Shown piece by piece: positions 1-32,732 of a stretch of 32,732 nt of DNA. Position 1 is the first letter of the stretch. Every line of letters begins with the position of its first letter. Origin of the DNA: Candidatus Parcubacteria bacterium (GTDB taxonomy: Bacteria > Patescibacteriota > Minisyncoccia > Phycocordibacterales > Phycocordibacteraceae); assembly GCA_046051155.1 (NCBI GenBank), contig JBJOOS010000001.1:1-32732 (forward strand), given 5' to 3'. The translations under genes were made by a program, and so were the position numbers. The notes under the pieces were generated by a model. It was not told where the DNA came from. It made no database searches and saw only the letters and a list, made by a program, of their open reading frames with translations.

Positions 1-406
1 CAATCGCCTTCACCCCGGTCTCAAACACTTCTGCTTTCGTTGTCTGCTCCTCGTATGAGGGCGGCGCGCGGTGAATCGGGAGGCGCGGGACGCTCGCAGG
101 AATCGCTCCCTTGCCGTCGACTGGCTCGCCAAGCACGTTGAAAAGGCGACCGAGTGCCGACTCGCCGACCGGAACAGAGATCGGTGCGCCCGTAGCCGTG
201 ACGGTCTCGCCGCGTGCGAGGCCCGCGGTCTCGTTCATAGAAATGGCGCGGATGCGGTCGAGGCCAAGGTGCGATGCGACCTCGAGCACGATGCGCCGAT
301 GCTCGCCAGCCTTCTCGATAACGAGCGCATCGCCGATAGCCGGGCGCTTCTGCGGGAAGTGCACGTCGACGACTGGCCCGATGATTTCTGTAATTGTTCC
401 GTTCAT
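1..406 (-). CDS. atpD: F1 ATP synthase beta subunit, N-terminal part (gene continues past the left edge)
   Basis: Absent from the ORF track because no stop lies in the window. Hand translation from ATG 406-404 gives MNGTITEIIGPVVDVHFPQ...[35 protein letters not shown]...IHRAPPSYEEQ, the typical AtpD N-terminal barrel. It follows atpG in the canonical operon order. Confidence 0.85.
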   Translation of the reverse strand, partial: MNGTITEIIGPVVDVHFPQKRPAIGDALVIEKAGEHRRIVLEVASHLGLDRIRAISMNETAGLARGETVTATGAPISVPVGESALGRLFNVLGEPVDGKGAIPASVPRLPIHRAPPSYEEQTTKAEVFETGVKAI

Positions 407-428
407 ACTAGTAAAATAAGTAATAAAT

Positions 429-1337
429 CTACGCGGCTAACGCCTCGCGGCCGCCCACGATCTCAGAGACCTCGCGCGTAATCGCCGCCTGACGTATCTT
501 GTTATACATCCGGGTGAGATCGTGCGCGACTTCCTCTGACTTGTCCGACGCGTTCTTCATCGCGACCATACGCGCCGAGTGCTCCGACGCCTTCGTCTCG
601 AGCAACATATGGTAGAGCGACGTCGCGACAAGGCGCGGAAGAAGCGTGCTGAGCACGTCGCCAGTCGCAGACTCTACCTCGTACGCCGCCGGTGACTCTA
701 CCTTGGCCGGCTCACTATACTTGCCCTTGGCGGGCACGATGTCTTTGACCAAGTGCTCGATGTTCTCGAGCTCGAGTGGTAGAAGCGTGCGAAGCGTCGG
801 CGCCTGTTCGAAGGTCGACTTGAAATTGCTGTAGACGACGAGCGCTTGATCGAAGTCACCCTTGGTGAATCCATCTGACAGCGTTTGCGCGAGCTCCTCC
901 ATGTGCGAGAGGTCGATGTCGTCGCCCTTATTCTCGAGCGACTTGGCGATGGTGTAGCCACGGCGCGCGAAGTACTCTTGACCCTTTCGCCCATACGCGA
1001 AGACGGTGACATCTTCGCGCGCGTACTTAGCGACGTCCTGCGCCGCCTCCTTAATGACCCCGCTATTGAGCGCACCCGCGAGACCCTTATCGCTCGTGAT
1101 GATAACGAGCGCAATACGCTTTACCTCGCGCTTAGTCGCGAGCGGGTGGCGCGAGATATCAGCGCTCCCCGAGAGGCGCGCGAGGATAGAGAGCGCCGCG
1201 CGAGCGTACGGTCTGCCGGCGAGCGCGGCGCTCTGCGTCTTACGCATCTTCACCGCCGAGACAGCCTCCATCGCGCGCGTCACCTTGTGTGTGCGCTCAG
1301 TGGACTTAATCTTCGCTTTGATATCCTTCAGCGCCAT
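429..1337 (-). CDS. atpG: F1 ATP synthase gamma subunit
   Basis: 302 aa. N-terminus MALKDIKAKIKSTERTHKVTRAMEAVSAVKMRK and C-terminus QAAITREVSEIVGGREAL match conserved gamma termini. Lies between atpA and atpD. Confidence 0.9.
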   Translation of the reverse strand: MALKDIKAKIKSTERTHKVTRAMEAVSAVKMRKTQSAALAGRPYARAALSILARLSGSADISRHPLATKREVKRIALVIITSDKGLAGALNSGVIKEAAQDVAKYAREDVTVFAYGRKGQEYFARRGYTIAKSLENKGDDIDLSHMEELAQTLSDGFTKGDFDQALVVYSNFKSTFEQAPTLRTLLPLELENIEHLVKDIVPAKGKYSEPAKVESPAAYEVESATGDVLSTLLPRLVATSLYHMLLETKASEHSARMVAMKNASDKSEEVAHDLTRMYNKIRQAAITREVSEIVGGREALAA

Positions 1338-1398
1338 GGTTTTATTATGAGCGATAGCGAATTAGAAAACCAGAAGTACTCTTTGGGGTGCGCCATGG

Positions 1399-2946
1399 TT
1401 ACTTAGAGCGACTCACGAATGCGTCGAGTACCGCGCGAAGCTTCGCCTCGGTAGTCTCGTCAATCTGCTTGCTCGTTTTAATCGCCTCGAGTGCGTCCTT
1501 ACCTTCGCGCAGAAGAAACTCTTGCAACTTCTTCTCTGCGGCGCTCGCCTCTTCAGGAGCGAAGGTGTTGAAGTAGCCGTTAGTCGCGGCGAAGATAACT
1601 GCAGCTTCCATCTCGAACGCGAGCGGTACGCCGCGATTCTGCTTAAGCACCTCCGTCATGCGACGACCGGAGTCGATAGCCTTCTTGGTGTCAGCATCGA
1701 GATCAGACGAGAACTGCATGAACGCTTCAAGCTCTCGGAACTGCGCGAGCTCGAGCTTAATCTTACCGGCAACCTTCTTCATCGCCTTCGTTTGTGCGGC
1801 AGAACCTACACGTGACACCGAGATGCCGACGTTAATCGCTGGACGCTGACCCTTGTTGAAGAGATCGCTCTCGAGGAATATCTGTCCGTCGGTGATGGAA
1901 ATAACGTTCGTCGGAATATATGCCGATACGTCGCCTTCCTGCGTTTCAATAATCGGGAGCGCAGTGAGCGACCCTCCGCCCTTCTCCTTAGAGAGTTTCG
2001 CGGCGCGTTCGAGGAGGCGCGAGTGTAGGTAGAAGATGTCTCCCGGATACGCCTCGCGTCCTGGCGGACGGCGCAAGAGGAGCGACATCTGGCGATACGC
2101 GACTGCCTGCTTCGAGAGGTCGTCGTAGACGACGAGCGCATCCTTCCCTGCCTCCATAAAGTGTTCGCCGATAGCGGCGCCTGCAAACGGTGCAAGGAAC
2201 TGCAATGCCGCCGGCGCGGACGCCGGCGCCGTGACGATAATCGTGTACTCCATCGCACCCTTCTCTGCGAGTTCCGCGACGAGCTTCGCTGTCTTGCTTT
2301 CCTTCTGGCCGATGGCGACGTAGATGCAGGTCGGACGAGTCTCCTTGGGCTCGTTCTTTTGATTCAAAATCGTATCGATGGCGATGGCGGTCTTACCGAC
2401 TCCGCGGTCGCCAATGATGAGCTCGCGTTGACCGCGGCCGATTGGAATCATGGCATCGATAGCCTTGATGCCGGTGTGAAGCGGGGTGTTCACTGAGGCA
2501 CGGTCAATGACGCCGTACGCCTCGCTCTCGATTGGGCGGGGCTTCGCGCCTTTAATAGGACCCTTGCCGTCTACCGGCTCGCCGAGCGGGTTCACGACGC
2601 GACCGACGAGCGAGTCCCCCACCGGGATAGAGAGGAGTCGCCCGACACGGCGCACCAGCATGCCCTCGTAGACCTTTGATGTGTCGCCGAGAATCACGGC
2701 GCGCACGCCATCTTCCTCAAGGTTGAGCACGAGACCGTAAATAGGCTGAGGGTCCTTAAGAGCTTCCTCGAGCGTGCGGTCGTAGGTCGCATCGAAGAGC
2801 ACCATTTCTGACATCACCGCGCTCGTAAGCCCGTCAATCTCGGCAATGCCGTCGCCGGTCGCGCGGACCTGGCCGACCTCTTCGACGCCGCCTTTGGGGC
2901 TCCACGCGGCGATTTCTGCTTCGATTTTTTTAATAACGGATTCCAT
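1399..2946 (-). CDS. atpA: F1 ATP synthase alpha subunit
   Basis: 515 aa. Walker [12 protein letters not shown], then YVAIGQK, and [23 protein letters not shown] typical of alpha. Confidence 0.95.
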
Positions 2947-2947
2947 A

Positions 2948-3193
2948 TTAGGCTATGATGTTCTTATAAATATCTATGAGCGCCCGCTTGCCCGTAGTGT
3001 CGGTGAGCACGCCGTTCTCAATAGAGCGCCAGCCACTGATGAGCGACGGGTTCTCCTTGGCGGTCTCTTTCTTCGCGCCCAAGCGCTTCACGCGGGCGGA
3101 CTCTTCGCGTAACTCGCGCAGAACCTGCGGCAAAAGCTTCAGACGACCAGTCTTACGCAGGTGCGCGACGAAGGTATCGTAGTCGGTAATCAT
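2948..3193 (-). CDS. atpH: Truncated ATP synthase delta (OSCP)-like subunit, 81 aa
   Basis: Occupies the atpH slot between atpF and atpA, with an ATGA overlap with the atpF stop. The C-terminus [31 protein letters not shown] resembles the delta C-terminal motif (LIGG..v.iG..viDgS....L). The N-terminal domain is absent. Confidence 0.55.
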
Positions 3194-3636
3194 GCCTTCG
3201 AGCGCATCACCTTCTCTGCGGCGAGAATCGCGAGACGAGCGACTTCCTTCTCGCTCTCACGGAGCGCCTTCGCGGCTGCCTCAGTCGCGCGCGCCTGCGC
3301 GTCTCGCGTCACCATAGCGGCACGCGTCTCTGCCTCTTTAAGGATTCGTACTTTCTCCTCGGTCGCAGACTCGCGGGCACTCGAGACAATCTCTTCTGCC
3401 TGTTTATCTGCTGTAGCGACGCGCAAGTGCGCCTCGCCGTCGGCGTTTGAGAGCTTCTCATTCGCAAGCTCGGCATCATGCACCCCCTGCTCCACGACGC
3501 GCTTGCGCTCGTCGAGCATGCGCAGTACCGGCTTATAGAGGAAGTAGGTGAGCGCGACAAGCACAATAGCGAAGTTCACCGCTTGCGCGAGGAGAAGCGA
3601 CCAGTTGATGCCGAACGCGGAGAGAAGCTGTGCCAT
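3190..3636 (-). CDS. atpF: F0 ATP synthase b subunit
   Basis: One N-terminal TM helix (WSLLLAQAVNFAIVLVALTYFLYKP) followed by a long charged helix, in the operon position for b. Start is uncertain: ATG 3636 or TTG 3645. Confidence 0.75.
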   Translation of the reverse strand: MAQLLSAFGINWSLLLAQAVNFAIVLVALTYFLYKPVLRMLDERKRVVEQGVHDAELANEKLSNADGEAHLRVATADKQAEEIVSSARESATEEKVRILKEAETRAAMVTRDAQARATEAAAKALRESEKEVARLAILAAEKVMRSKA

Positions 3637-3654
3637 ACCGACCAACCAGAGGGG

Positions 3655-3891
<237 letters not shown>

Positions 3892-3941
3892 TTACGTTGC
3901 AATAATAAAAGGCTCTCATCCCGGAGCCGCGCGAAGTGCCA

Positions 3942-4694
3942 CTAGTGCGCCTCGTGCGGATCAGCGATGGCTAATTTGATGAAGAACAAGGTCAACATCG
4001 CAAAGACCAGTGCCTGCACCAAGCCAATGAACATCTCAAATCCCATCAAGGGCGCTGGGAGCACGTACGGCAGGAAGTATCCGGCGACCATCACCATCAC
4101 CTCCCCCGCGAAAATATTCCCAAAAAGACGGAAGGAAAACGATACCAGGCGACCGAGATTGCTCACCAGCTCGATAATGCCAACGGCGAACCCTACCGGT
4201 GACTTGAGTGTAACATATTTCCCTGCATATTTGAAAAAGCCGAGCGTGGCGATACCCGTCACTTCGATGGTAAAAAATGCGATCATCGCGAGCGCGAGAG
4301 TGAAGTTGAGGTCAGTGGTGGGGGCGCGGAGGATGGGCAGGAACTCCGGCGCATGGAGCCCAATAGAGCCCACGCCCGGGAAGAACTCGATTTCATTGAT
4401 AGCGGCAATAAAGATAAACATCGACGCCACGAGTGGGAAAAAACGACGAGCAAGCGTGTCGCTCCCCAACACCTCGGTCATGTACGCGAGTGCGCCCTCA
4501 AAGGCCCACTCGATCCCCGCCTGGACCTTGCCCGGAACAAGCGAGAGCCGGCGACCGAAGAAATACGAGGCGATAAGGACAATCGCCATCACGAGCCACG
4601 CCATAATCAGCGAGTTGGTAATAGGAAATCCAAAAAAGGAGCCCAATTGCTCCGCCTTGAGCACCACTACGATACCCCCATGCATGGCTTGCAT
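3942..4694 (-). CDS. atpB: F0 ATP synthase a subunit
   Basis: 250-aa polytopic protein with the conserved Arg motif SFSFRLFGNIFAGEV. First gene of the operon. Confidence 0.9.
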   Translation of the reverse strand: MQAMHGGIVVVLKAEQLGSFFGFPITNSLIMAWLVMAIVLIASYFFGRRLSLVPGKVQAGIEWAFEGALAYMTEVLGSDTLARRFFPLVASMFIFIAAINEIEFFPGVGSIGLHAPEFLPILRAPTTDLNFTLALAMIAFFTIEVTGIATLGFFKYAGKYVTLKSPVGFAVGIIELVSNLGRLVSFSFRLFGNIFAGEVMVMVAGYFLPYVLPAPLMGFEMFIGLVQALVFAMLTLFFIKLAIADPHEAH

Positions 4695-4755
4695 TCTACC
4701 AGATGACCCGTAATCTATACAGTAGGTTTGTAAGTCTTAATACAATAATTCAATT

Positions 4756-5007
4756 ATGGCAATAAATTCAGCGCTCGCGAAACCTCTTAACCTCTCGGCA
4801 GAACTCGAAGCAGTCGTCGGGAAGGGCCCCCTTCCCCGCACAGAAGTGGTCAAGAAGCTTTGGGAGTACATCAAGAAGAATAACCTCCAGAATCCAGCCA
4901 ATAAGCGCAACATCCTCGCGGATGAGAAGCTGAAGGCAATCTTCGGCGGCAAGGCAGAAGTCACGATGTTCGAGATGACCAAGCTCGTCTCGGCGCACAT
5001 GAAATAA
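4756..5007 (+). CDS. SWIB/MDM2 domain protein
   Basis: 83 aa. LSAELEAVVGKGPLPRTEVVKKLWEYIKKNNLQNPANKRNILADEKLKAIFG matches the SWIB domain consensus from memory. Confidence 0.8.
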   Translation: MAINSALAKPLNLSAELEAVVGKGPLPRTEVVKKLWEYIKKNNLQNPANKRNILADEKLKAIFGGKAEVTMFEMTKLVSAHMK

Positions 5008-5023
5008 CAGATCTTCTCTGTTA

Positions 5024-5061
5024 AACAGAAAACCCGCCTTACAGGCGGGTTTTCTGTTTTT
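5024..5061. terminator. Bidirectional intrinsic terminator shared by the SWIB gene and mscL
   Basis: Perfect 15-bp stem aacagaaaacccgcc (5024-5038) / ggcgggttttctgtt (5044-5058) with a 5-nt loop. The hairpin is flanked by a T-run after the stem on the + strand and by a short TT(A/T) tail on the - strand. It sits between two convergent genes. Confidence 0.75.
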
Positions 5062-5070
5062 ACTCACCTC

Positions 5071-5469
5071 TTATGCGGGCTGACTGCAGAACTTACAACG
5101 CTTCGCCTCGAGCGGGATCTCGCTCATGCACTCCTTACACTTCTTGGTCGTCGGATCAGCTGGAGCCTCCTTGCGTGACTTCGCGATAAGATAGTTCATC
5201 GGCTTCACGACGAAGAAGAACACCGCGCCTGCGACAAGCAGGAACGAGATAAGCGCGTTTATAAAGTGTCCGTACATGAACTTACTGCCGTTAAGCGTGA
5301 GTGTGAGCCCGCCGAAGTCAGGCACCTTGGCGATAGCAGCAATAAGCGGGGTCAATATGTCGCTCACGAGCGCCGACACAATCGTGCCGAACGCGGCGCC
5401 GACCACGACGCCGACTGCCAGGTCGACGACATTCCCACGAAGTAGAAACGCTTTAAATTCTTTCAACAT
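5071..5469 (-). CDS. mscL: Large-conductance mechanosensitive channel MscL
   Basis: 132 aa. MLKEFKAFLLRGNVVDLAVGVVVGAAFGTIV is the MscL N-terminal/TM1 signature. The C-terminal tail carries CKEC...CKFC. Confidence 0.88.
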   Translation of the reverse strand: MLKEFKAFLLRGNVVDLAVGVVVGAAFGTIVSALVSDILTPLIAAIAKVPDFGGLTLTLNGSKFMYGHFINALISFLLVAGAVFFFVVKPMNYLIAKSRKEAPADPTTKKCKECMSEIPLEAKRCKFCSQPA

Positions 5470-5509
5470 GTGCGTAAATTAGTTTGTACCTCTTAAGCGT
5501 ACACCCCTT

Positions 5510-6547
5510 TTATTGGTACGTCGACTGCACCCCTTCGTATACCATGCGAGATATCCCCGCGATGACGGTCTCAAGACCTGCGTTATCATCTCCCCGCCCT
5601 TTGGTCATAATGCATAGCAAGTACGGGTGGCTCGGATAATACACAATGCCGCAGTTATTGAGCTCTTTTCCGAGCAGAGTTCCGGCTGTATCGGTCATCC
5701 GTACCTCGCCGAACTTCTCCGCCACCGTCACGTTGTTGGGCACACCGCTTTCGATCCCTTGCGAGAAGTCCGTTTCAGACAAGAGTTTGAGCGCGCGCTC
5801 TGAGTCGTCTCGACTAAGGTAGGTGGCGTTATAGAGCGCGCGCAAGAATATCGAATAGTTTTGCACGGTCATGTTGTCCGTATATGCGTTGAGCACAGAG
5901 GGGTCGATCCCGAGGTCGCTATAGACACTTGTGTGTGCGCTTGTGTTGCCCGTGTCCGTAAAATTCTGTACGAGAAGGTCGGTAGCATTGTTGTCAGAAT
6001 AACGGATCATGTGTTCGATTAACTGCTCCACGGTATAGCTCGCGCCTGGAGTCAGCTGGACCACCGCCTTAATCCCCTCGACACTGTTGCTGTCAGTTGC
6101 GCCGGTATACTTCAAGCTTTGCGAGAGAATAGAGGGGTCCCGCTCAGCAATCTTGTAGTAGGCCATCATCACCGGAACCTTATTCAGACTAGCGGGCGTA
6201 TAGCGCTCGGTCGGATTCAAGGTGAACCCTCCCGGCTCGTTAATATCGCGGAACTGAACCGATGCTGAAATGAGGTCATTTTTAGCCTGCTGATCAATGA
6301 AAGCTGCGATCTTTGACTTCAGGCCATCATACTGTGTAGTGTTGTCGACGCCCCTGATACCGATGAGCGGGTCAATAAAGGAATATGTCGAGTGACTAGT
6401 CGGGATGTCACTCTCGCGAAGAGGCCGCGGCTTAACGCTCGGCTCGAGGTATTGGAACAGGAAAAAGAATATGCAGGTGCAGACAACGCCCCCAAAGAAG
6501 GCGACGAGGGCGACGAGGGAAAAGTTTTGATTGTTACTCAACTTCAT
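5510..6547 (-). CDS. Membrane-anchored serine hydrolase, class A beta-lactamase-like fold
   Basis: 345 aa with an N-terminal TM helix. Contains SxxK (SLNK), SDN (YSDNNATD) and a KxG-like EKFGE. Function (PBP-like or beta-lactamase) cannot be decided from the sequence. Confidence 0.6.
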   Translation of the reverse strand: MKLSNNQNFSLVALVAFFGGVVCTCIFFFLFQYLEPSVKPRPLRESDIPTSHSTYSFIDPLIGIRGVDNTTQYDGLKSKIAAFIDQQAKNDLISASVQFRDINEPGGFTLNPTERYTPASLNKVPVMMAYYKIAERDPSILSQSLKYTGATDSNSVEGIKAVVQLTPGASYTVEQLIEHMIRYSDNNATDLLVQNFTDTGNTSAHTSVYSDLGIDPSVLNAYTDNMTVQNYSIFLRALYNATYLSRDDSERALKLLSETDFSQGIESGVPNNVTVAEKFGEVRMTDTAGTLLGKELNNCGIVYYPSHPYLLCIMTKGRGDDNAGLETVIAGISRMVYEGVQSTYQ

Positions 6548-6617
6548 CTCACCTATATAGTACCACTTGACTCAGTAGTCTGTTTCGTGGGCCTGCTCCT
6601 GGCCGCTTCCTTCGTAG

Positions 6618-6688
6618 TGGACCTACGGGGAGTCGAACCCCGACCTCGTCCATGCCATGGACGCGTTCTACCGCTGAACTATAGGCCC
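6618..6688 (-). tRNA. tRNA-Ala (anticodon GGC), no encoded CCA
   Basis: Hand-folded cloverleaf: acceptor gggccta/taggtcc with the G3:U70 Ala identity pair, D arm gttc-agcggta-gaac, anticodon arm cgtcc-atGGCat-ggacg, T arm cgggg-ttcgact-ccccg. Confidence 0.85.
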
Positions 6689-6698
6689 CACTTTACCT

Positions 6699-7967
6699 CT
6701 ACTCTACTTCGCCGAGTATCGCTTTGGCAACATCTAGCGCTGAGGCAAAGGCGCCCTCAACTGTCGACGCTGAAGAATCTCGCGCGAGCGCTTCTCCTGC
6801 GAAGTACAGTTTCCTTCCAACAGGCTTCCGCAACTCCGTAGCCGCACCCCCCGACTCCGGCGTGCTGTAACTATAGGCCCCGCGCATGAACGGTTCGTTT
6901 TCCCACACAAACGTCTCTGTGGTAATAAGTTCCTTCCGAAGCTCTTCGACCGAAATGCTGAAGATGTGCGAGAGCGATGTGAGAGACAGCTCAGTGAATT
7001 CCTCTGCAGTCACATCCCGAAGCTTGTGGGCGGAAGGCCCCGCGACCCAGCCCGTGAGCGTGGTATGCGGCTGCGGAAATTGCGTCCACCACGAAGGGAT
7101 GACTTCTTTTGAGAACATGAAGAAAAGCTTATCAAACGCCTTTTCGCGTAGACCTCCCCACCACTTACTCCTGAACCGGAGGAGTACCTTAATAGCGGGA
7201 CCGAATCCAAGCTTCTCCGCTGCGCTTACCTTCTCGGGCAAGGCGGGAATGAAATTCAGCTCACTAATGAGCGGTACCGGCACGGTGACCACTACCGAGG
7301 ACGCCTCATGCACTGATCCGTCAGCACAAGTTATCCTCACTCCGTCACCGGAAGTATCGACGGTTGTAACGGCCGCGTTTAAAAGAATTTCTACCCCTCG
7401 CATCCGCAATTCACTCTCAATAAAACGAGCGAGCACTCCATATCCTCCCTGTAAACGACGCTCCTGCCAACTTTTTTCATCTAAAATCTCATCACGGAAT
7501 GCGAGGATGCTCGACCGTGCGGGATCACCTGCATCATACCCTTCCACCTCGCGGCACACGTAGTGGCGCAACTTCTCGTGGTGTTCTGCGGGAAAATATC
7601 GATCAAGGAATTCCATAACGGTCATATCCTCTTTCAACTCGCGGAGTTTTGCCTCTAGCTCGGGTCGGTGAAATTGTGGGAGGTGATGCACAGGACTCGG
7701 GTCGCCATCAACGGCGCTCCACCATTCTTCTGAGTGGGTAAAGGTGAGTCCGGCCTCTTCGACCAGCTTTGTAGTTATGGGCGCTGGGCCATGCACAAAC
7801 TCTGCCCCACCCATCGCTTCGTATCCAAACTTCTCAATCGACAGGGGATAGATGCGCCCACCGATGCGATCGCGCGCCTCGAGAATCGTCACCGTCTTGC
7901 CGGCACGCGCGAGCTCCCGCGCGGCCATTAGACCAGCAGCTCCTGCACCAATAATAATCACATCCAT
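6699..7967 (-). CDS. FAD-dependent amine oxidase family oxidoreductase
   Basis: 422 aa. N-terminal dinucleotide fold MDVIIIGAGAAGLMAARELARAGKTVTILEARDRIGGRI and C-terminal YFAGEA motif typical of flavin amine oxidases. Confidence 0.8.
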   Translation of the reverse strand: MDVIIIGAGAAGLMAARELARAGKTVTILEARDRIGGRIYPLSIEKFGYEAMGGAEFVHGPAPITTKLVEEAGLTFTHSEEWWSAVDGDPSPVHHLPQFHRPELEAKLRELKEDMTVMEFLDRYFPAEHHEKLRHYVCREVEGYDAGDPARSSILAFRDEILDEKSWQERRLQGGYGVLARFIESELRMRGVEILLNAAVTTVDTSGDGVRITCADGSVHEASSVVVTVPVPLISELNFIPALPEKVSAAEKLGFGPAIKVLLRFRSKWWGGLREKAFDKLFFMFSKEVIPSWWTQFPQPHTTLTGWVAGPSAHKLRDVTAEEFTELSLTSLSHIFSISVEELRKELITTETFVWENEPFMRGAYSYSTPESGGAATELRKPVGRKLYFAGEALARDSSASTVEGAFASALDVAKAILGEVE

Positions 7968-8042
7968 GGTGGACCCAAGGGAATTCGAATCCCTGGCCTC
8001 GTCAATGCGAATGACGCGCTCTACCAGCTGAGCTATGGGCCC
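7967..8042 (-). tRNA. tRNA-Ala (anticodon CGC), CCA encoded
   Basis: gggcccatagctcagctggtagagcgcgtcattCGCattgacgaggccagggattcgaattcccttgggtccacca. G3:U70 is present. The terminal A of CCA is the A of the amine oxidase ATG. Confidence 0.9.
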
Positions 8043-8071
8043 TTATGCGGGATTTTATCACAAAAGTTTAG

Positions 8072-8142
8072 TCGGGCTACCGGGAATCGAACCCGGACTA
8101 CAAGACCCCCAGCCTTGCGTACTACCACTATACGATAGCCCG
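8072..8142 (-). tRNA. tRNA-Pro (anticodon GGG), no encoded CCA
   Basis: cgggcta-tc-gtat-agtggta-gtac-g-caagg-ctGGGgg-tcttg-tagt-ccggg-ttcgatt-cccgg-tagcccg-a. G37 is as expected for Pro. Confidence 0.85.
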
Positions 8143-8156
8143 TATATGAGAAGACT

Positions 8157-8561
8157 TTACAGCCCGAAGACGCCGGTCGCAATGAGGTATACGAGCGCCG
8201 ACACTGCCCCGCCAGCAAACGCGCCCCACGCCATATCGACGAAACTCATCAGCACGGGCCAGTTGGCCGTGAGGCCGAGGTTGGTCAAGTCGTAGGTCCC
8301 GTAGGCGATAAGACCGAAGAATGCCCCGCCGAGCAGAGCCCTCGAGAGCGAGTGCGCTCCGACTGCGGGAACGATAACAAAATACACAAGCCCCGCGACA
8401 TAGAGCAAGTAGAAGAGACCTATCGCCCACCAAACCGGACTATCGGTGAGCATCGCGCCGAGCTGGCCCTTATAGTAATTCTTCGCGATGCCGCCGACCC
8501 ACGCAAGATCGAGCACGATTAAAATCGGAAGCGTGATCAAGTATAGATAGATAGTTTGCAT
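8157..8561 (-). CDS. DUF2177-like integral membrane protein
   Basis: 134 aa with 4 predicted TM helices. LDLAWVGGIAKNYYKGQLG and GTYDLTNLG resemble the DUF2177 family from memory. Confidence 0.65.
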   Translation of the reverse strand: MQTIYLYLITLPILIVLDLAWVGGIAKNYYKGQLGAMLTDSPVWWAIGLFYLLYVAGLVYFVIVPAVGAHSLSRALLGGAFFGLIAYGTYDLTNLGLTANWPVLMSFVDMAWGAFAGGAVSALVYLIATGVFGL

Positions 8562-8567
8562 GCGCTA

Positions 8568-8573
8568 ATTATA
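8568..8573 (-). promoter_or_regulatory. Consensus -10 box TATAAT exactly 6 nt upstream of the DUF2177 ATG (leaderless-type)
   Basis: The minus strand reads gtgTATAATtagcgcATG, with no Shine-Dalgarno sequence. Confidence 0.5.
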
Positions 8574-8590
8574 CACGGAGATGTGCTCTG

Positions 8591-8661
8591 TCGGGCCGCC
8601 GGGAATCGAACCCGGTCTCTACGAACCCGAATCGTATGTACTACCGGCATACTCCGGCCCG
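8591..8661 (-). tRNA. tRNA-Pro (anticodon CGG), no encoded CCA, atypical G8/G14
   Basis: cgggccg-ga-gtat-gccggta-gtac-a-tacga-ttCGGgt-tcgta-gaga-ccggg-ttcgatt-cccgg-cggcccg-a. The cloverleaf is good, but positions 8 and 14 are G/G instead of U/A. Confidence 0.75.
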
Positions 8662-8744
8662 ACACAGGACACCTCCTGCTTGCACTTTCGCCCTCTTGTT
8701 GTACCACGTTCATGATACTATACAAATACACAGTACTTCCTCGT

Positions 8745-9200
8745 ATGAAAACGGACAAAACACGCGTATACGTTTGGCTCGCCGTGCTCGTGGCGGATAT
8801 AATTTTGTTGAGCATCGCTTTGAGTGGCGGGATCACCTTTGATATTTTTCAACTAATATTTGTCTTCTCAGCTCTGTTCATCACCGCCGTTCCGGTTCGG
8901 ATTTCTGAAAGTAGTAGCCGTTTTAAGAATTGGTTTGGATACGGGATACCGATTGCGTTGCTGTTGCCGGTCATATACTTCGTATACGACTATTACACAT
9001 GCACGGGTAAATTTTGCCAACTTGGCGATATGATTTCTGGAGGGTTGTTCTGCATCGGAGCGGCACTGTTCGCACTTTTCTACACATTTGGCCTGTACGC
9101 TCGGAGGTGGAGGGAGGCATTCGCCCTCTCTGTTTTGGTGGTTGAGTTGGTACTATTAGTATGGGTTGGCTCTCGAATAATTTCCGCAAGCACGATGTAA
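8745..9200 (+). CDS. Hypothetical integral membrane protein (about 4 TM)
   Basis: The track ORF 8556-9200 begins inside tRNA-Pro, so I used the first ATG after the tRNA (MKTDKTRVYVWLAVLVADIILL...). The region is visibly AT-richer than its surroundings. No family recognised. Confidence 0.55.
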   Translation: MKTDKTRVYVWLAVLVADIILLSIALSGGITFDIFQLIFVFSALFITAVPVRISESSSRFKNWFGYGIPIALLLPVIYFVYDYYTCTGKFCQLGDMISGGLFCIGAALFALFYTFGLYARRWREAFALSVLVVELVLLVWVGSRIISASTM

Positions 9201-9204
9201 CATA

Positions 9205-9873
9205 TTACTGGAAAGAATATCCTAGAACATCGAAATCCTTGGAGCCATACCTGGTCGCCCAGTAGAGATAGTCGGGTGTGATTATCTCCGGGACCATGCG
9301 AGACGTGACGAGATCTTCAGTGCGTAGCTGCTCATAGACCAAGTCCGCACAGGTTGTTCTCTTATGCCCAACCTCTGGTAGGCCGAATGTATAATCGGGG
9401 TCGTTTGCAACCCGTATCAACGCACTACTCATGTCGGCTACTTCCGATTCACTATCTTTCGGGCGCATGATGACAAACGTGCGGACATCATCATTAAACC
9501 AGTCACTTCCCGACAGCTGCGTAACTTGAATATCGTCTTTGGACTGTTTTTCAGTCCCAACCGCTTCTACGATCTGATCACCGCCAACATAGTAGGCCAC
9601 ATGTGTGAAAAAGGGGTGCGCGAGCGTATCGAAGAGCCAGGTGCGCTTCGTGATGTATCTACGAATGAGGATATCACCAGGCAACAACGCACAGGTACGT
9701 ATTGTAGTGCACTGCACGTGAGTAGCGGCGAGCGAGCTCGTAACTTGTTCTGCAGTCAATCGAAATAAGTTTGCGTATACGGCCTCCTCGACAGACACCC
9801 ACCGCATACAGACAAACAATCCAGCTCCGACAACGAGCGTCACGGCTATGGATAACGCAATTCTATTCCACAT
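9205..9873 (-). CDS. Permuted papain-like amidase, C92/YiiX-like, N-terminally anchored
   Basis: 222 aa. The motif order PGDILIRR ... THVAYYVGGDQIVEA ... VIMRP ... YTFG ... TCADLVYE fits the YiiX/C92 family from memory. An N-terminal TM helix is present. Confidence 0.6.
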   Translation of the reverse strand: MWNRIALSIAVTLVVGAGLFVCMRWVSVEEAVYANLFRLTAEQVTSSLAATHVQCTTIRTCALLPGDILIRRYITKRTWLFDTLAHPFFTHVAYYVGGDQIVEAVGTEKQSKDDIQVTQLSGSDWFNDDVRTFVIMRPKDSESEVADMSSALIRVANDPDYTFGLPEVGHKRTTCADLVYEQLRTEDLVTSRMVPEIITPDYLYWATRYGSKDFDVLGYSFQ

Positions 9874-9876
9874 TTC

Positions 9877-9953
9877 TGGTGCGCTCTATAGGATTCGAAC
9901 CTATGACCTTTCGCGTGTGAAGCGAACGCTCTAACCAACTGAGCTAAGAGCGC
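9877..9953 (-). tRNA. tRNA-Val (anticodon CAC), CCA encoded
   Basis: gcgctcttagctcagttggttagagcgttcgcttCACacgcgaaaggtcataggttcgaatcctatagagcgcacca. The 3' end lies 3 nt before the ATG of the C92-like gene. Confidence 0.9.
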
Positions 9954-10003
9954 GAACACGCTTCACCTTATCAGAAATGCGCGCAGATTCCCAGACAAGA
10001 TAT

Positions 10004-11254
10004 CTAGAATGCGGCAAACCCGTTTGGAGTCCCAAGACCGGTCGGGCCATCATAGCCCACGAGAGCAGTGCAGAGGAGCGAGCCGCCACACGAGCCATTG
10101 GAACCAGAGACCACGTCGTGAAGACTGGTGGAGCTACCCTGACTGTACGGGAGCTGTGGCGACAGTGAGCCTCCGCCGAGCAGATACGATGCAGCGATGA
10201 TGGGCGACGCAAGCGAGGTTCCACCGACCTGGAACCAGCCCGACTGGCCACTGTAACGCACACTGTCGTAGACAGCCGCTCCGGTAGCTGGATCGGCCAC
10301 AGCCGAGACGTCAGAGACGGTTCGTCGGGCACAGGAGCCGTTGGTCTGCCACGTCGGCTTGGGCTCATAGGCGCTACAGCCGCTTCCTGTCCCGAGCCAC
10401 GCGGCCTCGCCGCCGTAACTGCCGTCAGGATTAAAGACCAGCGAAGTGCCGCCAACCGCTGTCACATAGCGAGACGCGGCTGGATATTCTACTCCGTATC
10501 CATTGTCTCCCGCAGATGCCGTAATACTAATCCCTGGCTTATTGAAGTGTCCGTCATACGATGATGAAGTCTCGCTAGAGAATTCCCCGCCTCCCCACGA
10601 ATTAGAAATCGCATTGGCACCAAGCGTTGCCGCGCGATCTTCTGCGGTAAGCAGATTTGAGTAGCTTGATGAGTCAGCTTCGACAAGGAGAATACTGCAG
10701 TTCTGACACATTGCGTGAGCAGACTCCACGTCGAGAGCGACCTCGAGAGCCCAGCCAGAATTCACCGCCGGGTAACGAGTGCCGCCACGCTGATCCACCT
10801 TTTGGAAACAGGGCGTCGGAGACGAAGCAACCGCGACCGTACAGGTCGGCAGCGAAGAAATACCGAACGTCGAGGAATACTTTGCAAGGTCAGCAATAAT
10901 ATTGGGATCGTCGTATGCATCAACGATAGCGAGGACCTTGCGTCCTGAGACGGCTGTTTGGGACCCATAGGCGGCATGAAGGTTGGCGGGAGATAGTCCC
11001 GATGGCAGTGTGTTGGTTAGGGGTATATTCCCCGCGTCAGTCACCACTCGAACATCGCAGGCCGCTCCACCCTCAACCGCGTCGGCACAGACACGAGAGT
11101 GGTGTACGTTTCGAACCGTGTTGAACAGGTCATTCAAGTGACCCTGCCTCTGATCTGATGGTTCGGACGAATTAATCCCCCTATCGGCGAGAGCAGACGG
11201 GCCGAAGCTTGCGAGTAAGCCAACCACGATTATTAATAGAGTTTTTTTATGCAT
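10004..11254 (-). CDS. Secreted S53 (sedolisin/kumamolisin-like) serine-carboxyl peptidase
   Basis: 416 aa with a signal peptide (MHKKTLLIIVVGLLASFGPSALA). Contains LSPANLHAAYG...KVLAIVDAYDDPNIIADLAKYSSTFG, E..LD in ALEVALDVE, SWGG, and the Ser motif GGTSLASP. Confidence 0.78.
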   Translation of the reverse strand: MHKKTLLIIVVGLLASFGPSALADRGINSSEPSDQRQGHLNDLFNTVRNVHHSRVCADAVEGGAACDVRVVTDAGNIPLTNTLPSGLSPANLHAAYGSQTAVSGRKVLAIVDAYDDPNIIADLAKYSSTFGISSLPTCTVAVASSPTPCFQKVDQRGGTRYPAVNSGWALEVALDVESAHAMCQNCSILLVEADSSSYSNLLTAEDRAATLGANAISNSWGGGEFSSETSSSYDGHFNKPGISITASAGDNGYGVEYPAASRYVTAVGGTSLVFNPDGSYGGEAAWLGTGSGCSAYEPKPTWQTNGSCARRTVSDVSAVADPATGAAVYDSVRYSGQSGWFQVGGTSLASPIIAASYLLGGGSLSPQLPYSQGSSTSLHDVVSGSNGSCGGSLLCTALVGYDGPTGLGTPNGFAAF

Positions 11255-11303
11255 GGAGGTAGTAGTTGCTTGGCCGCTCTAAATAGAGTTGCCGACGGTC
11301 TTC

Positions 11304-11720
11304 TTACCAACCTGTGATAATCGCACCCATCACCGCGAGCGAGAGAAGCGAACAGAAACATTCAAACAGCCACAGCTTGTAGCTTCTCTTCAGCCAAATC
11401 ACTTCCATCGAAGACGAGGTGACGAGGAGTCCGAGCCACGCCCACGCGGCGCAGATAGCCCCCTTGTACCACGTTTCTGCTCCCATCACTGGTGAAGAAA
11501 ATACTACCCACATCGCGCCAGCGAAGACGGTCGCAGTCACGAGATTCGCGACGAAGTTCCACAGCATCTGCGGCACCATGTCTGAGAACTTTTCATTCCC
11601 CGTAGGGACTATGTTGGAGAGTCTCATCCAGAGCTTGCCTGCGACTGGTCCGTGCATCAAGAACCCGACGACGAACATCGCGAGCGCCGCTACAAACACT
11701 GCTACAAAGTTTATTTCCAT
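11304..11720 (-). CDS. DUF1761-like membrane protein
   Basis: 138 aa. MEINFVAVFVAALAMFVVGFLMHGPVAGKLWMRL resembles the DUF1761 N-terminus. 4 TM helices predicted. Confidence 0.65.
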   Translation of the reverse strand: MEINFVAVFVAALAMFVVGFLMHGPVAGKLWMRLSNIVPTGNEKFSDMVPQMLWNFVANLVTATVFAGAMWVVFSSPVMGAETWYKGAICAAWAWLGLLVTSSSMEVIWLKRSYKLWLFECFCSLLSLAVMGAIITGW

Positions 11721-11729
11721 ACCGTTTGG

Positions 11730-12194
11730 TTAACTGTTAAAGGCTTCTTCGAGCTTAGCAACATCAAACTTCTTCATCTTAAGAAACGCTTGCGTGACCT
11801 TCCCTATCTTCCCCTTGTCCCCGCTCGCCATCATCGTGTCCATCGCGGTGGGTACCACCTGCCACGAGAGCCCGTACTTATCCTTAAGCCACCCGCACTG
11901 ACTCTCGCTCCCACCGCCCGCGGTGAGCTTCTCCCAGTAATAGTCTACCTCTTTTTGGTCTTCGCATTTGATAACAAGGGATATCGCCTCGGTGAACTTA
12001 AACATCGGTCCCGCAGTCATCAGACTCAACTCTTGATCAAATATCGTGAGCGTCGCCATCTCCACATTTCCTGACGGCGTATCCGAGAGCTCGCCAGCGC
12101 TACGCAGGGTCGCGTTTGGAAACACAGAAAGGTAAAAGTCAGTAATCTCCTTAAGATTTTTATCGAACCAGAGAAACGGGGTTAGTTTTTTCAT
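11730..12194 (-). CDS. VOC-superfamily protein, PhnB / 3-demethylubiquinone-9 3-methyltransferase-domain like
   Basis: 154 aa. ITPFLWF-type start (LTPFLWFDKN) and CGWLKDKYGLSWQVVP are characteristic of this family. Confidence 0.75.
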   Translation of the reverse strand: MKKLTPFLWFDKNLKEITDFYLSVFPNATLRSAGELSDTPSGNVEMATLTIFDQELSLMTAGPMFKFTEAISLVIKCEDQKEVDYYWEKLTAGGGSESQCGWLKDKYGLSWQVVPTAMDTMMASGDKGKIGKVTQAFLKMKKFDVAKLEEAFNS

Positions 12195-12226
12195 ATGCCA
12201 ATTGTAGCACTCGGGCTCAAAAACTT

Positions 12227-12302
12227 TGGTGGACCCTAGGAGATTCGAACTCCTGACCCCCTCATTGCAAATGAGGTGCTCTACCAGCTGAGCTAAGGGC
12301 CC
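12227..12302 (-). tRNA. tRNA-Ala (anticodon UGC), CCA encoded
   Basis: gggcccttagctcagctggtagagcacctcattTGCaatgagggggtcaggagttcgaatctcctagggtccacca. G3:U70 is present. Confidence 0.9.
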
Positions 12303-12338
12303 ACCAAAACCTTCGATATTCTTATGCCCTGTATCCTA

Positions 12339-12953
12339 TCATTTCTTTCCGATAATTTGAAGCCATACCGTTTTCCCCGACGGGCTCGGGTTTCGAAATT
12401 TTAGAGCAATGGCTAGTCCTGCGTTCCTGAAGTACTGCTCCAACTCGCTCATGGTGAAGTAGCTGAAAAAGCGCTCGTAGTCGTACCCGTAGTCGTTTTC
12501 CTTTAACATTTCTTCATCTGGCTTCCCTTCGCGCAATTCTTTAACTGCAATGTAGAGTAGTCCACCCGGCACGAGACGTTGTGCCATTTTCCTCACCACG
12601 TTTTCTGCATCTTTCTTGGGGATATGGAGTAACGATGCTTGCGCGAACACGCCGTCAAACATTTCCGGCATGGAGTCGAGCTCCGTCATTGAGATCTGCC
12701 TAAAGTCGCCCTCTGGCACTTCGCGCCTCGCTATGTCGAGCAGTTTGTCGGAAATGTCGATACCGACAACTGCAAAGCCGTGTGCAACCAAATACTCCGC
12801 CTTCACTCCACTGCCACAGCCGACGTCGAGCACCCGTGCGTTCTCCGGCAATTCGTGTATGAATGCATCCGTGCCCTCCATCCACCAGTCGTCCTGCGTG
12901 TGGTCGCGGTGCCACTCTTCAGCAATACGATTATAGGTTTCTCTTAGGTCCAT
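12339..12953 (-). CDS. Class I SAM-dependent methyltransferase
   Basis: Motif I VLDVGCGSGVKAEYL and post-I VVGIDISDKLL. ATG 12953 lies 1 nt after the ddl stop; the track's TTG at 12965 is the alternative start. Confidence 0.8.
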   Translation of the reverse strand: MDLRETYNRIAEEWHRDHTQDDWWMEGTDAFIHELPENARVLDVGCGSGVKAEYLVAHGFAVVGIDISDKLLDIARREVPEGDFRQISMTELDSMPEMFDGVFAQASLLHIPKKDAENVVRKMAQRLVPGGLLYIAVKELREGKPDEEMLKENDYGYDYERFFSYFTMSELEQYFRNAGLAIALKFRNPSPSGKTVWLQIIGKK

Positions 12954-12954
12954 T

Positions 12955-13917
12955 TTATCTTTCAAGAGCCAAGTTAATCAGGTGAGAGAAGAACGCGGAA
13001 AGCGTGATGCCGACCGTCGAGAGCTCGATAGGCACGTTTGACTCGGTGGTGAGCCCGGGGAGTGTGTTCGTTTCCAAGTAATAAATGCCCTTCGGCGTGA
13101 CGATGAAGTCGCTCCGCGAATAGTGGCGGAGACCAAGCGCGCGATGTATCACCTTCGCCTGTCGCTGGAGCTCTTCAGAAACGGTGCGGGAGAAGTTACC
13201 CGGACACACGTGGCGCGAGGTACCAGAATACTTCGCATCGTAGCTATAGAAGTCTCCGCTCGGCGGGAGAATCTCTACCGAAGGGAGAGTATAGAGCTCT
13301 TCTCCCCGCATATTCTCGACCACGCCGACGGTCGCTTCCCTCCCGCGAACGCGATCTTCGACGAGTACCGTCGGCGCGCCGTCGGCAAAGAGCTTGTTAA
13401 TCGCCGAGAGTACGGGCGCGTAGCCGCCCACGACCGCCACACCGATTGAAGAGCCCCAGGAATTCGGCTTCACCACTACGGGCTGGTGCATGTTGCGTAT
13501 CGCCTCGCGCGCACCAGCCTCCGCATCTTCGGCGCACTCGATGTAGTAGTGATTCGGAGTAAGAAGCCCTGCTTCTTTGGCGCGCGCTTTGGACATCAGC
13601 TTATGCATCGCGAGGTACGAGCCAAATGAATCGGAGCCCGCGTAGGGTACACCGAAGCGCTCGAGGAGCTTCTGTACCCCGCCATCTTCGCCATACTCGC
13701 CGTGGAGCCCAATAAGCACCGCGTCGAGCTGTCGCAGGATGCGCTCGGGCGCTGTCGGCTTACCGCGGTCATGCCACTGCCCTTTTTTATCGATATAGAT
13801 GTCGCGCACGACATACTGGTCCTCCGGCAGATTAGCGATAATGGCAGCGCCAGTCTTGAGCGAGACTTCGTGCTCTCTTGAAGGCCCGCCTCGCAGTACG
13901 CCAACGACTGTTTGCAT
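12955..13917 (-). CDS. ddl: D-alanine--D-alanine ligase
   Basis: About 320 aa. Contains VLRGGPSREHEVSLKTG, GLHGEYGEDGGVQKLLERFGVPYAGS, and an ATP-grasp C-terminus LETNTLPGLT. Start is ATG 13917 or GTG 13920. Confidence 0.9.
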   Translation of the reverse strand: MQTVVGVLRGGPSREHEVSLKTGAAIIANLPEDQYVVRDIYIDKKGQWHDRGKPTAPERILRQLDAVLIGLHGEYGEDGGVQKLLERFGVPYAGSDSFGSYLAMHKLMSKARAKEAGLLTPNHYYIECAEDAEAGAREAIRNMHQPVVVKPNSWGSSIGVAVVGGYAPVLSAINKLFADGAPTVLVEDRVRGREATVGVVENMRGEELYTLPSVEILPPSGDFYSYDAKYSGTSRHVCPGNFSRTVSEELQRQAKVIHRALGLRHYSRSDFIVTPKGIYYLETNTLPGLTTESNVPIELSTVGITLSAFFSHLINLALER

Positions 13918-13969
13918 CACTGAAGTATAGCAAGCTGAAGCTGCAACCTACAAACAGAGTTGAATTGGC

Positions 13970-15253
13970 CTAGCGGCCGGAGCGCTCTGTTTGTGGTTTA
14001 CTGCGAAGCGTGCGTGAACGTGCTTTGCGATGGAGAGCGAGCGAGAAGCGGTGTGCCTCGCTGTTGGCGAGCACTGCGTCGGCTTCGCTCAGGCCCGCAC
14101 GGCGCGCACCGATGACTTCGCGCGGGCGGTGCCGCTCGTCCTTCACCACTGCGCACACGGGAATGTGTATGTTCAATCCTGCAAGCACGCTTTCTGCGGC
14201 TTTTTTATGAGTCGTACCACCGTCTATGACTATCGCTTGGGGGAACGCCCATTCAGGATGATTCAATCGCCGAGACAGAATTTCTCTGAGTGATGCTATA
14301 TCGTCATTTTTAGTAACCCCGCGGATGCGGAAGGTGCGGTACTCGCGTTTGACGGGTACGCCGTCTGCGACCACGGTCATCACGCCAATCGCGTTTGTGC
14401 CCGAGAGATGCGCAGTGTCGTATGCCTCAATGCGCGAAGCAGAAGTCGTGGAGCCGTTTAGATTTTCATCTTTGATGAGCGATACGTCTTGAATATGGTC
14501 GAGTGCGAAGAGCTGCCGGCGCGCGGTAGACGCATCTTCAAATCGCTCTTCACTCGCCGCGCTTCTCATCTCCCGCTCAAGCGTCTTGCGTAACTGCTTC
14601 CCGCGACCACTCAAAAACAGCATCACATTGCGTATCGTGCGGCGGTACTCTTTTGGGTCTATGTTGTGCGGGTACTGATTTATCTGCTTATTGAATTCTA
14701 TTTTTGCCTCCTGGTGCTTGCTCTTGGTTCCCACCGGCTTCGGCGTATCGAAAAACGGGAAGATGCGGCGAATGAGTCGTAACCCCTCACGCAGCTGCGG
14801 TCCCGAGGGAAACGGCCCGTATATCGCTTTATATTTTTGCCGTAAGGTGTCACCTCGCGAAGAAAGCATACTCTTGTTGTTGAAGTCGATGTCGCTACCG
14901 CGGATGGCAAGTACGCGCGGAATCTCTTCTTCGGTAATGACTGCATAGAGAAACGTCTTTCCGTCTTTGCCGTCGCTATTTGCCGGCGGGTTATATTTTT
15001 TAATAAGCGCCGCTTCGTACACGAGCGCCTCCAGTATCGTCGGCGTCGTCTCGTGTGCGATACGGTCGGCCTTCGTGACCATATCGACAATACGCGGGCC
15101 GCGAGTCGCTATGAGGTCGTCGTCGAAGTAGGACCGTACGCGGTCGCGCAGCGACGTCGCCTTCCCTACATACAAGACCTTCCTTCCCTTCTTAAAGAAA
15201 TAGACGCCCGGCAGGTCCGGCAGGTCGAACTTATTTAGATCGCTTCGTTGCAT
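13970..15253 (-). CDS. uvrC: Excinuclease ABC subunit C, minimal 427-aa form
   Basis: GIY-YIG (LPGVYFFKKGRKVLYVGKATSLRDRVRSYF), UVR motif (EERFEDASTARRQLFALDHI) and endonuclease motif RIEAYDTAHLSGTN. There is no C-terminal HhH pair and almost no linker after the UVR motif. Confidence 0.85.
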   Translation of the reverse strand: MQRSDLNKFDLPDLPGVYFFKKGRKVLYVGKATSLRDRVRSYFDDDLIATRGPRIVDMVTKADRIAHETTPTILEALVYEAALIKKYNPPANSDGKDGKTFLYAVITEEEIPRVLAIRGSDIDFNNKSMLSSRGDTLRQKYKAIYGPFPSGPQLREGLRLIRRIFPFFDTPKPVGTKSKHQEAKIEFNKQINQYPHNIDPKEYRRTIRNVMLFLSGRGKQLRKTLEREMRSAASEERFEDASTARRQLFALDHIQDVSLIKDENLNGSTTSASRIEAYDTAHLSGTNAIGVMTVVADGVPVKREYRTFRIRGVTKNDDIASLREILSRRLNHPEWAFPQAIVIDGGTTHKKAAESVLAGLNIHIPVCAVVKDERHRPREVIGARRAGLSEADAVLANSEAHRFSLALHRKARSRTLRSKPQTERSGR

Positions 15254-17873
15254 GGCGTCGCAGTGCCTTCCTCAGATACTCGCCTGTGTGAGACCCGTCC
15301 GTATCGGCGACTTCTTCTGGAGAGCCCTTAGCAATAACTTTACCACCGCCAGAGCCGCCTTCCGGACCGAAGTCGATAAGATAGTCCGCACTCTTTATCA
15401 CGTCGAGATTGTGCTCGATGACGACGACCGTATTGCCGCGACGCACGAGCTCCTGGAGAATCTCGATGAGCTTGGCAACGTCTTCATAGTGGAGGCCGAC
15501 GGTCGGCTCGTCGAGCAGGTAGAGCGTCTTCATCGTCATCGAGCGGAAGAGCTCGCTCGCTATCTTCACGCGCTGCGCTTCCCCGCCCGAGAGCGTCGTC
15601 GCGCTCTGCCCAAGCGTAAGGTATTGGAGTCCTGTTGAATTCAAGCTCTGCAGACGCTCGGCGATAGCAGGAATGTCGGCAAAGAACTTCTCAGCCTCTT
15701 CGATAGTCATCTGCAATACTTCGTAAATATTCTTTCCGCGGAAGGTGACCTCGAGCGTTTCCTTCATAAATCGCTTCCCCATGCAGATATCGCAGGTGAC
15801 GTAGACCGTCGGGAGGAAGTGCATCTCGACCGCGATAGAGCCGTTGCCCTGACACGCTTCGCAGCGGCCGCCCGGCACGTTGAAGGAGAATCGGCCCGGC
15901 TTCCATCCTCGCGCCCGTGCCTCCGAAGTCGCAGCGAAGAGATCGCGAATATGCGTGAAGGAGCCGGTGTAGGTCGCGGGATTGCTGCGGGGCGTGCGGC
16001 CGATTGGCGACTGGTCGATGAGGATCGTGCGGCCGACATACTCGCTGCCTGTAAGCGAGGCTATGTGCTCGAGCTTCGCTTCGCGCTTAGCCGCGCGTGC
16101 GGCCAAATTTTTATGCAAAATATCGTAGAGGAAGGTCGACTTACCACTGCCCGAGACACCCGTGATGCACACGAGCTTCCCGAGCGGGACATCAACGTTC
16201 TGATTCTTCATGTTGTGGAGAGTCGCACCGCGCACTTTTATCCAGCCCTTCTCGCTGGTGCGGCGCTCCTCTGGCAGTGCGACCTCTTTTTCTTGGCGGA
16301 GATACGCGAGCGTCAGAGAGCCGCTCTCGTTCTTCTTGGCGGTGAGCAAGTCATCAAGCCAGCCTGAAGCGACAATTTTGCCGCCGTGCGTGCCTGCGCC
16401 CGGACCGACATCGATAATATAATCGGCAGAATAAATCGTGTCTTCGTCGTGCTCAACGACGATGATCGTGTTGCCGAGATCTTTGAGCGTGAGGAGTGTC
16501 TTAATGAGGCGGTCGTTGTCGCGCTGGTGGAGACCGATGGTCGGCTCGTCGAGCACGTAGAGAGCGCCCGTGAGACCGCTCCCGAGCTGAGACGCGAGGC
16601 GGATGCGTTGCGCTTCTCCGCCCGAGAGGGTCGCGGCAGAACGGTTGAGCGTAAGGTAGTCGAGCCCGACATTGAGCATAAAAATCAGGCGGCTGTCGAT
16701 TTCTTTCAGAATGGGCGCGGCGATTTCTTCTTTCATTTCCGAAAGTTCTATGGAGTCTACGAATTCTTTTGCATCTGCTATCGAGAAATTGGTGAAATCT
16801 ACAATAGACTTGCCGAGCGTTTTGTCCTTTTTACTCTTCAAGTACACGCGGAGCGCTTCGGGGCGCAGACGCTTCCCAACGCAAACCGGACACACTTCTT
16901 CTGAAAAGAGTGATTCCGTCCCGAGACCGTGACAGGCCGGGCATGCGCCGTAGGGCGAGTTAAATGAGAAGAGGCGCGGCTCTACTTCTGGGAACGACGC
17001 ACCGTCTTCGGGACAGATAAACTTCGACGAGAGCGTCTCGAGAGTGCCGTCAGCGTGCTTAATTTTCACGAGGCCATTCGCCTCTTTGAGCGCGAGCTCG
17101 AGCGCTTCAGAGAGGCGCTCGCGAGCGCTCTGGGTCGAGCGTGCAAATTCAGACACAAATATGCTATCTACGAGCACGTCGATATCGTGGCGTTTGTTCC
17201 TATCGAGCGATATTTTCTCGCGGAGCGACTGCTCCTTGCCGTCGATAACCACGCGCTCGTACCCCTTGCCGAGGAGATCGTAGAGCATTTGGTAGTACTC
17301 TCCTTTGCGGCCCACAACTACCGGAGCAGAGAGCGTGACGGCACTCTTATCGACAGCGACACCCATCACGCTCGTGCTCGTTGTCGCGCGCTTTGCTTCG
17401 ACACGATTGAAAACCATTTTAATCATCTCTTCTTTGGAAAGACGCACGATAGGCACGTCATGGTGAATACAGTACGGTTGACCTGCGCGTGCGTAGAGCA
17501 CACGCAGATAGTCGTAAATTTCGGTCACGGTCGCGACAGTCGAGCGCGGATTGTTGGAGCGGCTCTTCTGGTCTATTGAAATGGCTGGCGAGAGGCCAGT
17601 AATCTCGTCTACATCTGGCTTCGCCATCTGGTTTAAAAATTGCCGCGCATAGGCAGAAAGTGACTCCACGTAGCGGCGCTGACCTTCGGCGAAGATAGTA
17701 TCAAAAGCGAGCGATGATTTGCCTGAACCAGAAAGACCCGTGATGACCGTCATCGCGCCGCGCGGCATCTCTACCGTGACGTTCTTCAGGTTGTGGGTAC
17801 GCGCACCCTTCACGCGAAGCCAGTCGCTCCCGTGCTTGTGTGTATGCTCTTCTTTGGCGCTTTGTTTCTTCAT
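15231..17873 (-). CDS. uvrA: Excinuclease ABC subunit A (880 aa, insertion domain missing)
   Basis: Two ABC ATPase modules ([14 protein letters not shown]; [13 protein letters not shown]), signatures LSGGEAQRI and LSGGEAQRV, and Zn modules CPAC...CPVC and CEAC...CDIC. Overlaps uvrC by 23 nt. Confidence 0.95.
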
Positions 17874-17931
17874 TTGGGTATTGAAACCCCTGCCCGTGGA
17901 GGGGCAGGTACGGTTAGACTATAGCGCAGAA

Positions 17932-17969
17932 ATAGGAAAAGGGGGAGCACACCAGCGTGTGACACCCCC
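17932..17969 (-). terminator. Intrinsic terminator after the 32-aa peptide gene
   Basis: The minus strand reads gggggtgtcacac-gctg-gtgtgctccccc followed by ttttcctatttctg. The stem is imperfect (5 bp + bulge + 5 bp). Confidence 0.55.
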
Positions 17970-17979
17970 TCGTTCAGCC

Positions 17980-18078
17980 TTACCCCGCGAAGGCGAAATG
18001 CACGAGCAACCCGACGACGCAGAGAAACACGAAACCCAAGAACTGTCCGGTTGTAGGCTCGTCCTGCAAATGCGACAT
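17980..18078 (-). CDS. Unannotated 32-aa hydrophobic peptide (below the ORF-track cut-off)
   Basis: [38 protein letters not shown] (18083-18088) lies 4 nt upstream of the ATG. There is a hairpin in the leader and a terminator downstream. Confidence 0.5.
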
Positions 18079-18142
18079 ACACCCTCCTTTCCAAGGCGAC
18101 CCTTGGTTTCTTTGACAATATCACTCCTCGGCCTTAGCACAA

Positions 18143-18175
18143 CTACGCCCCTGAAAGCGGTTTACGAATGTCGAC
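18143..18175 (-). repeat. uvrB-tail repeat, copy A (diverged; reads ..[11 protein letters not shown])
   Basis: The + strand cta cgc ccc tga aag cgg ttt acg aat gtc gac aligns codon by codon to the true uvrB end. Differences in the last 7 codons are all third-position. Confidence 0.7.
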
Positions 18176-18176
18176 T

Positions 18177-18440
18177 TCAGAAGATTGCGGTAAGGAATGT
18201 TGCAATTGCCAGCGGAATGCCAGGCAGATTGCAGATGAAGATAGGCCAATCCCGCGGCGTCTTGTAGAAGCCATAGGAAGTCCAGGTTATGGCACTACAT
18301 GCGGTCATAAGTGGAATGAGCCATGAACCCTTGTGGCCCGTCATGTTCAGCCTGATCTGATCGATGAACGAAAAGTACATCGACAGAGCAAAGACTGTGC
18401 CCAGCCAGCCTATCGAAGAAACTTGCTTTTGTGATAGCAC
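18177..18440 (-). CDS. SemiSWEET-like (MtN3/PQ-loop, 3-TM) sugar transporter
   Basis: 87 aa with three TM helices. [23 protein letters not shown]...[21 protein letters not shown]...[15 protein letters not shown] matches the SWEET half-unit pattern (xQ loop, W..YG, P-I...N). GTG start with AAGGAG 8 nt upstream. Confidence 0.65.
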
Positions 18441-18482
18441 GAAATGTACTCCTTACTTGACTGTGATTGACTACCGTGATGT

Positions 18483-18511
18483 ATTATGTAGTATCTTATA
18501 GTTACTGTCAA
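18483..18511 (-). promoter_or_regulatory. Sigma70-type promoter for the SemiSWEET gene
   Basis: The minus strand reads TTGACA (18511-18506), a 17-nt spacer, then CATAAT (18488-18483). The -35 box contains the TGA of uvrB-tail copy B. Confidence 0.6.
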
Positions 18512-18539
18512 GCGCCAGAAAGCGGTTTACGAGTGCGAG
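18508..18539 (-). repeat. uvrB-tail repeat, copy B (reads [12 protein letters not shown])
   Basis: tcaagcgccagaaagcggtttacgagtgcgag is identical to 18924-18955 at 30 of 32 nt. Both differences are synonymous third positions. Confidence 0.85.
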
Positions 18540-18551
18540 CTGAAGCTCAGG

Positions 18552-18584
18552 AATAGGAAAAGGGCATCCGTAGATGCCCTTTTG
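18552..18584 (-). terminator. Intrinsic terminator after the 89-aa protein gene
   Basis: The minus strand reads aaaagggcatc-tacg-gatgccctttt followed by cctattcctg. This is the same 3' flank motif as the terminator at 17932-17969. Confidence 0.7.
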
Positions 18585-18602
18585 TGGGCCGGCCGCAGCC
18601 GC

Positions 18603-18872
18603 TCACTTCTTCGACAAGAACTTCGCGACCTCATCGCGAGCTCGCGCTTCGGCGTCAGTGACACAGAGCTTGTCACGCTCATCATATAGCGCGAACTGCT
18701 TGGTACTGAGATTACAGTTATTCCCAACGTACTCATTGGTGAGATGCTTGCTGAAGCCAGCTGAAACCGCCGCCGTATTCGCGTTGGCCTGAGCGAGATC
18801 GCGCTGCCAAAGCATCGCGGAAATGCCGAAGGCGACAGTGACTACTCCTAGGGACACGTTCGTAAAGGTCAT
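18603..18872 (-). CDS. Hypothetical 89-aa N-terminally anchored protein with two Cys
   Basis: MTFTNVSLGVVTVAFGISAMLWQ... AGGAG lies 5 nt upstream of ATG 18872. The track's longer GTG start (18908) would overlap the predicted promoter. No family recognised. Confidence 0.55.
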   Translation of the reverse strand: MTFTNVSLGVVTVAFGISAMLWQRDLAQANANTAAVSAGFSKHLTNEYVGNNCNLSTKQFALYDERDKLCVTDAEARARDEVAKFLSKK

Positions 18873-18898
18873 AATGCTCTCCTGATTTACCGCTTTAT

Positions 18899-18927
18899 AT
18901 AATAGCACCTATAGACCCACTCGTCAA
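18899..18927 (-). promoter_or_regulatory. Sigma70-type promoter overlapping the uvrB stop codon
   Basis: The minus strand reads TTGACG (18927-18922), a 17-nt spacer, then TATTAT (18904-18899). The uvrB TGA lies inside the -35 box. Confidence 0.55.
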
Positions 18928-18955
18928 GCGCCAGAAAGCGGTTTGCGGGTGCGAG
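18924..18955 (-). repeat. uvrB-tail repeat, copy C (the authentic uvrB 3' end)
   Basis: Last 9 sense codons (plus the end of the preceding Pro codon) and the stop of uvrB ([12 protein letters not shown]). Confidence 0.9.
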
Positions 18956-20978
18956 GTTTGCGAGCCTTTGGTCCTGTGCCCTCGAGTTTATAAATTTCGT
19001 CGCGGATGAGCGCTGCTGTCTCGAAGTCGAGTTTCTCTACTGCCTCTGCCATCTCTTCCCTCTTGCGCGCGACAAATGCTTTCGGGTCGTCTTTATACGC
19101 CAGCGTGTCGAGCACGAGGAGCTCATCTATCGTGCGCTGGTGCTCGGTGCGCATAGACGCGGCGATGTCGTGAATCTCTTTTTTAATCGTGAGCGGAGTG
19201 ATGCCGTGCTTCGTGTTGTACGCCATCTGGAGTGCGCGACGGCGATTGGTCTCGCTAATCGCGCGGTCCAACGAGCCCGTCATGTTGTCGGCGTAGAGAA
19301 TCACGCGGCCGAGGACGTTACGCGCCGCGCGACCGATAGTCTGTATGAGCGATGTCTCGCTGCGCAGGAAGCCCTCCTTGTCTGCGTCGAGGATGCCGAC
19401 GAGTTCCACTTCTGGCAGGTCGAGTCCTTCGCGGAGCAGGTTCACACCGACGAGAATGTCGAAGCCGCCCTGGCGAAACTTCGTGAGGATGTCTATGCGG
19501 TCTATCGTCTTCACGTCTGAGTGGAGGTATTCGGCCTTGATTCCCTTCTCGCGCAGGAAGGACGCAAGGTCTTCTGCCATCTGCTTGGTGAGCGTAGTCG
19601 CGAGCGCGCGGCCGCCGCGCTTAATCACCACTTCTGCTTCAGCAATAAAATCCGCAATCTGTCCCTTGTACTCTCCGGTCTCGACAATCGGGCGGACCGT
19701 AAGCTCTGGGTCGATGAGACCGGTCGGGCGAATCACTTGCTCTACTACCTGCTCTGAATGCTGCTTCTCGTATGCGCCTGGTGTCGCGCTTGTGTACACG
19801 ACCTGTCCGACGCGCTTTTCAAACTCTTCGAAGCGAAGTGGGCGATTGTCGCGGGCACTCGGCAGGCGGAAGCCATACTCCACGAGCACGTCCTTGCGCG
19901 ATTTGTCGCCCGCATACATGCCGCCTATTTGGGAAACTGTGACGTGTGACTCATCTATCACGGTGAGGAAGTCTGCGGAGCCGTCTTTCGTGTGCGGGAA
20001 ATACGACAGAAGCGTGAACGGCGGTTCGCCTGGCTTACGCCCGTCGAAGTGCCGCGAGTAGTTCTCGATGCCGCTCGTGTATCCGAGCTCGCGGATGAGC
20101 GCGAGGTCGTGGAGCGTGCGGCGCTTCAGGCGCTCGTGCTCGAGCGGCTTCTCTTCGCGCTTAAACTTAGCGAGCTGCTCGTCGAGCTCCAGCTTAATGT
20201 CTTCGATGGCGCGCAGGCGCTCGTCTTCGTTTGTCACGAAGTGCTTCGCCGGGAAGACGAACACTGACCGTGGCTCTGCAATCTTCGCACGAGAGACTGG
20301 GTCGAGCTGGTGGATACTCGCGATAGCGCTCCCATCAAAGGTAATGCGGAATATCGCGCGCTCGTTGACTGGCATAAATTCAAGCGAGTTCCCTACTGCG
20401 CGCAACTGCCCCGGATTGAGGTCGGCGTTTGTGCGTTCGAAATAAATGCCGACGAGCTTGCGTATGAGCGCGGAGCGATTCTCTTCGCTGCCCTGCTCTA
20501 TTTTTACGTGCACTTTTTCATATTGCTCCGGCGAACCGAGGCCGTAGATGGCCGAGACTGAAGCGACGATGATGACGTCCTTGCGCGTGAGCAGCGCCTG
20601 CGTCGCCGCGTGACGCAGGCGGTCTATCTCTTGGTTAATCATCGCCTCCTTCTCTATATAGGTATCGGAGTGCGCGATGTACGCCTCTGGCTGGTAGTAG
20701 TCGTAGTACGAGACGAAGTAGTGCACCGCGTTTTCAGGAAAGAACTCGCGATATTCCTGCGCGAGCTGTGCAGCGAGGGTCTTGTTGTGTGCGAGCACGA
20801 GTGTTGGTTTGTCGTTCTTCGCGATAACGTTTGCCACGGTAAAGGTCTTCCCGCTTCCAGTCACACCAAAAAGCGTCTGGTGATGCAGACCTTTCTTCAG
20901 CCCGTCGGAGAGCTTCTCAATTGCCTGCGGCTGATCGCCCGCAGGCTCAAATGGAAGATGGAGTTTGAAATTAGCCAT
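18924..20978 (-). CDS. uvrB: Excinuclease ABC subunit B
   Basis: Start taken at [23 protein letters not shown]. Contains Walker [13 protein letters not shown], the beta-hairpin region [10 protein letters not shown], helicase motifs, and a C-terminal UVR motif [17 protein letters not shown]. The ATG overlaps the tgt stop (ATGGCTAA). Confidence 0.95.
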
Positions 20979-22224
20979 AGTATTGTCGTACAAATTCTGC
21001 ACGGTATTCGTCAAAACGTCCATCAATAATAGCTTGGCGCGCACCCTTCACGAGCGCGAGGATGAAGCCGACATTATGCATCGAGCAGATCATAGAGCCG
21101 AGCATCTCTTTGGAGCGGATGAGGTGTGCCACGTATGCACGTGTGAATGGCTCGGTACCAGCGATGCTGACTTCAGAATCGAGCGGACCGAAATCCTCTT
21201 TGAAGCGTTCTCCCGTGAGATGGATGATTCCTTTTTTCGTATAAATAGAACCATGACGGCCGATGCGAGTGGCGGCGACGCAGTCGAAGAGGTCCATCCC
21301 GTGCGCGATACCCTCGAGAATGTCGCCCGGCTCGCCGATGCCGAGGAAATGCTTCGGCAATTCTTCTGGTAATTCCCCTACTGCCGCTTGGAGCGCGCCG
21401 CGCATGTCTTCTTTGCTAAATGAGCCGCCGATACCGATGCCATCGAAGCCGAGCGACGCGATTTCTCGTGCGCTTTCCTTGCGCAAATCTTTGTGGCGAC
21501 CGCCCTGCACAATGCCGAAGATGGCCTGCTTTTGTGATGCATCGATATTCTGTCGGTGCGCTTTCAGACTACGCTCGGCCCAGCGGTGTGTGCGCTCCAT
21601 CGCCTCTCGCTGATATTCGTATGGCTCGTTCGGCGAGGTGCACTCGTCAAACGCGAAGAAGAGGTCAGCACCTAAGGCGTGCTGAATTTCTACCGAGCGC
21701 TCGGGCGTGAAGCGGTGAAGCGAGCCGTCGAGATGCGAAGTGAACGACACGCCCTCGTCGTCGATGACCGCGAGCTGGCCGTGCTGGCTGGCCACGTCTT
21801 CGTCGTAGACCGCCACCGATTCCTCCTGTGGCGCATCCTCTTTTACAAACTTAGTAATGGTCTTCCCGAATGCCGCGCCGAGCGAGAAGACTTGGAATCC
21901 GCCAGAGTCGGTCATCGTGGGCGCTGTTTTGCCTCCTTTTTCCCAGCCCATAAACTTCCCGAGACCTCCGCCTTTCTGAACGATTTTTTCTCCTGGCTGA
22001 AGGTACAAGTGATAGGTATTTGCGAGCACCACATCTGCGCCAAGATCTACGAGCTGCTCGGGTAGAATACCTTTCACGTTGGCTTTTGTGCCGACGGGGA
22101 CGAAGGCGGGAGTGTGAATCACGCCGTGCGGAGTCGTGAGTACGGCAGCGCGCGCTTTATGATTGGCGGATGCCGCCCCGCTGCCTGGCGCGCGTGCTTC
22201 TATCTGGAATGAGATGCTACTCAT
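20971..22224 (-). CDS. tgt: tRNA-guanine transglycosylase (queuine tRNA-ribosyltransferase)
   Basis: 417 aa. Contains TPAFVPVGT, DSGGFQVFSL and GMDLFDCVAATR. The usual CxCxxC zinc motif is replaced by VSIAGT. Confidence 0.9.
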   Translation of the reverse strand: MSSISFQIEARAPGSGAASANHKARAAVLTTPHGVIHTPAFVPVGTKANVKGILPEQLVDLGADVVLANTYHLYLQPGEKIVQKGGGLGKFMGWEKGGKTAPTMTDSGGFQVFSLGAAFGKTITKFVKEDAPQEESVAVYDEDVASQHGQLAVIDDEGVSFTSHLDGSLHRFTPERSVEIQHALGADLFFAFDECTSPNEPYEYQREAMERTHRWAERSLKAHRQNIDASQKQAIFGIVQGGRHKDLRKESAREIASLGFDGIGIGGSFSKEDMRGALQAAVGELPEELPKHFLGIGEPGDILEGIAHGMDLFDCVAATRIGRHGSIYTKKGIIHLTGERFKEDFGPLDSEVSIAGTEPFTRAYVAHLIRSKEMLGSMICSMHNVGFILALVKGARQAIIDGRFDEYRAEFVRQYYG

Positions 22225-22238
22225 TCCTTATTATTAGC

Positions 22239-22808
22239 CTATTTGCCGCCCTTTTGCACCTTCAAGAGCTCTACTTCAAAGAGAAGAGTCGAGTTCGCAG
22301 GAATCGCGTTCCCAACGGCCTGACTACCGTAGCCAAGTGACGGTGGGATGACGAGCACACGCTTACCACCCACCTTCATCCCAGCAACGCCTTCATCCCA
22401 GCCCTTGATAACCTGTCCCGCACCGAGAGGAAACGTGAAGCCAGTAGTGCCGTGATTGGCAGAGGCGTCAAAGACCGTGCCGTTCGTGAGCGAGCCGACA
22501 TAATTCACCGTGACGATGTCGCCCGCGACTGCCGTGTCACCGGTGCCCACCACAAGATCCTTAGCTGACAATTCGGTCGCGTTAACGGTTTGAGCGGGAG
22601 GCATAGTTGTTGTTGTGTTAGTTGGGTTAGTAGTTGAGCTGAGTCCGTTCTGTACTTGCGCGTTCACGCTCGTGTCGACAGCGGCTTGGTGGTCGGCCGG
22701 GTTCGTGGTGCTCGCTACACGGAAGGGCCATAGCCCAGGAGCCAAGAAGAACACGACTACGACGACGAGAGCGAGTGCAGTTGCGATACCGGTTTGGGTT
22801 GGTTGCAT
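22239..22808 (-). CDS. FKBP-type peptidyl-prolyl cis-trans isomerase, membrane-anchored or exported
   Basis: N-terminal TM helix, a Thr/Asn-rich linker, then VTVNYVGSLTNGTVFDAS...FPLGAGQVIKGWDEGVAGMKVGGKRVLVIPPSLGYG. Confidence 0.88.
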   Translation of the reverse strand: MQPTQTGIATALALVVVVVFFLAPGLWPFRVASTTNPADHQAAVDTSVNAQVQNGLSSTTNPTNTTTTMPPAQTVNATELSAKDLVVGTGDTAVAGDIVTVNYVGSLTNGTVFDASANHGTTGFTFPLGAGQVIKGWDEGVAGMKVGGKRVLVIPPSLGYGSQAVGNAIPANSTLLFEVELLKVQKGGK

Positions 22809-22835
22809 ATGGTGATGGTTACGGGTGTCAGTATA

Positions 22836-23144
22836 CTACGCCCCTTGAAAAGCTTTAAATCGTTTAATCTCCTCTGCGACGGCGTCCTTGGCGAGCTGTT
22901 CGTGGGCGGGAACCTCCTTGTTGAGAAAGGCGGTAAGCGCTGCCGCGTCGCCGCCCCCCGCGAGCCTGGCGAATTCATCACGCATCTCTGGAGCGAGCTT
23001 GCCGACTACCGCGAGTGTCGCCGCCTTAAGCGCCACTTCGCCAAACTGCCCGATGAGCTCCTGCTGTTCGGCGATAGGAAGGTCTGTAATCCCGAGGTCG
23101 CTCGCAATCGCCGCTGTTAGTTCGTCTTGCATAGGTGAAATCAT
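22836..23144 (-). CDS. Small helical hypothetical protein (possibly DUF5663-like)
   Basis: 102 aa, acidic, all-helical in character (LPIAEQQELIGQFGEVALKAATLAVVGKL). The family assignment is from memory and unverified. Confidence 0.55.
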   Translation of the reverse strand: MISPMQDELTAAIASDLGITDLPIAEQQELIGQFGEVALKAATLAVVGKLAPEMRDEFARLAGGGDAAALTAFLNKEVPAHEQLAKDAVAEEIKRFKAFQGA

Positions 23145-23152
23145 AGCATGAG

Positions 23153-25438
23153 TTATTTATCGGTAGGCAACTTGACCCGCTCACTGAAGTCGCCCGGTCC
23201 CGACACCTTCAACCACGACGAGAACACGCGACGAAGACCACGCGCATATACTGCATCTTTAGGCTGATACGTTGCTTCGCCGTTGACGAGACGAATCGGA
23301 AGGCGGTAACTTCCCTTCGCGTCTTCACCAATCCCATAGACTGTCTCCTTCGGATGGAGGAGAAGATACTCCTTGGCCTTATTCGTATACTTCTCTGGGT
23401 CTGAACCTCCATAGACAAATACGTGTTTCGCCGCACGGTATATGCCAGTCTCTTTCTCCGGCACCACGACGCCGAATTTATTTGGCACAAACATCTCAGT
23501 ACTACCTGGCTGAACGGTCTCAGCAATGGGGGCGTCATGGATTGGTGTCTCACCAGTTGGTGCATCGGCGTGCACACTAGCGCCTGTATCGGGTGTGGCG
23601 TCCGCGGTATCGTCCGGCACGATTTCCCAATGTCCGCCCGGCGTTGGAGCCTCAACAGTTGTCTCTGGTACCACATGTCCACTACCCGCCGCGTCTGGCA
23701 TTTCAGGACTGTCTACGGCGAGCTTAACTTCTGGTTCTGAGGCAACGGAGGTCGTTACCTCCCCCGAGGAATGACCGACCTGCTGATCAAGACCTGTATC
23801 AGGATTGTCTGAGTCATAGGCGGCCTCGGCGTCCTGATACGAGGGCTCTGGAGCCTGCCCCTCCGGAGCGGGCACCGGTGCTTGGACGTCGTCGGGAGCG
23901 GGAGACACCGCATCACTTGGAACGGCCTCTGGTGTACCCTCTGATGTGGGCAACGTCTCAGCAGGCGAAGAAGCCGAAGATGCTGCCGACACCTCACTCG
24001 GTACGGTTGCGGCGGCGGGCGGCGGCGCCTCTGCTGTCTGGGGCGCAACCGGTGGCACGACAACTCGCTCCGGCACAGGAGCCACGTGCGCCGGCGGGGC
24101 GTGCAGCCCTCTCTCCTGGACGTACGCGTTATGCCCATCAGTGTGATGAAACGCGAGGTTGTGCTTCAGCCACTCAGATATTCTCTCAGGAGCAGAGTCG
24201 GGGATATGTAAGCCAGTGAGCGACCACCCCTCTTTAATCGCGAGACCTGGAACTCCTGAAAAAATCGCCAAGGCGACGGTGGCTGCAGTACCGTGCTTCT
24301 TCCACTTCTCAAATTTCGTCCGAGCAGTTCCTCTCTCTGCCTCCTTTTTGGCGAGACGTTTCTCCAGGGTTCCCTCGACCAGAGCGTAGGTACCGAGAGA
24401 CGAGAGGGATCTTTGTCCAAGCTTCGCAGCGCTGAGAAGCGTCACCAAAGTCGAGGCGCCACCCGTCGCAAGTGACGCTCCAAAGAGTGCGCCCGACACT
24501 GCAACTTTATATTTGAGCGGGAGCTTCCGGTACCATTCGCCCGCTTTAAGTAAGCTTTCTCCCGCGTTTTTACCAAGCGCTTGTATCTTTCTCGTGAGTT
24601 CGACATCGCGCAACTGAAGCGTTTTTTCACCAATGCGCCGACTCTGTTCGGCGAGATACCCTTTTGCCTTTTTAAAATCCTCAGAGCCGCCTGCAATGGC
24701 TTCACGACTGTTGTCGAGGAATTCTTCTGTAACCTGGCCTGCTTTCTCTTTTGCTCCGCTGGCAAATCGCCCAACGAGCCCCTTCAGCTTCTTCTTCCAT
24801 TCAAAAGGAGTCTTCCACTCCTCTTCCTCCTTTGCATACGGGAGTTCAGCGAGACCCTCGCTTACTAGGTCCTCATTCGCTGGCGGATACACCGTCGGGA
24901 TTCTCGGCCCGCGTCGCGAATGCTTCTCCACCTCTTCGCGGATTTTCGTTTCGCGGCTCGTGTCGACGTCATGCACGCGCGGTATAGAGAACGCGGCAAT
25001 GTCAGCCGCCTCTGCGCGGGATACTCCGGCGATGTCTTCCTTCGAATACCCAAGGTCTTCGAGCTTGCCCTCAGACTTCCAATCCCATTGTCCATTATTC
25101 TCCGACGGTGCGGGTACATCAACCCCTTGCCCCTCTCTCTCCAAATCCCTTCGCTCAATATCCCTCTGTATGGCTTGCAATTCCTGAAGATGCTCGTCTG
25201 AGAACGCAGACGGAGCTACCGTACCAGCTGGCGCTGGTTCCTGCGTGAGCGGAACATCGGGAAAGTGCCGAACTCCCTCCTCTTTTGCCATCCTAATTGC
25301 CTCTTTCTTAGCCCGCACATTTGGACCGCGCGGCGGTAAAGTAACGAGGACACCTTCTTCTGCCGCACGCTCCAGAGAAGCGAACCGCTGATCCTTATCG
25401 CGCGGTTTTCTCGGTGGACGATTAATACCCCCAGCCAT
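23153..25438 (-). CDS. 761-aa membrane protein with a charged N-terminal region, two hydrophobic segments, a Pro/Ala/Glu/Asp-rich stalk and a C-terminal globular domain
   Basis: Long ORF whose ATG lies 1 nt after the stop of the upstream ATPase. Hydrophobic segments sit at about aa 311-338 and 383-400. Low complexity spans about aa 445-645. No family recognised. Confidence 0.75.
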   Translation of the reverse strand: MAGGINRPPRKPRDKDQRFASLERAAEEGVLVTLPPRGPNVRAKKEAIRMAKEEGVRHFPDVPLTQEPAPAGTVAPSAFSDEHLQELQAIQRDIERRDLEREGQGVDVPAPSENNGQWDWKSEGKLEDLGYSKEDIAGVSRAEAADIAAFSIPRVHDVDTSRETKIREEVEKHSRRGPRIPTVYPPANEDLVSEGLAELPYAKEEEEWKTPFEWKKKLKGLVGRFASGAKEKAGQVTEEFLDNSREAIAGGSEDFKKAKGYLAEQSRRIGEKTLQLRDVELTRKIQALGKNAGESLLKAGEWYRKLPLKYKVAVSGALFGASLATGGASTLVTLLSAAKLGQRSLSSLGTYALVEGTLEKRLAKKEAERGTARTKFEKWKKHGTAATVALAIFSGVPGLAIKEGWSLTGLHIPDSAPERISEWLKHNLAFHHTDGHNAYVQERGLHAPPAHVAPVPERVVVPPVAPQTAEAPPPAAATVPSEVSAASSASSPAETLPTSEGTPEAVPSDAVSPAPDDVQAPVPAPEGQAPEPSYQDAEAAYDSDNPDTGLDQQVGHSSGEVTTSVASEPEVKLAVDSPEMPDAAGSGHVVPETTVEAPTPGGHWEIVPDDTADATPDTGASVHADAPTGETPIHDAPIAETVQPGSTEMFVPNKFGVVVPEKETGIYRAAKHVFVYGGSDPEKYTNKAKEYLLLHPKETVYGIGEDAKGSYRLPIRLVNGEATYQPKDAVYARGLRRVFSSWLKVSGPGDFSERVKLPTDK

Positions 25439-25439
25439 A

Positions 25440-28196
25440 CTAGCGCGAGAGATACCGCTCCCGAATCATATTTTCAACAGTAGCACGGTCGCGCCCGTAG
25501 GTCAGCGAAGAAAGTTGCACTAGGTCCTGCACCTGTTCGTGATTGAGCGGCGGGAGATCGACCGTCTTCATATCAAACGGCTTCTGCGGTATGCCTTTGG
25601 TGAGAATCTTCACATACGCATTTCTGAACTCGAGATTCACGAAATCGAGCGCCTTGAAGACCGGCGCAAACTGCTTCTCGAAGAACTCAGCATCTTCTTC
25701 GCCAACGCGGAAGATAGCCATGTTACCCACGTTGCCGAAGACGGCATCGCGCGTCTTCTCGTCTATCTGCGCGAGGAACTGGTGCGCCATCGAGAGCGAG
25801 AGCTTGTACTTGCGAGCCTCAGAGAGAATGCCTGGAATCGAGTCCGTGGTGATGTTCTGGAACTCGTCGATATAGAGATAGAAGGGTGGAAACTGTCCGC
25901 GCGGATTGTCAGCGCGCGAGAGCGCGGCCATGAAGAGCTTGCCCACGAGAATAAGACCGAGCAGGTTGGCGTTCTTCTCGCCGAGACGGCCCTTGGAGAG
26001 ATTCACGAGGAGAATCTTCTTATTATCCATCACCTCGCGGAAGTTGAACGAGGACTCCTGCTGGCCGACGATCGGACGGATAAAGTCGTTTGCGGTGAAG
26101 TCGTCAAACTTGTTGGTGATATACGGCACGATATTTTCGAGCGACGCGTCGCCGCCCGCCTTCGTTGCGATGTCAGTCCAGAACTGATTCACAATCGGAT
26201 TCATGCTGCGAGACAGCTTCAACCTGCGGAATTCGGTGTTTGAGAGAACGCGCGCGATGTCGAGTATGGTCGAGCCGCTGGTCGGATCTTCCATCACGAG
26301 CTGAGTCGCATTGCGGAAATACTGCTCGAAGGCTGGACCCATGCTCTCGGGCACGTCGCCGTAGAGGCGGCGGAATATCATCAAGAGCTCATTTACGATA
26401 AACGTCTTCTGCTCGGGGCGCGAGATATCGTATTCCAAGAAATTTAATCCAAACGGACGCGAGAGATCCGCTGGGTCGAAGTAGATAACGTCTTGGTAAC
26501 GCTCGGGCGGAACGGCGGCGAGGACATTCAGCACGTCAGAGCCGTGCGGGTCGATGAAGCAGCAGCCCTCGCCGTTTTTAATATCCTGAATAATAGACGC
26601 CGTCAGGAGCCCCGACTTACCGGTACCAGTCTGACCGATGATATAGAAATGACGGAGGCGATCCTCCATCTCCATCCGCACCTCCGTCTGCACATTGCGA
26701 TAGGTGTTCGTCCCTAGCATGAGCCCATCCTTCGGCAGAGTGAGCGGCGCGGGCGCGTGGGTGAAGCGTGCCTGCTTCAGGTGCGGGGAACTCTCGATGC
26801 CAGACGGCGGGAAGTGGTACATCGTTGTGAGCTCGCGGAGCGAGAGCGGCATCGCAGTCGCGTCTGGCAGACGGAACGAGAAGTCTTCGAAGAGGTCGCG
26901 TTCGTCGCCGCCGTGCGCGCGCACGAACTTAATCCGGTTGCCCTGCGTGTTGGTGAACTGATTAAACGCCGCCTCGAGTTCGCCGAGTACTTGCTCTGCC
27001 TTCTGCTCGTTCTTAGAGGAAGCGACGAGGCGGATCGTCGCGCCGACGATCGGTGTCGCGACCTTCTTCTCGACCTGTTCCACGTGCGTCTTATTCTCTT
27101 CTATCTGGCGCGTCTCGGCCTCCTTCGCCTTCTCCTCGTCCTTGGGCTTACTCGTGAAGAGTGTGCGGCCGAAGTCGCGTGCGATCTCGCCAAGCGCGGT
27201 CTCAGGCGTCGAGAAGGCTACGTGACGCTTCTCGCCTTTGCGCAGTGCCTGGAGAATCTTACGGTAGTGCTTCACGTGCCGCTCGGCGCGCGGCTCGATG
27301 ATAATCTGAAGGGCCGCGCCCTCTCCCTCGTGCTCTATTTTGGAAAACGCATTAATAATCGCATTTATCGGATCGTAGTCGAAGTCGGTATAGTCCTTGA
27401 GCGGAAGCGCGGCGTGCTCGGCGAAGTGAGCGGTCGCGGCGAGCGACTTCCCGCCAGAGACGAAGATGTTGTAATCGTTCTCCTGAGGCACGAGGTGCGC
27501 TTCGGGAAAGACGGCGAGCAATTGCTTCTCGAAGAGGTTGCGCTTCGTGTTCGGCACCGCCGCATAGAACTGTAACTCTGAACTGTCGGCCGGTATCGCG
27601 AGCTCAAGCGCGAAGTAGTGCGGCTCGCCTGGCACCGCCTGCTCAACCGAGAGGAGGCCCGCGTAGAGCTGTTCCATGCTCGATACCAGCTCCTTCAGCG
27701 GCTTCTCGCGCGCGCCCGTATCTGCGTTTTTATACTCAGGAAGCGCAACTTCGTAGAGCGTCATGTGGAGCGCTTGGAAGCGAGGAGTCTTCTCGTCGAG
27801 GCCCGACACCGGCAGGCCAGCCGCGATGTGCCGCACGAGGTAGCGATGGAAGTCGTCTGCGATATACGGATCCTGCATTTTCTCGACTACTGAAAGCACG
27901 TGTTTAATCCCCTTCTCTTCCATCGCGCTCTTCAGGCTCCGTATCACGTCTTCACTCCCGCCAAGGCGCAGCTCAGTGAGTAAACGCGAGGCAGTGTCGC
28001 CTGCCGCCGCTTCATCGACACGATATTTTTTAGCGAGAACGGTGGCTGGCGCTTCGTGGTGCTCGTGAATCGTCTCTGAGATTATTTCTGGTCGCGAGTG
28101 GTCAGACCCCGCGAGCTCTGCCTCCTTGCGCATTACCTGCTCTCGCAAGTACGCGAGCTCTTCTTCAGGCGTGGACAGCTTCGGTACAGATTCCAT
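25440..28196 (-). CDS. VirD4/TraD-like (type IV coupling protein family) P-loop ATPase with a large unknown N-terminal domain and no TM helix
   Basis: 918 aa. Contains Walker A IIGQTGTGKSGLL (about nt 26612-26637), Walker B FYLYIDEFQN, and a C-terminal MAHQFLAQIDEKTRDAVFGNVGNMAIFRVG resembling TraD/TraG C-terminal motifs. Confidence 0.75.
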   Translation of the reverse strand: MESVPKLSTPEEELAYLREQVMRKEAELAGSDHSRPEIISETIHEHHEAPATVLAKKYRVDEAAAGDTASRLLTELRLGGSEDVIRSLKSAMEEKGIKHVLSVVEKMQDPYIADDFHRYLVRHIAAGLPVSGLDEKTPRFQALHMTLYEVALPEYKNADTGAREKPLKELVSSMEQLYAGLLSVEQAVPGEPHYFALELAIPADSSELQFYAAVPNTKRNLFEKQLLAVFPEAHLVPQENDYNIFVSGGKSLAATAHFAEHAALPLKDYTDFDYDPINAIINAFSKIEHEGEGAALQIIIEPRAERHVKHYRKILQALRKGEKRHVAFSTPETALGEIARDFGRTLFTSKPKDEEKAKEAETRQIEENKTHVEQVEKKVATPIVGATIRLVASSKNEQKAEQVLGELEAAFNQFTNTQGNRIKFVRAHGGDERDLFEDFSFRLPDATAMPLSLRELTTMYHFPPSGIESSPHLKQARFTHAPAPLTLPKDGLMLGTNTYRNVQTEVRMEMEDRLRHFYIIGQTGTGKSGLLTASIIQDIKNGEGCCFIDPHGSDVLNVLAAVPPERYQDVIYFDPADLSRPFGLNFLEYDISRPEQKTFIVNELLMIFRRLYGDVPESMGPAFEQYFRNATQLVMEDPTSGSTILDIARVLSNTEFRRLKLSRSMNPIVNQFWTDIATKAGGDASLENIVPYITNKFDDFTANDFIRPIVGQQESSFNFREVMDNKKILLVNLSKGRLGEKNANLLGLILVGKLFMAALSRADNPRGQFPPFYLYIDEFQNITTDSIPGILSEARKYKLSLSMAHQFLAQIDEKTRDAVFGNVGNMAIFRVGEEDAEFFEKQFAPVFKALDFVNLEFRNAYVKILTKGIPQKPFDMKTVDLPPLNHEQVQDLVQLSSLTYGRDRATVENMIRERYLSR

Positions 28197-28203
28197 TTAC
28201 TTT

Positions 28204-28211
28204 AGTATACT
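28204..28211. promoter_or_regulatory. Palindromic AGTATACT giving a TATACT -10 box in both directions within the 17-nt divergent intergenic gap
   Basis: On the minus strand TATACT is followed by 7 nt and then the ATPase ATG. On the plus strand TATACT is followed by 2 nt and then ATG 28214, or by 8 nt and then ATG 28220. Confidence 0.4.
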
Positions 28212-28213
28212 CT

Positions 28214-28837
28214 ATGGGAATGCTCAACTTCTTAACCGCGTGTGCGCATCTCAATCCGATAGACATTATTAAGACCGGAAGCTATGTCGGCATCGCGTTC
28301 GTAGTTTTCGCCGAGAGCGGACTCTTAGTCGGCATCTTCTTTCCGGGAGATTCGCTTCTCTTCGCTTCCGGATTACTTGCTGGGGGCGGCGTGCTCGCCT
28401 TCTTCCCGCTTCTTTTATTCGTTGTTGTCGCGGCTATCGCCGGCGACTCGGTCGGCTATTGGTTTGGTAAGAATGTGGGAGTCAATTTCTTCAATCGCAA
28501 GGACTCGCTCATCTTCAAACAGGAGTACCTGAAGCGCACTCAGGCGTTCTATAAAAAGTACGGTGGCCGCGCCGTCGTGCTCGCGCGGTTCGTGCCCATC
28601 GTACGCACCATCGCACCGATTCTCGCTGGTATCGCAGGGATGAAATATGCCACCTTCCTCTCGTACAACATGCTCGGCGGTACACTCTGGGGCGCGGGCC
28701 TGCTCTCGCTCGGTTTCTTCCTCGGTACCCTTATCCCAAACAGCGAACACTACATCACCCCCATTTCAATCGTGATTATCGCCCTCTCCTTCCTACCTAT
28801 TATTGTAAACGTGGTGCGCGGCAAACGCGCGATTTAA
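28214..28837 (+). CDS. dedA: DedA/VTT-domain family membrane protein
   Basis: 207 aa. Contains FPGDSLLFASGLLAG and YGGRAVVLARFVPIVRTIAPILAGIAGMKY. Confidence 0.85.
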   Translation: MGMLNFLTACAHLNPIDIIKTGSYVGIAFVVFAESGLLVGIFFPGDSLLFASGLLAGGGVLAFFPLLLFVVVAAIAGDSVGYWFGKNVGVNFFNRKDSLIFKQEYLKRTQAFYKKYGGRAVVLARFVPIVRTIAPILAGIAGMKYATFLSYNMLGGTLWGAGLLSLGFFLGTLIPNSEHYITPISIVIIALSFLPIIVNVVRGKRAI

Positions 28838-29043
28838 TACCCAATACTGTTCATCGTCGAGCTGTACGAGCTGATAAATGAGGGGATCGCGAACGCGAGG
28901 CCGACAAGCGGAAGTACGAAGAGGATGATCGTGACCACGCCGGTCCAGAAGAGATACTTACGCACCTTCTCGGCGGCGACGTACGCCTTCTCGGCCTTCG
29001 CCTCTATCGCATCAAGCTTCGCCAAGAGTTCTGGATCAATCAT
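28834..29043 (-). CDS. Small (69 aa) single-pass membrane protein
   Basis: MIDPELLAKLDAIEAKAEKAYVAAEKVRKYLFWTGVVTIILFVLPLVGLAFAI... Start taken at the ATG 4 nt after the stop of the upstream gene. The track's longer start overlaps that gene. Confidence 0.5.
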   Translation of the reverse strand: MIDPELLAKLDAIEAKAEKAYVAAEKVRKYLFWTGVVTIILFVLPLVGLAFAIPSFISSYSSTMNSIGY

Positions 29044-29047
29044 AGTG

Positions 29048-29380
29048 TTAGTGGCTCCAGAAGTGGAACACCCAGTTGACCGCTGAGAGCACGAGCGCGA
29101 AGAGGACTGCCGACCAGAAGCCTGCCACGGCAAAGCCAGGGACGATCGTGGAGGCGAGCATCACGAGGAGAGCGTTGATAACAATCGAGAAGAGCCCGAG
29201 CGTTAAAATGGTAATCGGGAGCGTGAGGACCGTGAGAATTGGCTTGATGAAGAGGTTAAACGCGCCGAGTACCACAGCGGCAATAATCGCCCCTTCTACC
29301 GTGACCGCAACGCCCGGGACCAGCTGTGCCCCGACCCAGATGGCGAGCGCCGCAATAATCCAATGCAAGAAAAATTTCAT
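29048..29380 (-). CDS. DUF360 / phage holin family 4-like membrane protein
   Basis: MKFFLHWIIAALAIWVGAQLVPGV...TLPITILTLGLFSIVINALLVMLAS..VPGF is a strong match to the family pattern from memory. TATAGT lies 6 nt upstream of the ATG. Confidence 0.72.
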   Translation of the reverse strand: MKFFLHWIIAALAIWVGAQLVPGVAVTVEGAIIAAVVLGAFNLFIKPILTVLTLPITILTLGLFSIVINALLVMLASTIVPGFAVAGFWSAVLFALVLSAVNWVFHFWSH

Positions 29381-29387
29381 AGAACAA

Positions 29388-30101
29388 CTATACCAGATGC
29401 ACAACGCTGTAGAGCAGAAGTGCGCCAAGGAGCGTCATGATGGTAGTGAGTGCGCGCGGGTGACGATGGTGACTCTCGGGGATAAGATCGCTCGCCGAAA
29501 GATAGAGGAACGAGCCCGCAAAAAGCGCCAGCATGAGCCCCATATATGACGCGGGAATATTGAAGAAGAGCGTCGACGCGGCGCCAAGGAGCGGCGCGAG
29601 CGCGTCGATGAAGAGCCAGCGGATCGCGTGCCGCCAGCTCCCGCCGTTACGCAGGATCAAGTTCACGGTATTGATGCCGTCGGAGAAGTCGTGGGTGAGC
29701 ACTGCCGCTGTCACGAGCGCCCCAACTGCCGCCGACGCCTGGAAGCCTACGCCAATAGCAACACCGTCGACGAAACTGTGCGCCGAGAGCGTGAGCGCGC
29801 CAAAAGCTCCGCGCGGCACGCTCACGTCCTCGTCTTCGTCGTGCGTATGCAAGAGAATGAGCCGGTCGAGAATAAGGTACCCGAACAGACCAAGCGCGAT
29901 GAAGAGCGACACGGTCGAGGCCTGGTGATACTTGGTCCCTAGCTCGATAGCCTCGGGTAAGAGATCAAAGAGCGCAACTCCAGCAACCGCTCCTGCTGAA
30001 AAGCCAAGGATGAGGTGGAGCTGATCACGAAAGCGAATCGCAAACATTCCACCTATGAAGGTGGCGACCGACGCGGCAAATGCAACGAGGAGTATGTGCA
30101 T
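29388..30101 (-). CDS. ZIP family divalent metal transporter
   Basis: Polytopic protein with an HTHDEDED loop, HSFVDGVAIG and HDFSDG motifs. Start is ATG 30101 (TATTAT 6 nt upstream) or the track's GTG at 30116. Confidence 0.8.
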   Translation of the reverse strand: MHILLVAFAASVATFIGGMFAIRFRDQLHLILGFSAGAVAGVALFDLLPEAIELGTKYHQASTVSLFIALGLFGYLILDRLILLHTHDEDEDVSVPRGAFGALTLSAHSFVDGVAIGVGFQASAAVGALVTAAVLTHDFSDGINTVNLILRNGGSWRHAIRWLFIDALAPLLGAASTLFFNIPASYMGLMLALFAGSFLYLSASDLIPESHHRHPRALTTIMTLLGALLLYSVVHLV

Positions 30102-30130
30102 ATCCAGATAATACACCCTCCCGAATGTTG

Positions 30131-30814
30131 TTACTTCACCAAAGGATCAATAGCCGCCTTGAAGGTGTCAAATGGATACGACCCTGCAATCAGCTTAGTG
30201 CCGATGATAAAGGAGGGTGTCGACTGGACGTTTAACCCCTGCCCTTCAGTCTTATCTGCAGTCAGCATAGCGTCGTAGGTGCTTGCGTTCGCCTTCACGT
30301 CAGCGGCGACTGCCGCGGCGTCGATGCCAGAGATCGTTGCGTCGAGCGTGTCGATGGTAGCGGCGTTGCCGAAGCCTTGGTCGCCCTCTTGGTCTTGGGC
30401 GTTATACATCGCGGTGCGCCAGGTGAAGTATTTGTCGGGATAGAGCTTCCACACCGCGCGACCGTACTCGCCGCCCGTGATCGAGTCCTTACCGAGGAAT
30501 GCCATATCCTTGAATACCAGCTTCACCTTGCCGGTGTCTATGTAAGAACTCATCACCTGCGGAAGCGCCGTTAGCTCGAACTGCTTGCACGCGGGGCACT
30601 GATAATCAGACCACTCAACAATAGTGACCGGCGCGTTTGCCTGGCCGATGAAGGGCTCGTTATCGGTCTTCACCTTCGAGGCATCAACCGTCGTCGAAAT
30701 GGGTGTGGTGCTACCCGACTGGGCGCCGAAGTAGACTGCGCCGACAACCAGAAGGCCTACAAACACCACCACAATAACAAGCAGAACCTTGGTACTCCGG
30801 TCGTTCAGATCCAT
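30131..30814 (-). CDS. DsbA-like thiol:disulfide oxidoreductase (thioredoxin fold), anchored
   Basis: N-terminal TM helix, active site WSDYQCPACKQFE, C-terminal STPSFIIG. Confidence 0.82.
   Translation of the reverse strand: MDLNDRSTKVLLVIVVVFVGLLVVGAVYFGAQSGSTTPISTTVDASKVKTDNEPFIGQANAPVTIVEWSDYQCPACKQFELTALPQVMSSYIDTGKVKLVFKDMAFLGKDSITGGEYGRAVWKLYPDKYFTWRTAMYNAQDQEGDQGFGNAATIDTLDATISGIDAAAVAADVKANASTYDAMLTADKTEGQGLNVQSTPSFIIGTKLIAGSYPFDTFKAAIDPLVK
30258..30502. repeat. Near-identical 245-bp tract shared by the two DsbA-like paralogs (copy 1)
   Basis: Hand alignment with 30946-31190 at a fixed offset of 688 shows about 11 mismatches. The first 72 nt are identical. Confidence 0.8.
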
Positions 30815-30815
30815 A

Positions 30816-31547
30816 CTACTTACCGAGTACGGCTGTTATCGCCGTTTCAAACTGAGCGTAGGGATATGCGCCAGCGAGGAGCTGAGTACCGATGATGAAC
30901 GACGGCGTCGCGCTCACGCCAAGCTTGGCCGCCTCTGCTTTGTCCGCAGTCAGCATAGCGTCGTAGGTGCTTGCGTTCGCCTTCACGTCAGCGGCGACTG
31001 CCGCGGCGTCGATGCCAGAAATCGTCGCGTCAAGCGTGTCGATGGTAGCGGCGTTACCGAAGCCTTTGTCGCCCTCTTGGTCTTGGGCGTTATACATCGC
31101 GGTGCGCCAGGTGAAGTATTGTGAGGGATAGAGCTTCCACACTGCGCGACTGTACTCGCCGCCCGTGATCGAGTCCTTACCGAGGAATGCGAAATCCTTA
31201 AAGACAATCTTCACCTTACCGGTCTCCACATAGTTCTTGAGAATGTCTGGCATAGCGGCACCTATCGTGATCTGTGGAACACCGCCAGTCTCAAACGCTT
31301 TACAGTACGGACACTGGAAGTCGCTCCAGAAAGCGATAGTGACTGGCGCATTTGCCTGGCCGATGAATGGCTCGCCATCAGTCTTAACGTCCTTAATATT
31401 TACCTTCGGCGCCTGGGGCTGTTGACCCGCTGCGACCTGAGCACCCGCTACAGGATGCTGACCATTATAGAAAACGGCGCCGGCAATAAGGGCCAAACCG
31501 GCGAACAGCGCTATCGGCATGAACTTGTCATTTGTTTTGGTTTCCAT
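30816..31547 (-). CDS. DsbA-like thiol:disulfide oxidoreductase, tandem paralog
   Basis: Active site WSDFQCPYCKAFE and ATPSFIIG. Its stop lies 1 nt before the downstream paralog's ATG. Start is uncertain: ATG 31547, or an upstream GTG up to 31583. Confidence 0.8.
   Translation of the reverse strand: METKTNDKFMPIALFAGLALIAGAVFYNGQHPVAGAQVAAGQQPQAPKVNIKDVKTDGEPFIGQANAPVTIAFWSDFQCPYCKAFETGGVPQITIGAAMPDILKNYVETGKVKIVFKDFAFLGKDSITGGEYSRAVWKLYPSQYFTWRTAMYNAQDQEGDKGFGNAATIDTLDATISGIDAAAVAADVKANASTYDAMLTADKAEAAKLGVSATPSFIIGTQLLAGAYPYAQFETAITAVLGK
30946..31190. repeat. Near-identical 245-bp tract shared by the two DsbA-like paralogs (copy 2)
   Basis: See 30258-30502. Confidence 0.8.
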
Positions 31548-31638
31548 ATCCGAGGATAATACCACACCCCTCCTTACCGCCACCAGAAGGTGCTACTCTT
31601 ATAGGTGGATCTTCCACCAACCGCTACAGGAGGCGGAG

Positions 31639-32049
31639 ATGAAGGCATTATGGTCTTTGATACTGCTCTCTTTGTTCGCTCCGGTAGCGCACGCCGCCGA
31701 CGCAAACAGCCCCTTCCAGGCAACCTGGACGCTGACCTTCACGACCCAACCGAAGCTGACCCTCACCGGAATGCTCGACAACAGTCTCGGCGGACGCTGG
31801 GACAGTAGGACGCAGACACTCCGCCTCGTCGATCGATTCGGCATCGGAACCGAGAAGTCGTTTCTGCCCGACGCGCGCGCGATCATTGGCGGGAAACTGA
31901 ACCTCTCGAACAACAACACCGCGCTCTTGTTGCTCGGCCAGCGCAACAACGACCCGACCACGAAGCCTCGAGACATTTCTGGGAATCCGGTCGGCGGTCG
32001 CGAATTCGTTATCATTGTCGCCTGGCGTAAGACGTTGTGGAGCCACTGA
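31639..32049 (+). CDS. Small secreted hypothetical protein
   Basis: AGGAGG lies 5 nt upstream of ATG 31639. Signal peptide MKALWSLILLSLFAPVAHA-AD. The track ORF's longer N-terminus has no support. Confidence 0.55.
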   Translation: MKALWSLILLSLFAPVAHAADANSPFQATWTLTFTTQPKLTLTGMLDNSLGGRWDSRTQTLRLVDRFGIGTEKSFLPDARAIIGGKLNLSNNNTALLLLGQRNNDPTTKPRDISGNPVGGREFVIIVAWRKTLWSH

Positions 32050-32113
32050 GTCACCGGCCGCGCTGAATGGCGTACCCATAGAGGTGTTAAACGCCAGAGA
32101 GAAGCGCGAACTT

Positions 32114-32143
32114 GAGCCCTGCCTGCGGGGGCTCTTTTTATTT
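32114..32143 (+). terminator. Probable intrinsic terminator
   Basis: gagccc-(9 nt)-gggctc followed by tttttattt, lying between convergent genes. Confidence 0.5.
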
Positions 32144-32149
32144 CATCGC

Positions 32150-32732
32150 TTACTGATACTGAATATAGCTCGGCGTAGGAATCATCTTCAGCACTTCTGC
32201 GGGAGAGAGCATCCCGTCGGCGGGTGGACGCACGTCATTTTTATAGAAAAGTTTGATGCCGGTAAACTGCACCGGCTCAGGTACGATTACTCTACTGTAG
32301 GTACCGTACTTCTTCGCCTTGGAGCCGAAGCCGTCCATGTCCATCACGATCTGCACCTCCGGCAGAGGCAATATCTGTTTATAATTGGTCACCATATCTT
32401 GTGTAAAGCGGTGGACGACGAGCAGCTTCGGCGGAAGGTGATACTTCTGCACGAGTCCGGCGAGATAGCTCGCGGAGTAGTTGACGTCGGTCGCGTCCAT
32501 CGTGCCGATGACGCGGCCGGGAGCGTCGCCAAACTTCATCGAGAACTCAGGGTCAATAGCGAGGTGCACCTGCGGCATGCGCAGGTACTTCTCGAGCAGA
32601 GGGATCTCGCGCTCGACCGTACTCTTCCCCACCTGTATGTCGAGAATCACGATGCCGTGTGCGCGCTCGGCCAGCTCAAGCGCGTGGTCTATCTGGTCGT
32701 CGGGCATGCGCAGGATGTAGTTCCCCTCTGCG
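32150..32732 (-). CDS. Hypothetical protein, C-terminal part (the frame stays open to the right edge)
   Basis: 185-aa ORF from ATG 32707, but the same frame has no stop through 32732 (..AEGNYILRM..), so the gene probably starts outside the window. No confident family. Confidence 0.55.
   Translation of the reverse strand, partial: AEGNYILRMPDDQIDHALELAERAHGIVILDIQVGKSTVEREIPLLEKYLRMPQVHLAIDPEFSMKFGDAPGRVIGTMDATDVNYSASYLAGLVQKYHLPPKLLVVHRFTQDMVTNYKQILPLPEVQIVMDMDGFGSKAKKYGTYSRVIVPEPVQFTGIKLFYKNDVRPPADGMLSPAEVLKMIPTPSYIQYQ

Follow-up and report, generated by a model that had tools for sequence, protein, structure and literature searches.

Gene order and small genes between uvrB and uvrA

The window analysed here, a 32,732-nucleotide stretch of DNA from an uncultured Candidatus Parcubacteria genome of Paceibacteria/Kaiserbacteria-like type, contains the genes tgt, uvrB, uvrA and uvrC, all identified by Pfam matches and all on the minus strand. 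The interval between uvrB and uvrA is occupied by three very small one-gene units, each headed by a copy of the final codons of uvrB. The array with all three of these tails was recovered with identical sequence from at least five samples, independently assembled (JGI and Logan), and therefore is no assembly artefact. The core genes and the cargo genes of the three units are:

20971..22224, minus strand: tgt
18924..21044, minus strand: uvrB, with Pfam UvrB, UvrB_inter, Helicase_C and UVR domains
18603..18872, minus strand: cargo of unit 1, an ORF for an 89-aa protein that has two Cys residues and is hydrophobic at its N-terminus
18177..18440, minus strand: cargo of unit 2, a SemiSWEET-type (MtN3/PQ-loop) membrane protein of 87 aa, identified with the PF03083 profile
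17980..18078, minus strand: cargo of unit 3, the gene for a 32-aa hydrophobic peptide, with a GGAGG Shine-Dalgarno sequence
15231..17873, minus strand: uvrA, the downstream core-gene flank
13970..15253, minus strand: uvrC

In the JGI annotation the uvrB product is 699 aa long, starting at 21023. The three small ORFs and their Shine-Dalgarno sites are as the original prediction described them; the cargo genes have a host-like G+C content and share no similarity with one another, and no homologues of them are detectable elsewhere. The 89-aa protein belongs to no Pfam family and a word search of 5.8e9 proteins returns itself alone; at the corresponding position relatives encode small membrane proteins that are non-homologous to it. 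We classed a protein as a SemiSWEET if it scored above the curated PF03083 threshold and had a length of about 85–100 aa (one three-helix bundle), and the 87-aa protein satisfies both, with 25.4 bits against PF03083 (MtN3/SWEET; cut-off 23.7) across residues 9–81 of 87. Its gene has a GTG start and an AAGGAG Shine-Dalgarno sequence, and the unit is without a terminator of its own, the tail that heads unit 3 starting 1–5 nt past the SemiSWEET stop codon. The 32-aa peptide gene is called in both the JGI and the Logan annotations.

Copies of the uvrB tail

The C-terminus of uvrB is a genuine conserved coding tail, which in many relatives reads RKPLSG followed by A, G or S and a stop codon, with wobble variation among them. 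Its three copies in the window, identified by repeat search and codon-wise comparison, are:

18924..18955, minus strand: tail C, the functional last 10 codons and stop of uvrB, taken as the reference copy
18508..18539, minus strand: tail B, a stranded uvrB tail identical to tail C at 30 of 32 nt
18143..18175, minus strand: tail A, likewise a stranded uvrB tail but with greater divergence

A self-repeat search of the window returns one three-copy family, at 18923-18955, 18507-18539 and 18142-18174, with tail B at 94% and tail A at 67%. Both a 24-nt core (up to three mismatches) and an 11-nt core, AAACCGCTTTC, are found in the window only at the three tail sites, for which shuffled sequences give expectations of 0.00 and 0.62 respectively. 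The uvrB 3′ end thus recurs twice and only twice, as had been proposed, and the window sequence and its ORFs contain no uvrB body upstream of either stranded copy. All three copies contain an invariant core, CGTAAACCGCTTTC, whose spacing from the −35 box does not change. On their left side, tails A and B begin at one position (about −32), agreeing to within 2 nt, and neither folds better than shuffled sequence (z +0.86 for tail A and +0.99 for tail B).

The codon-wise alignment of the tails, set beforehand as a point on which the prediction could fail, holds. The two differences between tails C and B are both synonymous third-position changes, and over RKPLSGA all four differences between tails C and A are at third positions (P = 0.006), accompanied by a change of stop codon from TGA to TAG. 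The claim that tail A had diverged at wobble positions only is correct for RKPLSGA and the stop, but it fails further upstream, where one codon, ACC, has become ATT and the change is non-synonymous (Thr to Ile). Tail A differs from the real uvrB tails of other species by five mismatches and from that of its own genome by eight. The junction at tail B displays just 3 nt of microhomology (GCT) together with filler, an arrangement that is equally compatible with illegitimate joining.

A search for the tail motif yields no matches in viral contigs and 46 single-copy matches in metagenomes, three of them at uvrB loci and about 43 in unrelated contexts, the latter being approximately the number that we estimate would arise by chance for 18 specified bases in such a collection. 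With only three local copies in the window, we reject a dispersed REP-like repeat; the generic occurrence that would have marked one is not seen.

Promoter-like sites, terminators and a flanking repeat

Several regulatory features accompany the tails and mark the uvrA-proximal end of the interval:

18899..18927, minus strand: promoter-like site P1, TTGACG-17-TATTAT, a 10/12 match, TG-extended, with its −35 overlapping the uvrB stop codon
18483..18511, minus strand: promoter-like site P2, TTGACA-17-CATAAT, an 11/12 match, with its −35 overlapping a stranded stop codon
18115..18142, minus strand: weak promoter-like site P3, TTGTGC-16-TATTGT, read from the sequence and of the extended −10 type, its −10 being preceded by TG
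18558..18583, minus strand: terminator hairpin 1, AAAAGGGCATC-tacg-GATGCCCTTTT (−24 kcal/mol, z −3.6)
17941..17969, minus strand: terminator hairpin 2, GGGGGTGTCACAC...GTGTGCTCCCCC then TTTT, from sequence and folding
18544..18564, minus strand: left copy of a 21-nt flank repeat (cccttttcctattcctgagct), 90% identical to the right copy
17923..17943, minus strand: right copy of the flank repeat, continuing into the uvrA −10 box
17918-17923, minus strand: uvrA −10 box, TATAGT, which the right flank copy abuts directly
17889..17908, minus strand: conserved uvrA leader hairpin (palindrome CCTGCCC-N6-GGGCAGG), the uvrA-side edge of the variable interval

Four promoter-like sites are found in the region against 0.9 expected. 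The suggestion that the tails double as promoters is limited to this subclade, where tails C and B give strong predicted matches and site P3 at tail A is under the threshold of the promoter scanner; the placement of the stop codon within the −35 box is seen also in the relatives L001, L013 and L135. The two hairpins and the flank they share are present as predicted. Alignment shows that hairpin 1 is orthologous to a terminator located directly before the uvrA −10 box in those three genomes and in L139, and the homology of the left 21-nt flank to the uvrA upstream region of the same four genomes ends exactly where their −10 box would start.

Variation among relatives

About 90 relatives that preserve the tgt-uvrB-uvrA-uvrC order were compared; their uvrB-uvrA intervals measure anything from 43 to 4313 nt and hold content that is unrelated between genomes. 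This comparison bears out the proposed hotspot, and there is no identical three-copy arrangement common to all relatives. Within the species no polymorphism was seen, all retrieved copies being 100% identical, and a search for a near-identical genome pair with and without a unit found none.

Stranded uvrB tails occur at just four or five of the roughly 90 surveyed loci, and the same architecture with other cargo is found in three genomes besides the window, in which tails of 15–30 codons lie between cargo genes, as expected if insertion brings or strands a uvrB tail. L039 has two such tails, with a ParE toxin/antitoxin pair and a 135-aa ORF as cargo; L091 has two, with an NYN-domain protein and a SAM-methyltransferase; and L143 has one, with a 62-aa membrane protein. 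L120/L125 retain a 12-nt tail remnant, and in a pairwise scan of L039 and L125 (one pair) identity increases only slightly near the tail. The left boundaries differ: they lie at about −32 for both stranded tails in the window and at −47 in L143; the L039 tails begin at −72 and −90, the L091 tails at −78 and −81. Of these last four tails, three begin no more than about 6 nt from the codons for L-I-R-D-E. A terminator, or cargo in the reverse orientation, comes after the tails in L143 and L091 and after tail 2 of L039. The uvrA leader is duplicated in none of 101 loci, as against seven stranded uvrB tails.

The differences between tail copies again fall predominantly at third codon positions: 6 of 7 in L039 (P 0.003), 9 of 10 (P 7.5e-5) and 14 of 20 (P 1e-4) in L091, and 3 of 3 in L143. 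Because 37 of the 46 pooled differences are of this kind, we conclude that the tails accumulated their differences while serving as coding sequence in separate uvrB alleles, as originally proposed; the window, L039 and L091 each show a significant bias, with which L143 is in agreement. In L091, tail 2 is of another allele type than the host uvrB (RKPLSGA versus KKMFS), and tail 2 of L039 is likewise of an allele type unlike that of the host tail.

No recombinase domains were found in the window ORFs tested, matching what had been noted from the sequence, or in the L039 and L091 cargo, and this finding extends to the 135 interval ORFs of relatives, among which there are no members of integrase, transposase or resolvase Pfam families.

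A proposed model of accretion at the uvrB 3′ end

We think it reasonably probable that the uvrB-uvrA junction is a hotspot at which DNA from related genomes has repeatedly been added at the uvrB 3′ end, leaving tails as scars, and the original cassette-hotspot proposal for this site is to that extent largely supported. The tail-headed units are real, but they resemble complete uvrB-to-uvrA stretches of related genomes rather than autonomous elements. An imported block would start inside the last 10–30 codons of a donor uvrB; after insertion one complete tail would be joined to the resident uvrB body, keeping the gene intact, while the second would stay stranded downstream as a direct repeat, akin to an attL/attR scar. 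The window can then be read as three "uvrB tail to next gene" units joined one after another. Unit 1 (tail C, the 89-aa gene, terminator and flank) would represent the typical arrangement of the subclade, and units 2 and 3 would constitute a 621-nt block (tail B and SemiSWEET; tail A, 32-aa peptide, terminator and flank) placed between the duplicated 21-nt flanks, just upstream of the uvrA −10 box. Within the subclade, the stop codon of uvrB (..T TGA C..) would provide the −35 of a predicted promoter for the next gene, and a unit moving with its tail would therefore bring its own predicted promoter.

A recombinase encoded elsewhere, integration by tail homology, or illegitimate joining may each be responsible. 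We lean towards a tail-directed process, mediated either by a recombinase whose gene lies in another part of the genome or by single-crossover integration of tail-bearing circles, and favour it over symmetrical illegitimate joining because duplication is only ever seen on the uvrB side. The left boundaries, though shared by tails A and B, vary from −32 to −90 among genomes, which speaks to some extent against a single conserved att core. Since the cargo of the window is without detectable homologues, its mobility is put forward as a proposal.

Other routes to the same structure have to be weighed. Homology-facilitated illegitimate recombination could dispense with tail-specific machinery altogether, with a RecA crossover at the uvrA or promoter side and a microhomology join at the other, the tail being retained for the −35 that it gives to the cargo. 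In its profile the interval matches MGE-free hotspots between core genes, whose turnover has been proposed to proceed by recombination at the adjoining core genes, above all in transformable bacteria (PMC5635113), and the lack of a recombinase in the window ORFs tested and in the relatives' intervals is in keeping with this, as are the duplicated uvrA-proximal 21-mer around the block of units 2 and 3, the left junction with its GCT microhomology only, the differing left boundaries among genomes, and a cargo G+C that fits closely related donors. It does not account for the asymmetry between seven stranded tails and no duplicated uvrA leaders, random breakpoints are unlikely to have placed the boundaries of tails A and B within 2 nt of each other and three of the four L039 and L091 tails near the LIRDE codons, and selection for a promoter cannot explain tails kept ahead of terminators or reverse cargo. 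We consider this account unlikely overall, although it deserves the most serious attention among the alternatives.

Foreign alleles would not be needed at all if the tail-to-terminator segment had been duplicated in tandem in situ (by slippage, unequal crossing-over or a long target-site duplication), with subsequent local divergence of the copies and cargo. Spontaneous tandem duplications are common, and such an origin would fit the boundary common to tails A and B, the two copies of the 21-nt flank, and the presence of just 2 differences in 32 nt between tails C and B; taken on its own, the window would even fit a fossil copy beside an evolving coding copy, with 5 of 6 differences at third positions versus an estimated half expected. 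Once the other genomes are pooled, however, 37 of 46 compares with about 50% under neutral decay (binomial about 1e-5, both figures being our rough estimates), and the foreign allele types of tail 2 in L091 and L039, the dissimilarity of the three cargo genes, and the greater closeness of tail A to tails of other species than to tail C make local duplication improbable. We give still less credence to the idea that the repeated 14–24-nt core works as a DNA element in its own right (operator, UP element or promoter module), copied to or convergently evolved at a position before three small genes and overlapping the uvrB coding end incidentally. Every copy does lie directly upstream of, or overlap, a −35 box, and the invariant core keeps a fixed distance from it, but the tail codons of relatives vary freely at wobble sites while the peptide is conserved, so that conservation is at the protein and not the DNA level. 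The copy differences moreover have a 3-nt periodicity and the stop is kept as TGA or TAG, the motif is found nowhere else in the window, and the stranded tails of L039, L091 and L143 run for 15–30 codons, often with no co-directional gene after them.

Implications for gene gain in Patescibacteria

Patescibacteria have genomes of about 1 Mb, their means of gene gain are poorly understood, and few recognisable mobile elements are known from these genomes. The locus offers what is probably a concrete and recurring trace of genes being gained by addition, at a defined site between two repair genes of essential type, with donor alleles from related species and no local recombinase. Were the process tail-directed, it would amount to a minimal cassette system whose attachment site lies in a protein-coding gene; if instead it reflects illegitimate recombination, the arrays would be a natural record of the growth of an MGE-free hotspot. 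In both cases, metagenome-assembled genomes can be searched for such events by way of stranded gene tails. We raise as a speculation, and one we think more apt to prove wrong than right by a wide measure, that the coding 3′ end of uvrB is the attachment site of a gene-capture platform in some Patescibacteria, in which one-gene units (tail, promoter and cargo) excise and integrate between tails through a recombinase encoded elsewhere or through RecA acting on short homology, the stop-codon −35 giving expression on arrival; such a platform would be integron-like without IntI or attC.

Comparison with known systems

Integron arrays resemble the uvrB array in consisting of tandem single-gene units, each with one short recombination-site-like repeat. 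However, the uvrB array has no IntI, attI or Pc, its repeat is a coding tail without an attC-like hairpin, and its units have their own predicted promoters and, in two cases, their own terminators. We reject an integron, there being no integrase in the window or the relatives' intervals and no attC-like folding of the tails.

A closer parallel is the accretion of integrative elements and CIMEs (cis-mobilizable elements) in tandem at the 3′ end of a target gene, as with ICESt1/ICESt3 at fda in Streptococcus thermophilus, where units with both att scars but without integrase genes are a recognised outcome (PMC5704250). At uvrB, too, direct repeats of the 3′ end bound each of the tandem units and the incoming end keeps the gene intact; direct repeats derived from the 3′ end, with an intact target gene, are present in the window, L039, L091 and L143. 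The uvrB arrays and the 135 interval ORFs of relatives nevertheless include no integrase or transfer gene, the units, at 365–620 nt with a single small gene, are far below described CIMEs in size, and the boundary of the repeated tail varies among genomes. To our knowledge neither a uvrB target nor a Patescibacteria host has been described for accretion of this type.

The tycheposon islands of Prochlorococcus, in which partial tRNA copies mark successive insertions (bioRxiv 10.1101/2020.12.28.424599), are similar in that target-gene fragments between cargo modules record serial insertion at a single site in a streamlined genome. A tycheposon is defined by its site-specific integrase and its replication genes, and its targets are tRNA genes, whereas the uvrB array lies at a protein-coding end and such genes are absent. 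Hotspots of horizontal transfer between core genes are also known without mobile-element genes, their turnover being attributed to housekeeping recombination with the DNA of relatives (Oliveira et al. 2017, PMC5635113), and the uvrB-uvrA interval is like them in holding variable accessory content between conserved core genes with no integrase or transposase. The double crossover invoked there swaps content scarlessly, whereas insertion between uvrB and uvrA is additive and strands 3′ fragments of one flank.

Repeated uvrB tails between uvrB and uvrA

The window is one complete contig, 32.7 kb long, from an uncultured member of the Patescibacteria whose source record carries the name 'Candidatus Parcubacteria bacterium'; the nearest relatives of its uvrB are annotated Kaiserbacteria or Paceibacterota. 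The features of the uvrB region are as follows.

20971-22224, - strand: tgt (Pfam)
18924-21044, - strand: uvrB (Pfam)
between uvrB and uvrA, - strand: three small ORFs
15231-17873, - strand: uvrA (Pfam)
13970-15253, - strand: uvrC (Pfam)
after uvrC, - strand: ddl
18923-18955: tail C, the 3′ end of uvrB itself
18507-18539: tail B (94%), stranded
18142-18174: tail A (67%), stranded
17923-17943 and 18544-18564: a 21-nt repeat pair, 90% identical

The recurrence of the uvrB end had been predicted, and a repeat search of the window recovers the three tails as a single three-copy family. A 24-nt core with up to three mismatches is confined in the window to the three tail sites, with 0.00 matches in shuffled sequences, and so is an 11-nt core (0.62 matches in shuffles). 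Tail B differs from tail C at two positions, both of them third codon positions. The claim that tail A carries wobble changes only holds for the RKPLSGA codons, where all four differences from tail C are at third positions (P=0.006) and the stop codon is TAG rather than TGA, but fails at the preceding codon, where the change is non-synonymous. A folding test gave no attC-like or other fold in the tails, and an Rfam search returned no family in the region. Because at least five other samples assembled an identical sequence spanning all three tails, we regard the array as real; JGI contigs from different samples and short Logan contigs cross all three tails and rule out an assembly chimera. The source samples are JGI 3300044826, 3300047563 and 3300049830, and SRR35185530 and SRR35355967. 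All contigs recovered by exact-protein look-ups match the window at 100% identity, and no strain-level polymorphism was seen.

The original prediction took occurrence at many unrelated loci as the mark of a generic element. The degenerate motif CGNAAACCGCTTTCNGGNGCNT has no matches in IMG/VR and 46 single matches in the metagenome collection, three at uvrB loci and ∼43 in unrelated contexts, which we estimate to be about the chance number for 18 specified bases; the scans of the window, IMG/VR and metagenomes rule out a dispersed or generic repeat. A phage- or plasmid-like carrier of the tail (attP) finds no support in viral searches, since nothing was returned by IMG/VR scans with the tail motif and with the 69-aa UvrB C-terminus, or by tblastn against GenBank phages. 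Among relatives the C-terminal peptide RKPLSG[AGS] is widely kept while its codons vary at wobble positions, and the window repeat is therefore a coding tail and not a DNA-level regulatory site.

The uvrB-uvrA interval in relatives

The order tgt-uvrB-interval-uvrA-uvrC is kept in 80 species-level relatives, taken from 534 loci found, and their intervals range from 43 to 4313 nt. Minimal intervals (50-60 nt) contain just an extended -10 box ∼10 nt past the uvrB stop and a conserved leader hairpin, ACCGTACCTGCCCCGCCACGGGCAGG, and larger ones carry unrelated cargo: small membrane proteins, zeta toxin, CARDB proteins, ATP-citrate-lyase-like genes and two-component systems. These data agree with the proposed insertion hotspot at the uvrB 3′ end; we consider the underlying observation confirmed and its interpretation supported.

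The ATP-citrate-lyase-like genes (Citrate_bind, ATP-grasp, Citrate_synt and CoA-ligase domains; related loci L038, L040, L065 and L074) are unexpected cargo, as Patescibacteria metabolism is very reduced. In the window the uvrA leader hairpin is a single-copy palindrome with a 7-bp stem, CCTGCCC-N6-GGGCAGG (17889-17908, - strand), lying in the stretch from the uvrA -10 box to the start codon. At the equivalent position in ∼70 related loci (e.g. L006, L012, L135) it shows almost no variation, apart from the compensatory variants CCTGTCC..GGACAGG and CCGGTCC..GGACCGG. It has no Rfam match and may act as an RNA leader structure or as an operator for a DNA-damage regulator.

Anatomy of the units

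In the loci of the nearest relatives (L001, L013, L135-137, L139) the interval opens with the uvrB tail, where TTGAC frequently spans the stop codon, followed by one small membrane-protein gene, and continues with a terminator (AAAGGGCAYC..GRTGCCCTTT), CTxTATTTCT, a -10 box, the leader hairpin and uvrA. Unit 1 of the window (tail C and the 89-aa gene) can be aligned with this module up to and including the terminator and TATTCCTG, and the alignment breaks exactly at the expected -10 box, where tail B lies; the same flank recurs after terminator 2, there abutting the uvrA -10 box. The window thus looks like a native-type interval with an added 621-nt block, which would comprise tail B, the SemiSWEET gene, tail A, the 32-aa gene and terminator 2, and would have been added between the duplicated 21-mers. 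We read the units as complete or partial uvrB-to-uvrA intervals from related genomes rather than as autonomous elements.

The hairpins 3′ of the 89-aa and 32-aa genes fold as predicted, and the flank they were said to share corresponds to the 21-nt pair. Promoter-like matches with -35 boxes across the stop codons were likewise found where expected, TTGACG-17-TATTAT at tail C and TTGACA-17-CATAAT at tail B, both from a promoter scan; inspection shows a weaker site, of extended -10 type, after tail A. In this subclade the stop-codon tail would supply the predicted -35 box of the downstream promoter, a reason to retain a unit along with its tail. This does not hold in L143, L091 and tail 2 of L039, three related loci in which terminators or reverse-oriented genes come next.

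The 87-aa ORF encodes a SemiSWEET-type protein, scoring above threshold for PF03083. In the public annotation this gene (18177-18440) begins at an internal start and encodes 67 aa; the JGI and Logan annotations call an 87-aa form with a GTG start, which is preceded by an AAGGAG Shine-Dalgarno and matched by Pfam over residues 9-81. Homologues of the 89-aa protein and the SemiSWEET, sought to trace movement, were only self-matches, and none of the three cargo genes is present in the relatives' loci. Homology of the 89-aa protein with the same-position small membrane proteins of L001 and L013 was rejected, as the alignment is unconvincing and the architecture alone is common. Foreign base composition is not evident either (G+C 0.46-0.55 in the units, 0.557 in the window), and this host-like G+C fits closely related donors.

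Independent arrays and the origin of the tails

Stranded tails also occur in the intervals of other related loci.

L039: uvrB tail; antitoxin and ParE (PF05016); 30-codon stranded tail; terminator; reverse 135-aa ORF; decayed third tail; uvrA
L091: uvrB (...KKMFS*) and terminator; NYN-domain gene; stranded tail ...RGRKPLSGA*; SAM methyltransferase; stranded KMFS-type tail with terminator
L143: tail and terminator; reverse 62-aa membrane protein; 15-codon stranded tail
L120/L125: ParE cassette homologous to that of L039, directly 3′ of uvrB; 12-nt remnant matching the uvrB ..AALI codons

The first stranded tail of L091 is of an allele type unlike the resident ...KKMFS*. L143, whose uvrB is 90% identical to that of the window, has a stranded tail that encodes the peptide of its real tail with three wobble differences.

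Third-position differences between stranded and resident tails
L039 tail 2: 6/7, P 0.003
L091 tail 2: 9/10, P 7.5e-5
L091 tail 3: 14/20, P 1e-4
L143 tail: 3/3, P not computed

Were the tails in-place duplicates that then decayed neutrally, we estimate that 37 third-position differences among 46 (pooled, window included) would be too many. Tail A, moreover, is five mismatches away from the genuine uvrB ends in L022 and L038 and eight from tail C. Together these results indicate, as originally proposed, that the tails evolved while still coding, within other uvrB alleles.

A recent passage of the ParE cassette between L039 and L125 draws no clear support from the one pair compared: identity peaks at 0.86-0.89 around the tail, which is not clearly above conserved parts of uvrB. 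The antitoxin gene of this cassette (L039 4548-4570, L125 2388-2412) starts 6-7 nt past an extended -10 box (TGGTACACT / TGGTATACT) with no Shine-Dalgarno, which suggests a leaderless transcript.

Other features of the window

Upstream of tgt-uvrB, and kept there in relatives, is an adjoining - strand gene pair (25440-28196 and 23153-25438). The 918-aa product has a TraG/TraD C-terminal, coupling-protein-like domain, and relatives' homologues of it are listed under DUF8128; the 761-aa product has no Pfam family. A 287-nt direct repeat of 93% identity (30252-30538 and 30940-31226) lies inside a thioredoxin/DsbA-like gene (30131-30814) and the adjacent gene (30816-31583), and points to gene conversion or to a tandem gene duplication of recent date. 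At 6617-12302, six tRNA genes (Ala x3, Pro x2, Val) stand among accessory-looking genes (a beta-lactamase-family protein, an amine oxidase, DUF2177, DUF1761 and unannotated ORFs), and this may be a second variable region; the repeat search of the window reported no stranded tRNA fragments.

Proposed mechanism of insertion

Integrase, transposase and resolvase domains are absent from 135 relatives' interval ORFs, the L039 and L091 cargo and the window ORFs tested, in line with the earlier remark that the window has no recombinase. We lean to tail-directed recombination, by a recombinase encoded elsewhere acting on CIME-like units or by single-crossover integration of tail-bearing circles. Duplication is restricted to the uvrB side, with seven stranded tails and no duplicated uvrA leaders in 101 loci, and boundaries within a genome coincide: tails A and B both start at ∼-32, and in L039 and L091 three tails out of four begin at the LIRDE codons. 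Homology-facilitated illegitimate recombination following DNA uptake, which we rank lower, would account for tail boundaries that vary among genomes from -32 to -90 and for the mere 3-nt microhomology at the tail-B junction, and matches the general behaviour of MGE-free hotspots (PMC5635113).

Relationship to known systems

The closest analogue of the array is the tandem accretion of integrative elements and of CIMEs, their derivatives without an integrase, at a target gene's 3′ end (PMC5704250). We do not file it as CIME accretion, because the defining recombinase was sought and not found here and the window units are an order of magnitude smaller. Nor is the array an integron, for it lacks both IntI and an attC fold. 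It can be described as an MGE-free hotspot between core genes, but its scars are one-sided, which the double-crossover model does not predict. The partial tRNA copies of tycheposon islands are a functional parallel to the stranded uvrB tails. We rate the array as of a kind already known, in which target-gene-end scars mark additive insertion, although to our knowledge such events are undescribed in this lineage. What we rate as new is the protein-coding target, uvrB, together with very small units whose predicted promoters are their own and the lack of a local recombinase.

Follow-up and report, generated by a model that had tools for sequence, protein, structure and literature searches.

A VirD4/TrwB-like ATPase with a predicted VirB4-like N-terminal domain and its partner genes in a candidate membrane motor module of Patescibacteria

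The stretch of DNA analysed here (the window, 32,732 nucleotides from a Candidatus Parcubacteria bacterium) contains three adjacent genes, which encode a 918-residue ATPase, a 761-residue partner that we call the big protein, and a 102-residue protein (Table 1). With roughly even confidence, we interpret them as the Kaiserbacteria version of a four-part, chromosomally fixed module of Patescibacteria, mainly of the class Paceibacteria, which would be a membrane motor complex derived from T4SS ATPases and equipped with adaptor subunits. The putative parts are an ATPase in which a domain resembling the VirB4 N-terminal domain (DUF8128) is joined to a P-loop motor of the VirD4/TrwB kind; a helical protein of about 135 residues (N-ext); a rapidly evolving big protein of 640–1300 residues, whose mid-chain hydrophobic core is Gly/Ala-rich and which carries a conserved juxtamembrane motif; and an acidic helical protein of about 100 residues from the DUF5663 family. 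The ATPase of most relatives has its own N-terminal transmembrane helix, with N-ext as a separate upstream gene; in the lineage of the window, N-ext appears to have been fused to the ATPase, replacing the helix, and the gene order to have been permuted.

Table 1 Features of the three-gene locus in the window
Feature	Coordinates	Strand	Basis
ATPase, 918 aa: fused N-ext, DUF8128 and T4CP-like P-loop motor	25440..28196	(-)	ORF, Pfam, AlphaFold, Foldseek
N-ext module, aa 1-135, helical, acidic (pI 5.3)	27792..28196	(-)	homology to separate upstream genes
DUF8128 domain, aa 136-480, alpha/beta, predicted fold VirB4-N-terminal-domain-like	26757..27791	(-)	precomputed PF26449, domain model
P-loop motor domain, aa 481-918, all-alpha insert ~aa 596-710	25443..26756	(-)	TrwB fold match, profile search, secondary structure
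Walker A, GQTGTGKS, aa 521-528	26613..26636	(-)	translation check; invariant in 145 homologues
Walker B, FYLYIDE, aa 772-778	25863..25883	(-)	translation check; D777 and E778 invariant
ATPase/big-protein junction: TAG stop, 1 nt, ATG	25436..25442	(-)	sequence read
Big protein, 761 aa, fast-evolving, hydrophobic core mid-chain	23153..25438	(-)	ORF
Conserved core of big protein, aa 300-404: GEWYRKLPLKYK motif, Gly/Ala-rich hydrophobic segment 1, Lys/Arg-rich loop, hydrophobic segment 2	24227..24541	(-)	most conserved stretch in A5
Pro/Ala/Glu/Asp/Thr-rich low-complexity region of big protein, aa 413-640, pI 4.1	23519..24202	(-)	composition
C-terminal basic domain of big protein, ~114 aa, pI 9.4	23156..23497	(-)	conservation
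Acidic helical protein, 102 aa, probable DUF5663 member	22836..23144	(-)	ORF, orthologue annotation

The three reading frames and the ATPase motifs described in an earlier note on this DNA were reproduced by ORF calling and translation, as was the single nucleotide that it placed between the stop codon of the ATPase and the next start codon. All three genes are on the minus strand and tightly packed. No terminator or promoter match was found at the ATPase/big-protein junction, and the spacing there is −4 to +8 nt in seven of the eight related loci sharing the gene order of the window. As the note had stated, VirB4, VirB6, relaxase and pilin families are absent from the scanned ORFs of the window; four ORFs had no Pfam match (10004-11254, 416 aa, and 9205-9873, 222 aa, both complete; 8556-9200; and 32150-32707). 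The surroundings of the module are housekeeping and non-mobile in character (uvrABC, tgt, FKBP, dnaX, gyrAB, adk and map). None of the examined neighbours was an integrase or another mobile-element gene, and the neighbouring genes and gene families inspected in the related loci gave no link to a relaxase or a T4SS. The examined neighbours of the ATPase did not include VirB3, VirB6, VirB8 or pilin genes, and were either housekeeping genes or members of the N-ext, DUF5663 and big-protein set.

The motor domain of the ATPase is of the coupling-protein kind and looks catalytically intact. It shares the P-loop fold with an all-alpha insert and the intact Walker A and B motifs with the T4CPs TrwB of R388, VirD4, TraD and Cagbeta, and translation identified the further motifs ARKY at residue 794, AHQF at 804 and GNVGN at 821. 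The coupling-protein-type motor proposed earlier is borne out by a Pfam TraG-D_C match above threshold (26.5 bits, cut-off 22) and by the Foldseek alignment of the motor to TrwB, with a TM-score of 0.63–0.67 and an rmsd of 4.5–5.4 Å over about 420–440 columns. The best hits of an ATPase profile among PDB sequences were TrwB (4.5e-6) and DotL (6e-5). DUF87 fell just below its threshold (21.2 bits, cut-off 23.2) and covered the Walker A region only. The ATPase differs from HerA in this sub-threshold DUF87 score and in having an N-terminal domain that matches VirB4, and HerA was recovered just as a general ATPase-fold match. Foldseek matches of the full-length AlphaFold model (pLDDT 81.9) were TrwK/VirB4, TrwB, HerA and Cagbeta, with the best E-values for TrwK, and the phage protein family phrog_5156 matched residues 202–913 (E 2e-67).

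Unlike T4CPs, the ATPase of the window has no transmembrane helix, in agreement with the earlier note. Its sole hydrophobic window, residues 741–763, corresponds to helix H740-762 of the model, which we assign to the core of the nucleotide-binding domain. The scores for curated T4CP families in NCBIfam were 28–42 bits against cut-offs of 250–800 (CD1115 VirD4-like, 41.8 and 250; SXT TraD, 40.9 and 366; TOL TraD, 27.8 and 647). A further difference is the presence of N-ext and a 345-residue VirB4-N-terminal-domain-like domain in front of the motor.

The N-terminal region of about 500 residues was previously described as unrecognised. It is a fused accessory module, N-ext, followed by a domain whose predicted fold resembles the VirB4 N-terminal domain. 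The precomputed family PF26449.1 (DUF8128) is assigned to the ATPase of the window itself (P0001) and to all listed homologues. The leading PDB fold matches of the DUF8128 domain model (pLDDT 90.1) were to TrwK/VirB4 of R388 alone: the top 13 Foldseek hits were all to this protein (E 2e-6 to 1e-4, probability 1.0), with a modest TMq of 0.38–0.42 and an rmsd of 9–12 Å, and the next match had an E-value of 6e-3. The predicted two-domain plan, in which an alpha/beta N-terminal domain precedes a C-terminal RecA-like ATPase, is also that of VirB4. In contrast to VirB4 proteins, the ATPase has low TM-scores to TrwK (0.25–0.42) and no VirB4 sequence-family match, since neither CagE_TrbE_VirB nor AAA_10 of Pfam matched at E≤0.1, and searching the PDB sequences with the ATPase profile brought up no VirB4 chain at E≤1. 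The layout of the ATPase relatives, a transmembrane helix followed by the N-terminal domain, resembles VirB3–VirB4 fusions. N-ext had no match in Pfam or the PDB. Its homologues are stand-alone genes of 125–150 residues directly upstream of transmembrane-anchored ATPase relatives, and its conserved core, approximately residues 85–125, reads KGI..VLSVV..M.DPY..DDFHR.LV.

The big protein had no match in Pfam, NCBIfam, PHROG or PADLOC. Its layout is as the earlier note described it: a charged N-terminal region (residues 1–300), two hydrophobic segments (314–337 and 382–404), a Pro/Ala/Glu/Asp-rich region with 5 Lys and Arg against 39 Asp and Glu residues, and a C-terminal domain. The name "giant" does not suit a protein of 761 residues whose relatives range from 640 to 1318. 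The low-complexity region is not kept in the relatives; the C-terminal domain, which had no family match, is kept in three of them (L001, L006 and L002, identified by jackhmmer) with about 30% identity over 113 residues. The sequence of the big protein changes rapidly. It shares about 25–32% identity with orthologues for which the corresponding ATPase identity is about 79%, and between the same genomes identity is about 90% for UvrA and UvrB, 79% for the ATPase and 25–30% for the big protein. In architecture, the protein may resemble envelope-spanning proteins of the TonB/TolA type, in which an extended, Pro-rich spacer separates a membrane segment from a small globular domain at the C-terminus. 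Unlike these, it carries 300 charged residues ahead of the membrane core, lacks a sequence match to them, does not keep its spacer and C-terminal domain across the family, and would draw energy from the ATPase rather than ExbBD.

The 102-residue protein (pI 4.5) scored below threshold for PF18908, DUF5663 (14.1 bits, cut-off 23.7, E 0.074). However, its orthologue in L001 is annotated with PF18908, the family matches 12 of 15 aligned relatives at E≤0.01, and the protein is 68% identical to its orthologues, that of L001 included.

Homologues of the ATPase form 5,136 clusters (50% identity) at E≤1e-30, and all named records among 80 genome loci with the ATPase belong to Patescibacteria lineages. 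Relatives with 35–43% identity have one N-terminal transmembrane helix, as T4CPs do, followed by a Lys/Arg-rich stretch. Among 75 full-length loci, N-ext is fused in all 35 soluble ATPases with an intact N-terminus and encoded by a separate gene in 19 loci of the transmembrane type, and DUF5663 is confined to loci having N-ext (14/14 versus 0/20). The big protein and DUF5663 adjoin the ATPase in just 14 of the 75. They lie downstream of it in the window and eight related loci, which have the Kaiserbacteria-type order. Another order was seen in 28 metagenome loci seeded independently with DUF5663 alone: big protein, DUF5663, N-ext and transmembrane-anchored ATPase, wherever the contig extends far enough. 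Of these 28 loci, 27 have N-ext and 23 the ATPase, and 17 big-protein ORFs are complete, at 730–1318 residues. The big proteins of both orders have a Y-N-x-L-P-x-x-x-K motif followed by the Gly/Ala-rich core; the hhalign support for this core (probability 97.6%, E 3e-12) is biased upward, the motif itself having been the criterion for selecting the sequences. The big protein and DUF5663 are a genuine conserved cassette. The co-occurrence of all three proteins in other genomes, in two gene orders, removes the objection that the pairing might be peculiar to this genome.

The earlier note proposed that the partner supplies the anchor that the ATPase lacks. However, transmembrane-anchored ATPases keep the same partners, and an adjacent membrane partner is absent from 19 of the 26 soluble-type loci that have at least 4 kb of flank on both sides. 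The pairing predates the loss of the transmembrane helix, and the need for an anchor therefore cannot be why the pair exists.

A mechanism of the module can be proposed. The ATPase may assemble into a hexameric motor on the cytoplasmic face of the membrane, and in the lineage of the window it may be tethered through the conserved core of the big protein. Given the 19 soluble-type loci lacking an adjacent partner, such tethering would not be general, unless the cassette is located elsewhere in those genomes. N-ext and DUF5663 would serve as adaptor or regulator subunits, similar to IcmS, IcmW and DotM for DotL and to CagZ for Cagbeta. ATP hydrolysis would power the passage of a macromolecule through the membrane or its insertion there. 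As substrate, a protein would be likelier than conjugative DNA, and it may be the variable part of the big protein itself. The closest precedents for how such a complex may work are the Dot/Icm coupling complex of Legionella (DotL-DotM-DotN-IcmS-IcmW) and Cagbeta-CagZ. In these complexes a T4CP motor works together with a membrane partner of its own and with adaptors or regulators that are small, acidic and helical; the analogy is one of architecture and established knowledge. The sequence and structure matches of the ATPase include DotL and Cagbeta, but N-ext, DUF5663 and the big protein showed no sequence or fold similarity to IcmS, IcmW, DotM or CagZ.

The ATPase might instead be the coupling protein of a VirB4/VirB3/VirB6/pilin T4SS whose genes lie at another site on the chromosome, a possibility that we regard as real, if rather unlikely. 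The module would then be a substrate-recruiting coupling complex, perhaps with the fast-evolving big protein as an effector and DUF5663 as the chaperone of that effector. A T4CP-like motor fits this role, and the grouping of a conserved ATPase with a hypervariable partner and a small protein that is acidic and helical is reminiscent of effector/chaperone sets. VirB4 was found in 2,417 of 3,035 Patescibacteria genomes (80%), where a separate bona fide VirB4 clade exists, and t4cp genes are often far from virB4 (PMC12102498). According to Table S1 of that study, VirB4 is present elsewhere in the genome in five of six related genomes with this ATPase family, including a Kaiserbacteria genome with a 79%-identical ATPase. 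The genome of Nomurabacteria GWD2_36_14 has a VirB3/VirB4/VirB2 cluster alongside four T4CP-type genes. The term "orphan" in the earlier note holds for the window, which lacks T4SS genes, but does not set this ATPase apart: orphan T4CP-like genes have already been reported as the Patescibacteria norm, with just 148 of 5,713 T4CP homologues near virB4 (PMC12102498).

Several observations argue against a role in feeding the T4SS. T4CP homologues are commoner than VirB4, being present in 2,918 of 3,035 genomes (96%), and the same study raises the idea that they were exapted (PMC12102498). A Kaiserbacteria draft genome that carries the ATPase was scored VirB4-negative, although it may be just incomplete. 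In Southlakia epibionticum a t4cp homologue (DUF8128-type or other) was reported to be non-essential for epibiotic growth (PMC12102498), a point that also tells against our own interpretation, and the T4SS of this organism is essential yet has no recognisable coupling protein. The VirB4-like N-terminal domain is foreign to T4CPs, and the ATPase scores far below every curated T4CP family threshold. Furthermore, genomes carry several T4CP-like paralogues, and another of these could be the true coupling protein. We lean slightly towards a motor function apart from the VirB4-type T4SS of the genome.

The model of the earlier note, in which a membrane protein with a cytoplasmic N-terminus serves as the dock for a soluble ATPase and displays a Pro/Ala-rich stalk and a C-terminal domain outside the cell, is unlikely as a self-contained two-protein device. 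The transmembrane helix was lost exactly where the ATPase carries the fused N-ext, the tight start/stop spacing is kept, and the extreme divergence of the partner is consistent with surface exposure. The topology of the model is compatible with the lack of a signal peptide in the big protein and with the conserved loop between its hydrophobic segments, whose net charge of about +7 suits the cytoplasm. A third hydrophobic segment in Kaiser-type big proteins and the acidic C-terminal half would allow an N-in/C-out arrangement if the first hydrophobic region forms a hairpin. However, the charge of the loop also speaks against taking the topology of the model as established. If both segments cross the membrane, the two ends of the protein lie on one side of it. 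The halves flanking the core in transmembrane-type loci are both Lys/Glu-rich and look cytoplasmic, and some ATPase relatives have Pro/Ala-rich tails of 400–1200 residues after the cytoplasmic ATPase domain. The extracytoplasmic position of the stalk is an assumption rather than an observation. The model also leaves out N-ext and DUF5663, and it has to accommodate the occurrence of the same partners beside anchored ATPases and their absence next to most soluble ones. The terms "self-contained device" and "surface display" were inferences, and other readings of the module stand beside that of a surface-display device.

A housekeeping role of the ATPase as an FtsK/HerA-type DNA translocase that segregates chromosomes at division, or that takes up or processes DNA, is improbable; the partners would then be membrane or divisome tethers. 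The ATPase belongs to the FtsK-HerA superfamily, T4CPs pump DNA, and the protein is near-universal, vertically inherited and strongly conserved. Its neighbours frequently function in DNA metabolism (dnaX in 13 loci, gyrB/gyrA, dnaE, and uvrABC in the window). A full-length structural homologue in Bacillus phage JL shares an operon with a segregation protein of the StbA/ParM family. However, FtsK_SpoIIIE, FtsK-gamma (KOPS-binding) and HAS-barrel domains were not matched in Pfam or NCBIfam, and no DNA-binding element was identified. The neighbours differ between lineages and look like ordinary synteny. The phage relatives are just about 23% identical to the ATPase, and the JL locus contains neither DUF5663 nor a big protein.

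That the ATPase is of the HerA/MADS type and serves anti-phage defence or a mobile element, with its variable partner as sensor or effector, is hardly credible. In favour are weak PADLOC matches of the ATPase to mad8 (E 7e-11, 40 bits) and to HerA models, the hypervariable partner, the existence of phage homologues, and motor-domain-only homologues (34% identity) on plasmids of Bradyrhizobium and Sulfitobacter, where they adjoin CHAT/TPR proteins or transposases. These points are outweighed by the stable housekeeping position in many genomes, with no mobile-element genes among the examined neighbours, by the strong conservation at about one copy per locus, unlike defence islands, and by partner proteins that contain no nuclease, protease or other effector domain and have no PADLOC match.

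The phage homologues, gp156 of Bacillus phage G and gp150 of phage JL, match the ATPase structurally over both domains (Foldseek E 2e-38 and 2e-35, respectively), with a TM-score of 0.56 over 844 columns for gp150. The JL protein is mis-annotated as MsbA.

The three consecutive minus-strand open reading frames described in the earlier note are present in the window and encode proteins of 918, 761 and 102 residues. Translation places the motif GQTGTGKS at residues 521–528 of the 918-residue ATPase, FYLYIDE at residues 772–778, and the remaining motifs quoted in the note at residues 794–825. The ATPase has no transmembrane segment, in agreement with the note. The single hydrophobic window, residues 741–763, coincides with helix H740–762 of the AlphaFold model, which we interpret as belonging to the core of the nucleotide-binding domain. 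The sequence also confirms that one nucleotide separates the ATPase stop codon from the next ATG, and the spacing between the two genes is −4 to +8 nt in seven of eight related loci with the same gene order.

Features of the window, with positions and strand
Feature	Position	Strand	Source
Six tRNA genes: Ala-GGC, Ala-CGC, Pro-GGG, Pro-CGG, Val-CAC, Ala-TGC	6617–12302	-	
Overlap of uvrB as listed (GTG start at 21044) with the end of tgt, 74 nt	20971–21044		
102-aa protein, probably of the DUF5663 family	22836–23144	-	ORF listing
761-aa partner	23153–25438	-	ORF listing
918-aa ATPase	25440–28196	-	ORF listing
Gap between start codons of the ATPase and DedA/VTT-family genes, 17 bp	28197–28213		
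DedA/VTT-family gene	28214–28837	+	
DsbA/Thioredoxin_4-like paralogue	30131–30814	-	
DsbA/Thioredoxin_4-like paralogue	30816–31583	-	

The ATPase matches the Pfam model TraG-D_C above threshold and DUF87 slightly under it, whereas the VirD4-like and TraD models of NCBIfam match weakly, with scores far under their cut-offs. The best PDB sequences for the family profile are TrwB (E 4.5e-6) and DotL (E 6e-5), and the C-terminal half is, by sequence, nearest to type IV coupling proteins (T4CPs). The AlphaFold model of the ATPase (pLDDT 81.9) resembles the soluble domain of TrwB with TM scores of 0.63–0.67 and contains the all-alpha insert expected of a TrwB-like motor at about residues 596–710. 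In a structure search with the full-length model, the best E-values belong to full-length TrwK. The N-terminal region of about 500 residues, regarded in the earlier note as unrecognised, is covered at residues 136–480 by the precomputed Pfam family PF26449 (DUF8128), but residues 1–135, which we call N-ext, have no match in Pfam or the PDB. Modelled alone, DUF8128 has a pLDDT of 90.1, and its only significant PDB matches are 13 TrwK/VirB4 chains of R388 (E 2e-6 to 1e-4, TM about 0.4); the next match has an E-value of 6e-3. The VirB4-like nature of DUF8128, as predicted from the model, appears to be new, and full-text literature searches found no papers on DUF8128 or DUF5663. According to the models, a VirB4-like N-domain precedes a T4CP-like motor in the ATPase, which fully fits neither the VirB4 nor the T4CP family definition.

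An exhaustive search for the ATPase family found 20,017 clusters (50% identity) at E<=1e-3 and 5,136 at E<=1e-30, with the best homologues in Candidatus Kaiserbacteria and other Paceibacteria. Proteins of the nearest subfamily (43–50% identity, about 900–935 residues) are soluble and have the N-terminal sequence F.SPEEEL.YLREQV in common. More distant members (35–43% identity, about 790–860 residues) align with residues 140–915 of the window protein, and nearly all begin with a single transmembrane helix and a Lys/Arg-rich stretch, which puts the remainder of the chain on the cytoplasmic side. We searched one genome per species and kept the best 80 loci, among which all lineage-named records are from Patescibacteria (Kaiser-, Taylor-, Nomura-, Adler-, Moran-, Uhr-, Staskawicz-, Peregrinibacteria and others). 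Seventy-five of the loci are full-length. N-ext is fused to all 35 ATPases that lack a transmembrane helix and are complete at the N-terminus; one more locus is truncated by the beginning of its contig. Loci with transmembrane-anchored ATPases (TM-type) either carry N-ext as a separate upstream gene (19 loci) or have no detectable N-ext (20 loci). The separate gene, located directly upstream of the ATPase, encodes 125–150 residues homologous to residues 10–135 of the window protein. This distribution indicates that, in the lineage of the window, fusion of an accessory gene to the ATPase replaced the membrane anchor, an exchange that appears to be previously undescribed.

Nine TM-type loci without a detectable N-ext gene (e.g. 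L046, 122–622) encode distinct Lys/Glu-rich proteins of 150–191 residues directly upstream of the ATPase, which may be a divergent analogue of N-ext. One locus (L074, 1257–6163) contains a tandem pair of DUF8128-type ATPase genes (819 and 858 aa), the second of which shares 34% identity with residues 196–917 of the window protein.

The 761-residue partner of the ATPase has a charged N-terminal region of 300 residues with no signal peptide, hydrophobic segments at residues 314–337 and 382–404, an acidic, Pro/Ala-rich region at residues 413–640, and a basic C-terminal domain of about 114 residues. Between the window and related genomes, UvrA and UvrB are about 90% identical, the ATPase about 79% and the 102-residue protein about 68%, whereas the partner reaches about 25–32%, confined to its core and C-terminal domain. 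It has no match in Pfam, NCBIfam, PHROGs or PADLOC; nine further proteins of this kind, here called big proteins, gave nothing significant in Pfam, and no big protein matched any family there. A homologue search retrieved just four relatives with the core region in common, and jackhmmer searches of the locus ORFs with the N-terminal, core and C-terminal parts gave links to close relatives only. The family was therefore traced by synteny and motif search. The mid-chain core common to big proteins of both gene orders described below consists of (G/E)xY(N/Q)xLPxxxK, a Gly/Ala-rich hydrophobic stretch of about 30 residues, Arg-Arg or Arg-Lys, and a second, shorter hydrophobic stretch. Profile–profile comparison of the cores gave a probability of 97.6% (E 3e-12), values biased upward by the selection of the sequences by motif.

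The loop between the hydrophobic segments of the partner, its best-conserved stretch, has a net charge of about +7, which suggests that it is cytoplasmic. Should both segments cross the membrane, the two termini would be on one side of it. In our reading, a hairpin or re-entrant first hydrophobic region, together with a third segment crossing the membrane, would allow an N-in/C-out topology. The halves flanking the core in TM-type big proteins are both Lys/Glu-rich and look cytoplasmic. Nine homologues of the ATPase from the representative library (P0177, P0179, P0181, P0184, P0188, P0189, P0193, P0194 and P0197; 1,270–2,000 aa) continue after the cytoplasmic motor into Pro/Ala-rich low-complexity tails of roughly 450–1,200 residues, several of them without a strong hydrophobic segment beyond the motor; the tails may be a fused counterpart of the disordered region of the big protein. 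In some related ATPases, Pro/Ala-rich tails of 400–1200 residues contain no further hydrophobic segment. Because such tails follow a cytoplasmic motor, Pro/Ala-rich sequence is here no evidence of an extracytoplasmic stalk.

The 102-residue protein probably belongs to the DUF5663 family (PF18908): the window copy itself scores below the threshold of the model, and 12 of 15 aligned relatives match it. An analogy to WXG100 proteins of type VII secretion was rejected, as the sequence reads without a WxG motif. DUF5663 is encoded in 15 loci of the species scan, partial ones included, and in 14 of the 75 full-length loci; all 14 have N-ext, whereas DUF5663 occurs in none of the 20 loci without it. 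The genes are arranged in two orders. The Kaiserbacteria-like order of ATPase, big protein and DUF5663 is found in the window, L001, L002, L005, L006, L007, L025, L034 and L059. The TM-type order of big protein, DUF5663, N-ext and anchored ATPase is found in L039, L043, L062 and L063, with variants in L038 and L057. A metagenome scan seeded by DUF5663 alone, as an alignment of four sequences of the TM-type group, recovered 28 loci. N-ext lies directly downstream of DUF5663 in 27 of them and is followed by a TM-anchored ATPase in 23, the remainder being cut by contig ends. A complete big ORF (730–1318 aa) ends 3–48 nt upstream of DUF5663 in 17 loci, and in 7 more it is truncated at the 5′ end. 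A conserved cassette tying together DUF8128, N-ext, DUF5663 and a hypervariable hydrophobic-core protein appears to be new. A promoter and terminator scan found no informative intergenic sites.

Based on the intact T4SS-type ATPase, the natural loss of the transmembrane helix with fusion of an accessory gene, and the conserved four-part set, we consider a membrane motor complex, whatever its conduit, to be the best explanation, and we hold it with about even confidence. The ATPase would assemble into a hexamer on the cytoplasmic side of the membrane, with N-ext and DUF5663 as putative adaptor or regulator subunits and the conserved core of the big protein as a membrane-side docking element. 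ATP hydrolysis would drive the movement of a macromolecule, probably a protein. The closest working precedent in established knowledge is the DotL–DotM–IcmS/IcmW coupling complex or Cagβ–CagZ, a precedent by architecture and not by shown homology of the accessory parts.

A less probable, though still serious, explanation is that the ATPase is a plain T4CP serving a distal T4SS. As stated in the earlier note, the window lacks such a system: Pfam scans of its other ORFs found no T4SS, relaxase or pilin families. T4CP homologues are widespread in the phylum (5,713 in 2,918 of 3,035 Patescibacteria genomes), just 148 lie close to virB4, VirB4 is present in 2,417 of the genomes, relaxases are very few, and exaptation of the T4CP homologues was raised as a possibility (Quinonero-Coronel et al. 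2025, PMC12102498). According to Table S1 of that study, VirB4 is present in five of six looked-up related genomes with this ATPase family, including one of Kaiserbacteria with an ATPase 79% identical to that of the window; the exception is a Kaiserbacteria draft genome (PMC12102498). The ATPase is thus truly an orphan in the window, as is usual in this phylum, and the same genome probably encodes a T4SS elsewhere. In Nomurabacteria GWD2_36_14, which has four T4CP-type genes, the closest candidate lies about 90 genes away from a VirB3/VirB4/VirB2 cluster. Southlakia epibionticum has an essential T4SS without a recognisable coupling protein (PMC10633639). The protein KKP96999.1 (t4cp1, 87% coverage; Table S3, PMC12102498) was not among the accessions in the ATPase-family cluster look-up, and our identification of it with the ATPase of one related locus (L022) is a guess.

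We speculate, with considerable doubt, that the module is a hitherto unrecognised, lineage-wide membrane machine of Patescibacteria independent of the VirB4 T4SS, in which the hybrid VirB4/VirD4 hexameric ATPase and the N-ext/DUF5663 adaptors insert, export or remodel a hypervariable host-contact protein of the membrane or surface. If so, it would be a novel pathway, for secretion or for presentation at the surface, that only ultra-small episymbionts possess.

The earlier note proposed a self-contained translocation or surface-display device in which the partner supplies the anchor missing from the ATPase. The genes do co-occur in other genomes, in both orders and in the DUF5663-seeded metagenome loci, so the lack of co-occurrence that the note would have taken as a refutation was not observed. 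However, TM-anchored ATPases keep the same partners, so supplying an anchor cannot explain the existence of the pair. Of the 26 soluble-type loci flanked by at least 4 kb on each side, 19 have neither a big protein nor DUF5663 next to the ATPase; the neighbours there are ndk, dnaX, adk, map and an RNase J-like gene. Together with the unproven topology of the partner and the seemingly cytoplasmic halves of its TM-type counterparts, these observations make such a device improbable.

Relatives outside Patescibacteria keep a DNA translocase alive as a quite unlikely reading. Full-length structural homologues are encoded by large Bacillus phages (G gp156 and JL gp150, the latter with a TM score of 0.56 over 844 columns), phrog_5156 matches the ATPase with E 2e-67, and the tblastn identities of the phage relatives are about 23%. 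The 913-residue gp150 of phage JL (L113, 2823–7488) shares an operon with the StbA/ParM-family gp155 and several tiny ORFs; its record is mis-annotated as the MsbA lipid A exporter. Homologues of the motor domain only, with 34% identity and unrelated N-termini, are encoded on non-mobilizable plasmids of Bradyrhizobium (L112, 7083–9209) and Sulfitobacter (L111, 7989–9176), next to CHAT-domain and TPR proteins or transposases. The same relatives leave a defence or mobile element barely conceivable, and we judged this origin unlikely on the stable housekeeping context, the high conservation in Patescibacteria and the PADLOC result, a weak mad8 match only.

The feature described in the note is genuine and non-random, and it is a variant within the known world of T4SS/FtsK–HerA ATPases, not a new category. 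Orphan T4CP-like genes of Patescibacteria have been published and both domain families are catalogued as DUFs; searchable literature yielded no description of the architecture and partners of these homologues. A large orphan family thereby gains an anatomy, comprising a VirB4-like N-domain with a T4CP-like motor, as predicted, an accessory module, and a cassette of a hypervariable protein and DUF5663. The defined interaction partners and the natural fusion event provide testable handles on the role of non-conjugative T4SS-type ATPases in episymbiotic bacteria. Patescibacteria account for a large part of bacterial diversity. As they live in attachment to other cells and their genomes are very small, a large conserved gene set is likely to be relevant to their lifestyle.

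Pfam matches of the other ORFs of the window include ATP synthase subunits, UvrA, UvrB and UvrC (all three genes inside the window), Ddl, TGT, FKBP, MscL, ZIP, DedA/VTT, DsbA-like proteins and similar. The divergent pairing of the ATPase and DedA/VTT genes is kept in L001, L002 and L006. The C-terminal regions of the tandem DsbA/Thioredoxin_4-like paralogues have long near-identical stretches (e.g. ATIDTLDATISGIDAAAVAADVKANASTYDAMLTADK), which suggests a recent duplication or gene conversion. The true start of uvrB is probably the internal Met of MANFKLHL. The tRNA genes are mixed with genes of small membrane proteins and methyltransferases. The GC content of the window, 50–60%, is above that of most Patescibacteria genomes.
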